From an uncultured Bacilli bacterium (GTDB taxonomy: Bacteria > Bacillota_I > Bacilli_A > RFN20 > CAG-826): 64,000 nt of DNA. Shown piece by piece: positions 1 to 64,000 of the stretch; position 1 is the stretch's first letter, and every line of letters begins with the position of its first letter. Location: assembly GCA_944336335.1 (NCBI GenBank), contig CALVLC010000029.1, positions 21,844 through 85,843 of the forward strand, written 5' to 3'. The notes beneath the pieces were generated by a model. It was not told the origin of the DNA. It worked only from the letters and a program-made list of their open reading frames with translations, and did not search any database. Made by a program: the position numbers and the translations under genes.

Positions 1-1264
1 CTCTATATCCTTCTTTTTGATATTCCTTAGCTTTATTTTTGTTTGCTTCCTCGTTTAAAACATATTCTGGTGCACCAAGTCGATATGTTTCATCATTTTC
101 AAAAGTAACTTCGCTATACTTAGTTTGTGATGAAAAAGCTTTAAAGTTTTTTACTGTTAAGATTTCTTCACTACCATATTTTTTAACAAGTGCTTTACCT
201 GTTTCGTTATTGTCTTTCATTGCATTAAAATATGATTTAAAAATCGTTTTTTCATTAAAATCCTGGAGTTTTACTAGGTTTTTGAATAAAAAGTGCTGAG
301 TTGTCAGAGTTCCAGTTTTATCTAAACAAAGTGTGTCGACTCTACTTAAATTCTCAATTGCATATAATTCTTGAACCATGGTTTGATGGCGATATAACTT
401 CACAATTGAGGTTGATAAAGTAATTGTTGAAAGCAAAATCATACCAATAGGAATCATACCAACTAAACTAGCTGCACATTTTGTTAAGACGTCTGGAGTA
501 AACACCCAATGTGGTCCACCAATTAAACTTTCACCAACATAAAACATTTTAATTCCGACAACTAAAACAACAGGAATTAAACAAAAAATTAAAATCTTAA
601 TAATTTTATGTATGTTAATTAGAAGTTCAGATTTCTTTTTTGTAATTGATGAAATCTTACCTTCAAGTTTAGCGATATAGGTTTCTTTACCAACTTTTTC
701 AGCAATTAAATAAGCATATCCATTTATTACAAAACTTCCTGATAAAACCAAATCGCCTTTTTTCTTTATTATTGGTTTACTTTCGCCAGTTAAATTACTT
801 TCATTAACTAAAAGTTCACCTTCCATAAGCCTTAAATCACAAGGCACTTCATTTCCGGATTTTAAAATTAATGTATCACCTAAAACTACATCTTCAAGTT
901 TAATATTTACTTCTTTTTCATCTCTAATTCCTAAACAAGTCGGACTAGTGATGAGCTTCATCTTTTCTAAAGTATGTTTTGAAGCTTCTTGCGAAACAAT
1001 GCTACACATGGCATTAAAAAAGATAACAAATAAAAATCCATATTTTGTTATTGGAACGTATTTAATTCCGTTTGGATAAAAAATCTGAAATAATAAGAAA
1101 ACTAAAGCTAAAATGTATAAAATTACATTAAAAAAAGTAAAGAAACTTTCACAAATAATTCTTAAATGCGATTTCCCTTTAACTTTTTCTCTATAATTTG
1201 TTTTATTTTGTCGGGTTAACTCTTCTACTTTTTCAAGAGTTAACCCTTTTTTATATGTTTCCAT
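1..1264 (-). CDS. P-type (E1-E2) cation-transporting ATPase, N-terminal part. The gene runs off the window start.
   Basis: My own translation of the minus strand is open from ATG 1264-1262 down to base 1. It contains the actuator motif NLTGESKP and the phosphorylation motif CLDKTGTLT (about 300-330). The start overlaps the stop of the upstream gene (TAATG). Confidence 0.85.
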   Translation of the reverse strand, partial: METYKKGLTLEKVEELTRQNKTNYREKVKGKSHLRIICESFFTFFNVILYILALVFLLFQIFYPNGIKYVPITKYGFLFVIFFNAMCSIVSQEASKHTLEKMKLITSPTCLGIRDEKEVNIKLEDVVLGDTLILKSGNEVPCDLRLMEGELLVNESNLTGESKPIIKKKGDLVLSGSFVINGYAYLIAEKVGKETYIAKLEGKISSITKKKSELLINIHKIIKILIFCLIPVVLVVGIKMFYVGESLIGGPHWVFTPDVLTKCAASLVGMIPIGMILLSTITLSTSIVKLYRHQTMVQELYAIENLSRVDTLCLDKTGTLTTQHFLFKNLVKLQDFNEKTIFKSYFNAMKDNNETGKALVKKYGSEEILTVKNFKAFSSQTKYSEVTFENDETYRLGAPEYVLNEEANKNKAKEYQKEGYR

Positions 1265-2607
1265 TAAATATCCAACTCAGCAACAACGAGTGAATCTATA
1301 TTTTCTTTTTTAGTAATATTTAATTTAACTTTATCTCCATTGAAATAAACTCTCTTACTCATTGTTTCTTTTCCGTGATTTATAAAAATTTCACAACTTG
1401 TTTTATCAAGTAAAACAAGCAAAGCTACTTCTTCATTATATTCAAAAATACTTGAATCAATTAAATCTCCACTTCTTAAATGCAATTTGTCTTTATAATA
1501 AAGAAGCTCTAGAACTATTTCTTCTTTTTCGTTAACAAATTCTATTTTACATTCATCAAAGGCTACAATTTTTAATAAACAAGTTGTGCTAATAAATCCA
1601 CCAAAATATTTAAATTGTTTTTTAACGTGTTTTTGAATTTCTTTATATGGTTTTTGTACTACAAAGCCATTTTCTATCGCTAAAAGTCGAGGGTAAGTAA
1701 AAATTCCACAACTTCTCAGATCGTTTGCTTGTTCAATTGGTTTATAATCCCAAGATTCAAACCACGAAATTAAAGCTAATTCGCTCTCTTTAGTTTTGAA
1801 AAGTTGAGGAGCATAAAAATCTCTTGATCTATCTAATTCACCACAAGTTAAGATAGCAAAGTAATTATTTTCGAGATCCATATCTAATACTAAATAACCA
1901 GTTGTATGAGTAACATTTCCATCATTGTCTTTTGCTATTTTCGAATAAACTAAAATGTAATTTTCGCCCAGTTTACCTATAGCTGGACATTCAACCATCT
2001 CACCAAAAACTTCGAGTGGTCCAATCTCAAACGCATATACAAAATTATCTAATGTTTTACTTTTTAAAACGATGACTTTGCCTAAATTTTCTTCTTTATC
2101 TTTACTTGCGATAAATAAATAATATGTATCTTTTTCTTTATAAATATATGGATCTCTAAAATTTTCAGTATCGTATAAAGGTAAGGTGTGTTCTTTAACT
2201 ATTTCTTTAAAATCAGTCGTAAAGTTATATCCATCATACGAAAAGCCTGCAGAAATAGACTCTTTTCTATAATTTGGTTTTTCAATATGCTTTGTAAAAA
2301 TTAAATGAATACCTTCTTCGTTGGAAATAACTGACCCACTAAATATGCCATCAACTTCTTTATTAGGAGCTAACGCGACTTTAAAGGAATCAAACTTCAA
2401 TAAATCTTTACTCTTAGCAACCCCAATAGAAATATCGTTCCAATAATTTTCATATGGATTATATTGGAAAAAGATTCGATAACTATCATTAAAATAAATT
2501 ATGCCGTTTGGATCATTAATCCACCCTTTAGGTGCATAAAAATGATACGAAGCAAGAGCTTCATCTTTTAATTTTACACTATTAATTTCGCTTACTTTTT
2601 CTTCCAT
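1264..2607 (-). CDS. Glycoside hydrolase family 32 (sucrose-6-phosphate hydrolase / beta-fructofuranosidase type)
   Basis: GH32 signature blocks are present: GWINDPNG, NFRDPYIY and MVECP. There is no signal peptide. Confidence 0.9.
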   Translation of the reverse strand: MEEKVSEINSVKLKDEALASYHFYAPKGWINDPNGIIYFNDSYRIFFQYNPYENYWNDISIGVAKSKDLLKFDSFKVALAPNKEVDGIFSGSVISNEEGIHLIFTKHIEKPNYRKESISAGFSYDGYNFTTDFKEIVKEHTLPLYDTENFRDPYIYKEKDTYYLFIASKDKEENLGKVIVLKSKTLDNFVYAFEIGPLEVFGEMVECPAIGKLGENYILVYSKIAKDNDGNVTHTTGYLVLDMDLENNYFAILTCGELDRSRDFYAPQLFKTKESELALISWFESWDYKPIEQANDLRSCGIFTYPRLLAIENGFVVQKPYKEIQKHVKKQFKYFGGFISTTCLLKIVAFDECKIEFVNEKEEIVLELLYYKDKLHLRSGDLIDSSIFEYNEEVALLVLLDKTSCEIFINHGKETMSKRVYFNGDKVKLNITKKENIDSLVVAELDI

Positions 2608-2653
2608 GAAAATATTGTATCATGTGAAAATCTAATTGTTATGACAAAATTAA

Positions 2654-2830
2654 TTATATCGCGTCAAACAATCTGCCTAAATCACTTTCTTTGAATTCAA
2701 AAAATTTGCCATCATCTGTCGAAATACTATATGTTCTAGCAAAACGATCAAGTTTATAAACAAAACCTTCGCCTCCGTCGTATTCGCCTTGATGATAAAT
2801 CTTAACTTTTTGATTTACCTTGAGTTTCAC
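2654..2830 (-). CDS. Small hypothetical protein (about 58 aa from the GTG start)
   Basis: The track ORF 2654-2875 starts at an ATG embedded in a TATAAT box and has no SD. An in-frame GTG at 2830 sits 10 nt downstream of AGGAG. No domain recognised. Confidence 0.4.
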   Translation of the reverse strand: MKLKVNQKVKIYHQGEYDGGEGFVYKLDRFARTYSISTDDGKFFEFKESDLGRLFDAI

Positions 2831-2969
2831 AATTATGCTGCTCCTTAAAAAATATATATTTAACGACAACCTCATTATAGCATTTTATTTTATTTTGCAA
2901 CGACGAGAAAAAATCATGAAGGGACTATTAAAATTACAATTAATTTACATTTTGTTTGCATCTTAAAAG

Positions 2970-4217
2970 TCATTTTTCAAAATACGCCATTATCAATTGT
3001 TTTACCTTATTCTCCATCTTCAAAAACTCAAGTTCAGGATATCGTGCAGCCATTATTTTAAGATGGATTAACTCATTTTCTTTATAATAATGGATTTCAT
3101 AATCTTTAGATAATTCTAAATAATTAACATCAATTCGATTGTTCTCATTATAGTATTTAAGTAACTTCTTCTCTCTTTTATCTAAATTAGTAATCCTTTC
3201 TTCTTTGATGTTTTTATTATCAATTAAATAAACATAGTAAGAATCTTGAAGTTTATAAGCTATCGAAATGATTTGAGACATATCAAGATTTGGATTTTCT
3301 TTAGCTGTTTTCTTTAAAGCTTCTAAAAGAGAATAATTCTCGTTTTGAATTAAAGAAGCAAAATCACTAGTTACTTCAGCTTTATTCTTTGGCTTTTTAT
3401 GAGTCGCCTTATACTCTTTTATAAAGTTAGGATCAATAAAAGCCTTTAAAATAGGAACTTTAATAAACATATTTAAAAAACTGACGAGTTTATTAAATGA
3501 TTTTTCTACTTCTTCGTCGTTTAAATCATAATAACGATGTTTCTTATTTTTTAACCTAACGTCGATATAATTAGTTAAATCAGTATTTCGTTTTAAAGCT
3601 TTACTTGAAAGCTTTAAAACTTTATTGAAGTAATAAGTAAAGAAAGAAAAGTTTGCAAATATATTAAAAGATAAGTCATTTACTTTAAAATAATTATCTA
3701 GTTCATAAACCGTAACATCTACTTCATAGTTATTATCTAAAACTTTGTCTGAAGAAATAATGATTTTACCAAGATCTGAGTAGACCATGCATTTTTCAAT
3801 ATAATTCGTTTTATAACTTCTATCTTTGTCGAGCATATCTTCTTTAACTTTAAATTTGAATAATGGTTTTGCTTGAAACATTCTTGCTAAATCAGAAATA
3901 AATTCGTTAAAGAAAATAGGGAAATGAGAATAACCATTTAAATCAAAATTATCGTTTGAATTTATAAAATATCCTTCAAGTCGATAATCAATCTGTTCTT
4001 TTATAGGAAAAGGATACGCATTATCAATGGTTAAATCACTAAATTCATATTTATTGAAAATATCAATAATGCTGTTTTGATTAACCTTATAATCTTTGTG
4101 GTCGCCTTTAATTCGTAAAATATAGTTCCCATCTTCTTGAAGATTGATTTCAAATGCTTTTGTCTTTTCTACGCTACCTAATTCGTTATATTTAAATGAT
4201 TTTAATATTTTGGACAT
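2970..4217 (-). CDS. Hypothetical protein, 415 aa, no recognisable domain
   Basis: Long uninterrupted ORF that is Lys/Asn/Tyr-rich. No TM segments or motifs that I recognise. Confidence 0.55.
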   Translation of the reverse strand: MSKILKSFKYNELGSVEKTKAFEINLQEDGNYILRIKGDHKDYKVNQNSIIDIFNKYEFSDLTIDNAYPFPIKEQIDYRLEGYFINSNDNFDLNGYSHFPIFFNEFISDLARMFQAKPLFKFKVKEDMLDKDRSYKTNYIEKCMVYSDLGKIIISSDKVLDNNYEVDVTVYELDNYFKVNDLSFNIFANFSFFTYYFNKVLKLSSKALKRNTDLTNYIDVRLKNKKHRYYDLNDEEVEKSFNKLVSFLNMFIKVPILKAFIDPNFIKEYKATHKKPKNKAEVTSDFASLIQNENYSLLEALKKTAKENPNLDMSQIISIAYKLQDSYYVYLIDNKNIKEERITNLDKREKKLLKYYNENNRIDVNYLELSKDYEIHYYKENELIHLKIMAARYPELEFLKMENKVKQLIMAYFEK

Positions 4218-4273
4218 ATTTTATACCTCAAATGGTTATATTTTTTATCATTATACTATAATTTAGTGAATAT

Positions 4274-4299
4274 TAAAAATCCGCCCACAAGAGGCGGAT
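4274..4299 (-). terminator. Rho-independent terminator after the DtxR-family regulator gene
   Basis: On the minus strand: CCGCCTCTTGTGGGCGG followed by ATTTTT. Confidence 0.75.
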
Positions 4300-4324
4300 G
4301 ATAGATCAATAAATTCTCTTATTC

Positions 4325-4690
4325 TTATTTATTAATATATTTTCTTAAACAATCAAAGGTTTCATCACTTAGATCATGTTCAATCTTACATGCATCATCA
4401 GCAGCAACTTCCGGATTAACTCCAATAGAAATGAAAAAATCTCTTAATGTGCAATGTTTCTCATATGTTTTTTGAGCGATTTCTAAGCCTTCTTTAGTAA
4501 GATTTAAAAAACCAGTTTCATGACTTACTTCGACTAAGCCTTTATCTTCAAGTTTTTTCATGGCTATTGAAATCGAAGGTTTGCTAAAACTCATATCGTT
4601 TGCTAAATCTATTGAACGAACATTACCGATTCTTTCTTTTAAAATTAATATTCTCTCTAAGTAATCTTCTAATGATTGGTTGTTTTTCAT
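4325..4690 (-). CDS. DtxR/MntR-family metal-dependent transcriptional regulator (short form, no SH3 domain)
   Basis: N-terminal LEDYLERI metal/HTH region, the SKPSISIAMKKLEDKGLV winged HTH, and a C-terminal DACKIEHDLS metal-site motif. Confidence 0.85.
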   Translation of the reverse strand: MKNNQSLEDYLERILILKERIGNVRSIDLANDMSFSKPSISIAMKKLEDKGLVEVSHETGFLNLTKEGLEIAQKTYEKHCTLRDFFISIGVNPEVAADDACKIEHDLSDETFDCLRKYINK

Positions 4691-4717
4691 TCTTCTTCCT
4701 CGCTATCAATTTTCTTT

Positions 4718-4745
4718 ATTATAATACTTAAATTTTCTTTATCAA
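4718..4745 (-). promoter_or_regulatory. Candidate sigma-A promoter of the regulator gene (TTGATA-N16-TATAAT)
   Basis: The -35 is at 4745-4740 and the -10 at 4723-4718 on the minus strand. Confidence 0.45.
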
Positions 4746-4765
4746 AACAGTTGCTTATTATATTG

Positions 4766-4783
4766 AGTTAGTATAAACTAACT
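4766..4783. promoter_or_regulatory. 18-bp palindrome AGTTAGTATAAACTAACT, a candidate operator
   Basis: Perfect 7-bp arms (AGTTAGT/ACTAACT) with a 4-bp spacer, upstream of the regulator promoter. Confidence 0.4.
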
Positions 4784-4843
4784 ATAGTAATTTAATTAAG
4801 CTTTATCCTTAATTCTCCTTATCTAGTTAAATTACGTTTCCTT

Positions 4844-4870
4844 AAGATGAGCAATAGCTCATCTTTTTTT
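4844..4870. terminator. 9-bp-stem hairpin between the ECF ATPase gene and the regulator gene. The T-tract is on the plus strand.
   Basis: AAGATGAGC-aata-GCTCATCTT followed by TTTTT on the plus strand. On the minus (gene) strand the run is an upstream A-tract. Confidence 0.4.
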
Positions 4871-4871
4871 C

Positions 4872-6281
4872 TTAATAACGGAAATATTCTTTAACTAATG
4901 ACTTATCACCTTCAATTAAAAAGTCCGCTTTTTTTAAAAGTAAAGCTCTATCGCATAGTGCTTCAGCACATCTTTTATCATGTGTAATAGTAATCATTGT
5001 GTTGCCAGTTTCTTCATGGATCTTATTTAATATTTCGACTAATTTTTTTAAAGAATTGTAGTCTTGACCAACTGTTGGTTCATCAAGTAAAAGAACCTCA
5101 GGTTTCATCGCTAAAATTGTAGCGATTGTAACTTTTCTTTTTTGTCCTTCAGAGAGTGATTGAGGATGTCTATCGCATAATTTTTCTAACGAGAAAAGTT
5201 TAATAATATAATCAGCATAATCTTTATTAAAGGCATTAAAGTAAATTTCATCTTTAACAGTTTTCATAAAGAGTTGATAGTTAGGATTTTGATAAATTAC
5301 ACCAACCTTTTTAAACCATTTTTTGTCTGGCTTGTTTAGTGTTTTTTCACCATCTTTTAAATAAGAAACATATCCACTTTTAACTTTGTTTAACTTAGCA
5401 ATCACTCGCATTAAAGTTGTTTTGCCAATGCCATTTTCACCGAGCAGCAATGCTCTTTCTCCTTGATAAATATCAAAGCTTAGGTTTGATAAAATTGTTT
5501 TATCTTTAACCGAATAATTTATATCTTTAAAAGAAAATATTGGGTTTTTGCAATGTTTTTGATTAATATCATTGATTATTATGCGTTTAATTTCTTCTTG
5601 ATTATATGTCGAAATGTCCATTTCAATAACGCTTTTATTTTCAATTTTTAATATTTTAGAAACATAAGGTTTAATTAAATCAATACGATGTTCAGCAACA
5701 ATTACAGTAAAACCTTTTTTCGTTAACGATAAAAGTATACGCATTAAATCAATGGAGGATTCTTCGTCTAAATTAGCTAGTGGCTCATCTAAAATTATAA
5801 TTTTTTGACCCATTAAAAGAGTTGAACCAGTTATCAATTTTTGCTTTTGTCCGCCTGATAATTTCCTGCAAACTGCTTTTCTATCAAGTTTAAAAATTTT
5901 ACTTATTAATGATATTTTTTGTTCAATAGTTTCTTTCTTTAAACCTAAGTTTTCTCCGCCAAAAGCTAGTTCGTCTTCAACATATTTTTCTATTATTTGA
6001 TTGTCAGCATTTTGTAAAACAATTCCAACATCTATACAAATTTCACTAACTTTTTTATTGATGATATTTCTATCATTAATATCAATTTCACCACTTGCTT
6101 CACCATAAATCAAATTAGGGATAATTCCACTTAACAAATAAATTAAAGTAGACTTTCCTTCACCACTTCCGCCTGTTAAAAGAACAAATTCACCTTCATT
6201 AATTGAAAAATTAACCGCTTTTAAAACGTATTCATCAGCATATTTAAAAGAAAGATTTTTAACGTCGATTACTTTTTTCAT
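4872..6281 (-). CDS. ECF-transporter ATPase, fused duplicated ABC domains (EcfA-EcfA' type)
   Basis: Two Walker A sites (GGSGEGKST, GENGIGKTT), two LSGGQ-type signatures (LSGGQKQK, LSEGQKRK) and two Walker B sites (ILDEP, LLDEP). Confidence 0.85.
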   Translation of the reverse strand: MKKVIDVKNLSFKYADEYVLKAVNFSINEGEFVLLTGGSGEGKSTLIYLLSGIIPNLIYGEASGEIDINDRNIINKKVSEICIDVGIVLQNADNQIIEKYVEDELAFGGENLGLKKETIEQKISLISKIFKLDRKAVCRKLSGGQKQKLITGSTLLMGQKIIILDEPLANLDEESSIDLMRILLSLTKKGFTVIVAEHRIDLIKPYVSKILKIENKSVIEMDISTYNQEEIKRIIINDINQKHCKNPIFSFKDINYSVKDKTILSNLSFDIYQGERALLLGENGIGKTTLMRVIAKLNKVKSGYVSYLKDGEKTLNKPDKKWFKKVGVIYQNPNYQLFMKTVKDEIYFNAFNKDYADYIIKLFSLEKLCDRHPQSLSEGQKRKVTIATILAMKPEVLLLDEPTVGQDYNSLKKLVEILNKIHEETGNTMITITHDKRCAEALCDRALLLKKADFLIEGDKSLVKEYFRY

Positions 6282-6958
6282 AAAACAGTCACCAAAACAA
6301 TAATTGCGATAATTGCGAGCAAAAACAAAACATCATATATTGTTAAATATTCTTTTCGATAAATTGTATAGTTCTTGCTTTTTAAGTCAAAACCACGAGT
6401 TTCAATGCTTAACGATAAGGTATCACTTATATCAACAATTCTTGTTATAAAAGGTATCAAAAATGCTCTATATAAAACTTTTGGATTCAAAATATTATAG
6501 CTTCCTCTAGTTTTCATCGCTTCTTTTATTCTTTTAATTTCTTCAGTTAAGGTTGGCATAAAAGAAAACACAATTAATAAACCAATAACCATTCCTCTAG
6601 GCATACGAATTTGAGATAAATTTCTAGTCAATCTTTCAGCTCCAACACTCATTCCAGGTAACATTCCAACAGTAAAAGAAGCAATTCTATTTACCATGAA
6701 AACAGATTGATCAATACTACTCGAACTCAAATATGTAAAAAGAAAGAAAAAAGAGCCAAATATCGCTAAGAATATAAGTCCTTTCAAACAAGTTTTATAG
6801 TTGATGAAAAGAAAAGAAAGTAAATAAACCGCTACTAAAAAATAGGTACATTCATAGTGTTGAGCATAAACTAAACCAAAAATTACTATTGTTAAACCTG
6901 TTAAAATAGCTAAAAGCGGATAAAGATTGTTGTATTTATAAGTTAAGAAATTTCTCAC
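6278..6958 (-). CDS. ECF-transporter transmembrane T component (CbiQ/EcfT family)
   Basis: Polytopic membrane protein with two coupling Arg-Gly motifs (AMKTRG, SIETRGF). A 4-nt overlap on both sides. Confidence 0.8.
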   Translation of the reverse strand: MRNFLTYKYNNLYPLLAILTGLTIVIFGLVYAQHYECTYFLVAVYLLSFLFINYKTCLKGLIFLAIFGSFFFLFTYLSSSSIDQSVFMVNRIASFTVGMLPGMSVGAERLTRNLSQIRMPRGMVIGLLIVFSFMPTLTEEIKRIKEAMKTRGSYNILNPKVLYRAFLIPFITRIVDISDTLSLSIETRGFDLKSKNYTIYRKEYLTIYDVLFLLAIIAIIVLVTVL

Positions 6959-7659
6959 TTCTTAATAACTCCAGCTTTCTTTAATTCTCTTGTAACAATA
7001 ATCCCAATAAATGCACCTAATGCACAAACCGCAATAACAGCAACGCTCATTCCAATTGCTGTTCCAACATCACTTCCTATAAAAGCACTGACTGCTTCGC
7101 CTTCTTCACCAGTAAATGAATAGAAAAATTTATACCATAAATATAAAAATGGTAAGGTAAGAGGCATATATAAAGTTGCAGCAAAAAATGAAGCCCAGTC
7201 AGATTTATATCCTCTGAAAATTAAAAGAGTTAAAGCTTCACAAATTAGTGCACATAATAAAAGACAAAAGCACATAATAGTGTTCATAAAAATTAGAACT
7301 ATCCCACTAAAAAACGACATGAATAAAAGTGCGCCTGGTTTTCTAACTTTCATCATTCCTATTGCAGGAAATAAAGAAAACTGAACCCCTAAACAAAGTT
7401 CAATAATTCCAAATATTGGAATGTTTGAAACTAAAGGCATGAAGGCACCAGTTAAAAGCATAATTGCGCTAATTATTGCTAAAAATACAACATCTTTTAT
7501 CTTGTATTTTTGAAAGATTTTTTCTTTATTTTGGCTACTTTCTTTATCAATAACCTCGCAATTCTCAACTATTTTTCCTGCTTTAGTGTCAGTTTCTTCA
7601 TTTTCAATAGAACTTAATTTATCTATTAATTCGTCAATTTTATTATTATTTTCGCTCAT
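6955..7659 (-). CDS. Putative ECF S component (Trep_Strep / MptD-like) with a ~60-aa acidic N-terminal extension
   Basis: About 170-aa strongly hydrophobic core ending in a basic tail, RELKKAGVIKK. Its position is immediately 5' of the T and A genes. Confidence 0.55.
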   Translation of the reverse strand: MSENNNKIDELIDKLSSIENEETDTKAGKIVENCEVIDKESSQNKEKIFQKYKIKDVVFLAIISAIMLLTGAFMPLVSNIPIFGIIELCLGVQFSLFPAIGMMKVRKPGALLFMSFFSGIVLIFMNTIMCFCLLLCALICEALTLLIFRGYKSDWASFFAATLYMPLTLPFLYLWYKFFYSFTGEEGEAVSAFIGSDVGTAIGMSVAVIAVCALGAFIGIIVTRELKKAGVIKK

Positions 7660-9358
7660 TGTTCTTCACCTCAATTAATGTATTATTTTCAAAACGATAT
7701 ATTCTATCAGTTATAGCCATAGTAGAATCTCTATGCGAAACAAGTATAATCGCATGGTCTTTTTTAGCATCTAAAATAGACTTTAAGATAACGCCTTCAT
7801 TTATTGCGTCGACATTACTTGTTGGTTCATCAAGTAATATCATTGGAGCATCTTTTAAGAAAGCCCTAGCAAGTCCTAACCTTTGTTTTTCACCACTTGA
7901 TAAATTGTCTCCCATGGATTCAACTTCACTTTTATAACCACTAGGAAGACTTTCAATGAAAGTGTGAATATTTGCTTTTCTAGTAGCATTAACAACTTCA
8001 TTAAAACTTGCATTTTCGTCTGCTACTTTAATGTTTTCTAAAATGCTTTCGTTAAATAAATAAGTAGATTGTAGAACAATACTTACATTATCTTTTAATG
8101 AATTAGAATTAATTTCATCGATATCAATTCCGTTATATAAAATCTTTCCGCTATCTTTTTGATAAAATCTTAAAAGAAGATTTAATATTGTTGATTTTCC
8201 GCTTCCACTTGGACCAACAATTCCGATGATTTCTCCTTTTTTGATCTCAAAATTGACATTTTTAATTAATTCTTCATCCTTCTTAAAAGAAAAATTTAAA
8301 TTTTCTACTTTTAAGCTTTCAAAACTAAAGTTCTTACCATTTTTAATTTCATTAACAACAGGTTTTTCTTCAAGAAGATTTAAAACTCTATCTCCACTTG
8401 CAAAAGTTTGAGTTAAATTAGAAGGTAAATTTGAGATTGCAAGAACAGGGCCAAAACTACCAGAAACAGCAACTACTCCAACAATCATATTACCTAGTTC
8501 TAGTTGATTATTATAAAAAAGAATTAGTCCAATTCCTAAAGAAAGGACAATAAAAATGGCAACTGTTAATTCTGTAATTGCCATAATTAAAGCATTTTTA
8601 TTTTTCATTGATTTTGTAATCTTTAAAAGTTCTTCACTCTTTTCATTTACAACGTTAATTCTTTCTTTTTCTTTATTATGAAAAATGATTTCTTTTATAC
8701 CTTTGATTGAATCAAGAAAATATGAGTTAAATGAAGAAAAGCTAGAACGATATTTAACTCCACTCTCCTTTAAAAATTTTGAATAAATTAAAGGTAAAAC
8801 AATACCAATTAATATAAATCCAATTAAAAGGACTAGAGATAGATACCAACTAGACATAAAGCCGACAAAAAGAAGTACAGTTAGAGAAACTAACAAAGCA
8901 ATACATATTGGTGAAATAGTATGCGCATAAAATACTTCAAGTGTTTCAATGTCAGCAGTTAATATTGCAATTAAATTTCCTTTTTGTTTCTGGTTTAAAG
9001 TCTCTTGATCCAAAGTACGTAACTTAGCAAAGATTTTTGTTCTAAATATCTCTAAGATTTTAAATGCAATATAGTGGTTTGAATATTGCTCGAAATATCT
9101 CAAAACTCCACGTAAAATACCAAAAGCAATAGCTAGTCCAATAATCCACTCATAAGATATAAAGATCTCAGCCCCTAAAAATTTTGCAACACCAAGTGCC
9201 CCAAAAATTGTGACGCCCATAGATGAAATAAAACCTAAGGTACCATTAAAAACTGCTAAAATCATTACTAAAGCAAACGGCCCAAGTAATTGAATTAATT
9301 TAAGCATTATTAAAAGACCGCTTCTTCTTAACTTATTACGCATTTTCAAGTACCTCAC
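7646..9358 (-). CDS. ABC exporter half-transporter (TMD-NBD fusion, CydC/MptB-like)
   Basis: Six-TM N-terminal domain, Walker A GPSGSGKST, signature LSSGEKQR, Walker B ILLDEPTS. Confidence 0.85.
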   Translation of the reverse strand: MRYLKMRNKLRRSGLLIMLKLIQLLGPFALVMILAVFNGTLGFISSMGVTIFGALGVAKFLGAEIFISYEWIIGLAIAFGILRGVLRYFEQYSNHYIAFKILEIFRTKIFAKLRTLDQETLNQKQKGNLIAILTADIETLEVFYAHTISPICIALLVSLTVLLFVGFMSSWYLSLVLLIGFILIGIVLPLIYSKFLKESGVKYRSSFSSFNSYFLDSIKGIKEIIFHNKEKERINVVNEKSEELLKITKSMKNKNALIMAITELTVAIFIVLSLGIGLILFYNNQLELGNMIVGVVAVSGSFGPVLAISNLPSNLTQTFASGDRVLNLLEEKPVVNEIKNGKNFSFESLKVENLNFSFKKDEELIKNVNFEIKKGEIIGIVGPSGSGKSTILNLLLRFYQKDSGKILYNGIDIDEINSNSLKDNVSIVLQSTYLFNESILENIKVADENASFNEVVNATRKANIHTFIESLPSGYKSEVESMGDNLSSGEKQRLGLARAFLKDAPMILLDEPTSNVDAINEGVILKSILDAKKDHAIILVSHRDSTMAITDRIYRFENNTLIEVKNNERK

Positions 9359-11081
9359 TATTATTTTTATAGCCTTCTTCTAATTCTTTTTGTGAAGAAT
9401 ATAAAGCACAATAAGCTCCATTTTTCTTCATCAAAGATTCATGAGTGCCAGATTCGAGTACTTTTCCAGATTCTAAATAATAAATCTTGTCTGCTTTAAC
9501 TACATTGGCTAGCCTGTGGGAAATCAAAATAACAGTATGCTTTTTGGCAATTTCCATTATGTTATTCATAATTATTTCTTCACTATAAGTATCAATATTA
9601 GATGTTGCTTCATCAAAAATATAAATTTCTTTTTCTCTAATGAGGTTAATAGCAAGCGCCAGTCTTTGCTTTTCACCACCTGAGATATTTGTCGAATCTT
9701 CGTTAATTATGGTATCAAGGCCAGATTCTAAATTACTCAAAGAATCTAGTTTCACTTCTTTAAGTGCTTTGGTGATTTCTTCATCAGTAACATTTTCGTT
9801 AGCAAATTTAAAATTATCTCTGATTGAAGAATTAAAAATATATGTATTAGAAGAAATAAACGCCATTTTAGAATAATAAGATTCGCGTGAAAAATTGTCT
9901 AATCTTTTCCCGCCAATCAAAATTTCGCCCGAAGTTACTTCATGTTGTCTTGAAATTAAACTAACTATTGTTGATTTTCCACTTCCTGAATAACCAACAA
10001 TTGCTGTTAATTCATTTGGCTCAAAATCAATGGAGACATCTTTTAAAACGTATTTTTCACTATCTTCATATTTGAAAAATACGTTTTTAAAAGTAATTTT
10101 CCCATTATTTACCTCGTCTTTTCCCCAAACTGGATCTTTGGTTTCTAAAAGAGAACTTATCTTTTTACCAGCACTTACGCCATTCATTGCAACGTGAAAA
10201 GCGCTTCCTAAACTTCTTAATGGTAAGAAAAATTCAACAGCTATTAAAATTAAGAATAATGCAAAAAAAGGACTCAAACCAAAATTTATGGTTTCACTTA
10301 TTGAAAGAGCAATTCCTAATCCTGCACCACCAAAAGCGACTAAATCCATAATCGTTGTGCTAGCAAGTTGCATAACTAGAACTTTCATAGTAATTTTTCT
10401 AAATTCTTCGGATTTTACTTCCATTTTTTTCGCATATTGTCCATCAGTGTTATAGACTTTTAGTTCTTTTAATCCTTGTATGCAATCTAAAAAACTATCT
10501 CCCATTGAGATATATTTTCCCCAATATTTTGCAAAAATTCTTTTTGCGTATTTACTAACAGCTACAATTGAAATTGGAATTAATGGAACACAAACCAATA
10601 AAACCAAACTTACTTTCCAGGAAATAAAAACACTTATTACAAATAGGATAAGTGGAGCTATCATCGAATAGAAAAATTGTGGTAAATAAGTTGAATAATA
10701 TAGGTCAAGTTGTTCGACTCCTTCTAAGCAAACTTGAGTTAACCCAGCAGACTTAACATCGCCTTGACTTCTCGTGCCTAAAGATAAAATTTTAGAATAT
10801 GCTTTTTCTCTAATTTCTTTTTTAACTTCTCTCCCAAGTTTATCTTTCAGTTTGTTAGTAAAGTATGTTGTTAAAAATCTTCCACCAATAACTCCTAAAA
10901 ATCCTAATACGATGTAAACGTAAGTTATAGCATCAGAATTGTTAAAAGCTTCATAAAAAGACAAACAGATTAAAGAAGTAATTCCTATATTAAAAAAGAG
11001 ACCTAAAATCATTAAGGCGACAACAATGAAAATATATTTTTTGCTATTTCCGATTAGTTTAAATAGTTCTTTGTCTATCAT
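9336..11081 (-). CDS. ABC exporter half-transporter (TMD-NBD fusion, CydD/MptA-like)
   Basis: Six-TM domain, Walker A GYSGSGKST, signature ISGGEKQR, Walker B IFDEATS. Overlaps both neighbouring genes. Confidence 0.85.
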   Translation of the reverse strand: MIDKELFKLIGNSKKYIFIVVALMILGLFFNIGITSLICLSFYEAFNNSDAITYVYIVLGFLGVIGGRFLTTYFTNKLKDKLGREVKKEIREKAYSKILSLGTRSQGDVKSAGLTQVCLEGVEQLDLYYSTYLPQFFYSMIAPLILFVISVFISWKVSLVLLVCVPLIPISIVAVSKYAKRIFAKYWGKYISMGDSFLDCIQGLKELKVYNTDGQYAKKMEVKSEEFRKITMKVLVMQLASTTIMDLVAFGGAGLGIALSISETINFGLSPFFALFLILIAVEFFLPLRSLGSAFHVAMNGVSAGKKISSLLETKDPVWGKDEVNNGKITFKNVFFKYEDSEKYVLKDVSIDFEPNELTAIVGYSGSGKSTIVSLISRQHEVTSGEILIGGKRLDNFSRESYYSKMAFISSNTYIFNSSIRDNFKFANENVTDEEITKALKEVKLDSLSNLESGLDTIINEDSTNISGGEKQRLALAINLIREKEIYIFDEATSNIDTYSEEIIMNNIMEIAKKHTVILISHRLANVVKADKIYYLESGKVLESGTHESLMKKNGAYCALYSSQKELEEGYKNNSEVLENA

Positions 11082-11418
11082 TTTTAGCCCTCATTTCTAT
11101 TTTTTTCTTCTCTCTTTTAGTTTCAATCACATGGTTAATTGCAATTATCGGATGGTCGAATAACATTCGAGGACCGCTATATTTCATAACTTTTCTAATC
11201 TTTTCCCTCATTTCAGGCTCGTAACAATGGATCTTACAGTTAGAGCAAAAAGGTTTATTTTTCTTCCAAGGACAAACGCTTCTTCGATATTTAACATAAT
11301 CAAGTAATGCATTGCACTCTTCGCAGAGCTCACCTTTTTTTGTTTTATGGCGTCCATGACAATACTTTTTGATCATGAGTGTAACAACTTCTATCTCTTT
11401 TTCTTTGTCTAAATTCAT
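11059..11418 (-). CDS. YgbA-like 'nitrous oxide-stimulated promoter' family Cys-rich protein
   Basis: Cys/His pattern KKYCHGRH..CEEC..VCPW..PFCSNCKIHCY, typical of this family as I recall it. Confidence 0.65.
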   Translation of the reverse strand: MNLDKEKEIEVVTLMIKKYCHGRHKTKKGELCEECNALLDYVKYRRSVCPWKKNKPFCSNCKIHCYEPEMREKIRKVMKYSGPRMLFDHPIIAINHVIETKREKKKIEMRAKNDRQRTI

Positions 11419-11445
11419 AACAGTTAGTAGTATTTAACTTTAGTT

Positions 11446-11474
11446 ATATTAAACAAAAAAGTTAGTCTTGTCAA
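11446..11474 (-). promoter_or_regulatory. Sigma-A type promoter of the YgbA-ABC-ECF operon (TTGACA-N17-TAATAT)
   Basis: The -35 is at 11474-11469 and the -10 at 11451-11446 on the minus strand. It is embedded in TTAGT/ACTAA and ATATAACTAA repeats. Confidence 0.55.
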
Positions 11475-11577
11475 ACTAAGATTAGTTATATCTAACATGC
11501 ACAAAAATTAAAATAGTTATCGCTTTACAAATTTTCTTCGATTTGAAAAATTTTAATTATCTTTCTTTATTTTCCGA

Positions 11578-12591
11578 CTAGAAAAATCTATTTGCTAACA
11601 AGTCATCTATAATGGCTTCGTATTTATTAACACGTTTTTTTGTGAGAAAATATGCGGTTTTTGCAGTGATGTTTTTATTTTTCTCAATATTTTTAATATC
11701 TATATTCTCTTCTGAAAAAGCTAAAACAAGGTAATCATCTTTAAAAATTAAAATGAATCCGTTTTTAAGTTTTTCATCGATTTTATTTACAGTTTCAATC
11801 ATAAGAGGTTTAACGAATTTAAATCCAGCCATTTTATCAGTAGCATAGAAATTATATTTTTCGTTAGCCCTTATATCTTCAGTTTCAAATTTATTTTCGT
11901 TTTTAAAGACTGACGAAAATGGAGTTAAAAACTTTTTACTTCTTATTTCGACAACGTCGTTTGCACTCTTTCTAAAGTTAGTAAAGACCATAATAGTGCC
12001 TTTAAACTTAGTGTTTACAATACTTTTATCTTTAATTTTGTGTACTGAATTATATATACCAACAAAAGCCGTTCCTAAAACACCAAGTTCAGGTGCTGCT
12101 AAAATAAAAGACATTAATTCTGTTAAATTTGATGAACTAGTAACTTCAACTATAGAAATATTTCGATCTTTTTTAGTAACAAGAATTTTCTCGCCACTTT
12201 TCATTACTTCGAAAGGACAAATATCAAACTCTTTTAATAAATTTGAACTTACTCTACTATATGGATCATAAATTACTTGACCACCAAAAGAAGTTACTAT
12301 TGCTTGTTTTATTAGTTGTTTTTTAATTGCTTGGTCTTTCTTTTTGTCATTTTCTACAAACGTAAAGCAAAAAAGACCCATAATAAATATCATTGAGCCA
12401 AAAGTAATCATTATGACCATTTCAGTTGTGCCGTTAAGAACTAAAAATACTATTCCAAGAGCAAGCATAATTAGCCCAACTAAAGCCATTCCACTAAAAG
12501 CAAAAATTAGTAACTTCGCTTTTAAAGTTAAGACATACTTTTCAGGTAATTTTTCTATTTCTTTATCTGTATAAAACTTGTTTTTATCCAT
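11578..12591 (-). CDS. Membrane-anchored protein (two N-terminal TM helices), DUF3137-like; tandem paralog 1
   Basis: N-terminal double TM hairpin plus a ~230-aa soluble domain. Same architecture as the adjacent gene. Confidence 0.5.
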   Translation of the reverse strand: MDKNKFYTDKEIEKLPEKYVLTLKAKLLIFAFSGMALVGLIMLALGIVFLVLNGTTEMVIMITFGSMIFIMGLFCFTFVENDKKKDQAIKKQLIKQAIVTSFGGQVIYDPYSRVSSNLLKEFDICPFEVMKSGEKILVTKKDRNISIVEVTSSSNLTELMSFILAAPELGVLGTAFVGIYNSVHKIKDKSIVNTKFKGTIMVFTNFRKSANDVVEIRSKKFLTPFSSVFKNENKFETEDIRANEKYNFYATDKMAGFKFVKPLMIETVNKIDEKLKNGFILIFKDDYLVLAFSEENIDIKNIEKNKNITAKTAYFLTKKRVNKYEAIIDDLLANRFF

Positions 12592-12593
12592 AA

Positions 12594-13553
12594 TTATTTA
12601 ACTAAATCATCAATAACTTTGTTCATTGCAAAATATATTTCAGAAAATTTACTGAATGTTTCATAAATTTTTTCATCGTCTCTTTTAAGTATGTCTTTTG
12701 GAGCGACATAAACATCTTTTACAAGTAAATAAGCATTATTTTCTTTTATAAATAAAATCACTTTAAGATTTTTACTTTTCAAATTAAGTAAATCTTTCTT
12801 AATGTTTTCGTTAATTAACTGATAAAATCTCTCATTTTTAAGATAGACATCGAAGTTTTCTAAAAATTCATCGTTACTAGAAACTAAATTTTCTTTTTCA
12901 TAGAACATTGAATGAGAAACATCAGCCGATTTATCACGAATATCAATCGGATTAGATAAATTTAAATTGATATTTTTAATAACAATTGCAACACCTTTAA
13001 AATTTAGATCAATATCGACTTTTTTCTCACCCAAAACAGCATTATTTGAAACCGTAAACATCTCATTAATAAAAGCTTTGTTAGTTTCTAAACTAGTACC
13101 TTTTTGAATATTGATAATTTTAATTTCACTATTTCCGTATTTATAAATGAGATTTTCTGGTCTAACAGTATCAACGCTAACATTTATGACTTCTTCAGTC
13201 ATTAAAAAATTTCTCATAATATCATTATGAGATAATGATTTATATTGATTGTCGCCAAAATTATCAGCAATTAATCTATATAAATATTTTTCGTATAATT
13301 TTTTGTTTAAATTTCTGCCTTTAAAACCAGCAATGAATAATATTATTCCAACTATAAATAAAGGTGCGCCAATATAAAGAAGGACTGGAGTTTCATCAAA
13401 TTGAATGATTCCAATTAAAGCTACAACGAATCCGCCAAATCCACCAAAGAAACCAAAAATAATAAAAGGTATACTTAATTTAAAAATTAAGCGTGGTTTT
13501 GCGAGCTTTTTCTCTTCTTCAAGTGTAAATGGTACGTTTTTATCTTTATTCAT
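12594..13553 (-). CDS. Membrane-anchored protein (two N-terminal TM helices), DUF3137-like; tandem paralog 2
   Basis: Same layout as 11578-12591, with a 2-nt intergenic gap. Confidence 0.5.
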   Translation of the reverse strand: MNKDKNVPFTLEEEKKLAKPRLIFKLSIPFIIFGFFGGFGGFVVALIGIIQFDETPVLLYIGAPLFIVGIILFIAGFKGRNLNKKLYEKYLYRLIADNFGDNQYKSLSHNDIMRNFLMTEEVINVSVDTVRPENLIYKYGNSEIKIINIQKGTSLETNKAFINEMFTVSNNAVLGEKKVDIDLNFKGVAIVIKNINLNLSNPIDIRDKSADVSHSMFYEKENLVSSNDEFLENFDVYLKNERFYQLINENIKKDLLNLKSKNLKVILFIKENNAYLLVKDVYVAPKDILKRDDEKIYETFSKFSEIYFAMNKVIDDLVK

Positions 13554-13600
13554 CTAGAAATATTTTAACATACTTTAGATAAAATACTTCTACTAAAAAA

Positions 13601-14206
13601 TTAAAGAATGGCTGTTATCGCATCAACTAAAAATCTAATAGATAAACCTATGAAAATTAATCCACTAATAAATGGTGCAAATTTTTCAATATATATCCCT
13701 ATCTTTTTACCAAAAAGAATAGTTAAAAATGATAATAAGAAAGTAACAATTCCAATGGTCATAAAGACCATCATGGCGTCAAATATTGCAGGAACTAAAC
13801 CAACAAGAGAAAATCCAACCGACAACGCATCAATTGAAGTTGCTATTGTTTGTAAAAATATTTCTAAAGGTTTTACAGTATCATCAGTTTTACAAACTTC
13901 TCCTTCTGCCGTTGCTCTTTTTCTCTCCTTATATTCTTTAATACCATCAAAAATAGATTTAAGACCTAAAAGGAGCATAACAGCAAAAGCAATCCAAGGA
14001 ATATAAGGTGCAATATAATCATAAACAGCAAAACCAACAAAATAGCCAATTACAGGCATTAAAAATTGTGCAAAGCCAAAACAAAGTGCAATTATAATGC
14101 ACTTTGTTATCTTAATCTTGTGTTCTTTTATTCCATCACTGGCTCCAGTACACATTGCATCTGCAGCCATCGTTATTGCTAAAATTAAACTTTCTAGAAA
14201 ACTCAC
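13601..14206 (-). CDS. mntP: Manganese efflux pump MntP (DUF204 repeat protein)
   Basis: Two internal repeats with LAITMAADAM / IATSIDALSVG motifs. Six TM segments. Confidence 0.85.
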   Translation of the reverse strand: MSFLESLILAITMAADAMCTGASDGIKEHKIKITKCIIIALCFGFAQFLMPVIGYFVGFAVYDYIAPYIPWIAFAVMLLLGLKSIFDGIKEYKERKRATAEGEVCKTDDTVKPLEIFLQTIATSIDALSVGFSLVGLVPAIFDAMMVFMTIGIVTFLLSFLTILFGKKIGIYIEKFAPFISGLIFIGLSIRFLVDAITAIL

Positions 14207-14250
14207 AAATATGATTCTAGTTTAATTTTATGGTTAGAGAAAACTAATAA

Positions 14251-15678
14251 TTAATATGCCTTAGCAAAATAGACAACATATTTTGCTTTTTTGCCACAAA
14301 CTGGGCAAATATCATCAAATTCAACTTGATCAAAAGGCATGCAGCGTGCGGTTGCATTAGTATCTTCTTTAACTTTATTTTCACATTCTTGATTTCCACA
14401 CCACATAGCTTTTGCATATCCACCTTTAGCAACAGTTTCTTTTAATTCATCATAAGTATGAACTTCTTTAATGTTTTCAAGTAAGTTATGTAAAGCTGCA
14501 TTATACATTTCACTATGAACTTTGTTAAATAAATCTTTAACGGTTTCAACAATGTTATCCAAATCATATCTTGCTTTAGTGCCATCATTTCTCTTATGAA
14601 TCATACAAGAATTTTGAGCTAAATCTTTTGGTCCGATTTCAAGTCTTAATGGGACACCTTTCATTTCATATTCAGCAAATTTCCAGCCTGGTGTTTTATC
14701 GCTTGCATCAAGTTTTACCCTAATTCCAGCATTTTCTAAAGTTTCTTGAACTTCTTTACATTTAGCAATGACACCTGCTTCATTCATCTTAATTGGAACA
14801 ATAACAACTTGAATTGGAGCAACAAATGGTGGTAAAACTAGACCATTATCATCGCCATGAACCATAATCAAAGCACCAATCAAACGAGTTGAAACGCCCC
14901 AACTTGTTTGATATGGAGTTTTAATTTTTCCATCTTTATCTAAATATTGAATTCCAAAAGCTTTAGCAAAACCATCACCAAAATAGTGAGTTGTTCCACT
15001 TTGTAAAGCTTTTCCATCATGCATCAAAGCTTCAATAGAATATGTTTCTAAAGCCCCAGCGAATTTTTCTTTTTCAGTTTTTCTTCCCTTAACAAAAGGA
15101 ATAGCAAGTAAATCGCGACCAAGTTTATCATAAATTTCAAGCATTCTAAGAGTTTCTTGTCTAGCTTCATGTTCACTAGCGTGCATTGTATGGCCTTCTT
15201 GCCATAAAAATTCAGAACCTCTTAAAAATGGTCTAGTTGTTTTTTCCCATCTAACAACTGAACACCATTGGTTATAAAGTTTTGGTAAATCTCTATAACT
15301 CTTAATAATATGAGAATAATGTTCACAGAAAACACATTCACTAGTTGGTCTAATAATTAAAGGATCTTGAAGTTCCTGTCCGCCTCCAACAGTAGCCACT
15401 AATGTTTCTGGAGCAAATCCAGCAATATGATCTTTTTCTTTTTGGAATAATGATTCAGAAATAACAAGAGGCATGTAGATATTTTCATGACCAGTCTTTT
15501 CGAATTCTCCATCTAAATATTTTTGTATTTGTTCCCAAATTGCATACCCATAAGGACGATAAATAATAAAGCCTTTAACATTACTATAATCCATTAATTC
15601 AGCTTTTTTACAAACATCGGTATACCATTGAGCAAAATCTTCGTCTCTACTTGTAATTGATTTGTTTTTAATATCCAT
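14251..15678 (-). CDS. proS: Prolyl-tRNA synthetase, archaeal/eukaryote-like type with a C-terminal zinc-binding domain
   Basis: Class II motifs, no INS editing insertion, and a C-terminal CMPF..CPVCGKKAKYVVYFAKAY ending in Tyr. Confidence 0.95.
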   Translation of the reverse strand: MDIKNKSITSRDEDFAQWYTDVCKKAELMDYSNVKGFIIYRPYGYAIWEQIQKYLDGEFEKTGHENIYMPLVISESLFQKEKDHIAGFAPETLVATVGGGQELQDPLIIRPTSECVFCEHYSHIIKSYRDLPKLYNQWCSVVRWEKTTRPFLRGSEFLWQEGHTMHASEHEARQETLRMLEIYDKLGRDLLAIPFVKGRKTEKEKFAGALETYSIEALMHDGKALQSGTTHYFGDGFAKAFGIQYLDKDGKIKTPYQTSWGVSTRLIGALIMVHGDDNGLVLPPFVAPIQVVIVPIKMNEAGVIAKCKEVQETLENAGIRVKLDASDKTPGWKFAEYEMKGVPLRLEIGPKDLAQNSCMIHKRNDGTKARYDLDNIVETVKDLFNKVHSEMYNAALHNLLENIKEVHTYDELKETVAKGGYAKAMWCGNQECENKVKEDTNATARCMPFDQVEFDDICPVCGKKAKYVVYFAKAY

Positions 15679-15686
15679 AATAACTC

Positions 15687-17540
15687 CTATTTTTTATACA
15701 TATTTGATAATTTTTTACTAACTTTTTTCTTAAGTGGTATCAAGACACTGCTTGGTTCATTAAGTACACTTGTTGCAAAAGTATAAATTCCTTTTTTAAC
15801 AAGTAACTCAATTTCTTGCCAGCTACGAGCTTCGTAACTAATAATTGGTTTATTGAATTTAGCCATCTTGTTATAAAGCGCATAGGTGTCTTGAACAGAT
15901 TTGCTTTCAATTTTGAAGTTGTTCGGCAAGTGAGAATTTATAAGGAAACCATCAAACATAGTATAGGTTTTTTCTCTTAAAATATAATCACCTAAATTAA
16001 TATTTAAATACACTTCATATCCACGATCTTTTAATAAACCAATGTGATTCAAGAAAGTCTCTTTAATTGTGTCGCCTTCTTTATCACTATCAATTGGAAT
16101 TAAATCGTTGTTATTCAATATCAATATTAAGTTTAAATTATCAACACCACTCATATGTGGGAAATTTCTAACCATGAATTCTACTTCATTAAATGAAATA
16201 AAATATGCTAGTTTTGTGGTGATATTTTCTTTTTCATCGTTAAATACAGGTATTACATCTTTAACGATTAATGAAGATAATTCTTTAGTTAAATTATATT
16301 TTAAAGCCGAAGCTTTAACTTCATTAATATCTTTAAATATTGATAAACGGGGTTGAACTAACGCGATATATCCGGGGTTCATAACACGGACATTTGCAAT
16401 TCTATAAATACCTAAGAAATTTACAGTTAATAAATTCATACGGATAATTTTTTGAACTTCCATTTTGTATGAATCTTCAATGTTAGCATTTGCCCCAAAT
16501 TCATCTTTATAAACAAGATATTTTCTTTCACCTTCTCTTGCTAATCGATTAAGACGAGTCAAAATATCAACACTTTTAAGGAAATCTTTATCAAGTTTAT
16601 TAATTTGTCCAGCGCTTACAACATAATCATAATAAGTAAATAAACCTCTTACTTCTAATAAATAGTCAATCTTTTTTATTTGTTTTTTTACATCGTTAGT
16701 AATTCGGCCAATCGTTGAAATATTTTTAGTTGAGATTCCGATATCGCTATTTTTATAACTGATTATCACAAGTTCTAAAGGTTCAGTATCACTAAAAACA
16801 TAATAATATTGTTGCCCTTTATTATTGATATTACGGTGTTTATGGTAAATCGCATTTAAAAATTGGTAACGAATTTCATATTCATTATGAGATGAAGGAA
16901 TATTGTTATTTTTATAAAATTTAACTAAATACATCGCACCATACTTAAATTTGTTTTGCATATAAAGATGGTTAATGTCTTTAATTGAATATAGATCGCT
17001 TAATTCATGTTCAATGCCTTGATTAGCCTCAACTGGAAGATTGTATAAGAAATGTGCGTTAAAATATAAAACTTTTTTAGCTTTATTGATCTTTGTGCAG
17101 CAAAGCAATAGTTTAAAAGTGTATTTTAAAATATCCTTTCTTTTTAAATCACCTTCTGAATAATCAAACAAACGAACTGTATCTTCGCTGTCGGCTAAAA
17201 CCTGTCCACTTAAAAGACTTTTTATCCATTTATCGAATTTATTAGCGTCATTTTTATAAAATCTCTTAACAAATTCTTCATAAGGAATCGTATTAAGATT
17301 TTCTAACTTCTTAAAATTAATAATTTTTACAGTTTGATTTTGATAATCAATATAAAGGGCATGTTCTGCATTTAATTCATGTTTTAATTTAATCTCAGAA
17401 TTTTTACTTTTTATAAATCCAACAATATAAATTGCGATTGCAACGAGAATAAAGAAAACAGTAATCGACCAAAAAATTATGGCAAATAGATTGCCATCAC
17501 TAATTGGACTTAAGACGTTTACTGGTAACTTCATGCTCAT
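15687..17540 (-). CDS. Membrane-anchored protein with degenerate GGDEF-like and EAL-like regions
   Basis: One N-terminal TM. The C-terminal region follows the EAL domain block order (LVQPRL ~ QPi; NINLGDY ~ DDFGTGY; IISYEARSWQEIELL ~ vAEGVEt.eq), but the catalytic residues are replaced. Confidence 0.45.
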   Translation of the reverse strand: MSMKLPVNVLSPISDGNLFAIIFWSITVFFILVAIAIYIVGFIKSKNSEIKLKHELNAEHALYIDYQNQTVKIINFKKLENLNTIPYEEFVKRFYKNDANKFDKWIKSLLSGQVLADSEDTVRLFDYSEGDLKRKDILKYTFKLLLCCTKINKAKKVLYFNAHFLYNLPVEANQGIEHELSDLYSIKDINHLYMQNKFKYGAMYLVKFYKNNNIPSSHNEYEIRYQFLNAIYHKHRNINNKGQQYYYVFSDTEPLELVIISYKNSDIGISTKNISTIGRITNDVKKQIKKIDYLLEVRGLFTYYDYVVSAGQINKLDKDFLKSVDILTRLNRLAREGERKYLVYKDEFGANANIEDSYKMEVQKIIRMNLLTVNFLGIYRIANVRVMNPGYIALVQPRLSIFKDINEVKASALKYNLTKELSSLIVKDVIPVFNDEKENITTKLAYFISFNEVEFMVRNFPHMSGVDNLNLILILNNNDLIPIDSDKEGDTIKETFLNHIGLLKDRGYEVYLNINLGDYILREKTYTMFDGFLINSHLPNNFKIESKSVQDTYALYNKMAKFNKPIISYEARSWQEIELLVKKGIYTFATSVLNEPSSVLIPLKKKVSKKLSNMYKK

Positions 17541-17541
17541 A

Positions 17542-17566
17542 TACTTTAGTATTATATACTAAAGTA
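17542..17566. promoter_or_regulatory. 25-bp palindrome TACTTTAGTAT-tat-ATACTAAAGTA abutting the start codon of the EAL-like gene
   Basis: Perfect 11-bp arms. It ends 1 nt from ATG 17540-17538. There is no SD between them. Confidence 0.5.
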
Positions 17567-17723
17567 AATCAACTAAATAGTTTAAAGATTAGCAATTTTA
17601 ATCAATGTTGGACGTAATTTTATAGCAAAATTAACAAGATTTTCCTTAATGAAACACCTTTAAAGAGTTCTAGAAGCAAAAACAAAAAAGAAATTTTCTC
17701 TTCAAAATTCCTAATTTTTAATA

Positions 17724-19549
17724 TTATCTAAATTTTGGTATCTTACCTTTAAATTCGCTAAAACGTCTGTATTTTGCAGCGAATTCGTTAAATAAACTAG
17801 AATTTCCCATTTTAAATATTTCATTAATTTCATCAACTAAGCAAAGATTTCTAACCCAAAATGATCGATATTGTCTATAGACAATTCCAAAACAATTATC
17901 AGTGCCTTCTTTTACGTAACTTGTAATCTCAAAGAAAGCTTTATTAAAGTCAAAGCTTTCATAATCAAAGCAAGAATTGAAACTCTCTAGAGTACTTTTA
18001 AAAGATTGTTCATAATCGTCTTCCTTGTATAAATTCAATTTTTTAACAAGGTCATAAATGTCTTTATGATTTTTGATTTCATGAAAAGACATTTCGCTTA
18101 AAAATGGTAAAAGTAGATATCCAAATACTTCTGTTTGTTGATATTCGCTAAGGTTATTAATACTTTCTAAATAATCTTCAAATCTTAATCTGCCTAATAA
18201 AAAATCAATAAAGTTATCTTTTAGTGGCAAGGAAATTTCTTTTATTTTTCCAAAATATTCAGAGAAAGTTTTCTTATCTTTATAAATAATTAAAAACATT
18301 TCTTTTGAAGGTTTAACTTCGAAGCTTTTATATAAATAAAATTCATAATCAAAATCATATTTTTTATAAAGTTCATAAATTCTTCGGTAAATCAAACTAG
18401 CTTCGCTTGAATAACTAATGATATCAGAAAAATAATTTACTGCTTCTTTTAGTTTTTCTTTATCTAAAGTTTCAAAAAAATAAGGAATTATAGAAACTAA
18501 TTTACAATTATCAAACAAGGTTTCTTCTTTTATAATCAAGTTTTTGAAATAAGAGAAATCTTGAACAAATACTGGAACGAATTTATCGAAATATCTTGAG
18601 CAATTTCTCCTTGTTTTCTCATTCAAACAGATATTTTCGACAAGTTCTTTAACATAGGGAAGTTTCAATAAATAAGATAAATCATCACTTGCATAGACAA
18701 AATTACTAACAATTTGTGGCAAATCAGATGGCATCTCATCATTTGAGCAGCAATTAATAAACATATTTAAGTATTCGTCTGCATTAAAGGAATACAATAG
18801 TGAATGAATATTATCTTTAATTATATCTCCATAGTCATATTCATATTTAATCTTTAAAGTAAGCAATTTATAAATAAGAGTTTTAGCTTTTTCATATTTT
18901 TCTATCTTTATATAATTTTTTTGTGTATAAGCAAATTTCTTTTAGCCTATCTTCAATTTCGTATTCATCGACTGTTGATTCACTATCTGTATAATGATTA
19001 TATTCAACGCTTATGTTAACTTTTCCACTACCTATTAAATCTAAGTCTTTTAAATAGCCGTTATAAACATCTTCATTTAAAAGATTTCCACATTTAAAGT
19101 CTTCTTGATAAAAGATTCCATTTTAAAAAGAATATCTGAAGACGTAGGCTGAATGAATTCTTTAATAAATGCTATTAGTTGGTTTTTATCAAGTCTTTCT
19201 AAAGAATCAAAAACATATTTTCGAATGTTATTTTTTTAATTTCAGTAGCGTTAGAAAATGTTAAATCTTCACTTTCTGTAATATTTTCATCACCATTTTC
19301 AATTGCAAAAAGAACTGCTGCTACATGTTTACAAATTCCTCGATCATAAGGACAATCACAATCAGAATTTATAAGTTCGTCGCCATCAATTTCAACTTCA
19401 ACATTATATAAATCTGTTCCATCAACTTCAGCAGTATAAATTCCATCTTCATACTCCAAATTTTGAACACGGTCTGATAAATAATAATCTTTTCCTCTTG
19501 CAATTATCTCTCTTTTAATATGCTTAAACCAATTTTGACTCGTGGTCAT
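17724..19549 (-). pseudogene. SWIM zinc-finger family protein gene, interrupted by three frameshifts
   Basis: N-terminal ORF 19199-19549 carries a SWIM CxC..CxH finger (CDCPYDRGICKH). The 333-bp gap translates sensibly in two other frames, and the 380-aa ORF 17724-18866 continues the protein. All junctions fall in A/T homopolymer runs. Confidence 0.65.
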
Positions 19550-19676
19550 ATTATCCTCATTAATAGATAACTATATTAACGATTTTCATCTTAAAATTTT
19601 AATCTTCACTGTAAATCTTAAATATCAATATAAATATATTGCTCATTTTTACTTATAGAAATTAACACCTTATAAA

Positions 19677-19684
19677 TGTATAAT
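19677..19684 (+). promoter_or_regulatory. Extended -10 (TGTATAAT) promoter for tRNA-Ser
   Basis: TGTATAAT lies 11 nt upstream of the mature tRNA 5' end. Confidence 0.5.
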
Positions 19685-19695
19685 TTATGAGCGAT

Positions 19696-19786
19696 GGAGA
19701 AATACCCAAGTGGCTGAAGGGATCAGTTTCGAAAACTGAAAGTAGGTTTACGCCTAGCGCGAGTTCGAATCTCGCTTTCTCCGCCA
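19696..19786 (+). tRNA. tRNA-Ser (anticodon CGA), class II with long variable arm, CCA encoded
   Basis: Manual fold: acceptor GGAGAAA/TTTCTCC, anticodon stem TCAGT/ACTGA with loop TTCGAAA, long variable arm, T-arm GCGAG-TTCGAAT-CTCGC, then G-CCA. Confidence 0.95.
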
Positions 19787-19801
19787 AAAAAACTGACTAT
19801 G

Positions 19802-19839
19802 AAAAAAGAGACGCTAGTTTTCACGGCGTCTCTTTTTTT
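19802..19839. terminator. Bidirectional Rho-independent terminator between tRNA-Ser and the nfnB-like gene
   Basis: AAAAAAGAGACGC-loop-GCGTCTCTTTTTTT, with an A-tract and a T-tract flanking the stem. Confidence 0.8.
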
Positions 19840-19859
19840 ACATTTGATTTTTAAGAATT

Positions 19860-21275
19860 TTATTTTTTGCCCATGATTTCTTCGTCGATTGCTTTAGCAG
19901 CATGTTTACCAGCACCCATAGCAAGAATAACAGTTGCAGCACCAGTAACAGCGTCCCCACCAGCATAGACGTGATCTCTTGAAGTTAAACCAGATTCACC
20001 TTTTGTAATAATACATCCGTGTGGATTTGTTTCAAGACCTTCAGTTGTATGTTTAATTAATGGGTTTGGAGTTGTTCCGATTGCATCGATAACACAATCA
20101 ACTTCGATTTCTCTAAATTCACCAGTTCCAACAGGTCTTCTTCTTCCGCTAGCATCTGGTTCACCTAAAGTCATCTTTTCAACTTTCATCTTAGAAACTA
20201 AACCGGTTTCTTTGTCTCCGATAAGTTCAACAGGATTGTTTAAGAGTTGGAAATCAACACCTTCTTCCATTGCGTGTTCAACTTCTTCTTTTCTTGCAGG
20301 AAGTTCTTCAAGACTTCTACGGTAAACAATATAAACATGTTCAGCTCCAAGTCTTAATGCACATCTTGCAGCATCCATTGCAACGTTTCCACCACCAACG
20401 ACAGCGACGTTTTTAGCATGCTCAATTGGAGTATCGCTATCTTCTCGATAAGCTTTCATTAAGTTTGTTCTAGTTAAATATTCATTTGCAGAATAGACGC
20501 CTTTGAGATTTTCGCCTGGAATTCCTAAGAATCTTGGTAAACCAGCGCCACTTCCGATAAATACAGCTTCGAAATGGTATTCTTTTAAGAGTTCATCAAT
20601 AGTAATAACTCTACCGATGACCATATTTGTTTCAACTTTAACACCTAAAGCTTTAAGTCCATCAACTTCTTTTTGAACGATTGATTTTGGTAATCTGAAT
20701 TCTGGAATACCATAGACTAAAACACCGCCTGCTAGGTGTAAAGCTTCAAAAACTGTGACTTCGTAACCTTTTTTAGCTAAATCACCAGCACATGTTAAGC
20801 CTGATGGACCTGAACCAATAACAGCAACTTTGTGTCCGTTTGAAACAGGTTTTTTAACTTCGCCCTTGAAGTTTGCGTTGTGCCAGTCAGCAACGAATCT
20901 TTCAAGACGACCGATAGCAACAGGTTCTTTATTTGGGCCTAAGCCTCTTGTACATTTCATTTCACATTGTGTTTCTTGTGGACAAACTCTACCACAAACT
21001 GCAGGTAAAGAGCTTGATTCAGAAATAATTTCGTATGCTTTTTCAAAATTTCCTAAAGCAACTTCGTGAATGAAATCAGGGATATTAATATTAACAGGAC
21101 AATGTGCAACACATGGTTTTGTTGGGCATCCTAAGCATCTTTTTGCTTCATCGATTGCCATTTCGGCCGTGTATCCTTCAGCAACTTCTTTAAAATTATG
21201 AGCTCTTACTTTAGGATCTTGAGATGGCATTGGATTTTTCTTAGGAGCCATGTTTGGCTTATATTCTTTATACAT
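19860..21275 (-). CDS. nfnB: GltD-like NADPH-dependent oxidoreductase, large subunit of an NfnAB-type ferredoxin:NADP oxidoreductase (often annotated glutamate synthase small chain)
   Basis: N-terminal 2x[4Fe-4S] Cys clusters (CLGCPTKPCVAHCP, CGRVCP..C..C) and two Rossmann GxGxxG sites (GSGPSG, GGGNVA). Paired with a PyrK-like subunit. Confidence 0.75.
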   Translation of the reverse strand: MYKEYKPNMAPKKNPMPSQDPKVRAHNFKEVAEGYTAEMAIDEAKRCLGCPTKPCVAHCPVNINIPDFIHEVALGNFEKAYEIISESSSLPAVCGRVCPQETQCEMKCTRGLGPNKEPVAIGRLERFVADWHNANFKGEVKKPVSNGHKVAVIGSGPSGLTCAGDLAKKGYEVTVFEALHLAGGVLVYGIPEFRLPKSIVQKEVDGLKALGVKVETNMVIGRVITIDELLKEYHFEAVFIGSGAGLPRFLGIPGENLKGVYSANEYLTRTNLMKAYREDSDTPIEHAKNVAVVGGGNVAMDAARCALRLGAEHVYIVYRRSLEELPARKEEVEHAMEEGVDFQLLNNPVELIGDKETGLVSKMKVEKMTLGEPDASGRRRPVGTGEFREIEVDCVIDAIGTTPNPLIKHTTEGLETNPHGCIITKGESGLTSRDHVYAGGDAVTGAATVILAMGAGKHAAKAIDEEIMGKK

Positions 21276-21277
21276 AA

Positions 21278-22123
21278 TTATTTAGCCTCCTTTTTGAAAA
21301 GATTACACTTTGCTTCTTCGTAAGCTTTCTTTTCAAATGCTTTATACATTGTTCCCCTTTGCATAGCTTCATCAAAATCGACTTTATATGCATCGAAATC
21401 AGGGCCATCAACACAAGCAAATTTTGTTTCGCCACCAACTGTAAGTCTGCAGCAGCCACACATGCCAGTACCATCAATCATGATTGGGTTCATAGAACAA
21501 ACACATTCTGGAACTCCGTATTTCTTACAGCATTCTGTAACAAATTTCATCATGATAACAGGTCCAATACAAATAACCTTGTCAAATTTTGTTCCTTCAG
21601 AAAGTAATTTTTCAAGTGGTACAACAACGTTACCTTTGTTTCCGTTACTTCCGTCATCTGTCATTTCAATATATTTAGTTGAAGCAGCTGAAAATTCATC
21701 ATGTAAAATGATTAAATCTTTATTTCTAAAACCAGCAATTGCAGTAACATCTTTTCCTTCATCATGGAAAGCTTTAGCAATTGGATAGGCAATAGCTGTT
21801 CCAAGTCCACCACCAACAACACAAACCTTTTCACCGGTTAATTCAGTTGGTCTTCCAAGCGGTCCAACGAAATCATGTAAGCAATCTCCGACTTCTAATT
21901 GATTTAACTTAAAAGTTGAAGCGCCGACGATTTGGAAAATGATAGTAACTGTTCCTTTTTCTCTATCATATCCACCAACAGTTAAAGGTATTCTTTCTCC
22001 ATTTTCATCGACTCTTAAAATAATAAATTGTCCAGGTTGTGCTTTTTTTGCAACAGCTGGAGCTTCGATTTCAAGTAAGGTTTCAGTAGGATTGAATACA
22101 TGCTTCCTAACAATCTTATACAT
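21278..22123 (-). CDS. nfnA: PyrK/sulfide dehydrogenase-like FAD/NAD-binding subunit with C-terminal [2Fe-2S] (NfnA-type)
   Basis: RIPLTV FAD-binding motif, GGGLGTA NAD site, C-terminal CGCCR..C cluster. 2-nt gap to the partner gene. Confidence 0.75.
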   Translation of the reverse strand: MYKIVRKHVFNPTETLLEIEAPAVAKKAQPGQFIILRVDENGERIPLTVGGYDREKGTVTIIFQIVGASTFKLNQLEVGDCLHDFVGPLGRPTELTGEKVCVVGGGLGTAIAYPIAKAFHDEGKDVTAIAGFRNKDLIILHDEFSAASTKYIEMTDDGSNGNKGNVVVPLEKLLSEGTKFDKVICIGPVIMMKFVTECCKKYGVPECVCSMNPIMIDGTGMCGCCRLTVGGETKFACVDGPDFDAYKVDFDEAMQRGTMYKAFEKKAYEEAKCNLFKKEAK

Positions 22124-22190
22124 ATTCCTTAATCTCCTTTTTACTTATAAAAGTATAGTATTTAAAACACCAAAAATAAATATTTTATAA

Positions 22191-22215
22191 GGTAAAAACA
22201 CTAAAATGTTTTACC
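22191..22215 (-). terminator. Hairpin overlapping the stop of the 83-aa ORF (weak terminator candidate)
   Basis: GGTAAAACA-ttttag-TGTTTTTACC on the minus strand, followed by a T/A-rich tail. Confidence 0.3.
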
Positions 22216-22462
22216 CTTTTAACCCTCTTGCTTGTCTATCCATATCTTCAACGACAATGTCATAGATCTCACCAAGACTTGCACAATATTCAAGAACTTT
22301 CCATGGCTCATTTGTGTGGTAATGAATTTTAATTAAAGTGTCATCGCCAACAGCTAATAAACAATCACCTTTAAAATGAGTGTTAAAATATTCATTAATT
22401 GCGTCTTCACTTAAGTTTTTACCTTCAATTAATAGTTGTGTGTCATATCTAAATTCAATCAT
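22211..22462 (-). CDS. Stand-alone 83-aa protein resembling the central domain of fatty-acid kinase FakA/YloV
   Basis: GDCLLAVGDDTLIKIHYHTNEPWKVLEYCASLGEIYDIVVEDMDRQ parallels the FakA block GDSLLV..VKVHVHTE.PG.V....YGEL..L.VENMREQ (from memory). Strong SD: GGAGG 8 nt upstream of the ATG. Confidence 0.5.
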   Translation of the reverse strand: MIEFRYDTQLLIEGKNLSEDAINEYFNTHFKGDCLLAVGDDTLIKIHYHTNEPWKVLEYCASLGEIYDIVVEDMDRQARGLKG

Positions 22463-22516
22463 TTTTAATCCTCCAATCTCATGAATTTATTTAAAAACCC
22501 AGCAAAAATAAGGTTT

Positions 22517-22720
22517 TTATTCAACTTTTCTGTTTTCATATAGTGAACAATTAAGTAAACTCACACTATCCATTTCTAAATCTTCAAAATTAGAATTTAG
22601 ATACATTACCATTGCAGTTTCACTGCTTCTAGTAATATTTAACACTCTAGCGAGTTTTTCTTCTCCATTATCATTTTTTACAAGAATAATATTACCTACT
22701 TTAATTGCTCTTTTTGCCAT
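22517..22720 (-). CDS. Small hypothetical protein (67 aa), possibly leaderless
   Basis: The ORF has no SD. An extended -10 TGTAAAAT ends 6 nt before the ATG. Confidence 0.35.
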   Translation of the reverse strand: MAKRAIKVGNIILVKNDNGEEKLARVLNITRSSETAMVMYLNSNFEDLEMDSVSLLNCSLYENRKVE

Positions 22721-22770
22721 ACATTAATTTTACAATAAATTCAGTTAAAGAAATAACAACTTTAAGCATA

Positions 22771-22795
22771 TAAAAAGTGCCAGTTTCCTGGCACT
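22771..22795 (-). terminator. Rho-independent terminator after the alcohol dehydrogenase gene
   Basis: On the minus strand: AGTGCCAG-gaaa-CTGGCACT followed by TTTTTAT. Confidence 0.75.
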
Positions 22796-22818
22796 TAATT
22801 TACTAGCAATAAATTATA

Positions 22819-24003
22819 TTAGAATTTGTATGGTTTATTGTAGTAACAGCAAACGAAGAGGTCTGCCATCTTAGCATCATCAATTGGATTTGGGTTACTT
22901 CCTGTACATGCATCACCAACTGCGTTGTGAGCGATTGTAGGAAGTTTTTCTTTAAATTCGTCTTCTTTAACACCAAACTCTTGCATTGAATGTGGGATAT
23001 TTAATAAAGTATTTAATTCGTGAATTCTGTTGATTAAACCTTGTGTTTGTTCTCTTGCAGTTTCACCTTCAATACCTAAAGCTGTAGCGATTTGAGCATA
23101 TCTATCTCTTGCTCTTTCGTTATTTGCATTGTATTCAATAACGTGTGGGAGATACATCGCGTTAGCACATCCATGTGGAATATGTCCTGTTGAGAAAGCA
23201 GCACCTGTCTTGTGAGCCATACTGTGGACGATACCAAGTAAAGCGTTGGAGAATGCCATACCTGCTAAACATTGTGCATAGTGCATTTCTTCTCTGCCTT
23301 TTCCATTTGGATTGTTGTAGGAATCAACTAATGATGTGTTGATCATTTTGATAGCTTTGAGAGCTAATGGATCTGTAAATGGTGTAGCAAGTGTTGAGAC
23401 ATAAGCTTCGATAGCGTGTGTCATAGCGTCCATACCTGTGAAAGCGACTTGTTTTTGTGGTAAGCCTCTAACGATATCTGGATCAACGATTGCGACATCT
23501 GGTGTAATTTCGAAGTCTGCTAAAGGATATTTAATACCTTTTGCATAATCTGTAATAACTGAGAAAGCTGTAACTTCAGTTGCAGTTCCACTAGTTGATG
23601 GAATAGCACAGAATCTTGCTTTTTCTCTTAAGTGTGGGAAAGAGAATGGTGTGCAAAGTGTTTCGAAAGTTGTATCTGGGTGTTCATAGAATGCCCACAT
23701 AGCTTTTGCAGCATCGATTGGGGAACCTCCACCAATAGCAACGATCCAATCTGGTTGGAATTTTCTCATTGCTTCTGCACCTTTCATAACTGTTTCGATT
23801 GATGGATCTGGTTCAACACCTTCAAATGTTTCAACTTCAAATCCTGCTTCTTTTAAATAATTAACTGTTTTGTCTAAGAAGCCGCTAGCTTTCATTGAAT
23901 GACCGCCAGTAACAACGATAGCTTTTTTACCTTTTAAAGATTTTAATTCTGCTAAGGATCCACATCCATAGTAGACATCTCTTGGTAATGTAAATCTTGC
24001 CAT
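22819..24003 (-). CDS. Iron-containing (group III) alcohol dehydrogenase
   Basis: Fe-ADH blocks: GGGSPIDAAK, a His-rich metal site (HAIEAY, HSMAHKTG, HGCANA). Confidence 0.9.
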   Translation of the reverse strand: MARFTLPRDVYYGCGSLAELKSLKGKKAIVVTGGHSMKASGFLDKTVNYLKEAGFEVETFEGVEPDPSIETVMKGAEAMRKFQPDWIVAIGGGSPIDAAKAMWAFYEHPDTTFETLCTPFSFPHLREKARFCAIPSTSGTATEVTAFSVITDYAKGIKYPLADFEITPDVAIVDPDIVRGLPQKQVAFTGMDAMTHAIEAYVSTLATPFTDPLALKAIKMINTSLVDSYNNPNGKGREEMHYAQCLAGMAFSNALLGIVHSMAHKTGAAFSTGHIPHGCANAMYLPHVIEYNANNERARDRYAQIATALGIEGETAREQTQGLINRIHELNTLLNIPHSMQEFGVKEDEFKEKLPTIAHNAVGDACTGSNPNPIDDAKMADLFVCCYYNKPYKF

Positions 24004-24142
24004 AATATCCTCCTATATAATACCTATCGGCTCTATTATTTTACCAAAGTTGCTTTTCTTTGTTAATAAATTACAAGTAAATTAAAAGTGGTATTTTTTA
24101 CCAAATACTACTTAAGCTTATATTTTATTTATAAAATATAAT

Positions 24143-25051
24143 TTATAGACCTAAAGGTCTTACATCGTAATTAAATAAAACAGTATTAATTTTAAATAAG
24201 TTGAATTCTTTCTTTTCTAAGAAGTAAGCAGTAACTAGTCCTGTCATATCATCTTTAACAGATTCTACACCTATAGAATTAAGTATTTTAACAAATTCAT
24301 CTTTAGTAGCTTCTAATCCAACAGCTAAAGCAAAACAAATATTTTTAGAAGGAAGCTCTTTTTGTTCAGAAAGAATTTTATTTAAGTCATCTGGTGTAAA
24401 GTTGCTTCTAAAAGCAAGATCTTCATCGCTTATATTTTTATTGTTTTGGATGCTTCTAATGGTTTCAATAAACTCTTTGTTCGATTTTTTACTATTTTTG
24501 ATATTTTTGTTAGCGTTTGTGTCAAAATTTTTAAGAATAAATTTTGATAATTTAGATTGCTCATCTTCGCTGACGTTTTCTGGAAAATTCTTAAATAGAA
24601 TCATATATATTTTAAAGTCTTTATGTTCAGCTAAGAAATTTTTGAATTCATCTTGAGCAATTTCATAACATTCTTTTAAAGGATAATTAAATTCACCGCT
24701 TAAAAGAGGAAAAGCAAGCGTTTTAAAGTTATTTTCAAGAGCAATTTGGAAAACAGATCGATAAGTTTTTCTTAAATTTTTTTCTTCACCATGCTTACCA
24801 TTAATATAAATCGGACCAACAGCATGAATAATAGCCTTAGCATTTGTTAAATTAAAACTTGGCGTTATAACAGCGCCACCAACATCACAATGGCCAATTT
24901 GTTTGCAGGCATTAGTTAATTCTTTATCTCCGGCTTTATGAAAGATAGCTCTTCCAACACCTTCGACCATCTTTAAATTTACATTGCTTGCGTTTACTAT
25001 TGCGTCACACTGAGCAGCAACTAAATCTCCTCTTTGAAAATAAAACGGCAT
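24143..25051 (-). CDS. Macro-domain (ADP-ribose binding/hydrolase) protein with a C-terminal HTH-like extension
   Basis: Start set at M49 of the track ORF (AAGGAG 8 nt upstream). Macro motifs QCDAIVNASN, GVGRAIFHKAG, AFPLLSGEF. Confidence 0.8.
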   Translation of the reverse strand: MPFYFQRGDLVAAQCDAIVNASNVNLKMVEGVGRAIFHKAGDKELTNACKQIGHCDVGGAVITPSFNLTNAKAIIHAVGPIYINGKHGEEKNLRKTYRSVFQIALENNFKTLAFPLLSGEFNYPLKECYEIAQDEFKNFLAEHKDFKIYMILFKNFPENVSEDEQSKLSKFILKNFDTNANKNIKNSKKSNKEFIETIRSIQNNKNISDEDLAFRSNFTPDDLNKILSEQKELPSKNICFALAVGLEATKDEFVKILNSIGVESVKDDMTGLVTAYFLEKKEFNLFKINTVLFNYDVRPLGL

Positions 25052-25212
25052 ACCTCTAACTCCTTTTTTGCTCGCAAAAATTATAGCATTGTAAATTAAC
25101 ATTAAACATATTTTTATTATTATCTTATAAATATGTAATCTAGTTTTATTTACTAGATTTATCTTTATTTTTTGTTGTGATAAACTCATTGTCATGGAGG
25201 GAAGAGAATAAT

Positions 25213-26076
25213 ATGAAAATTGCTATAGTAACTGACGATAATGCTGGCTTTACTCAAGAAGAAGTCAAGCAAATGAATATATTTATTGTAAAAATGCCTG
25301 TTATTGTAAACGGAGAAACTAGATTTCAAAACGTTGATTTGACAGAAGATGAATTTTATCGATTATTAGAAAGTGACGTTGAAATTCACACTTCTCAACC
25401 AGCTCCTGGTCAACTTATAGAACTTTGGGATGAGTTGTTAAAAACTTATGATCAAGTTGTACAAATTCCTATGAGCAGCGGTTTAAGTGAAGAATGTAAC
25501 AACGCAAAAAGTTTAGCTCAATCATATCCTGGTAAAGTTTTCGTTGTTGATAATCATCGTATTAGTGTTACCTTAAAACAAGCTATTCGCGATGCTATTA
25601 AATTAGTTAACGAGGGAAAAACAGGACCTGAAATTGTTGAAACTCTCGAAAAAGAGGCCCATGAATCTTCTATTTATATCATGGTCGATACTTTAAAATA
25701 CCTTAAAAAAGGCGGAAGAGTCACTCCAGCTGGTGCCGCTTTAGGTTCAGCTTTGCACATTAAACCAGTCTTGAGCATTATGGGTGAAAAACTTGATGCC
25801 TATAAAAAAGCTTTAGGTACTAAAAAAGCTAAGCAAATTTTAATTGACGCAACAGCAAATGATTTAAAAACAAAATTTAAAGATTTACCAAAAGATAGAA
25901 TCGCTTTTGCGGTTGCTTATACCCACAATTTAAAAGATGCTCTTGAATTCAAAGAAGAAGTTAGCAAAGCGTTCGATATTCCATCAGACAACATTGAAAT
26001 CAACCCACTTTCTTTATCAGTTGGAACACATGTTGGCCCTGGAATTTTGGCTTTAGCTATCAGCAAAATTCTTTAA
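25213..26076 (+). CDS. DegV-family fatty-acid-binding protein (FakB-type)
   Basis: MKIAIVTDDNAG start preceded by GGAGGG. DegV blocks TSQPAPG and YLKKGGR. Confidence 0.9.
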   Translation: MKIAIVTDDNAGFTQEEVKQMNIFIVKMPVIVNGETRFQNVDLTEDEFYRLLESDVEIHTSQPAPGQLIELWDELLKTYDQVVQIPMSSGLSEECNNAKSLAQSYPGKVFVVDNHRISVTLKQAIRDAIKLVNEGKTGPEIVETLEKEAHESSIYIMVDTLKYLKKGGRVTPAGAALGSALHIKPVLSIMGEKLDAYKKALGTKKAKQILIDATANDLKTKFKDLPKDRIAFAVAYTHNLKDALEFKEEVSKAFDIPSDNIEINPLSLSVGTHVGPGILALAISKIL

Positions 26077-26118
26077 TTTAACATCAAATATTAGGCAATT
26101 TACAAATTAAAAAAATAT

Positions 26119-26152
26119 GAGACTCTTCAAATTAGTGGAGTCTCTTTTATTT
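26119..26152 (+). terminator. Rho-independent terminator after degV
   Basis: GAGACTC-loop-GAGTCTC followed by TTTTATTT. Confidence 0.7.
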
Positions 26153-26166
26153 AGAATTAATAGCGT

Positions 26167-26219
26167 TTTTGCAGGCTTTTTAATTAATTAGTTGGTTTTT
26201 AGTAGACTTTTAGTATAAA
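26167..26219 (+). repeat. Intergenic element copy A (TTTGCAGG-T5 box plus 3 x 11-bp-phased TTAGTA)
   Basis: TTTTGCAGGCTTTTTAATTAATTAGTTGGTTTTTAGTAGACTTTTAGTATAAA. Hexamers at 26188, 26199 and 26210. Confidence 0.8.
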
Positions 26220-26265
26220 TTGTCACTACTCATTTTAAACTATTTTTCTACTAGAAAACTCCAAA

Positions 26266-27072
26266 TTACTTAACAAAGTTGTCTAGAGCATAGATAATGC
26301 CATCGTCATCAACGCGCTTCGTAATGAACTTGGCAACCTCTTTGCAATCATCGCTTGCATTACCCATCGCTACCCCATTAAAACGTTTAATCATGCCAAC
26401 ATCATTGCCACTATCACCAAATGTGTAAACGTCTTTTGAATCAATATTCAAATGTTTTCTTAACCACTCAACTGCGTTTCCTTTATCGCTTTCTTTGTTG
26501 ATAAATTCAAGAAACCATGGAGAAGTTCTTAAAACATTAAATTTAGATTTTTCTTCTTCTGTAATTTCCTTTTCATCAAAATATTTACTTCTTCTAGGTA
26601 GAGAAGCAATCATAAATTTTAAAATCAAGTAATCCTTGTCAAGAGGACGTTTTCTTAAATCAAGACCAGTAAAATTACCATTAGCTTTCTCTTCAGCTCT
26701 AATCCAATAATTCTTTTTTAAATATCCGATTTGATCATTTGTATAACAATAAATATTTGATGTTCTATTCTTAAAGATTTTAGGGTGATTATCGACAAAT
26801 TTATAATATTCTTCGATTTTAATCCCACATTTATATAATTCGTTACCTTTTACATCAGTTATTAAATTTCCATTTGCACATAAAAGATACTTTTGACCTT
26901 CACCTAATTGGTCAATTATCTGAATAATTCCAGCATATGGTCTGCCACTAGCTATAGCGATAACATCGCCATTTTTTAATATTTCATTTAATCTGTTTTT
27001 TAAGTTTTCTTTTAACTCAATCTTGTGATTGTTAATTAAAGTACCATCAATATCAAAAGCAAATAATCTCAT
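26266..27072 (-). CDS. Cof-type HAD-IIB family hydrolase (sugar-phosphatase type)
   Basis: FDIDGTL motif I, SGR motif II, GDSGND motif IV. Confidence 0.85.
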   Translation of the reverse strand: MRLFAFDIDGTLINNHKIELKENLKNRLNEILKNGDVIAIASGRPYAGIIQIIDQLGEGQKYLLCANGNLITDVKGNELYKCGIKIEEYYKFVDNHPKIFKNRTSNIYCYTNDQIGYLKKNYWIRAEEKANGNFTGLDLRKRPLDKDYLILKFMIASLPRRSKYFDEKEITEEEKSKFNVLRTSPWFLEFINKESDKGNAVEWLRKHLNIDSKDVYTFGDSGNDVGMIKRFNGVAMGNASDDCKEVAKFITKRVDDDGIIYALDNFVK

Positions 27073-27186
27073 AACGCTATTTATTATACCGAAAGTTACT
27101 TATTTTAAAATCAAAACTTAAATCACAAAAATTAATAAATTTCGAGTCTAAACTTTTAGATATTTTTACACTATAATTTTGACACG

Positions 27187-27516
27187 ATGGCAGACAGAGG
27201 AATGAAGAAATGGCTCCCTTTCGCATCTTTAGTGGAGCAGCAAGAATATCTTAATAAAATGCTATATGAGAAAAATAAAATAGCACGTCCTTTGGTAAGC
27301 ATTGAACGTGCTAGAAAAATTGATACTATCTTAAAACTTTATCCGAATACAGTTTTAAACTTTAAACTATATATAGATGGATATTTATATACCTATGTTG
27401 GTAAAATACTAAAAATTGATAAAAATAAGAAAATAGTTTATTTTGACGACTTTTTTCTACCAATTAGAGAAATAATTGATATAGAAAATCCAGATCCTTT
27501 TGCTGAGGTTTGTTAA
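27187..27516 (+). CDS. YolD-like protein
   Basis: N-terminal DRGMKKWLPFASL motif characteristic of YolD-like proteins. TATAAT ends 9 nt before the ATG. Confidence 0.65.
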   Translation: MADRGMKKWLPFASLVEQQEYLNKMLYEKNKIARPLVSIERARKIDTILKLYPNTVLNFKLYIDGYLYTYVGKILKIDKNKKIVYFDDFFLPIREIIDIENPDPFAEVC

Positions 27517-28175
27517 TATCCTCTTCTAGATTCTCTAATTGCAAATAAAGGATAAAGTAAAAAAATTACTGAAATTCCTATTGTTACAAAAGCTGACAAA
27601 ACTAAATATATAAAAGATAAAGAAACGTACAACATATTAGTTGCGCTTATAAAATTCATTGCACCCATCGCAATTAAAGTTCCGCCTTGTAAAAGGGACA
27701 AAACAACCATAAGTCCTGAAACAACAGCCATAATTAAATGGTTATGTTTTCCAACATGGCGATATTCTAAAATTAACAAAACAAAGTATATAATTCCAAG
27801 CACCATTCCAGAAATGATTGTTGAGAATAATGTTATTCCTAAACTATTCGTAAACATTGAAGAAATAACTGCTTCAATTGCTGGCAAAACATAATTAGCA
27901 ACAACAAGAAGAATTATTCCAGTTCTTGCAGGTGTTAAAGTATTATTTTCTTTCGATAAAATGAAATATCTAACTAGATATAAGTCAAATACACAGTTTA
28001 TAACAAGAAAAATAATGCTCGAAATATCATGAACATTGTTATTAATGAATAAATTTAGTGCAAAATTGTATAACTCAAGAATCAATTGAGCAGAACAAAC
28101 TATTGCTCCAAAAGTACCGATATGGAAAGAGCGAAGTTTCCTTTTTATTTTGTTTTTAATATCTTCAAAGTTCAT
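27513..28175 (-). CDS. Polytopic membrane protein, unknown function
   Basis: Six predicted hydrophobic helices. No motif recognised. Its stop overlaps the yolD-like stop (shared TTAA). Confidence 0.5.
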   Translation of the reverse strand: MNFEDIKNKIKRKLRSFHIGTFGAIVCSAQLILELYNFALNLFINNNVHDISSIIFLVINCVFDLYLVRYFILSKENNTLTPARTGIILLVVANYVLPAIEAVISSMFTNSLGITLFSTIISGMVLGIIYFVLLILEYRHVGKHNHLIMAVVSGLMVVLSLLQGGTLIAMGAMNFISATNMLYVSLSFIYLVLSAFVTIGISVIFLLYPLFAIRESRRGY

Positions 28176-28195
28176 AAAGAAATCCTTTTAATTTA

Positions 28196-33465
<5,270 letters not shown>

Positions 33466-33466
33466 A

Positions 33467-35134
33467 TTAAATTACCTCAAAAACTCCACCAAAATAAGGA
33501 GGGATTTCATCTAGTTTAACATCTTTTCCGTAATTTGAAATCAAACATTTAAAAGATAAAATCTCGCAATTCTTAACTTTTTTACCAGAGAAATTAAGAA
33601 TAATTTGATACGTTTTACCTTCATAAGTTCTAAAAAAACTGACAATATCTTTTTTGACTGTTTCTTCTTTAAAATCACCAAATTTTAAAACATCACTTTC
33701 GTTTCTAAATTTAATCATCTCTTTATAAAAATTAAGAATTGAATCTTCATCTTTAAGTTCATCTTCAACATTAATCTTTTCAAATAATGGATTCACTTTT
33801 ATCCAAGTTTCATGACCTTCATTAAATCCACCATTTATCTTATTACTCCATTGCATTGGTGTTCTAGCATGATCTCTATTAATAGTTTCATTAACTAACT
33901 TAAAAGATTTTTCATCACTAAGTTTTAATATACCTTTAACAGTTTGAGTTGCGGTAACTGCTGCAACATCTTTACAATCTAAAAGTTTAGCTTCAGGTAT
34001 ATTTAAAGCACCAATTTCTTCACCTTGATAAATAAAAGGTGTGCCTTTTAAACTGAGTAAAAATACAGCAAGCATTTTGCCGCTTTCTTTATAATATTTT
34101 CCAGTGTCACCATATCTATTAATGCTTCTTAATTGGTCATGATTTTCTAAATAATTAGCAATCCAAGGAACATCTTTTTGCCATTTAAAAATTGGTGTTA
34201 CTAAGCGCTTTGCGTTGAATTTTCTTTTAAATACAGGGATTATTTTACTTTTATCAGCATAAACATGATCAAATTCGAAGAACATATCTAAGCAACGCTC
34301 ATTTAAAAAACGGTTACCACTTTCTTTATCAAGTTCACCTGTTTCACCAACTAAGAAAGTATCATAATTATCTAAAACATCAGTTCTTATTTTAGTTAAG
34401 ATTTTAAACATTTGATCTTGATTCGAATAATATTTAACACCTCTGTTATATAAAAGATGTGAATAATCGTTCTTTAAAGTTGATTTATAGATATGGTTAA
34501 TAACATCACATCTAAATCCATAGACCCCTTTATCAAGCCAAAATCTTAAAACATCTTCTACTTCGTTAATAACTTCAGGGTTTGAATAATTCAAATCAGC
34601 TTGTGTATCGCAATATAGATGCATATAAAAATATCCAGGAAGTTCAGGAATCTTCTTCCAAGCCTTGCCTGTAAAACAACTTTGCCAATTGTTTGGCTCC
34701 TTATTACGTTTTTTGCCTTTTCCTTCTTTAATAAAATAGTAATTACGATATTTATTTTCAGGAGTTTGAATAGCCTTTTTGAACCATTCATGCTCAGTAG
34801 ACGTATGGTTAATTACTAAATCCATAACAATTTTGATGTCTCTTTTATTTGCTTCACTTAAAAGTTCATCAAAATCTTCCATTGTGCCAAATCTTGGATT
34901 GATATTTTTATAATCAGCAATGTCGTAACCCATGTCATCCATTGGCGAAATATAAACTGGCGAAAGCCAAATTATTCCAATGCCTAAATCTTTTAAATAA
35001 TCAAGTTTTGCAGTGATTCCTTTTAAATCGCCCCATCCATCATTATTTGCATCATTAAAACTTGATGGATAAATTTGATAAACTACTCTCTTTTTGAATT
35101 CATTACTTTGTTCCATCGCGTTGTCTCTTTTCAA
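33467..35134 (-). CDS. GH13 alpha-glucosidase (oligo-1,6-glucosidase / sucrose-isomaltose hydrolase type)
   Basis: GH13 regions DLVINHTS, GFRCDVINHI, GETG and YLENHDQ. The true start may be Met7 (35116). Confidence 0.9.
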   Translation of the reverse strand: MKRDNAMEQSNEFKKRVVYQIYPSSFNDANNDGWGDLKGITAKLDYLKDLGIGIIWLSPVYISPMDDMGYDIADYKNINPRFGTMEDFDELLSEANKRDIKIVMDLVINHTSTEHEWFKKAIQTPENKYRNYYFIKEGKGKKRNKEPNNWQSCFTGKAWKKIPELPGYFYMHLYCDTQADLNYSNPEVINEVEDVLRFWLDKGVYGFRCDVINHIYKSTLKNDYSHLLYNRGVKYYSNQDQMFKILTKIRTDVLDNYDTFLVGETGELDKESGNRFLNERCLDMFFEFDHVYADKSKIIPVFKRKFNAKRLVTPIFKWQKDVPWIANYLENHDQLRSINRYGDTGKYYKESGKMLAVFLLSLKGTPFIYQGEEIGALNIPEAKLLDCKDVAAVTATQTVKGILKLSDEKSFKLVNETINRDHARTPMQWSNKINGGFNEGHETWIKVNPLFEKINVEDELKDEDSILNFYKEMIKFRNESDVLKFGDFKEETVKKDIVSFFRTYEGKTYQIILNFSGKKVKNCEILSFKCLISNYGKDVKLDEIPPYFGGVFEVI

Positions 35135-36638
35135 TTTCTAAAACCATAATTTCATGATTTTCTTCTGTAATTTTATAAGTGCATTTTATCCAAACAAAAC
35201 AGGCTAACATTAATAAACCAGGTACGATAGTAAATCCAATTTGATAAACAAGTCTTTGCCAAAAGTCTACGTTTTCAAATCCAGTTATTTGATTAGCAAT
35301 TTCTCCAACATATTGACCAACACTTACTGCATTGTCTCCAAACTGAGCAATTGCATCCATTTCAGCTTGGCTAATTTGATTAGAAATGGCATATAAAGAA
35401 CCTGCTAAAAGAGAAACGTATAATACAACTTGTTGTAATGAAGAACCAAGTTTTGCTGTAAAAGCTCTTAATGAAAATACAGCACTTTCTCTTCTTTCCT
35501 TAAAATGATACTCATTATATTCGATCGAATCTTGAATCATAATATAAAGCACCATACTAATTAATGTTTGAGCAAAGAAAACAATAAATCCTAATACACA
35601 AAGTAATGGGAAGAATGTTACTGGATTTAAGAAAATATAAAGGAATAATAATCCATAACCAGTAAAGGTTACAATACTAGCAATAGTGAATATTTTCATC
35701 CTATGTATCTTAAATTTATTAACAAGAACCGGATACAAAACTTGTCCTAAAAGTGTAGCTAAAGCATAAACTACTGTAAAAATTAATTGATAAGTGCCAG
35801 CCGCTGAATAACCATAATTGAAATAGAAATAATTAAGACCCAATGTAACTAAGATACTTGCACCAGTATAGTAAAGCAAAATCCCGACAATTGAGCTTCT
35901 AACTTGATCATTTTTAGCCAAAACGCTAAAAATATCTTTAAATTTCATCTTTTCGCTACTTGTTTCAACATCTTCACTTCTTTTTCTTTCTTTCATGAAG
36001 ATAACTAAAATAAGTTGGCTCAAGAAATATAAAACTGATGCAATAATAGCAAACCATCTATAAGAAATTGTATAACCAAAACTAGAAGATAAAATTGGAA
36101 CTAGACCACCAGCTGTAAAGCTACCAATTGAAACAAAAATTGATAATAGAGTAGTTAAATTTGCTCTGACTTTTTCTTTTTGAGAGAGTGATGGAAGCAC
36201 ACTCCAAAAAGCAATATCATTCATTGTGTAAGTAAAGTCCCATAAAAAATAGAAAACTGCAAACAAGCCAACATAAGTCCAGCCATGAACTTGTAAAGTA
36301 AACATTAAAATAGTAACTATACTACTTAATAAAGCTCCTAAAAATATCCAAGGACGATATTTTCCCCGTTTTAAATTTACTTTTTCGACTATAAATCCCA
36401 TTATTGGATCATTAAAACCATCCCATACTCTCAATATAATAATTATGATTGTAATTGTCGTATACATGGCAATGTAATCTTCGCCATCGCCGCCGCCAAT
36501 TCCACAGTATTGAGCGTACATCAATAAAAACATGCTAACGAATTGATAGCACAAGTCACGAAACATTCCGCTACTACAAAAAAGCCATTTTGTAAGTTTT
36601 GGAACGTTTTCTCCTTCAAAGGTTTTGTTCTTAAACAT
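35103..36638 (-). CDS. Glycoside-pentoside-hexuronide (GPH) family sugar:cation symporter
   Basis: 12-TM MFS-like protein with the DGFNDPIMG GPH signature near TM2-3. No IIA domain. Confidence 0.85.
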   Translation of the reverse strand: MFKNKTFEGENVPKLTKWLFCSSGMFRDLCYQFVSMFLLMYAQYCGIGGGDGEDYIAMYTTITIIIIILRVWDGFNDPIMGFIVEKVNLKRGKYRPWIFLGALLSSIVTILMFTLQVHGWTYVGLFAVFYFLWDFTYTMNDIAFWSVLPSLSQKEKVRANLTTLLSIFVSIGSFTAGGLVPILSSSFGYTISYRWFAIIASVLYFLSQLILVIFMKERKRSEDVETSSEKMKFKDIFSVLAKNDQVRSSIVGILLYYTGASILVTLGLNYFYFNYGYSAAGTYQLIFTVVYALATLLGQVLYPVLVNKFKIHRMKIFTIASIVTFTGYGLLFLYIFLNPVTFFPLLCVLGFIVFFAQTLISMVLYIMIQDSIEYNEYHFKERRESAVFSLRAFTAKLGSSLQQVVLYVSLLAGSLYAISNQISQAEMDAIAQFGDNAVSVGQYVGEIANQITGFENVDFWQRLVYQIGFTIVPGLLMLACFVWIKCTYKITEENHEIMVLEIEKRQRDGTK

Positions 36639-36701
36639 AATATTTTCCTCTTTTCTATAATTATACTTAAGACTTCTTTATTAATGTAGATAAAACTGCA
36701 T

Positions 36702-36715
36702 AACTATCGATAGTT
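36702..36715. promoter_or_regulatory. Perfect 14-bp palindrome AACTATCGATAGTT upstream of the glycoside operon, a candidate operator
   Basis: Central-CG palindrome about 40 bp upstream of the TATAAT at 36665-36660. Confidence 0.45.
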
Positions 36716-36792
36716 TTTGAGTTTTTACGAACAAGTAAAACATGTGCTTGAAATGTACTAGCACCGTTTTTTAAAGCACCATTTTTGGACCA

Positions 36793-36847
36793 TTTTTTAC
36801 TAAATAAGTACTAATTTACTACTAATTTGGCCAAAAACCCTGCAAAT
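36793..36847 (-). repeat. Intergenic element copy B
   Basis: Minus strand: ATTTGCAGGGTTTTTGGCCAAATTAGTAGTAAATTAGTACTTATTTAGTAAAAAA. TTAGTA begins at 36825, 36814 and 36803. Confidence 0.8.
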
Positions 36848-36860
36848 CTCCATTTAAAAT

Positions 36861-36887
36861 TAAAAAAGCTAGGTTTTTGACCTAGCT
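36861..36887 (-). terminator. Rho-independent terminator after eno
   Basis: On the minus strand: AGCTAGGT-caaaa-ACCTAGCT followed by TTTTTT. Confidence 0.8.
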
Positions 36888-36914
36888 TTAAATTTTAAAT
36901 TTGTTTAGATTAAA

Positions 36915-38231
<1,317 letters not shown>

Positions 38232-38275
38232 TTAAGACCTTAATTATTATACCTAATTTAATTAAAGGTATAAAC

Positions 38276-38319
38276 TAAAATAAAAGCGATTATTTAAAAT
38301 AATTCTTCTAAATAATCGC
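38276..38319 (-). terminator. Rho-independent terminator upstream of the eno promoter
   Basis: GCGATTATTTA-loop-TAAATAATCGC followed by TTTTATTTT on the minus strand. Confidence 0.7.
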
Positions 38320-38375
38320 GCTTGTTCATAAGATAATTTCTTGTTTTATAAAAGAAAAACATTTTACAATTTTAA

Positions 38376-38870
38376 CTACAAAGATTTACTTCTTATAGGA
38401 TTATCAAAGTCGTATCTAATCAAGAAATAATAGTTACTATAAGTGTTTCCATCATCCATAGCCCATTCAAAATTCACATTTTTGAATCCAACCTCATTAA
38501 ATTTTCCAATATTATCGTCTTTTACTTTTGCAAATAAACTAGGAATTTTCTTAGTATCAATAATTTTAGTTAAATTTTCTATTAAAACTTTGCCACAAAG
38601 AAAATTGGAAGAATCTTTTAGACAAAACGCTGATATCTCGCCTTTATAATCAAATACAATAGAGGCTTGGAGTTCTCCTCTTTCGTTTCTTAAAACATAA
38701 CAAAGAATTTCAGAGCCGGTTTTACTTCTAGTAGAGGCAAATCTCTTTAATAGATTTTTAAATTCGTTTGAAAAGTTATTGGAATTTCCAATAACCAAAT
38801 TTTTATTGTTTGAAGTAAAATCTAAAATTTCATCTATCGAGGTTTCTTTTATTTTCTCAATTTTCATCAT
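38376..38870 (-). CDS. Hypothetical protein, 164 aa (faint GNAT-like C-terminal pattern)
   Basis: ORF with a 4-nt ATGA overlap to the upstream gene. Only a weak FNEVGF-type resemblance to acetyltransferases. Confidence 0.35.
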   Translation of the reverse strand: MMKIEKIKETSIDEILDFTSNNKNLVIGNSNNFSNEFKNLLKRFASTRSKTGSEILCYVLRNERGELQASIVFDYKGEISAFCLKDSSNFLCGKVLIENLTKIIDTKKIPSLFAKVKDDNIGKFNEVGFKNVNFEWAMDDGNTYSNYYFLIRYDFDNPIRSKSL

Positions 38871-39487
38871 TTATCTAATTTAACGTAAATTGGTTTCATC
38901 GATTCGCTATAAACTTCATTATTAATTAATCTAAAATAAATTTGCATATAGGAAACAAATAGTTTTTTATAACTTTTATTAATCAAAATAAAGATAATAG
39001 CAAGTAAAGCAATTAAAGCCATTGAAACAGCAAATCCAGTATAAGTAAATACCGTTTTAGTCATTTCTAATGCTTGGATATTCAAAAATTCAATAGAACC
39101 AGGTGCAAATTTTAATAATAATTGCCACACAACAGAGATTATGCAACAAAGAAGAGCTAATACAAAAATAATCCAATAAATTATTTTCCAAGCTAGGCCA
39201 AAGTTTTTAACTTTTTTCTCTTTGTATGTGTAACAAGGAACTTGAATCATACGAGTGCGGTATAAATCAAAATTGGTAGGATCATATTTAATATTCATTG
39301 GTCCTTCTGAATAATAAATAACTTTTCGAGCATCTGGAACTTTAGTAAAAGTCAAAGTAAAAAACTTTTTATACTCGTTTACAGCTTGCATTCTAACAAT
39401 CTTGTTACTTCTAACTTTATGATGCACTAATTTTAAAATTAAAATTAAAACGAAAATAGCGCCTGCAACAATATAAATCCACCACAT
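38867..39487 (-). CDS. Membrane protein, unknown function (3 TM)
   Basis: Hydrophobic helices at the N-terminus, the middle and the C-terminal third. No motif recognised. Confidence 0.45.
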   Translation of the reverse strand: MWWIYIVAGAIFVLILILKLVHHKVRSNKIVRMQAVNEYKKFFTLTFTKVPDARKVIYYSEGPMNIKYDPTNFDLYRTRMIQVPCYTYKEKKVKNFGLAWKIIYWIIFVLALLCCIISVVWQLLLKFAPGSIEFLNIQALEMTKTVFTYTGFAVSMALIALLAIIFILINKSYKKLFVSYMQIYFRLINNEVYSESMKPIYVKLDK

Positions 39488-39635
39488 ATTCTACCCTCTT
39501 TCTTTAGTTGATTTAAGCAAATACCCCGCGAATTAGACATATTTTTTAAAATTATAGAATTGTCAAAATTTGTCTTAATCGTTATTAAAATTATCGCATT
39601 TTTTAATAATTTTAAAAAGATAGTAATTGAAATAA

Positions 39636-40982
39636 TTAATCAGCAAGTGTGCCAAGCGGATCCCAAGGGTTTAATACAATTGGATCTTCTTCGAGGCACT
39701 TTAACTCTTTTTCGTTTAAATACTTTTTATTAACAACAGCTTGAAAAACATAGGAATCAAACCAACTATCAGACATTACAAAGTAACCGTCGTACCCAGT
39801 TTCTTTGCCCCATGAATTTTCAACTTTCCATCTATTAGGTTTGTCGTTTTTAATGTTAACTCCAGTTAAGCACATGGCATGGTTCATTGCAGACTGATGA
39901 TAATCTAACATATCGCCTTTATTAAATTTAATATCAAATCCAAAAGTAGATTTATAATCAAAGGATAAGTCGTCCCAAAGACCGATGCTTCTTTCGCGAT
40001 AACTACTAACATCACTTCCAAACCAAACAATTTCACCATCTTTAAGCTGATTAATGATTAATTCTTTCATTCTTTCCATCGGTAAATTTAAATGAAGAAT
40101 TTTCTTACCTTCAAGAACGTTATTTAAATAAGCGATTGTAAATGTTTTATAGAATGGTTTATTTTCAGTTGGCGCATTAACGATTGAGACATAATCATCG
40201 ATATTATTAACAAACTTATCAAAGAATGATTTTGATGTCATATCTTTTAAAGCATGGAATTTGCCATCTTTGTCTTTATATTCGAAGTCAAATTGTTGAG
40301 GCGGAACACCAAAAGAATTAACAAGCAAATTATAAATTAATTGTATTGTTTCTTTTTTCAAAGCAACAATTTCATCTTTTTTACCATCTTTAAACAGTTT
40401 TTTAGCACCAACTGCAAATTGACGGCATAAAGTATTAATTAAAGTGTCGGATTCATGAGTCGCACTGCTTTGATAAGTTTCTTTCATGACATTCTTTGGA
40501 ACAACACCATATTTTTTAACTAGGTTAACAAACATGTCCCATTGTCCACCATCACTAACTCCATTAGTTAAAACATGCATTAAAACTCTTTCATCAGGAT
40601 CGTTTTCAATTAAATCAGCGACTGAACTCAAAAGATAATTAGCTTTTTCTAATTTATCAAAAAATGCAATGTAATTTTGTGAAAGTTCAAAGTTAGATAA
40701 TTTTAATTCAGCAGCGATTTTTTCTCTTAAAAAATTGCAAGCAGCAAAAATCCAGCATCTACCGCTACTTTTTTGATTACAAACTGGTAAAGTTTTAATC
40801 TCTAATGAGAAATCGTTTATAACATCAGGTTCATTTTTACTATCATATACTATTTCTGAAATTGGATTTTTACTTAAAGCGTGTTTGACAACAACATTTT
40901 TACTATCACTATTGTATTTTTTCTCTAATTCAGCAAATTCATTGCATGAAATTTCAAATTTCTTAATATCTATATTTTTCAT
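39636..40982 (-). CDS. pepC: Aminopeptidase C / bleomycin hydrolase (cysteine peptidase family C1B)
   Basis: Catalytic block QKSSGRCWIFAA, plus His/Asn blocks (HAMCLTG, VENSWG). Confidence 0.9.
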   Translation of the reverse strand: MKNIDIKKFEISCNEFAELEKKYNSDSKNVVVKHALSKNPISEIVYDSKNEPDVINDFSLEIKTLPVCNQKSSGRCWIFAACNFLREKIAAELKLSNFELSQNYIAFFDKLEKANYLLSSVADLIENDPDERVLMHVLTNGVSDGGQWDMFVNLVKKYGVVPKNVMKETYQSSATHESDTLINTLCRQFAVGAKKLFKDGKKDEIVALKKETIQLIYNLLVNSFGVPPQQFDFEYKDKDGKFHALKDMTSKSFFDKFVNNIDDYVSIVNAPTENKPFYKTFTIAYLNNVLEGKKILHLNLPMERMKELIINQLKDGEIVWFGSDVSSYRERSIGLWDDLSFDYKSTFGFDIKFNKGDMLDYHQSAMNHAMCLTGVNIKNDKPNRWKVENSWGKETGYDGYFVMSDSWFDSYVFQAVVNKKYLNEKELKCLEEDPIVLNPWDPLGTLAD

Positions 40983-40996
40983 ACTTAAATCTCTCT

Positions 40997-42226
40997 TTAT
41001 ATACTCCAGTCTCCGTCTTTAAAAATTTGGACTTCTTTACCATCTCGAGTCGTTCCGACTATACTTAAATCTTTACTACCAATCATAAAGTCAGTATGAA
41101 CAATTGATTTATTAATTGAAATCGCATCAATTTCTTCTTTAGATAAATTTTCATAACCTTTAATAAGATTAGGGAAAGCAGTACCTAAAGCAAGGTGGCA
41201 AGAAGCGTTCTCATCATATAAAGTTGAGAAGAAAATAGTGTTAAGGTCATTAATTGGTGAATGATAAGCAACTAAAGCACACTCTCCTAAATAACAAGCA
41301 TTTTCATCTAAATTGATCATTTGCTTTAGTGCTTCTTCTCCTTTTTCAGCATGAACATCAACTGCTTTACCTTCTTCAAATCTGATTGAGAAGTTTTCGA
41401 TTAAGATTCCGTTATAATTTAATGGTTTAGTTGAGTAAACAATTCCGTGGGTCTTAAATTTGTTTGGTGAAGTAAAACATTCTTCGGTTGGAATGTTTGG
41501 TTGAAAACGAATTTTCTTAGTTTTTGTATTTTCTCCGCCAGCTTCCCAGATAACGTTTTCTAAGAGTTCAACATATAAATCTGTTCCATTTTTACTTGTA
41601 TAGTGAAGAGATTTTAAATTGAGATTATTTAATAAATTCATGTGATTTACAAGGTTTTTGTCATGAATTTCCCAATTTTTAATAGGATCGCCCTTATAAG
41701 CTCTACTTGTAATTAGGATGTATTCCCATAATTTTTCAATAGCTTCTTCATCTCTTAAATTTGGAAAAACTGTTTTAGCCCATTTTAATGAAGGAACTCC
41801 AGCAATACACCATTGGCATTCATCGTCATATTTATCGCGATATTCTCTTGTTTCTTTACCTTTGATAGCGAGAATTTCACTTCTTCTTTTTAAATCAATT
41901 CCATCCATAGCATGAGGATCATCACTATCAATCCAAATTCTAGCTGGTAAAACTTTGATGTTATGTTCATGACGAGCCTTTTCAACATCATTAAGATGAG
42001 AAACTTTATTAATATCAGCAAGATTGCTAGTTAAAATTCCAATTTTATTGTTTTGCCATTGAATATCAACAAAACTTGCACCTGCTTTATAAAGTTCTTC
42101 TGTTAAGATTTCAACAAAAGGAGCAGTTTCAATATTAGCAACAATTATCGCTTCTTGTCCTTTTTGAATGTTTGCGCCAACTACGGCAATTAATTTTGCA
42201 TAATTTCTAATTTTTAATTCATCCAT
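40997..42226 (-). CDS. Aminopeptidase, M29 family (AmpS/PepS type)
   Basis: Length and blocks typical of M29 (ECFTSP, HLALG, HTDFMIG). Confidence 0.85.
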   Translation of the reverse strand: MDELKIRNYAKLIAVVGANIQKGQEAIIVANIETAPFVEILTEELYKAGASFVDIQWQNNKIGILTSNLADINKVSHLNDVEKARHEHNIKVLPARIWIDSDDPHAMDGIDLKRRSEILAIKGKETREYRDKYDDECQWCIAGVPSLKWAKTVFPNLRDEEAIEKLWEYILITSRAYKGDPIKNWEIHDKNLVNHMNLLNNLNLKSLHYTSKNGTDLYVELLENVIWEAGGENTKTKKIRFQPNIPTEECFTSPNKFKTHGIVYSTKPLNYNGILIENFSIRFEEGKAVDVHAEKGEEALKQMINLDENACYLGECALVAYHSPINDLNTIFFSTLYDENASCHLALGTAFPNLIKGYENLSKEEIDAISINKSIVHTDFMIGSKDLSIVGTTRDGKEVQIFKDGDWSI

Positions 42227-42281
42227 ACAATATTTCTCTTTCCAATCTATAATATAATAATACTCGAAAGGTGTATTCGCT

Positions 42282-43013
42282 ATGTCAAAAAAACTTGTAT
42301 CAGAAAAAGATGTTACTTCTTACAAATGGGTCAAAATAATCCAATCAGGATTATTGATAGTTTTTGGCCTTGTCTTATGTATTTTTTCAAATTCAACTGA
42401 TGTCCAAAATGCTCTAGGTTACATCACAGCGAGCATTGTTTTGCTTTATGGAGTTTTAACCATTGGCTTTGGAATGATATTTTCAAAAGGAATTTTAAGT
42501 ATCGAAAATGTCACTGGTGCAGCTCTTATTTCATTATCAGTTTTAATTTATGATAATCCTTTAATTGTTTTAGAATATTTAGGTGTTTTTGCTGGAACAA
42601 TGCTTTTGGTTTTTGCATTAATTTTTGTAATTGAGATAGTTATTGCGTTGATTTCAAAAAATTCAAGTAAGTTTTTGCTTGCAATGAATATTGTTGCTGC
42701 AATAATTTTTCTTGCTTTAGGAATAGCAACTCTAATCTTCAATTATTCATCTTCAAACGATACTTTAAAAATGATTTTAATTATTCTTATTGGCGTTATT
42801 TTAATTATTGCTGGTTGTTTGTTGATTTTCTATTACGCAGCAAACCCTAAATTCAAAATTGACCAACAAGTTATTTGTTCTGATGATGGAACCAAAAAGG
42901 TAACAATCGTAAAAAGCGATGTTTATCCAACAAAAAGCAAATCTAAAAAGAAATTACCTAAAAAAGATAAATTAGAACAAGAAAATAAAAATGAACTAAC
43001 TGAAGTTAAATAA
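42282..43013 (+). CDS. Membrane protein with repeated TM pairs (HdeD/DUF308-like) and a Lys-rich tail
   Basis: Six hydrophobic helices in repeated pairs. C-terminal KSKSKKKLPKKDK tail. Confidence 0.4.
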   Translation: MSKKLVSEKDVTSYKWVKIIQSGLLIVFGLVLCIFSNSTDVQNALGYITASIVLLYGVLTIGFGMIFSKGILSIENVTGAALISLSVLIYDNPLIVLEYLGVFAGTMLLVFALIFVIEIVIALISKNSSKFLLAMNIVAAIIFLALGIATLIFNYSSSNDTLKMILIILIGVILIIAGCLLIFYYAANPKFKIDQQVICSDDGTKKVTIVKSDVYPTKSKSKKKLPKKDKLEQENKNELTEVK

Positions 43014-43959
43014 TTTTATTTAAAACTTTGCCATTTAGATAAGAGTAGAGATTTGAAAAAGCAATCTCTGCTCTTTTTTTCATGGCTTCTTTTGTCATAT
43101 ATCCAATATGTGGCGAAAGAAAAACGTTATCTAATTTTAAAAGTTCGCTTTCCTTATTTAATGGTGGCTCAATTGAAAATACATCAAGCGCCGCGCCTTT
43201 AATTTTCTTTTCTTTTAAAACATTTATAAGAGCGGCTTCATCAACTATTCCACCACGAGCCGTATTTATTAAATATGCACTAGATTTCATCATATTTAAT
43301 TCTTTTTCGCCAATTAAACCCTTTGTATCAGAATTTAAAGGAAGTGTTAAGCAAATGAAATCACTTTTTGTCATGATATCTTTTAAATCAACGTAAGTTA
43401 CGCCTTTTGAAACAATACTTTTCTTAATTGTACGGCTGTAAGCTAAAACTCGGATATTAAAAGGTTTGAGTAATTCAATAAGTCTGGCGCCAATTTTGCC
43501 AGTTCCTACAACACCAACTACTTTCGATTCAAGTTCTTGACCTAAAAGATTGCCATGTGTTTTGGATTTTCTAGCTTTATTATCGTTAAGCTTAAGATCT
43601 CTTATTAATTCTAAAATAAAAGCAAGATTTAACTCAGCAACCGCTTCTGTTGCATATCCGCTACAATTTGAAACAGCAATTTTTCTAGATTTTAAATATT
43701 CTAAAGGTAAGTGATCATAGCCTGTAAAAGCAACATCGATGTATTTTAAATTTTTAGCTTCTTCAAGGACTTCTTGGCTTAATTTTGTATTATCAACAAC
43801 CAAAATATCAGCGTCATGAATTCTTTTTATAATTTCAGCATCATTTCTTGGCTTTCTTAAATAATAAACAAATGTATGACCTAATGATGCAAGATCGTTT
43901 TTTATTCCTTCATAGAGACCTGGTTTAATTAAAAGGTCGTTTAACATTACGATTTTCAT
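43006..43959 (-). CDS. D-isomer-specific 2-hydroxyacid dehydrogenase (PGDH/glyoxylate reductase-like)
   Basis: NAD site GVVGTGKIGARL and the catalytic R..E..H pattern (NTARGG, SPHIGY). Confidence 0.85.
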   Translation of the reverse strand: MKIVMLNDLLIKPGLYEGIKNDLASLGHTFVYYLRKPRNDAEIIKRIHDADILVVDNTKLSQEVLEEAKNLKYIDVAFTGYDHLPLEYLKSRKIAVSNCSGYATEAVAELNLAFILELIRDLKLNDNKARKSKTHGNLLGQELESKVVGVVGTGKIGARLIELLKPFNIRVLAYSRTIKKSIVSKGVTYVDLKDIMTKSDFICLTLPLNSDTKGLIGEKELNMMKSSAYLINTARGGIVDEAALINVLKEKKIKGAALDVFSIEPPLNKESELLKLDNVFLSPHIGYMTKEAMKKRAEIAFSNLYSYLNGKVLNKII

Positions 43960-44549
43960 TTACTAACACCTGTTAATTCAACAAATTTAGGAAGTTCTTC
44001 ACACCATTTACAAAAAGCATGCCACTCCTTTAATTTATGGTATCTTCTTTGCAAATACATTGTTTTAAGTTGTTGATAATTTGTAACCATTGTTGCTCCT
44101 AAACAAAAACCACATGGAGTCGATGCGACAAGTTCTCTCCGTTTTTCTTTTTTCTTATCAGCTTCTTCTTCAGGAATTGCATTATATTCATCTTTAATTC
44201 TTTCAACTATTTTAAGAATTTCTTTATTTGTCTCTGAAACACATTGACTAGAAATATCAAATTTTAATAAACAATGCATTGTAGATTGTGAAGAGACATA
44301 TTCAAAAAAGTGATAACGTTGGGCTTGTTTCCACCAATAAAGAGGTGCTGTAATGTCGAATTCAACTACAATACCTTTTAAAAAATTATCGTGTCCTTCG
44401 CCTGGATGGCATTTACCTAACTTTTCAGCTCTTAAAAAATCTTTTTCATTAGCATCAGTTCTATCTAATGCTGTTCTCATAGGATTACCACTTGCTTTTA
44501 CTGCAAACTCTAATCCGTATACGCTTGTTTTCCCAATGTTAAAGTCCAT
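43956..44549 (-). CDS. Divergent ThyX (Thy1)-fold protein lacking the canonical RHR..S signature
   Basis: [41 protein letters not shown] follows the ThyX core block order (HE.PFEH..F.F.I.AP....Q..RHR..S....S.RY), but RHR is replaced by RYH. ATG 44549 (GGAGG 12 nt upstream) or GTG 44558. Confidence 0.5.
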   Translation of the reverse strand: [197 protein letters not shown]

Positions 44550-45342
44550 ATTTTTCACTTGCCTCCACTAAATTTATTAATAATGCTAGTCTTGTTAATA
44601 AACCAACACCTCCTGGTACAGGTGATTGAAAAGCAACAGGTAAGTCTTTTTCACAATCCCCGACCAATTTATTATTTTCGTTTCTATTAATTCCTACATC
44701 AAAAATATAGGCATTATTTTTAAATTCATATGTTTTGTCGACAAAATTAGCTTTACCAACAGCAACAATGATTAAATCAGCGTTTTTAACAAAGAATCTT
44801 AGTTCGTCATTAGGTGTTTTTGAATGTGCAACTGTCACAGTCATATTCTTTTCTAGCAAATATTTGGCCATTGGTTTACCAACAATATTACTTCTTCCAA
44901 TAACAAGAGCATTTTTTCCTTCAAATTTATAATTGTTATCGTCTAAAAAAGTTAAAATTCCATTTGGTGTAGCGCTTTTAAACTTTGATAATACATTAAA
45001 TCCATCTAAATCTTTTTTTGGATCTACTGCTTGTTTAACTTTTTCTTCAGAAATATGTTTTGGCAAAGGAAGTTGAACAATAAATCCATCAACTTCTTTA
45101 TCTAAATTTGTTTTTTCTATAATTGCTAAAAGTTCATCTTCACTAGTAGTAATTGGAAGTTTTTCTAAAATTGCTAAAGCACCTATTTCTTCAACATCTT
45201 TAATCTTACCTTTGATATAAGTGTTAGAAGCATAGTCATCATTAACCTGAATTATTTTGATAACAGGCTTTCTTCCTAATTTAAGAATTCTTTTAGCTAA
45301 TTCTTCTTTTTTGATTGTTACATATTCCTTGATTGTTGTCAT
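44539..45342 (-). CDS. folD: Bifunctional methylenetetrahydrofolate dehydrogenase/cyclohydrolase
   Basis: FolD blocks YIKGKIK, DGFIVQLPLP, GRSNIVGKP, PVPGGVG. Confidence 0.92.
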   Translation of the reverse strand: MTTIKEYVTIKKEELAKRILKLGRKPVIKIIQVNDDYASNTYIKGKIKDVEEIGALAILEKLPITTSEDELLAIIEKTNLDKEVDGFIVQLPLPKHISEEKVKQAVDPKKDLDGFNVLSKFKSATPNGILTFLDDNNYKFEGKNALVIGRSNIVGKPMAKYLLEKNMTVTVAHSKTPNDELRFFVKNADLIIVAVGKANFVDKTYEFKNNAYIFDVGINRNENNKLVGDCEKDLPVAFQSPVPGGVGLLTRLALLINLVEASEKYGL

Positions 45343-45424
45343 ATTTTTAAAAAAGAGTTCACAAAAAAATTATAGATAACCTATATAGTATTTTAATACG
45401 AAAAAGAAAATCTATAAATGAATA

Positions 45425-45742
45425 TTAGATAATTGAAAAATATTTGAGAATATTTGTTACAACTGCAATAGCCGTTGTTGTGCCTTCAGTTGTTGTGTCA
45501 TCTGTTGCTGGTGCAGCTGTTAATGAAGTTGATAATAAAGCTAAGAATAAGAAAACTATACCAAAACCTAAAGTAAGCATGGAAACAATCTTTTCGCTGC
45601 CTCTTTCTTTTGTTTTAACGAAAACGTTTAAACCACCACCAGTAATAGCGCCGGAAGCACCTTCACTCTTACCACCTTGGAGTAAACCGAGAACAATTAC
45701 AATAAAAGCGATAACCCAGAAAACATAATCATACCATTGCAT
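45425..45742 (-). CDS. secG: Preprotein translocase subunit SecG with a Thr/Ala-rich C-terminal extension
   Basis: N-terminal TM plus the LLQGGKSEGASGAITGG motif and a second TM. Confidence 0.8.
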   Translation of the reverse strand: MQWYDYVFWVIAFIVIVLGLLQGGKSEGASGAITGGGLNVFVKTKERGSEKIVSMLTLGFGIVFLFLALLSTSLTAAPATDDTTTEGTTTAIAVVTNILKYFSII

Positions 45743-45762
45743 TTAACACATCCTCCAAACGA

Positions 45763-45788
45763 TGTATATATGTTAAAACATATATACA
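45763..45788. promoter_or_regulatory. Perfect 26-bp palindrome (12-bp arms) just upstream of the secG SD
   Basis: TGTATATATGTT-aa-AACATATATACA. The SD GGAGG lies about 8 nt downstream on the minus strand. Confidence 0.5.
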
Positions 45789-45904
45789 AAAAAGACAATA
45801 AAGTGATTTTACGCTAAATTTCATCTTTTTCAATTAGAAATTTGTAGAGCATAAATTGTTACAATATAGTAAATAAAGTAGCAATTACAAGAAAGATACT
45901 AAAG

Positions 45905-45923
45905 TTTTGCAGGCTTTTTAATT
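45905..45923 (+). repeat. Partial copy C of the intergenic element (box only)
   Basis: TTTTGCAGGCTTTTTAATT is identical over 19 nt to copy A. It overlaps the uvrB stop codon. Confidence 0.6.
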
Positions 45924-47897
45924 CAATTCTGCCTTTAATTCAAACATAATATCTCTAAGTTTGATAGCTTTTTCAAAGTCAAACTCTTTAGAAGCTTTAT
46001 ACATTTCTTTTTCGATTTCCTTGATTTTCTTTTGAAGTTCTTTCTTTGTTAACTTAGCTTTTGAATTAACAACTTCTTCAGCTTCTGTTTCGGTGTTATG
46101 AATTGGAGCAGTTATTGCCTTAACAATTGTCGTTGGAATAATACCATTTTCGTCATTGTACTTGGCTTGAATCTCACGACGTCTATTCGTTTCATCAATA
46201 CATTCTTGCATTGATTTAGTTATGGAATCAGCATACATAATTGCTTTACCATGGCTATTTCTTGCGGCGCGTCCCACAACTTGGATCAAACTTCTAGTAC
46301 TACGTAAAAATCCTTCTTTATCAGCATCTAAAATTGCAATTAAACTAACTTCAGGAATATCAAGACCTTCTCTTAAAAGATTGATACCAACTAAGACATC
46401 GTATTTACCTTTTCTTAATTGATAAATAATTTCACTTCTTTCTAAAGTTTTACACTCACTATGCAAATATACAGTTTTGATCTCTCTATCTTTTAAATAT
46501 GCGGTCAAATCTTCTGCTGTTTTGATAGTAAGAGTGACAATCATGACCCTTTCGTTTTTAGCAATTCGATCTTTAATTTCGCTAATTAAATCATCAATTT
46601 GACCTAAAGTTGGACGAATCTCAATTTCTGGATCGAGTAAACCAGTAGGTCTAATAATTTGCTCAACATACTGACCATTAGTTTTTCCAAGTTCATAATC
46701 CCCCGGGGTCGCACTTGTGCAGATGACTTGATTTATTTCACCATCAAATTCTTCAAAATTTAAAGGTCTATTGTCAAGCGCACTTGGCAATCTAAATCCA
46801 TAATCAACAAGAGTAACTTTTCTAGAATGATCGCCATTATACATTCCTCTAACTTGTGGAAAACTAACATGACTTTCATCAACAATTAGCAAATAATCTT
46901 TTGGAAAATAGTCCATCAAACAAAATGGTTTTTGACCTGGTTTACGGTTATCAATATGTCTTGAATAATTTTCAATACCTGGACAAATTCCAAATTCTTC
47001 TAAAGAGGCAATATCTTGCTTTGTTCTCATTTCAATACGCTCTTTTTCAAGAGGTTTTGCCTCTCTCTCAAAGTAAGCAATTCGTTCATCAAGTTCTTCA
47101 AGGATTGATTTACATGCTCTTAAGATGTTTTCTCTTGTTGCGGCGTGGTCATAAGCAGGAAATAAATCATAATAGTGATATTTTTCAATAATTTCGCCAG
47201 TTAAGTAATTGCATTTTGCAATTGTCTCAACTTCATCACCAAAACAATCTAAACGGATGTACCAATCATCGCTATCGGCGGGCATAATATCGATTAAATC
47301 GCCATGAACTCTAAATCTACCTGGACTTAATTCAATATCGTTTCTTTTATATTGAGAATTTAAAAGTTTACCAAAAAATTCTTTGCGGTTAATTTCTTCG
47401 CCAACTCTTACATCAAAAACAAGTTTTTTGTATTCATCAGGATCTGTTAAACCATAAATCGATGCAACCGAAGCAACTACGATCGTATCTCTTCTACTAA
47501 CAATAGAATTTACAGCACTGACTCTCATCATTTCGATTTCTTCATTCATAAGAGCAGACTTATCAATATAAGTATCCGTTGATGGAATATATGCTTCTGG
47601 TTGGTAAAAATCAAAGTTTGAAACAAAATATTCGACCCTGTTTTCTGGAAAAAGTTCCTTCATTTCTGCATAAAGTTGACCAGCCAGAGTTTTGTTATGA
47701 ACCAATATTAAAGTTGGTCTTTGAACTTTTTCTATAACATTAGCCATAGTAAAAGTTTTACCAGTACCAGTTGCGCCTAATAAAACTTGATACTTTTTTC
47801 CTTCATTAAGACCTTTAACAAGTTCTTTTATTGCAGTAGGTTGGTCGCCAGTTGGTTTGAATTCACTATGTATTACAAAAGGTTTACTTTCATTCAT
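45918..47897 (-). CDS. uvrB: Excinuclease ABC subunit B
   Basis: GATGTGKTF Walker A, DESH box, helicase motifs and a C-terminal UVR domain. Confidence 0.97.
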   Translation of the reverse strand: MNESKPFVIHSEFKPTGDQPTAIKELVKGLNEGKKYQVLLGATGTGKTFTMANVIEKVQRPTLILVHNKTLAGQLYAEMKELFPENRVEYFVSNFDFYQPEAYIPSTDTYIDKSALMNEEIEMMRVSAVNSIVSRRDTIVVASVASIYGLTDPDEYKKLVFDVRVGEEINRKEFFGKLLNSQYKRNDIELSPGRFRVHGDLIDIMPADSDDWYIRLDCFGDEVETIAKCNYLTGEIIEKYHYYDLFPAYDHAATRENILRACKSILEELDERIAYFEREAKPLEKERIEMRTKQDIASLEEFGICPGIENYSRHIDNRKPGQKPFCLMDYFPKDYLLIVDESHVSFPQVRGMYNGDHSRKVTLVDYGFRLPSALDNRPLNFEEFDGEINQVICTSATPGDYELGKTNGQYVEQIIRPTGLLDPEIEIRPTLGQIDDLISEIKDRIAKNERVMIVTLTIKTAEDLTAYLKDREIKTVYLHSECKTLERSEIIYQLRKGKYDVLVGINLLREGLDIPEVSLIAILDADKEGFLRSTRSLIQVVGRAARNSHGKAIMYADSITKSMQECIDETNRRREIQAKYNDENGIIPTTIVKAITAPIHNTETEAEEVVNSKAKLTKKELQKKIKEIEKEMYKASKEFDFEKAIKLRDIMFELKAELN

Positions 47898-48993
47898 GTT
47901 TTTCGATTGTAGAATCTTCTACTTTTTCTTCTGAAATCACATTATTTTCAGAAGTTTCTTTCTTTTTGCTTTTTATCTTTTTCTTTAATTTATCGAAATA
48001 TTTTCCAGTACTATTTAAATTTAAATTTTCAAAACCTTCACCACCAGTAAATAAAGTTTGATAGAAAGTACAAAAAGCTTTTGGATCAATTTTTGCGATA
48101 CCACTTCTTATTTTGTTGTAATCTCTTCTTGAAAATACAATTCTTACCATTGTTTTTTCTTTACCAGAATAAGCACCTTTTACTTTAGAAATAGTCGCAC
48201 TTCTATCTAATTCATCGATTGAAAATCTACAAATTTCATCAACTTTATCAGTTACAATATCAACACAATAAGCACTAGTTTGACCACTATAAATTATTTC
48301 AACCATGAGTGAACACATAAATGCCGAAATAATACCAACCAATCCACCAATTAAAGCGATACTATTTCCCTTTGTTAAATCGATAATAATACCAATAAGA
48401 ACAATGCCGCCATCAAATAAGAAGAATGGAATGGATTCCTTTATTCCAGTAAATTTACTTACTATAAAAGTAAGAATATCAATGCCGCCAGTTGATCCGC
48501 CACCATGAAAAGTGATTGAACAACCTAAACCAACAATGAGTCCACCAAGTAAACCAATTACAAGCAAGAAGCCACCATCAATGCCGATTTCAGCTAAATT
48601 AGTTATAATTCCATTTTCTAAAATATAATGTGATTCCTCGCCCAACAAAACATTTAAGAATTCAGGTAATATTGGCGTTCTAAGGAATATAGATATAAAA
48701 ACTGGATAAAAAATAGTTGAGATTAGCGAGGATATTGTAAATTTAAAGCCTAATAATATTAAACCGATTACAAATAAAACCCAGTTTAAAATATAACTCA
48801 TAATATCTGGAGCGATAAATTCCGCGGTCAAAATTGTAATTCCGCTTACACCACCACTGATAATAGAAAAAGGAATTAAGAAGAATGCGTTGCCAGCACT
48901 AACTACAAAAGTTCCAAACAATACTAAAAATAAATTTCGTAAATTTCTTTTTAGATTGTCTTTTTGAAGAAAAACTTTTATATAGTTAAGCAT
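47890..48993 (-). CDS. YitT-family membrane protein (with DUF2179-type C-terminal domain) and a Lys/Glu-rich tail
   Basis: Five to six TM segments followed by a soluble domain ([12 protein letters not shown]..). 8-nt overlaps with both neighbours. Confidence 0.75.
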
Positions 48994-50096
48994 TCTTTTT
49001 CGCCTCCTCTTTTAAATAAGAGAAAATAAATCCTTCAATGTAACCATCCATAACTTTGTTAACTTGTGTATCTTCGTAATTTGTACGATTATCTTTAACC
49101 AGAGTGTAAGGACAGAAAACGTAACTTCGAATTTGAGAACCCCACTCAATATTTTTTTGTTCCCCTACTATACCTTTAAGTTTATTTTTTCTTTCTTCTT
49201 CTTGTCTAGCAAAAAGTTGAGACTTTAACATGTTCATTGCAAGTTCTCTATTTTTAAGTTGAGTTCTTTCGACTTGGCAAGAAACGACAATTCCAGTTGG
49301 GATATGTGTGATTCTAACAGCTGTTTCAACTTTATTAACATTTTGACCGCCAGCTCCTCCAGATCTATATGTATCAATTTTTAAATCTGCAGGATTAATT
49401 TCAACGTTAACTGAATCGTCAAATTGAGGAATAACATTTACACTTGCAAAACTGGTATGTCTTCTAGCGTTGGCATCAAAAGGAGATATTCTAACAAGAC
49501 GATGAACTCCTTTTTCGCCTTTTAACATACCATAAGCGTATTTTCCTTGAATAAGGACAGTTACGCTTTTGACTCCGGCTTCTTCACCAGGTAAGAAATC
49601 TAAAATTTTATAAGAAAAATCTTTTAACTCACAAAATCTTTGATACATTCTTAAAAGCATATTAGCCCAGTCACAAGCTTCTGTGCCGCCTGCACCTGGA
49701 TGAATTTGAATAACACAATCTAAATTGTCATATTCACCACTAAAAAGAACAAGAGTATTTAGTTCTTCTAACTCTTTCTCTAAATCCTTATAAGAGGAAA
49801 CTAAAAGTTCAGACATCTCTTCATCATTAATGTCTAAAGTTTCTGCTAATTCGTTTAAATCTTTAATAGAAGAAGCTAACTTTTTATAAAGACTTATTTT
49901 ATATAATATGTCGTTTTTTTGATCAATTATTTTAGAAGCTTCTCTTTGATTGCTCCAAAAGTCGTCTTTTAAAGATAAAGCTTCTAATTCTTCAGCTTTT
50001 TTGCTTAATTTATCTAGGTCAAAGAGAACTACCAAGCTGTTCAATTTGCTCGGTAGCCTCTTTTAATTGGTTTTTAAATTCGTATAAATCAATCAT
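48986..50096 (-). CDS. prfB: Peptide chain release factor 2, with a programmed +1 frameshift
   Basis: ATG at 50096 opens a 25-codon frame ([25 protein letters not shown]) ending at CTT TGA C (50024-50018). The +1 frame continues as [10 protein letters not shown].. and contains SPF and GGQ motifs. Confidence 0.93.
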
Positions 50097-50107
50097 TGAC
50101 AACCTCC

Positions 50108-52702
50108 TTAGTTAGTGTGGATATCATCATATTCATGATCTACTGCTGCTTTTGCATTTTTATCAATATCTGTAATATTAAGATCTTTTGCGTTCTCTTT
50201 AGAAACAACTTTCATGTCTTTCGTTGGTTCGTTTGTTGCTTCTGGTTGTTTATGAACTTCGTTTTGAGCTTGTGTATTTACAGCGTATGTGTCTTTTTGT
50301 TCATCAACTTTCTTTTGAACCTTAACGTTTAATAAGTTAAGGACAACTTCAAGTGAAATTGTTTCAAGCATATCTCTGAACATTGCCCAGCCTTCATTAA
50401 CATAATCTTGAAGTGGGTTGATTTGACCATAACTTCTTAAAGAAACTGATTCTCTAAATCTAGACATATTGTCGATTTGTTGCGTCCAGTTTCTATCAAT
50501 GCATCTAAGTGTAATTTGTCTTTCGATTTGATCAGCAGTTTCTTTATCCCATTCTCTACGTTTAATCTGATAAGCGTTAGCAAGAACTTCACCAATATCT
50601 TCACCAGCTTCTTCAGGAACTGCTTCATCGTATAAATCCCAGTTGATTGCACTATCTTCAAGGAATCTAGGGACTGCTAAATCATGTAATTTCTTTGAAC
50701 TAACAGTTCTATTTGTTTGTTCATCAAAGATACTTCTTTTACAAAGTGCAACACCACAATCTTTAAATGTATCAGATAATAAATCGTTAATATCTTTAGC
50801 AAAAAGGATTTGGTCACGCTTTGCATACATAATTTGTCTTTGTTTACTTAAAACATCATCATAATCAAGTAAGTTTTTACGAACATCGAAGTTTTGGCCT
50901 TCAATTCTCTTTTGTGCGCTTGTAATTGCACTACTTAATAATCTGCTCTCAATTGCTTCATCACCATAATTTGCAAATGATTTTCTTAGATTATCACTGG
51001 CAAATCTAACCATTAATTCATCATCGAGCGAAACATAGAATCTTGAGAATCCTGGATCACCTTGACGTCCACTTCTACCTCTTAATTGGTTATCAATACG
51101 TCTTGATTCGTGTCTTTCAAGACCAAAAACACATAAACCACCTAATTCTCTTGTTTCAGCTGTAAGTTTAATATCGGTACCTCTACCAGCCATATTGGTT
51201 GCAAGAGTAATACGATTTTTCTCGCCTGCATGAGAGATAATTTCAGCTTCTCTTGCGTGGTTTTTAGCGTTTAACATTTCGTATCTTAAACCAGCTTCAT
51301 CAAGATATTTTGCAACTTCTTCACTTGCTTCAACGCTTGGAGTGCCAATTAAGATTGGTTGACCAAGACTATGTCTTTCGACAACTTCCTTAACAAGCGC
51401 TTTAATTTTTGCTTGTTTTGTAGCAAAAATATAGTCAATTTCATCTTTTCTTATGACAGGTCTATTTGGTGGAATACAAACAACCTTCATATTATAGATT
51501 TTTCTAAATTCTTCTTCTTCGGTTTTGGCAGTACCAGTCATACCGGCCATTTTCTTAAATAATCTGAAGAAATTTTGGTAAGTAATTGTAGCTAATGTAA
51601 CTGTTTCTTCTTTAATTTTAACGCCTTCTTTAGCTTGAATAGCTTGTTGCAAACCATCACTATATTCTCTACCTTTTAAAACACGACCAGTGAATTGGTC
51701 AATAAGTTGAATTGTGTTGTCTTGGTCGACAAGATATTCAACATCTCTTGCCATAATATAGTTAGCTTTCAATGCTTGGTGAATTCTATGAACTAAATCT
51801 TGAAATTGAGGAGCATATAAGTTTGGAATGCCAAACATTTTTTCAGCTTTATCAACACCTTTATCAGTTAAAGAACAGGATTTAGTTTTAATATCAACAA
51901 CGAAATCTCCATCAGGTACATAATCTGGGTGTTTTCTCTTGTAATCTTCATCAACATCTGTGGATCTTCTTAAAGTTTTAACAAATCTATCAGCAATTTG
52001 ATATTGTGACATTGATGCTTTAGCACCGCCAGAAATAATAAGAGGTGTTCTAGATTCATCAATTAAAACACTATCTGCTTCGTCAACAATACAGTAATTA
52101 AGTCCTCTTAAAACACGTTGTTGTTTACTTGGAGCCATGTTGTCTCTCAAGTAATCAAAACCAAGTTCAGAGTTAATTGTATAAGTAACATCGCATTGAT
52201 GAGCTTTTTGTTTTTCTGAAGTTGTTAAACTATGTAAATTAACACCAACTGAAAGACCTAACCAACGATAGACTTGGCCCATTTCGTTAGCGTCTCTTTG
52301 TGCTAAGTATTCGTTAACAGTAACAACATAAACACCCTTGCCTTCAAGTGCGTTCAAATAAACTGGCATTGTAGCTGTTAATGTTTTACCTTCACCGGTT
52401 TTCATTTCAGCGACGTCGCCATCATTCAAAACAAGACCACCAATAACTTGGCATTCGAATGGGTATAAGCCTAAAACTCTTCTTGCGGCTTCTCTACAAA
52501 CAGCAAAAGCTTCAGTCTTAATGTTTTCTAAGGTTTCACCGTTTTTTAATCTGTTTCTAAATTCAGTTGTCTTTGCTCTGAGTTGATCATCACTAAGTTT
52601 TTTCATGTCTTCAGCAAGTGCTAAGACTTTTCTAGCTTCTTTTACATATTTTTTTAAGATGTGTTGATCTACTCTAAATATTTTTTCAATTACATTTCCC
52701 AT
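50108..52702 (-). CDS. secA: Preprotein translocase ATPase SecA (no C-terminal zinc-finger tail)
   Basis: Full-length SecA pattern (MKTGEGKTL, DEVDS-type box VDEADSVLIDE). The C-terminal ~100 aa has no Cys. Confidence 0.97.
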   Translation of the reverse strand: MGNVIEKIFRVDQHILKKYVKEARKVLALAEDMKKLSDDQLRAKTTEFRNRLKNGETLENIKTEAFAVCREAARRVLGLYPFECQVIGGLVLNDGDVAEMKTGEGKTLTATMPVYLNALEGKGVYVVTVNEYLAQRDANEMGQVYRWLGLSVGVNLHSLTTSEKQKAHQCDVTYTINSELGFDYLRDNMAPSKQQRVLRGLNYCIVDEADSVLIDESRTPLIISGGAKASMSQYQIADRFVKTLRRSTDVDEDYKRKHPDYVPDGDFVVDIKTKSCSLTDKGVDKAEKMFGIPNLYAPQFQDLVHRIHQALKANYIMARDVEYLVDQDNTIQLIDQFTGRVLKGREYSDGLQQAIQAKEGVKIKEETVTLATITYQNFFRLFKKMAGMTGTAKTEEEEFRKIYNMKVVCIPPNRPVIRKDEIDYIFATKQAKIKALVKEVVERHSLGQPILIGTPSVEASEEVAKYLDEAGLRYEMLNAKNHAREAEIISHAGEKNRITLATNMAGRGTDIKLTAETRELGGLCVFGLERHESRRIDNQLRGRSGRQGDPGFSRFYVSLDDELMVRFASDNLRKSFANYGDEAIESRLLSSAITSAQKRIEGQNFDVRKNLLDYDDVLSKQRQIMYAKRDQILFAKDINDLLSDTFKDCGVALCKRSIFDEQTNRTVSSKKLHDLAVPRFLEDSAINWDLYDEAVPEEAGEDIGEVLANAYQIKRREWDKETADQIERQITLRCIDRNWTQQIDNMSRFRESVSLRSYGQINPLQDYVNEGWAMFRDMLETISLEVVLNLLNVKVQKKVDEQKDTYAVNTQAQNEVHKQPEATNEPTKDMKVVSKENAKDLNITDIDKNAKAAVDHEYDDIHTN

Positions 52703-52729
52703 AATTTTTACCTACGCATTTTAAAATTT

Positions 52730-52747
52730 TAACATTATATATAATGT
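52730..52747. promoter_or_regulatory. Perfect 18-bp palindrome AACATTATATATAATGTT in the secA promoter region
   Basis: It contains a TATAAT on either strand and lies 28-45 nt upstream of the secA ATG. Confidence 0.45.
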
Positions 52748-52853
52748 TATGAAAGAAATTTTAGACTTAGTGGAAGCATAAAAATTAGGTTACCTTTTTA
52801 AAATTTCACAAAAAAATAAGGAAATTTGCAACTGTTTAACTTTACTGCTTCAT

Positions 52854-52869
52854 CAAAAACTATGCAAAA
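52854..52869 (-). repeat. Partial, degenerate copy E of the intergenic element (box only)
   Basis: Minus strand TTTTGCATAGTTTTTG, 11 nt after the comFC stop. Confidence 0.45.
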
Positions 52870-52879
52870 CTTCGCTTTT

Positions 52880-53629
52880 TTATATAATTTCAAGATTAGA
52901 AATACCTTCATGCTTCTTTAATTCTTCAACTTCGTTCTCACTAAAAACTCTTTTAGCAACTACTAAAACTTGAATTTTTGTCGGTTCGAATTTCTTTAAC
53001 ATTTTTATACAACTTCTTAAAGTTGACCCCGTTGTACAAACATCATCAACGAACAACAATTTTTTACCTTTAAAATCTATGCTCTCCTCATTTTTTAAAT
53101 GGATATATTTATAAACTTCCTTTCTGTCTTTGTATTTTTGATTTGATTGTTTATGTTTTTCACTTTTATAAAATATGTCGCGTATTTTTAAGCCAAGACA
53201 ACTAAACATATAATAAACATGATTTTCTTCTTTATGAGAAGGAACTAGCACTATTTCAAAATCATGATATAAAGTTTTTAGTTCTGATATAAAAGGTGCG
53301 ATAAAAACATTAGCTAACTCAAAATCACCACATCCTTTATATTGATATATCTTTTCTTTAACAAAGTCAGCATATTCATAAATCGCTAAACATTCAGTAT
53401 CATCTATCTTAAACTCTATAAATTTAGGACTTAAATGGTTCAAACAGTTATAACAAATAATTCCGTTATTTAAAAAGTCGTGGTAAGCACCATTCTTTAT
53501 TTCTTTAAAACAAATCTTACAAACTTTTGTTGGCATTGATAATTGTTTGGCGGGCTTCAACCATCTCTTTAGTTTTTCTAGTTCCGATAAAAATAACTTC
53601 TCCATCTGTTGCATCTTTTTTTCTTCCAA
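52880..53629 (-). CDS. comFC: ComF-family protein ComFC (phosphoribosyltransferase-like)
   Basis: N-terminal CKIC..CYNC zinc motif and PRTase loop LLFVDDVCTTGSTL. The true start may be Met32 (53536), which reduces the overlap with comFA. Confidence 0.8.
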   Translation of the reverse strand: MEEKKMQQMEKLFLSELEKLKRWLKPAKQLSMPTKVCKICFKEIKNGAYHDFLNNGIICYNCLNHLSPKFIEFKIDDTECLAIYEYADFVKEKIYQYKGCGDFELANVFIAPFISELKTLYHDFEIVLVPSHKEENHVYYMFSCLGLKIRDIFYKSEKHKQSNQKYKDRKEVYKYIHLKNEESIDFKGKKLLFVDDVCTTGSTLRSCIKMLKKFEPTKIQVLVVAKRVFSENEVEELKKHEGISNLEII

Positions 53630-54653
53630 CTCGACCAGAGATTTGGATTAAAGCTTCTTTTGTGTATATAAAAGATGAGGCGTTAAAGATTATCACCTGT
53701 AAATTCTTTAATGTGACTCCTCTTTCAAGGACCGCTGTTGTAACTAAAAATTTATATTCGTGATTTCTGAATTTTTCAATACGCAAACTTCGATCTTTGC
53801 ATTTAGAATGTACGAAGTTTCCAGAAACCTTAAATAATCTCATTATCATAAACAAATTTTCACACTCTTCTATAGTTGGCGCAAATATCAAAAGTGGCTT
53901 ATCTTCTTTCATAAACCTGCAAAACTTAAAACAAAGATAAAAATAATTAACAATTTTTAAGTTCACAAAAATTGATGGTTCGGGAATCTTTTTACCATGA
54001 TAACGCTTAAATAAAGTTACAACATCATGATCTTTTTGATGATATTTTGATAGTAATTTTTCAGAAGGTGTAGCTGACATTAAAACATGGTTGCCGCGAA
54101 CACTCCTTTCAAAAAAGCTTTCTAAAACATCATTATCTTTATACGGAAAAGCATCAACTTCATCTAAAACCAAAAGATCAAAATATTTTTCATAACGAAA
54201 CAATTGATGAGTTGTTAAACAAATAATATCACCTTCTAAAACCGAATTATGTCCACCATAAACACAAATTACTTTGTAATTTTTAAATGCATCTTGAAGT
54301 CTAGTTGCAAGTTCAATTACTACATCTCTCCTCGGAATTGCAAAACCGACTTGTAAATGATTTTTTAATGCAAACTCTATTGTTGCATATACAAGTTCGG
54401 TTTTGCCCGCTCCGCAAACAGCATAAATGAGTGTATTGATTTTCTTTTTATAATTGTTAAGCACTGCACTAGACACTCTTTTTTGATCTTCGCTTAATTC
54501 ATAATCGATTTTTAGGTATCCTCTATATGAGTGATATTCGAATTCTTCCGCTGCTTCTCCTTTAAAAGAAATGCATTTTCGACAATAAGGAACACCATTT
54601 TTATAGCCTATGTATTTTTCATCTTCATTACCGCATAAAGAACACTTAAATAT
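53517..54653 (-). CDS. comFA: Competence helicase ComFA (DEAD/DEAH-like), extended 5' to include an in-frame zinc ribbon; non-canonical start
   Basis: Walker A AVCGAGKTE, DEVD box, SAT (SATP). The frame stays open 177 nt upstream of the first canonical start (GTG 54476) and encodes CSLCG-x16-CRKC. ATA 54653-54651 is the first sense codon after an in-frame TAA, 9 nt from GGAGG. Confidence 0.75.
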   Translation of the reverse strand: MFKCSLCGNEDEKYIGYKNGVPYCRKCISFKGEAAEEFEYHSYRGYLKIDYELSEDQKRVSSAVLNNYKKKINTLIYAVCGAGKTELVYATIEFALKNHLQVGFAIPRRDVVIELATRLQDAFKNYKVICVYGGHNSVLEGDIICLTTHQLFRYEKYFDLLVLDEVDAFPYKDNDVLESFFERSVRGNHVLMSATPSEKLLSKYHQKDHDVVTLFKRYHGKKIPEPSIFVNLKIVNYFYLCFKFCRFMKEDKPLLIFAPTIEECENLFMIMRLFKVSGNFVHSKCKDRSLRIEKFRNHEYKFLVTTAVLERGVTLKNLQVIIFNASSFIYTKEALIQISGRVGRKKDATDGEVIFIGTRKTKEMVEARQTIINANKSL

Positions 54654-54689
54654 TTAAAAAAACCTCCTTTCACTAATATAAAGGAGGTT
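54654..54689 (-). terminator. Rho-independent terminator after rpiB. Its 3' arm is the comFA Shine-Dalgarno.
   Basis: On the minus strand: AACCTCCTTT-atattagtg-AAAGGAGGTT followed by TTTTT. Confidence 0.8.
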
Positions 54690-54722
54690 TTGCGGAAAAA
54701 TTTAAAAATTTTTGAAATTTTT

Positions 54723-55160
54723 TTAGTTTTCGTAATTAATTATCGTATTTACTCTTTTTTCGTGTCTTCCGCCTTCAAATTTTGCATTCAAAAAGATGTC
54801 AACTCTTCTAAGAACATCTTCTAAAGTCATAAATGATTGACCAAAAGTTATCATGTTAGCGTTATTGTGTTCTCTAGTTAAATGTGAAACTTCATCGTTA
54901 TATCCAATTCCACATCTGATTCCTTTGACTTTGTTTGCGGCCATACAAACTCCTTCGCCACTGCTACAAACCAAAATTCCTAAATCAGCTTTCCCACTAG
55001 CAACATTTTCTGCAGCTTTTAATGCGAACTCAGCATAGTTACAAGAATCTAAAGATGTTGTTCCAACATCAATTACTTTATGGTTCAAAGATTCTAAGTG
55101 CTTTTTTACTTCTTCCTTATATTTAAATCCTGCGTGATCGCTTCCAACTATAATAATCAT
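54723..55160 (-). CDS. rpiB: Ribose-5-phosphate isomerase B (RpiB/LacAB family)
   Basis: MIIIVGSDHAGF start, active-site region VCSSGEGVCMAANK, and RHEKRV near the C-terminus. Confidence 0.9.
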   Translation of the reverse strand: MIIIVGSDHAGFKYKEEVKKHLESLNHKVIDVGTTSLDSCNYAEFALKAAENVASGKADLGILVCSSGEGVCMAANKVKGIRCGIGYNDEVSHLTREHNNANMITFGQSFMTLEDVLRRVDIFLNAKFEGGRHEKRVNTIINYEN

Positions 55161-55759
55161 TTTGTTGCCTCCACAATATCTGTAAGTTTAATTTCACCTG
55201 GTCTTATTTGTATTATATCGTCATTTACGATTTTAAAAATAGCTGATGGTATGTTGCTTTCGCATTTCCCTTTAACAACAGCATCTAATGTATCGTGAAA
55301 ATATCTAATTACTTCTTGATGAGATTTTGCTGGTGGAAAAGAAGAAATATTTGCACTTGGAACTAATAATGGTGTTCCAACTTTTTCTATTAATGTTTTT
55401 ACAAAATTATCATCTGGTATTCTTACTCCAACATAACCTGTGCCTAAATCAATAAATTTAGGAACTGAAGTTTTAGCCTTTAAGATTAATGTAATTGGAC
55501 CAGGCATAAATTTTTCAATAATTTTTCTTGTCAAATCATTAATTTCAACAATATCTTCAAAATCTTTTATTGAAGAACACATTAAAGTAAAGGGTTTGTC
55601 ATTTGGTCGATGCTTTACTTCTACTAATTTGTCATAATTTTCTTTCGAAGTTGCTCTTATTCCCAAACCAAAAACAGTTTCGGTAGGAAAAGCAATAATT
55701 CCATCACTTTTTAGTATATCGGCGCATGTATCAACGTCTTTATCAGTCAAAATTTTCAT
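55157..55759 (-). CDS. tsaC: L-threonylcarbamoyladenylate synthase (YrdC/TsaC-type, single domain)
   Basis: YrdC-domain blocks AFPTETVFGLG, KHRPNDKPFTL, SANISS. Confidence 0.85.
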   Translation of the reverse strand: MKILTDKDVDTCADILKSDGIIAFPTETVFGLGIRATSKENYDKLVEVKHRPNDKPFTLMCSSIKDFEDIVEINDLTRKIIEKFMPGPITLILKAKTSVPKFIDLGTGYVGVRIPDDNFVKTLIEKVGTPLLVPSANISSFPPAKSHQEVIRYFHDTLDAVVKGKCESNIPSAIFKIVNDDIIQIRPGEIKLTDIVEATK

Positions 55760-56616
55760 AATTCATAACCTCTTGATACAAATAAGAAACGTACTCTGTC
55801 ATAAATATCTTTTACAAAAGAAAAACAAACTCCATCCTCAAAATATTTTGATAACAAAGAAGTAAGTTTTTCTTTTTGATCATAATTAATTTCAAAAGCT
55901 AGTAAGAAATTATCATTTAAAACATCTTTGTAGTGCTTAAAAACTTCTTCATAAAATGCTGTTCCATCTTCTGAATAAATCGCATTCATTGGTTCATTAT
56001 TTTTAACTTTTTCCTCAATGTCATTTTTATTTTCTACATAAGGAGGATTAGAAATTATTACATCAAATTTCTTTTTCACCTTAATAAAAGGTTCAAGTTT
56101 ATCGCCTTGTACAAAGTTAATATCTAATTTAAAGTTTTCGGCATTTTTCTTTGCGACATCTAAAGCATCAAAAGAAATATCACTAGCAAAAATGTTTGAA
56201 TCAGGAAATGACTTTTTTAAATATAAAGCAATGCATCCAGAACCAGTGCACATGTCAAGAATAGAATCATTTTTAATATTAAGTTTCTTTATTAAGTCAC
56301 AAGTTCTTAAAACAAGTTCTTCGGTTTCAACTCTTGGAATCAAAACTCTTTCATCTACATAAACATTTAAATCTATAAATGGTGCCTCATTTAAAACATA
56401 TTGAATAGGTAAACCATTAAACAATTTTTGCTTTAATTCAAAAAAATAGTTGAGATTTGCAACGTTTTTGTCAAAATTCAAAGTAAGTTGACTATAATTT
56501 TCTAAGTTATTTACTTTCTCTAAAAGTAGAAAAATCTCGCTTTTAGAAATCTCTAAAGACTTTTCTTTTATTTCTTTAAGTGTTTCGAAATATAATTCTC
56601 TATTAGTTAATGCCAT
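55756..56616 (-). CDS. prmC: Release-factor glutamine N5-methyltransferase
   Basis: SAM motif DMCTGSGCIAL and catalytic NPPY (ISNPPYV). Start set at Met18 of the track ORF (14-nt overlap with prfA). Confidence 0.9.
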   Translation of the reverse strand: MALTNRELYFETLKEIKEKSLEISKSEIFLLLEKVNNLENYSQLTLNFDKNVANLNYFFELKQKLFNGLPIQYVLNEAPFIDLNVYVDERVLIPRVETEELVLRTCDLIKKLNIKNDSILDMCTGSGCIALYLKKSFPDSNIFASDISFDALDVAKKNAENFKLDINFVQGDKLEPFIKVKKKFDVIISNPPYVENKNDIEEKVKNNEPMNAIYSEDGTAFYEEVFKHYKDVLNDNFLLAFEINYDQKEKLTSLLSKYFEDGVCFSFVKDIYDRVRFLFVSRGYEL

Positions 56617-57688
56617 CTTTATTGCCAGCAATTTTTTGTTCTTGATCGTAATTGATGAGTGCATCAATAATTGCGTCTAAATCACCATTAATTACTCTAT
56701 CAAGTTGTTGAATTGTAAATCCAATTCTGTGGTCAGTAACACGGTTTTGTGGATAGTTATAAGTTCTAATTTTCTCGTTTCTATCACCGCTTCCGATTTT
56801 ACTTCTATATTGTGCTTCAGTTTTTTCTTTCTTTTCTTCTTCTAATTGAGCTAATTTAGAAGCTAACATTTGCATACAAATTTCATGGTTTTGAATTTGA
56901 GATTTTTCAGTTTGACAAGAAACAACTATTCCAGAAGGAATATGTGTAATTCTTACGGCTGATTCGGTTTTATTGACGTTTTGTCCACCTGCTCCTTGCG
57001 ATCTATAACGATCAACTTTTAAATCAGCTGGATTAATATTAACTTCGTTTGTTTCAACTTGAGGCATAACGACTACAGTTGCTGTTGAAGTATGAATTCT
57101 ACCATTTGCTTCAGTCTTTGGAACTCTTTGAACTCTATGAACGCCGCTTTCAAACTTTAATCTAGAATAAGCATCATCGCCACTTACAACAAATGAAACA
57201 TATGAATATCCACCAACTCCAGTTGGAGATTCATCTAAAACCTTAACGTGCCAGCCTTTTGTTTCACAATATCTAACATACATTCTAAAAAGATCGCCAG
57301 CAAAAATATTGGCTTCATCACCACCGACTGCCCCTTTGATTTCAAAAATAATGTCTTTTCCGTCGTTTGGATCTTTAGGAATCAATAAGATTTTTAAGTC
57401 GTCTTCAATTTTTTCAAGGAGAGATTCGTTTCTTTTTAATTCTTCTTTTCCCATAGCTGCAATCTCTGCATCTTGATCTCCGCACATAATAAGTGCGTCG
57501 TTTTTATTTTGTTCAGCGTATGTATATTCGTGAAATTTTTCTACAATTGGTTCAAGTTGACTTCTTTCTTTATTTAGTTTCTTAAATAAATTCATGTCGC
57601 TAGCGGTATCTGGTTGTAACAATAAATCATCGATTTCGTTTAATCTTTTTTCACTTGTTATTAATCTATCACGCATACTTTTATCCAT
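56603..57688 (-). CDS. prfA: Peptide chain release factor 1
   Basis: GGQ motif region [26 protein letters not shown]1-type length, no frameshift. Confidence 0.96.
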   Translation of the reverse strand: MDKSMRDRLITSEKRLNEIDDLLLQPDTASDMNLFKKLNKERSQLEPIVEKFHEYTYAEQNKNDALIMCGDQDAEIAAMGKEELKRNESLLEKIEDDLKILLIPKDPNDGKDIIFEIKGAVGGDEANIFAGDLFRMYVRYCETKGWHVKVLDESPTGVGGYSYVSFVVSGDDAYSRLKFESGVHRVQRVPKTEANGRIHTSTATVVVMPQVETNEVNINPADLKVDRYRSQGAGGQNVNKTESAVRITHIPSGIVVSCQTEKSQIQNHEICMQMLASKLAQLEEEKKEKTEAQYRSKIGSGDRNEKIRTYNYPQNRVTDHRIGFTIQQLDRVINGDLDAIIDALINYDQEQKIAGNKDGIN

Positions 57689-57802
57689 AATTCGATACCT
57701 CCTAAAGCCAAGAAATTATACAAAAAAATCAACCAAAATTAAATAATGATAAAGCCCTACAAACAATACGCTTATTTAAAATGCTTCATTTCTATTACTG
57801 TT

Positions 57803-57856
57803 TTTATACAAAAAACCTACTAAAAATATACTAATTTACTTAAAAACCATGCAAAA
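57803..57856 (-). repeat. Intergenic element copy D
   Basis: Minus strand: TTTTGCATGGTTTTTAAGTAAATTAGTATATTTTTAGTAGGTTTTTTGTATAAA. Hexamers begin at 57834, 57823 and 57812. Confidence 0.8.
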
Positions 57857-57862
57857 CTAACG

Positions 57863-59644
57863 TTAATTAGAAATTTTAAGTTCAGCATTCAACATAGCGT
57901 CTTCGTGTGTTTCTTTGTCCCTAAATTGCAATTCATATAATAATTTATAAGCGCCATTTTGTTTTATAAGTTCATCGTGACTACCTTGTTCTTTGATTTT
58001 GCCTTCTGAAATAACCATTATTTCATCAGCGTTTCTAATAGTTGAAAGTCTATGAGCAACAACAATAGTTGTTCTTCCTTTACACAACTCATCAAGAGCA
58101 TTTTGAATTAACAATTCTGTTGTATTATCTAGTGCACTAGTTGCTTCATCTAAAATTAAAATTGAAGGATTTTTCAAAAATATTCTAGCTATTGATAAAC
58201 GTTGTTTTTGTCCTCCTGATAATTTAACACCTCTTTCACCAATCTGAGTTTCAAATCCGTCAGGCAAAGACATAATGTAATCATAAATATTTGCTTTTTT
58301 AGCTGCATCAATTAATTCTTCTTCGCTTGCATCTAAATTGCCATATAGAATATTGTCTTTAATTGTTCCTCCAAATAAAAATACATCTTGTTGAACAATA
58401 CCAATTTGCTTTCTTAAAGAATCTAAAGTATATTCTTTAATATTTGTTCCATCTATAGTAATTTCACCACTACTTACATCATAAAATCTAGGAATAAGAT
58501 GACAAATTGTCGTTTTTCCTCCGCCACTAGGACCAACCAAAGCAACTTTTTCACCATGCGGCACATTAAAGGAAACATCTTTTAAAATTCCTTTTGAGCT
58601 TTTGTAATGAAAACTAACATGATTAAAAGAAATATTTCCATTTAATTTAGGGCAAATCTTGCTTCCTTCATATAACGTTTCTTCTTCCTCGTCCATAATC
58701 TCAAGGAATCTTTTAAAACCAGTTGTTCCATTTTGGAATTGCTCAACAAAGTTTATTAATTGATTCATTGGAGTAATGAACATATTTACTGAAATAATAA
58801 ATGTTGAATAATCAGCTAAATCAATTTGACCATTATAAAGAAATAAACCACCCGCAATTAAAACAATAATATTAAATACATCTGTAATAAATTGAGAAGA
58901 TGCAAAGAATTTACCCATTGCATCAAAAGCAGAACTTCTAGCTTTTACAAACTCTTGATTAGTGACTTCGAATTTTTCTTGTTCTTTTTTGATATTAGTA
59001 AAAGCTTTCGTGACTCGAATTCCAGAAATAGAAGATTCTAAAGAACTATTAACATCTGCCATCGCAATTTTTGATTCCATCATTGCTACTCTCATTTTGT
59101 GGCGAAAATGAGATGTAACAAAGAAAAGTAAAGGTACACAAGCAAAAATTATTAAGGCTAGAATCCAGTTTATAATTGCTAGATAAACTAAACTAGCAAG
59201 TAAAGTAAAACCGGCAATAAAGATGTTTTCAGGGCCGTGATGAGCAAGTTCGGAAATATCAAAAAGATCGTTTGTCATTCTGGACATAATATTTCCAGTT
59301 TTATGTTCGTCATAATAAGTATATGGAAGTTTTTCCAATTTGTTGAACATATCGCTTCTCATCTCTGCTTGCATTCTGACGCCCATGATATGTCCATAAT
59401 ATTGGATAAAATATCTCAAAAACATTCTAAGAATATAAACCGCAAATAAAGAAAATCCAAAAATTAATACTAGGTCAATTTTCTTATTAGGAATAAAATC
59501 ATTTAACATATATCTAGTTATAATTGGATACCCCATACCAATAACAGCCACTAAAAAGGCAGCCGCCATATCTGCGAAAAATATCTTTTTATGAGGTTTG
59601 TAATATTTAATAAATCTTTTTAATAAATAAATATTGCTGTCCAT
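57863..59644 (-). CDS. ABC exporter (TMD-NBD fusion, MsbA/multidrug type)
   Basis: Six-TM domain, Walker A GPSGGGKTT, LSGGQKQR, ILILDEATSALD. Confidence 0.85.
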   Translation of the reverse strand: MDSNIYLLKRFIKYYKPHKKIFFADMAAAFLVAVIGMGYPIITRYMLNDFIPNKKIDLVLIFGFSLFAVYILRMFLRYFIQYYGHIMGVRMQAEMRSDMFNKLEKLPYTYYDEHKTGNIMSRMTNDLFDISELAHHGPENIFIAGFTLLASLVYLAIINWILALIIFACVPLLFFVTSHFRHKMRVAMMESKIAMADVNSSLESSISGIRVTKAFTNIKKEQEKFEVTNQEFVKARSSAFDAMGKFFASSQFITDVFNIIVLIAGGLFLYNGQIDLADYSTFIISVNMFITPMNQLINFVEQFQNGTTGFKRFLEIMDEEEETLYEGSKICPKLNGNISFNHVSFHYKSSKGILKDVSFNVPHGEKVALVGPSGGGKTTICHLIPRFYDVSSGEITIDGTNIKEYTLDSLRKQIGIVQQDVFLFGGTIKDNILYGNLDASEEELIDAAKKANIYDYIMSLPDGFETQIGERGVKLSGGQKQRLSIARIFLKNPSILILDEATSALDNTTELLIQNALDELCKGRTTIVVAHRLSTIRNADEIMVISEGKIKEQGSHDELIKQNGAYKLLYELQFRDKETHEDAMLNAELKISN

Positions 59645-59807
59645 TTTTGTATGCCCCTTATCGAGTAAAATATTTTCGCAAAAACGTCTTTGATTTTCAA
59701 TCTTTAAAAGCCTTCAATTGGTTAAAATCTTTAATTTGTTTTAGCATTTTTTCGAACAAATATTTTCTCTATTTTACCTTTTGTCTTTTTTAACCGTTTA
59801 ATTAACG

Positions 59808-59815
59808 TGTATAAT
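59808..59815 (+). promoter_or_regulatory. Extended -10 element (TGTATAAT) upstream of dnaX
   Basis: It sits 17 nt upstream of the dnaX ATG region. No clear -35. Confidence 0.4.
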
Positions 59816-59832
59816 TAATAAAGGTATTATTC

Positions 59833-61536
59833 ATGTCGTATTTAGCACTTTATAGAAAATATAGAAGCAAAAATTTTGATGAACTTGTTGGTCAAGAATC
59901 TATCAAGCAAACTCTTGAAAATTCTTTAAAGCTTCAAAAAATTTCTCATGCTTATCTTTTTAGTGGTCCAAGAGGCACAGGTAAAACCAGTGTTGCTCGT
60001 CTTTTTGCAAAGGCTTTAAACTGCGAAAAAGGAAATGGCGAAATTTGTAACGAGTGTGCTAACTGTCAAGCAATAAATGAAGGTTCACATCCTGATGTAA
60101 TTGAAATAGATGCTGCAAGCAATAGCGGAGTCGATGAAGTTAGAGAACTTATTGAAAAAGTAAAATACGCTCCAATACAAGGAAAATACAAAATTTACAT
60201 CATTGACGAAGTTCATATGATGACAAACAGTGCTTTTAACGCTCTTTTAAAAACACTAGAAGAACCACCAAGTTATGTAGTTTTTATCCTTTGCACTACT
60301 GAGCCTTACAAATTATTACCAACAATTTTAAGTAGATGCCAAAGATACGAATTCAAAAAAATTACCGATTCTGAGCTTAAAAGATTAATAACTCATGTTT
60401 TAAAAGAAGAAGGTGTTAGCGCTACAAACGATGCAATTAACTTAATTGTTGAACTTGCCAATGGCGGCGCTCGTGACTCCTTATCTCTTTTAGATCAAGT
60501 CATTTCTTATGCAGGCAGTAACATTGAAGAAGAAGACGTCATTAAAATGTTTGGTCTTGTTTCTAGCCAAGATAAAATTAGACTTTTAGAAGACATCAAA
60601 GAAAAAAATACATTAAGAGTCTTAAAATCTTATGATAGTTTTATTACAAAAAACATCGATTTATCGCGTTTAGTAAACGAACTTCTTACATTATTAAAAG
60701 ATTCGTTGGTTTATCTAAAAACTCGTGATAAAAATTTAATCACTGCTTCTAAAGAGGAAGACGCAAAAGAAATAATGTTAAAATTTAACGAAGGCGAACT
60801 TCTTTTCTATATTGAACAGTTATTAAAATGTCAAAACGAATTTAAAACAACAAATGATCCAAACTTCTTGTTTGAAATATATTTATTAAAATTACTTAAA
60901 ATGGATGAAACGATAAAAGAACAACAAACAGTTGTTAAGGAACCAGTTAAATCCGTAATCGCTCCTATTCAGGTCAAACAAGAAACACCTGTTATCAACA
61001 ATAACCCTGTAAAACCTCAAGATTTTTCTAAAAAAGAAGAAATAAAAGAGGTTAAATCTACTATCGATAGCACTCCTGCTCCAGTAAAACTTAAACCATC
61101 AAATACCGAATTTGCAATTCTTGAAAATGAAGGCGATACTCGACAAGTCACGCTAGATGAACTTATTAAACTTACGATAATTTCAAATAGAGACGAGAGA
61201 AAAGTTTTAAGTGAGAGATGGTTGGCTCTCGAACAATTAGTTAACGATTCAAACGAAGGTCCTTATGCTTCATTATTATTAGACTCTCGTCCATATATTG
61301 TTACAAATTCGAACTTAATATTAATCTGCGATTATAAAAATACTGCTAAAAAAATAAACATCGTCTCAAACCAAGAGGGTTTAAACAAGATTGTTAAAAA
61401 ACTTCTTGGTCGAAAAGTATGCCTTTATGCTCTTAACAGAGATGAATCAACCGAATTAATTAAAAAATATCGCAATCTTCAAGAACTTAATCACTTGCCA
61501 AAGAAGGGTGAAATTGAAGATAATAAATTGTTTTAA
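59833..61536 (+). CDS. dnaX: DNA polymerase III subunit gamma/tau
   Basis: AAA+ clamp-loader motifs GPRGTGKTS, zinc module CNECANC, DEVHM, SRC. Confidence 0.95.
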   Translation: MSYLALYRKYRSKNFDELVGQESIKQTLENSLKLQKISHAYLFSGPRGTGKTSVARLFAKALNCEKGNGEICNECANCQAINEGSHPDVIEIDAASNSGVDEVRELIEKVKYAPIQGKYKIYIIDEVHMMTNSAFNALLKTLEEPPSYVVFILCTTEPYKLLPTILSRCQRYEFKKITDSELKRLITHVLKEEGVSATNDAINLIVELANGGARDSLSLLDQVISYAGSNIEEEDVIKMFGLVSSQDKIRLLEDIKEKNTLRVLKSYDSFITKNIDLSRLVNELLTLLKDSLVYLKTRDKNLITASKEEDAKEIMLKFNEGELLFYIEQLLKCQNEFKTTNDPNFLFEIYLLKLLKMDETIKEQQTVVKEPVKSVIAPIQVKQETPVINNNPVKPQDFSKKEEIKEVKSTIDSTPAPVKLKPSNTEFAILENEGDTRQVTLDELIKLTIISNRDERKVLSERWLALEQLVNDSNEGPYASLLLDSRPYIVTNSNLILICDYKNTAKKINIVSNQEGLNKIVKKLLGRKVCLYALNRDESTELIKKYRNLQELNHLPKKGEIEDNKLF

Positions 61537-61551
61537 AGGAGAAATTACACT

Positions 61552-61857
61552 ATGAACATGCAACAAATGGTCCAAGCTATGCAAAAGCTTCAAAGACAAT
61601 ATGAAAAAGAACATAAATTATTAGAAGAAAAAGAATTTACTTATACAGCTAACGGTGCAATTAAAATTACTTTAAAGGGCGATCTTGAAATCGTTGATAT
61701 CGAAATCTTAGATGATGAACTCTTAAAAGAAAAAGAAGATTTAGTCGAAATGATTAAACTTGCTTATAACGGTTGCAAAGAAGAGGTCAATAACGCTGAA
61801 GAAGAATTAGCTGATAAATTCCAACAAGCCAATCGTAAAGGGGGCTTCCCTTTCTAA
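61552..61857 (+). CDS. ybaB: YbaB/EbfC-family nucleoid-associated protein
   Basis: About 100 aa, conserved position between dnaX and recR, typical MQ..MQKLQ N-terminus. Confidence 0.9.
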   Translation: MNMQQMVQAMQKLQRQYEKEHKLLEEKEFTYTANGAIKITLKGDLEIVDIEILDDELLKEKEDLVEMIKLAYNGCKEEVNNAEEELADKFQQANRKGGFPF

Positions 61858-62457
61858 ATGAAAGATTTAAAAGCTGTTGAAAAATTAGCAGATTCTTTCT
61901 CACTTTTTCCATCAATTGGAGCAAAAACTGCAGAGCGTATGGCCTACGCTCTTTTAGATATGGATGAAAACGACGTTTCTCTTCTTATTAAAAGCATCGA
62001 GGAAGTTAAAGAAAAAATTCATCCTTGTCCAGTTTGCGGTATCCTAACTGAAGAAGAAAAATGTTCAATTTGTTCGAGTGAAGAACGCAATCATGAGCAT
62101 TGCATCGTTGTCGCTTCTTCAAAAGATGTTTTACCGTTTGAAAAAATCGGAACTTATAATGGTGTTTATCATGTTTTGGGCGGATTAATAAATCCAAGCA
62201 AGAACGTTACGCCTGAAAATCTTAAAATTTCGGAATTAGAGCAAAGAATTGACGATGAAGGAATCAAAGAATTAATTATTGCAACTAATGCTACTCCTGA
62301 AGGAGAAATCACAGCTTTATATCTTTCTAAAATTTTAGAAAACAAAAATGTAAATATTACACGTCTTGCTTATGGTATGCCAATTGGAGCTTCTTTTGAC
62401 TATATTGACTCTTTAACTTTAGATAAAGCTTTAAAAGGGCGCACCAAAATAAAATAG
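61858..62457 (+). CDS. recR: Recombination protein RecR
   Basis: HhH motif, C4 zinc finger CPVCG..CSIC, Toprim domain. Confidence 0.95.
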   Translation: MKDLKAVEKLADSFSLFPSIGAKTAERMAYALLDMDENDVSLLIKSIEEVKEKIHPCPVCGILTEEEKCSICSSEERNHEHCIVVASSKDVLPFEKIGTYNGVYHVLGGLINPSKNVTPENLKISELEQRIDDEGIKELIIATNATPEGEITALYLSKILENKNVNITRLAYGMPIGASFDYIDSLTLDKALKGRTKIK

Positions 62458-62470
62458 GAGAATAAAAGAT

Positions 62471-63097
62471 ATGTTTATCACTTTTGAAGGACCAGACGGA
62501 AGCGGAAAATCAACAATTATTAAAAGAGTTTTTGAAAAACTTTCTAAAGAAGGATATCAAATTGTTTTAACACGTGAACCAGGCGGAACACCTATCGCTG
62601 AAAAAATAAGAGATATAATTTTAGATAATGCAAATCAAGAGTTAGATGCTAGAACTGAAGCCTTGCTTTACGCTGCTAGTAGAAGACAACACCTTGTAGA
62701 AAAAATCTGGCCAGCATTAAAAGAAGGCAAAATTGTTTTATGTGATCGTTTTCTTGATTCAAGTTTAGCATATCAAGGCGGCGGGAGATCTCTTGGCATT
62801 CAAAATGTTTTAAACGTTAATCTTTTTGCTACAGAAAACACTTATCCAGATTTAACCTTATTTTTTGACATCTCTCCTGAACTCGGTTTAAAAAGAGTTA
62901 ACCAAGATAAGAAAAGAGTCGCTGATAGATTAGATAATGAAAATGAAAATTTCCATGATAAAGTCTATGAAGCCTTCAAAAAAATAGTTGATGATAATCA
63001 AAATAGAATCGTTACCATTGATGCTTCAAAATCAATTGAAGAAGTTACTGAAAACGCTTATCAAATAATCAAAGAAAAATTAAATGGATTACGTTAA
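62471..63097 (+). CDS. tmk: Thymidylate kinase
   Basis: P-loop FEGPDGSGKST, DRF motif and LID region. Confidence 0.95.
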   Translation: MFITFEGPDGSGKSTIIKRVFEKLSKEGYQIVLTREPGGTPIAEKIRDIILDNANQELDARTEALLYAASRRQHLVEKIWPALKEGKIVLCDRFLDSSLAYQGGGRSLGIQNVLNVNLFATENTYPDLTLFFDISPELGLKRVNQDKKRVADRLDNENENFHDKVYEAFKKIVDDNQNRIVTIDASKSIEEVTENAYQIIKEKLNGLR

Positions 63098-64000
63098 TTA
63101 CTTAAAGACATATCAAGAAATACCTTACAAAATTTTTGAGAATGCATTTAAGCACCATAAAATTTTTCATGCATATTTACTAGTTGGTGAAAAAGGAACT
63201 CCACTACTTAACATTTCTAAATTTTTAGCCGCAAGCATAATCGATCCGAAAAGTTCGCCTTTTGCTGATCAAGATACATTACTCTTTGAAAGAATTTTTA
63301 ATGAAAATTATGTCGATTTGCGAGTTTTTGATACAACAAAGACATCTATTAAGATTGATCAGATAAGACAACTTGAATCAGATTTTGCTAAAACAAGTTC
63401 TGAAAAATACGCTAAACGCGTTTACATAATTAATTTGGTTGAAAACTTATCGGTTGATGCAACAAACGCTCTACTAAAATTTTTAGAAGAGCCTCTTCCA
63501 GAAACATTTGCAATTCTAACGACTGAAAACGACAAAAAACTTTTGCCAACTATATTAAGTAGGGTTCAGACTGTCCATTTTTCTTTACTCCCTCAAGAAG
63601 ACTTAATTCAAGAAGCGTTATCTTTAGAAGTTAATGAAGAAAAAGCTGAAATTTTATCTTTCTTTTTTAATGATGCTGAATTAATAAAAGAGAACGAGAA
63701 AAATACAAAATTAAATAAAATCATCGAAATGGGTTTAAATCTTGTATCTTGCTCAAACTACTTCCCTGAATTATTAAATTATTTGTTAAATACTGTATTA
63801 AAAACGCTTCAAGGCAAAGAAGAATTTAGGCAATTCTATGATTTAATAATCATACTTTTTAAAGAAGCAATAAAAGTAAAATATAAAGAGCAAACTGTTC
63901 TATCAAAATATGATAAAATACTAGTTAAGTTAATGGCTTTAGAAAATATTGAAGAAAAAGTTTTAATTTTGATGGACGCCAGAAACGAAATCAACTTTAA
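63084..64000 (+). CDS. holB: DNA polymerase III delta' subunit, partial (runs off the window end)
   Basis: My own translation from ATG 63084: MDYVNYLKTYQEIPYKIF..HAYLLVGEKGTP. Clamp-loader-like, 14-nt overlap with tmk, no stop before 64000. Confidence 0.8.
   Translation, partial: MDYVNYLKTYQEIPYKIFENAFKHHKIFHAYLLVGEKGTPLLNISKFLAASIIDPKSSPFADQDTLLFERIFNENYVDLRVFDTTKTSIKIDQIRQLESDFAKTSSEKYAKRVYIINLVENLSVDATNALLKFLEEPLPETFAILTTENDKKLLPTILSRVQTVHFSLLPQEDLIQEALSLEVNEEKAEILSFFFNDAELIKENEKNTKLNKIIEMGLNLVSCSNYFPELLNYLLNTVLKTLQGKEEFRQFYDLIIILFKEAIKVKYKEQTVLSKYDKILVKLMALENIEEKVLILMDARNEINF

Follow-up and report, generated by a model that had tools for sequence, protein, structure and literature searches.

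A dispersed, oriented DNA motif with helically phased flanks in small-genome gut Bacilli, possibly a DNA uptake signal

The stretch of DNA analysed here (the window, 64 kb from an uncultured Bacilli bacterium) carries three intergenic elements, copies A, B and D, which follow degV, eno and an ABC-exporter gene, respectively. Each consists of a box that opens with TTTGCA and of three TTAGTA-like hexamers, and copies A and B each sit 3′ of the terminator belonging to the gene that they follow. The features are:

26119..26144, no strand assigned: canonical bidirectional hairpin terminator, GAGACTC-12 nt-GAGTCTC with flanking A- and T-runs, between degV and copy A
26168..26181, + strand: copy A box TTTGCAGGCTTTTT; a profile made from relatives only matches 26168-26211 (E=0.019)
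26188..26215, + strand: copy A hexamers TTAGTT/TTAGTA/TTAGTA, starting at 26188, 26199 and 26210, 11-bp period (phased T-tract flank)
36865..36889, - strand: canonical eno terminator hairpin, directly upstream of copy B
36833..36852, - strand: copy B core TGGAGATTTGCAGGGTTTTT, one mismatch to the family core (profile E=1.5e-7)
36846-36833, - strand: copy B box
36798..36825, - strand: copy B hexamers, three TTAGTA, starting at 36825, 36814 and 36803, 11-bp period
57842..57861, - strand: copy D core GTTAGTTTTGCATGGTTTTT, two mismatches (profile E=1.6e-4)
57855-57842, - strand: copy D box
57807..57834, - strand: copy D hexamers TTAGTA/TTAGTA/TTTGTA, starting at 57834, 57823 and 57812, 11-bp period

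Re-read in the window, the three copies are exactly the sequences quoted in an earlier sequence-only reading of this DNA, and the near-identical architecture that it described is real: a box plus three hexamers in each, above the chance level. The box string TTTGCAKGSTTTTT, with up to one mismatch, has 6 matches in the window against 0.54 expected, a count reached in 0 of 100 shuffles. For TTAGTA-N5-TTAGTA at the same tolerance there are likewise 6 matches (0.96 expected; 6 reached in 0/100 shuffles), all of which fall within A, B and D. The 11-bp spacing of the hexamers is exact in all three copies, and TTTGCA precedes the start of the first hexamer by 20 nt in copy A and by 21 nt in B and D. 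The hairpin at 26119..26144 stands apart between degV and copy A, which shows element and terminator to be distinct features. The box of copy D begins 8 nt past the ORF of the ABC exporter (5 nt before the core as counted, the core overlapping the stop codon). Genes co-oriented with the element lie downstream of copies B (an MFS sugar operon) and D (prfA), and a convergent gene faces copy A, as it does the degV-linked counterpart of copy A in L029. The 5′ TTGAG part of copy A is degenerate, with ATAG directly upstream.

A profile built without the window recovers nine copies in the 64 kb at E<0.02, A, B and D among them. Both box-only copies listed by the sequence-only reading were found again, a 19-mer at 45905-45923 identical to copy A and a box at 52855-52868. 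The further matches in the window are:

264..283, + strand: copy TGGAGTTTTACTAGGTTTTT, three mismatches (profile E=5.6e-3)
5541..5560, + strand: degenerate copy TGGGTTTTTGCAATGTTTTT, antisense in the ABC-ATPase gene 4872-6281 (profile E=9.7e-3)
7549..7568, - strand: in-gene copy ggaaaaatagTTGAGAATTGCGAGGTTATT, on the coding strand of ORF 6955-7659 (profile E=7.5e-4)
22493..22512, - strand: weak box copy CTTATTTTTGCTGGGTTTTT between two small ORFs, box at 22493-22506 (profile E=0.72)
45900..45919, + strand: box copy TAAAGTTTTGCAGGCTTTTT, overlapping the uvrB stop codon and antisense to both neighbours (profile E=4.3e-5)
52855..52874, - strand: copy CGAAGTTTTGCATAGTTTTT, 5 nt past the stop codon of a ComF-family-like gene (profile E=4.8e-3)
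56450..56469, + strand: copy aaaaaaatagTTGAGATTTGCAACGTTTTT, the best match of the window, in prmC on the antisense strand (profile E=2.1e-8)

Family membership of the copy at 22493..22512 is doubtful given its E-value. Three of the at least nine family members in the window are in-gene. The copy at 7549..7568 carries a TAG and a TGA that are out of frame relative to its ORF.

Copies A, B and D are a local dialect of a larger, undescribed, clade-wide family of dispersed and oriented DNA motifs. The family core is approximately 28 nt long, AAAATAR-TTGAGW-TTTGCAN-GGTTTTT, and the previously noted box is its 3′ part, the conserved word reaching about 14 nt 5′ of the box. At flank positions -7 to -2, which lay outside the selection, 80% or more of the copies have AAAATA. 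The TTAGTA triplet, by contrast, had been taken as part of the conserved unit and does not hold up as such; what is conserved is the box and its 5′ extension. TTAGTA arrays adjoin only about 5-10% of the core copies of relatives (4 of ~80 copies ascertained by the core alone). Two array-type copies occur in one JGI metagenome, few because the clade is poorly represented there. In 78 copies picked by their core and nothing else, G+C-poor troughs recur on both sides of it with 11-11.5 bp as the dominant period, at amplitudes of 0.048 and 0.034 on the two sides against 0.009 farther out. This periodicity extends over ~90 bp on both sides and the phasing runs for 4-5 turns; the phased A/T tracts are strongest 3′ of the core. 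Beyond the core the copies share base composition only, with no sequence similarity. The TTAGTA triplets represent a sharper, lineage-specific form of these phased 3′ T-rich tracts.

Related genomes do contain the motif, a point on which the standing of the element had been made to depend. Perfect cores occur in at least 21 species of low-GC gut “Mollicutes/Bacilli” represented by MAGs, with 5 to at least 14 per genome in several of them. Degenerate copies occur alongside the perfect ones: 636 kb hold 56 further copies with one to three mismatches, compared with 1 in shuffled sequence. The density in these small-genome gut bacteria is about 1 per 7-12 kb, and counts from the 636 kb and the 64-kb window extrapolate to ~100-200 copies per genome. 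The core exists in dialects, TTCTGCA and TTTGCGA in addition to the form of the window. Moreover, orthologous sites are retained across species, namely after degV (window and L029), at ffh/trmD (L045 and L068) and in prmC (window, L023 and L039). Chance matching was considered for the prmC copies of L023 and L039 and rejected, as both match the family perfectly and the window has a copy at this site too. The motif can serve as a diagnostic marker for binning contigs of the clade.

About 70% of the copies are intergenic (62/88), though non-coding DNA makes up only ~10% of the sequence. Promoter-side positions are avoided, a co-oriented downstream gene being present at only 25 of the 62 intergenic copies and 14 of them lying between convergent genes. 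Convergent intergenic regions are enriched (14/52) and can be as short as 33-51 bp, some of them holding the motif and nothing else. The sequence-only reading held that each copy is co-oriented with the gene preceding it. This is correct for A (degV), B (eno) and D (ABC exporter) but is not a rule of the family, in which 37 copies share the orientation of the gene to their left and 21 oppose it. A stop codon lies within 16 nt in 24/37 co-oriented copies and within 28 nt in 9/13 antisense ones, that is, of the 13 copies that are antisense to both neighbours yet abut a stop codon. Copies start 1-16 nt past stop codons, and the TAA/TAG at positions -3 to -1, or the TGA of TTGAG, is often the gene's own stop codon. 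Canonical terminators are found before or after the motif. The remaining 26/88 copies are ORF-internal, on both strands and in each frame that is not closed by the stop codons of the core itself. By GC skew, orientation divides 49 against 31 of the 88 copies, with 8 in near-zero-skew regions. A replication-polar signal (Ter, Chi, KOPS/SRS) was considered and rejected, the word being ~28 nt long, against 5-8 nt for polar oligomers such as Chi and KOPS/SRS, which are strongly co-oriented with replication, and on the G-rich strand in only ~61% of cases (49/80, clearly skewed regions).

In-gene core copies originated by substitution rather than insertion. A core copy in purB, shared by three species, lies in an ungapped conserved stretch in which FGLKLALWHEE (B. 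subtilis 1F1O) has become FGLRFARFFDE. This copy is spelled with codons that are rare in the window genes, TTG (9% of Leu codons) and AGG (4% of Arg codons), and its third-codon positions are conserved at 6/6 sites within the motif against 45/100 outside. A second in-gene copy, compared with PDB 6QKG, shows no motif-sized insertion; a 2-residue gap lies right beside the motif.

The motif acts as double-stranded DNA, not RNA. RNAalifold predicted 0 pairs in a consensus structure of 27 copies, and when 10 copies were folded singly the z-scores lay near 0, apart from folds that took in an unrelated terminator. The claim that the element is no hairpin terminator is thereby upheld, its core having no stem. 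An inverted copy within +/-200 nt, as expected of a half-terminator with a distant partner arm, was sought and found at L207 only; there the inverted pair forms a perfect terminator hairpin whose partner matches at least 12/13 positions (1/88 copies). Nor is the element an obvious promoter, as had also been stated: no promoter-like site lies on its strand, counts equalling those of shuffles. Reading TTGAGW-N17-(A/T)AAAWT as -35/-10 was rejected because conservation would then be highest in the spacer, and sigma-70, sigma-54, SigH and ComK-box readings were mismatched in spacing or conservation (judged by eye and by promoter scan). The sequence-only reading knew of no described element with this consensus, and we found none: Rfam 15 has no match to the motif, with tRNA-Ser alone reaching a gathering score in the window, and among the literature matches to the box string there is no paper on such an element. 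A prophage att site or genomic island between the identical 19-mers at 26167 and 45905 was discarded, the interval holding housekeeping genes (eno, secG, folD, uvrB). A phage or mobile-element origin was likewise discarded, with only 1 match in 2.9 million viral contigs (IMG/VR). No IS feature, dyad symmetry, terminal inverted repeat or target duplication was found at the motif.

We infer that a protein reads the motif, that bending of the adjoining DNA is important and that the reader may be the uptake machinery. A DNA-binding machine would recognise the core as its sequence-specific word, and the adjoining DNA would be made easy to bend by the phased A/T tracts. The likeliest such machine would be the competence apparatus, with the motif a tag of self-DNA like the uptake signal sequence (USS) of Pasteurellaceae. 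Point mutation, together with biased uptake and recombination, would then build up copies at sites that tolerate them: directly past stop codons, in the gaps between convergent genes and in permissive codons. We give the uptake reading a probability of roughly 0.3. It would tentatively be the first DNA uptake signal outside the Proteobacteria, its hosts being gut Bacilli with small genomes, largely uncultured (Ca. Onthovivens, RFN20/RF39-like ‘Mollicutes’ and their relatives). Pasteurellaceae and Neisseriaceae are the only families known to take up DNA sequence-specifically (PMC13020248), and since this is not known from Bacillota the prior for this reading is low. As to machinery, the window carries a DEAD/Helicase_C gene (ComFA-like helicase) followed by a ComF-family-like PRTase gene, upstream of secA and prfB; the ComF-family match scores 66.6 bits, below the NCBIfam cut-off of 233.6. 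A regex scan for pilin and ComEA signatures found no uptake pilus/pilin, ComEA or ComEC genes in ~0.8 Mb from ~20 genomes, which is too little sequence to judge.

Uptake-signal genome signatures are known from two proteobacterial families only, and their receptors and evolutionary rationale are debated. A second, independent example would be valuable, with the same anatomy of core plus phased T-tracts in uncultured gut Bacillota with reduced genomes. Were the motif an uptake tag, this architecture would be a convergent solution, and competence would be indicated in a major unculturable gut lineage, implying sequence-selective natural transformation or DNA scavenging where none is known. The motif would then also offer a sequence by which phylogenetic profiling could find the receptor and recombination could be followed in metagenomes.

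Many copies abut or supply a stop codon, and a function at gene ends is therefore possible instead of uptake. The main rival, which we consider a possibility to be taken seriously if not the favoured one, is an architectural or topological gene-end site, in which the core would bind a nucleoid-associated protein or a gyrase-like topoisomerase with high affinity and the phased A/T tracts would wrap or bend ~90 bp of DNA around it. Placed after stops and between convergent genes, the motif might absorb or partition transcription-generated supercoiling in the manner of REP/BIME elements. The 11-11.5 bp periodicity around the core, over ~90 bp on both sides, fits this, as do the density of ~1 per 7-12 kb, which is REP-like, and the enrichment in convergent regions (14/52), including those of 33-51 bp that hold nothing else. 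Proximity to the stop codon matters (24/37, 9/13) and the orientation of the gene does not, again as this reading would have it. Moreover, TTAGTA and TTAGTT are the reverse complements of the TACTA and AACTA words of the nucleoid protein Rok. However, ~30% of perfect copies are in-gene and spelled with rare codons, which one would not expect of a gene-end device; the sites known for gyrase and nucleoid proteins are degenerate and are not 20-nt words kept across many species, and we identified no candidate protein. If the motif should prove to be an architectural or insulating gene-end site, it would still be a non-palindromic extragenic element of a new class, one that many species have kept and that is strong enough to override codon preference in essential genes.

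An insulating role would require a core-bound factor that blocks RNA polymerase from either side in compact intergenic regions, so that a protein-mediated transcription insulator or terminator replaces or reinforces hairpin terminators. This we regard as unlikely. Copies that begin 1-16 nt past stops, often supplying the stop codon, would be well placed for it, and convergent pairs parted by the motif alone, without a hairpin, do exist (L238, L274). Moreover, the core lies between an A-run and a T-run, like a bidirectional terminator. Yet the core has no hairpin potential, a good hairpin terminator often adjoins the motif on either side, and copies A and B already lie past the terminator of the preceding gene. 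The copies within long ORFs, which occur in both orientations, would block their own genes.

Less probable again is a selfish or formerly mobile repeat of the REP, MITE or BOX kind, spread by a transposase or by gene conversion and devoid of host function. The family is dispersed, mostly extragenic and clade-restricted, its copy number lies in the range of REP, BOX and RUP elements, and degenerate copies stand beside perfect ones, all as such a repeat would predict. Against this, palindrome, terminal inverted repeat and target duplication are all absent, and similarity stops at the core, the flanks being alike in composition only. In-gene copies arose by substitution in ungapped conserved protein segments, sites persist at orthologous positions across species, and 2.9 million viral contigs yielded a single match.

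The three phased direct repeats had been proposed as a site for an OmpR/PhoB-type, winged-helix or iteron-binding protein, which would make the element a local cis-regulatory site. The exact 11-bp spacing in A, B and D and the co-oriented genes downstream of B (MFS sugar operon) and D (prfA) speak for such an operator, but we consider it very improbable. Arrays are a minority feature, with more than 90% of family members lacking them, and the family is too numerous and too often in-gene for a regulon. In addition, copy A and its L029 counterpart face a convergent gene, no promoter-like site occurs on the element's strand, and a rep gene or iteron cluster is absent. Finally, a structured or protein-bound 3′ UTR RNA element (for stability, processing or sRNA function, e.g. 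UAG repeats read by a ring protein) is scarcely credible: many copies lie between stop codon and terminator and so would be transcribed, and A, B and D do carry UAG triplets with an 11-nt period, but consensus structure and covariation are absent, Rfam has no match, and the motif may run with or against the transcript and often lies past the terminator.

Compared with known systems, the hexamers of A, B and D resemble the operators of OmpR/PhoB-type regulators (PhoP, TTAACA-N5-TTAACA; WalR, TGTWAH-N5-TGTWAH) in being direct repeats 11 bp apart centre to centre. The motif differs in that its sites lie away from promoters, its arrays are a lineage-specific minority, and it has ~100-200 sites per genome (extrapolated), in-gene ones included. 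To our knowledge, Rok is restricted to the Bacillus subtilis group. It is a winged-helix nucleoid protein that prefers AACTA/TACTA (PMC6212790). The TTAGTT and TTAGTA of the motif are the reverse complements of AACTAA and TACTAA, a resemblance of sequence only, whereas the family-wide feature of the motif is the phasing of T-tracts and not the pentamer of Rok. The REP/BIME elements of Enterobacteria such as E. coli are proposed to bind gyrase and IHF. Like them, the motif is extragenic, follows stops, lies between convergent genes and has a similar copy density, and the proposed binding of REP/BIME by proteins that bend or wrap DNA (gyrase, IHF) is a further parallel. Unlike the motif, which has no dyad symmetry and also arises in genes through substitution, REPs are imperfect palindromes that form hairpins and are spread by RAYT transposases.

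The USS of Pasteurellaceae resembles the motif most closely, the DUS of Neisseriaceae more loosely. There are clear differences. The sequence of the motif is unrelated, its core of ~28 nt compares with 9-12 in the USS, and it is phased on both sides over 4-5 turns. Its density is 5-10 times below that in H. influenzae and below that of classical USS/DUS, it is far more intergenic and stop-codon-proximal, and inverted terminator pairs, frequent for USS/DUS, number 1/88. Its hosts are small-genome Bacillota without known uptake specificity. A USS consists of a core and a helically phased T-rich flank, is tolerated in genes, and its pairs have been co-opted as terminators (PMC3458573). The motif too has an oriented, non-palindromic core with helically phased T-rich tracts, is dispersed genome-wide in both orientations without replication polarity, and lies inside genes in several frames where substitution has made it. 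It is likewise enriched in non-coding DNA at gene ends, with a rare terminator-hairpin pair at L207, and is common to a clade in which it has dialects.

The sequences quoted for copies A, B and D, three intergenic sites each carrying a TTTGCA...GGTTTTT box and an array of three TTAGTA-like hexamers, match the window exactly, and box-only copies were confirmed at 45905-45923 and 52855-52868. With at most one mismatch, the box pattern TTTGCAKGSTTTTT occurs 6 times in the window against 0.54 expected, and 0 of 100 shuffles reach 6. TTAGTA-N5-TTAGTA also occurs 6 times (0.96 expected), confined to copies A, B and D. The window has ~29% G+C, TGA reads well as a stop codon, and it is of the same species as MAG GCA_949286765.1.

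Pattern scans took one genome per GTDB species. Array-type copies were first recovered in related low-GC MAGs (loci L001, L059, L045/L068 and L029), and under a looser pattern the conserved sequence proved to continue upstream as ...AAAATA(R)TTGAG(W)TTTGCA(N)GGTTTTT, hereafter the core. Scanning with TTGAGNTTTGCANGGTTTTT gave at least 88 distinct true copies in at least 21 MAG species of 22-33% G+C, labelled 'uncultured Mollicutes/Bacilli' or Ca. Onthovivens, with at least 14 copies in CASFZJ01 and at least 9 each in CAMNHN01, JAXDXW01 and CALVRY01. The composition and TGA-stop usage of these MAGs agree with what has been published on the gut orders RFN20 and RF39 (PMC7301438), to which we infer they belong. 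The 636 kb around the listed copies holds 56 more at 1-3 mismatches, where shuffled sequence gives 1; this is ~1 degenerate copy per 11 kb in addition to the perfect ones. High-GC and proteobacterial matches were rejected as members, being single chance or coding matches. TTTGCAxGGTTTTT also arises by chance within unrelated multi-copy repeats of other phyla. One, in Planctomycetaceae JAISQK01 (L063, L074, L113, L127, L161, L172), exceeds 60 bp with nearly identical copies; a second (L064, L135, L141, L163) is a hairpin, TTTGCAAGGTTTTT...AAAAACCTTGCAAA, common to Prolixibacteraceae JAVEYG01 and Paludibacter sp. JAVFAG01 of the same Biofilm4 assembly.

An nhmmer profile built from relatives only, with the window excluded, identifies nine window members with E<0.02:

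56434-56491, + strand, antisense within prmC, E=2e-8
Copy B, - strand, box 36846-36833, hexamers starting at 36825, 36814 and 36803, E=1.5e-7
45902-45953, + strand, profile match, E=4e-5
Copy D, - strand, box 57855-57842, hexamers starting at 57834, 57823 and 57812, E=1.6e-4
7576-7544, - strand, profile match, E=7.5e-4
52890-52850, - strand, profile match, E=5e-3
249-294, + strand, profile match, E=6e-3
5529-5588, + strand, profile match, E=1e-2
Copy A, + strand, box 26168-26181, hexamers starting at 26188, 26199 and 26210, E=0.019

Since this profile recovers copies A, B and D, they belong to a dispersed family. In the window species the 5' TTGAG has drifted to TGGAG, become a G-deleted TTAG or been lost. 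The sequence-only reading was therefore right that the element is real, as both the shuffles and the relatives show, and wrong about its scale in treating it as a three-site element.

At least 80% of copies have AAAATA at positions -7 to -2, which played no part in selection; position -1 holds A, G or T, and the core is often preceded by TAA/TAG. In 78 copies selected on the core alone, whether or not TTAGT was present, G+C troughs lie at about -14, -5, +26, +37, +48, +59 and +70. Fourier analysis gives a dominant period of 11-11.5 bp either side of the core, with amplitudes of 0.048 and 0.034 on the two sides compared with 0.009 beyond +100. The TTAGTA hexamers of copies A, B and D, spaced at exactly 11 bp as had been reported, coincide exactly with the +26, +37 and +48 troughs. 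In relatives, just ~5-10% of cores have explicit TAGT-N7-TAGT arrays, which are sometimes upstream of the core or inverted (L220, L229, L245). Therefore, the 11-bp phasing is real and family-wide, and has been elaborated locally into the TTAGTA word.

Of the 88 listed copies, 62 are intergenic and 26 lie in ORFs of at least 600 nt. Both neighbours are visible for 52 intergenic copies, of which 19 are tandem and sense, 13 tandem and antisense, 14 between convergent genes and 6 between divergent genes. A stop codon adjoins the element in whichever orientation. Among co-oriented copies, 24/37 start no more than 16 nt after the upstream stop, which is often the motif's own TAA/TAG or the TGA within TTGAG; among antisense copies, 9/13 end at most 28 nt from the stop of the other gene. 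At L238 and L274, convergent gene pairs 33-51 bp apart have the element alone as spacer. Canonical hairpin terminators, if present, stand before or after the element, and copies divide 49:31 in orientation with respect to local GC skew. Taken together, these data argue against a promoter or operator, a transcript-specific RNA or a replication-polar signal.

In the window, degV (+) and a Cof-type HAD hydrolase gene (-) converge on copy A, which lies downstream of a canonical bidirectional hairpin (26119-26144). Copy B has the eno terminator hairpin (36889-36865) upstream and, >100 bp downstream, the probable promoter of an MFS/glycosidase operon. The ABC-exporter ORF ends 8 nt before the copy D box, with prfA downstream. 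None of the three copies forms a hairpin, and none has a sigma-70-like site on the strand it occupies; counts of promoter-like sites equal those of shuffles. The earlier view that they are neither terminators nor promoters holds. At L007:1349-1700 (ERZ28613100 scaffold_7727) an identical enolase has a different downstream region, with a variant box, gagTTTTGCAAGTTTTTT, and no copy B as such, which points to turnover of this intergenic region at strain level.

Other features of the window were also observed. A lone tRNA-Ser (anticodon CGA; 19696-19786, +) has all its neighbouring genes on the - strand. A 23-bp perfect palindrome, ACTTTAGTATATAATACTAAAGT (17543-17565, -), with TATAAT at its centre, lies just upstream of the gene at 15687-17540 and resembles an operator that overlaps a -10 element; it has the TTAGTA word in common with the family but is a separate feature, and a similar sequence, ctttagtatataa, follows a family copy in L251. 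Lastly, GC skew changes sign at ~59645-59832, a 188-bp spacer from which genes diverge: those to its left are on the minus strand, and dnaX-ybaB-recR-tmk to its right are on the plus strand. Inspection of the spacer by eye revealed no DnaA-box-like sequence, and the switch could be replication-related or merely a change of transcription strand.

Copies inside genes are read forward in both frames left open by the core's TGA (LRFARFF, xEFCRVF, LSFAGFF) and antisense in all three (KNLANLN/KNPAKLN, EKPCKTQ, KTLQNST). Perfect cores lie within conserved enzymes and recur in different species. In purB, the adenylosuccinate lyase gene, of three species (L180, L204, L248), the core falls in an ungapped conserved stretch beside the catalytic THG(M/V)HAE motif, encoding FGLRFARFFDE against FGLKLALWHEE in B. 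subtilis 1F1O. It uses TTG and AGG, which account for 9% of the Leu codons and 4% of the Arg codons of window genes, and is identical in the three species at 20/20 nt and 6/6 third-codon positions, whereas outside the motif only 45/100 third positions are identical. A flavin/NAD oxidoreductase with a perfect core (L196, L206) aligns to PDB 6QKG across the motif, with only a 2-residue gap beside it, and the prmC copy is common to the window, L023 and L039. Therefore, the motif is selected or driven at the DNA level. Insertion by transposition was rejected; these copies were made by substitution.

In summary, many species maintain an oriented DNA word that is ~28 nt long and accompanied by A/T tracts in helical phase. 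Genes tolerate it, and it is concentrated at gene ends, in the non-coding DNA under least constraint. We hold, with a probability of about 0.75, that it is a dispersed motif recognised by protein at the DNA level, rather than a promoter, a terminator, an RNA, an IS end or a site of local regulation. The core would be read by a sequence-specific DNA-binding machine, and the phased tracts may make bending easier.

Among narrower readings, an uptake-signal-like tag of self DNA is a tentative candidate. A comF-like locus (52880-54722, -) upstream of prfB (48986-50044) and secA (50108-52702) encodes a ComFA-like DEAD/Helicase_C protein (53517-54476), then a PRTase-like protein (52880-53629) whose best NCBIfam match, below the curated cut-off, is 'ComF family protein'. 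A coding stretch that is rich in Cys and resembles a zinc finger (54477-54722) stands apart from the helicase ORF, and straight translation of 53517-54722 meets 2 stops; this may be a frameshift, pseudogene or assembly error. Uptake signal sequences (USS) are tolerated within coding genes, and their pairs are co-opted as terminators (PMC3458573). However, copies here are 5-10 times less dense than in Haemophilus, the preference for intergenic and stop-codon sites is far stronger, and terminator pairs are rare. No inverted partner of the core was found among the 88 listed copies except at L207:3937-4026 (-; CAJJXG010000008.1), where the core and then its own reverse complement (GAGATTTGCAAG-GTTTTT-CTTGCAAATCTC plus a T-run) form a perfect bidirectional terminator hairpin with a 12-bp stem between convergent genes. 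Such a tag would also be without precedent in Bacillota, uptake signals being reported, as of 2026, solely from Pasteurellaceae and Neisseriaceae (PMC13020248). Somewhat less probable is an architectural or topological protein site at gene ends. A protein roadblock or insulator is unlikely, and a selfish repeat, for which IMG/VR gave one match only, more so. The OmpR-type operator or iteron of the sequence-only reading, whose proposed reader protein we consider wrong, is given very little weight. An RNA element is the least credible, with no Rfam match and a consensus structure of 0 pairs.

The element was rightly called undescribed; literature matches to the box string were confined to two unrelated papers, neither of which deals with an element of this kind. 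The motif family is new, and its function putative. An architectural role would resemble that of the REP/BIME extragenic repeats of Enterobacteria in role, not in form. We would place the family in the same 'genomic signature word' class as USS/DUS, as a new variant.
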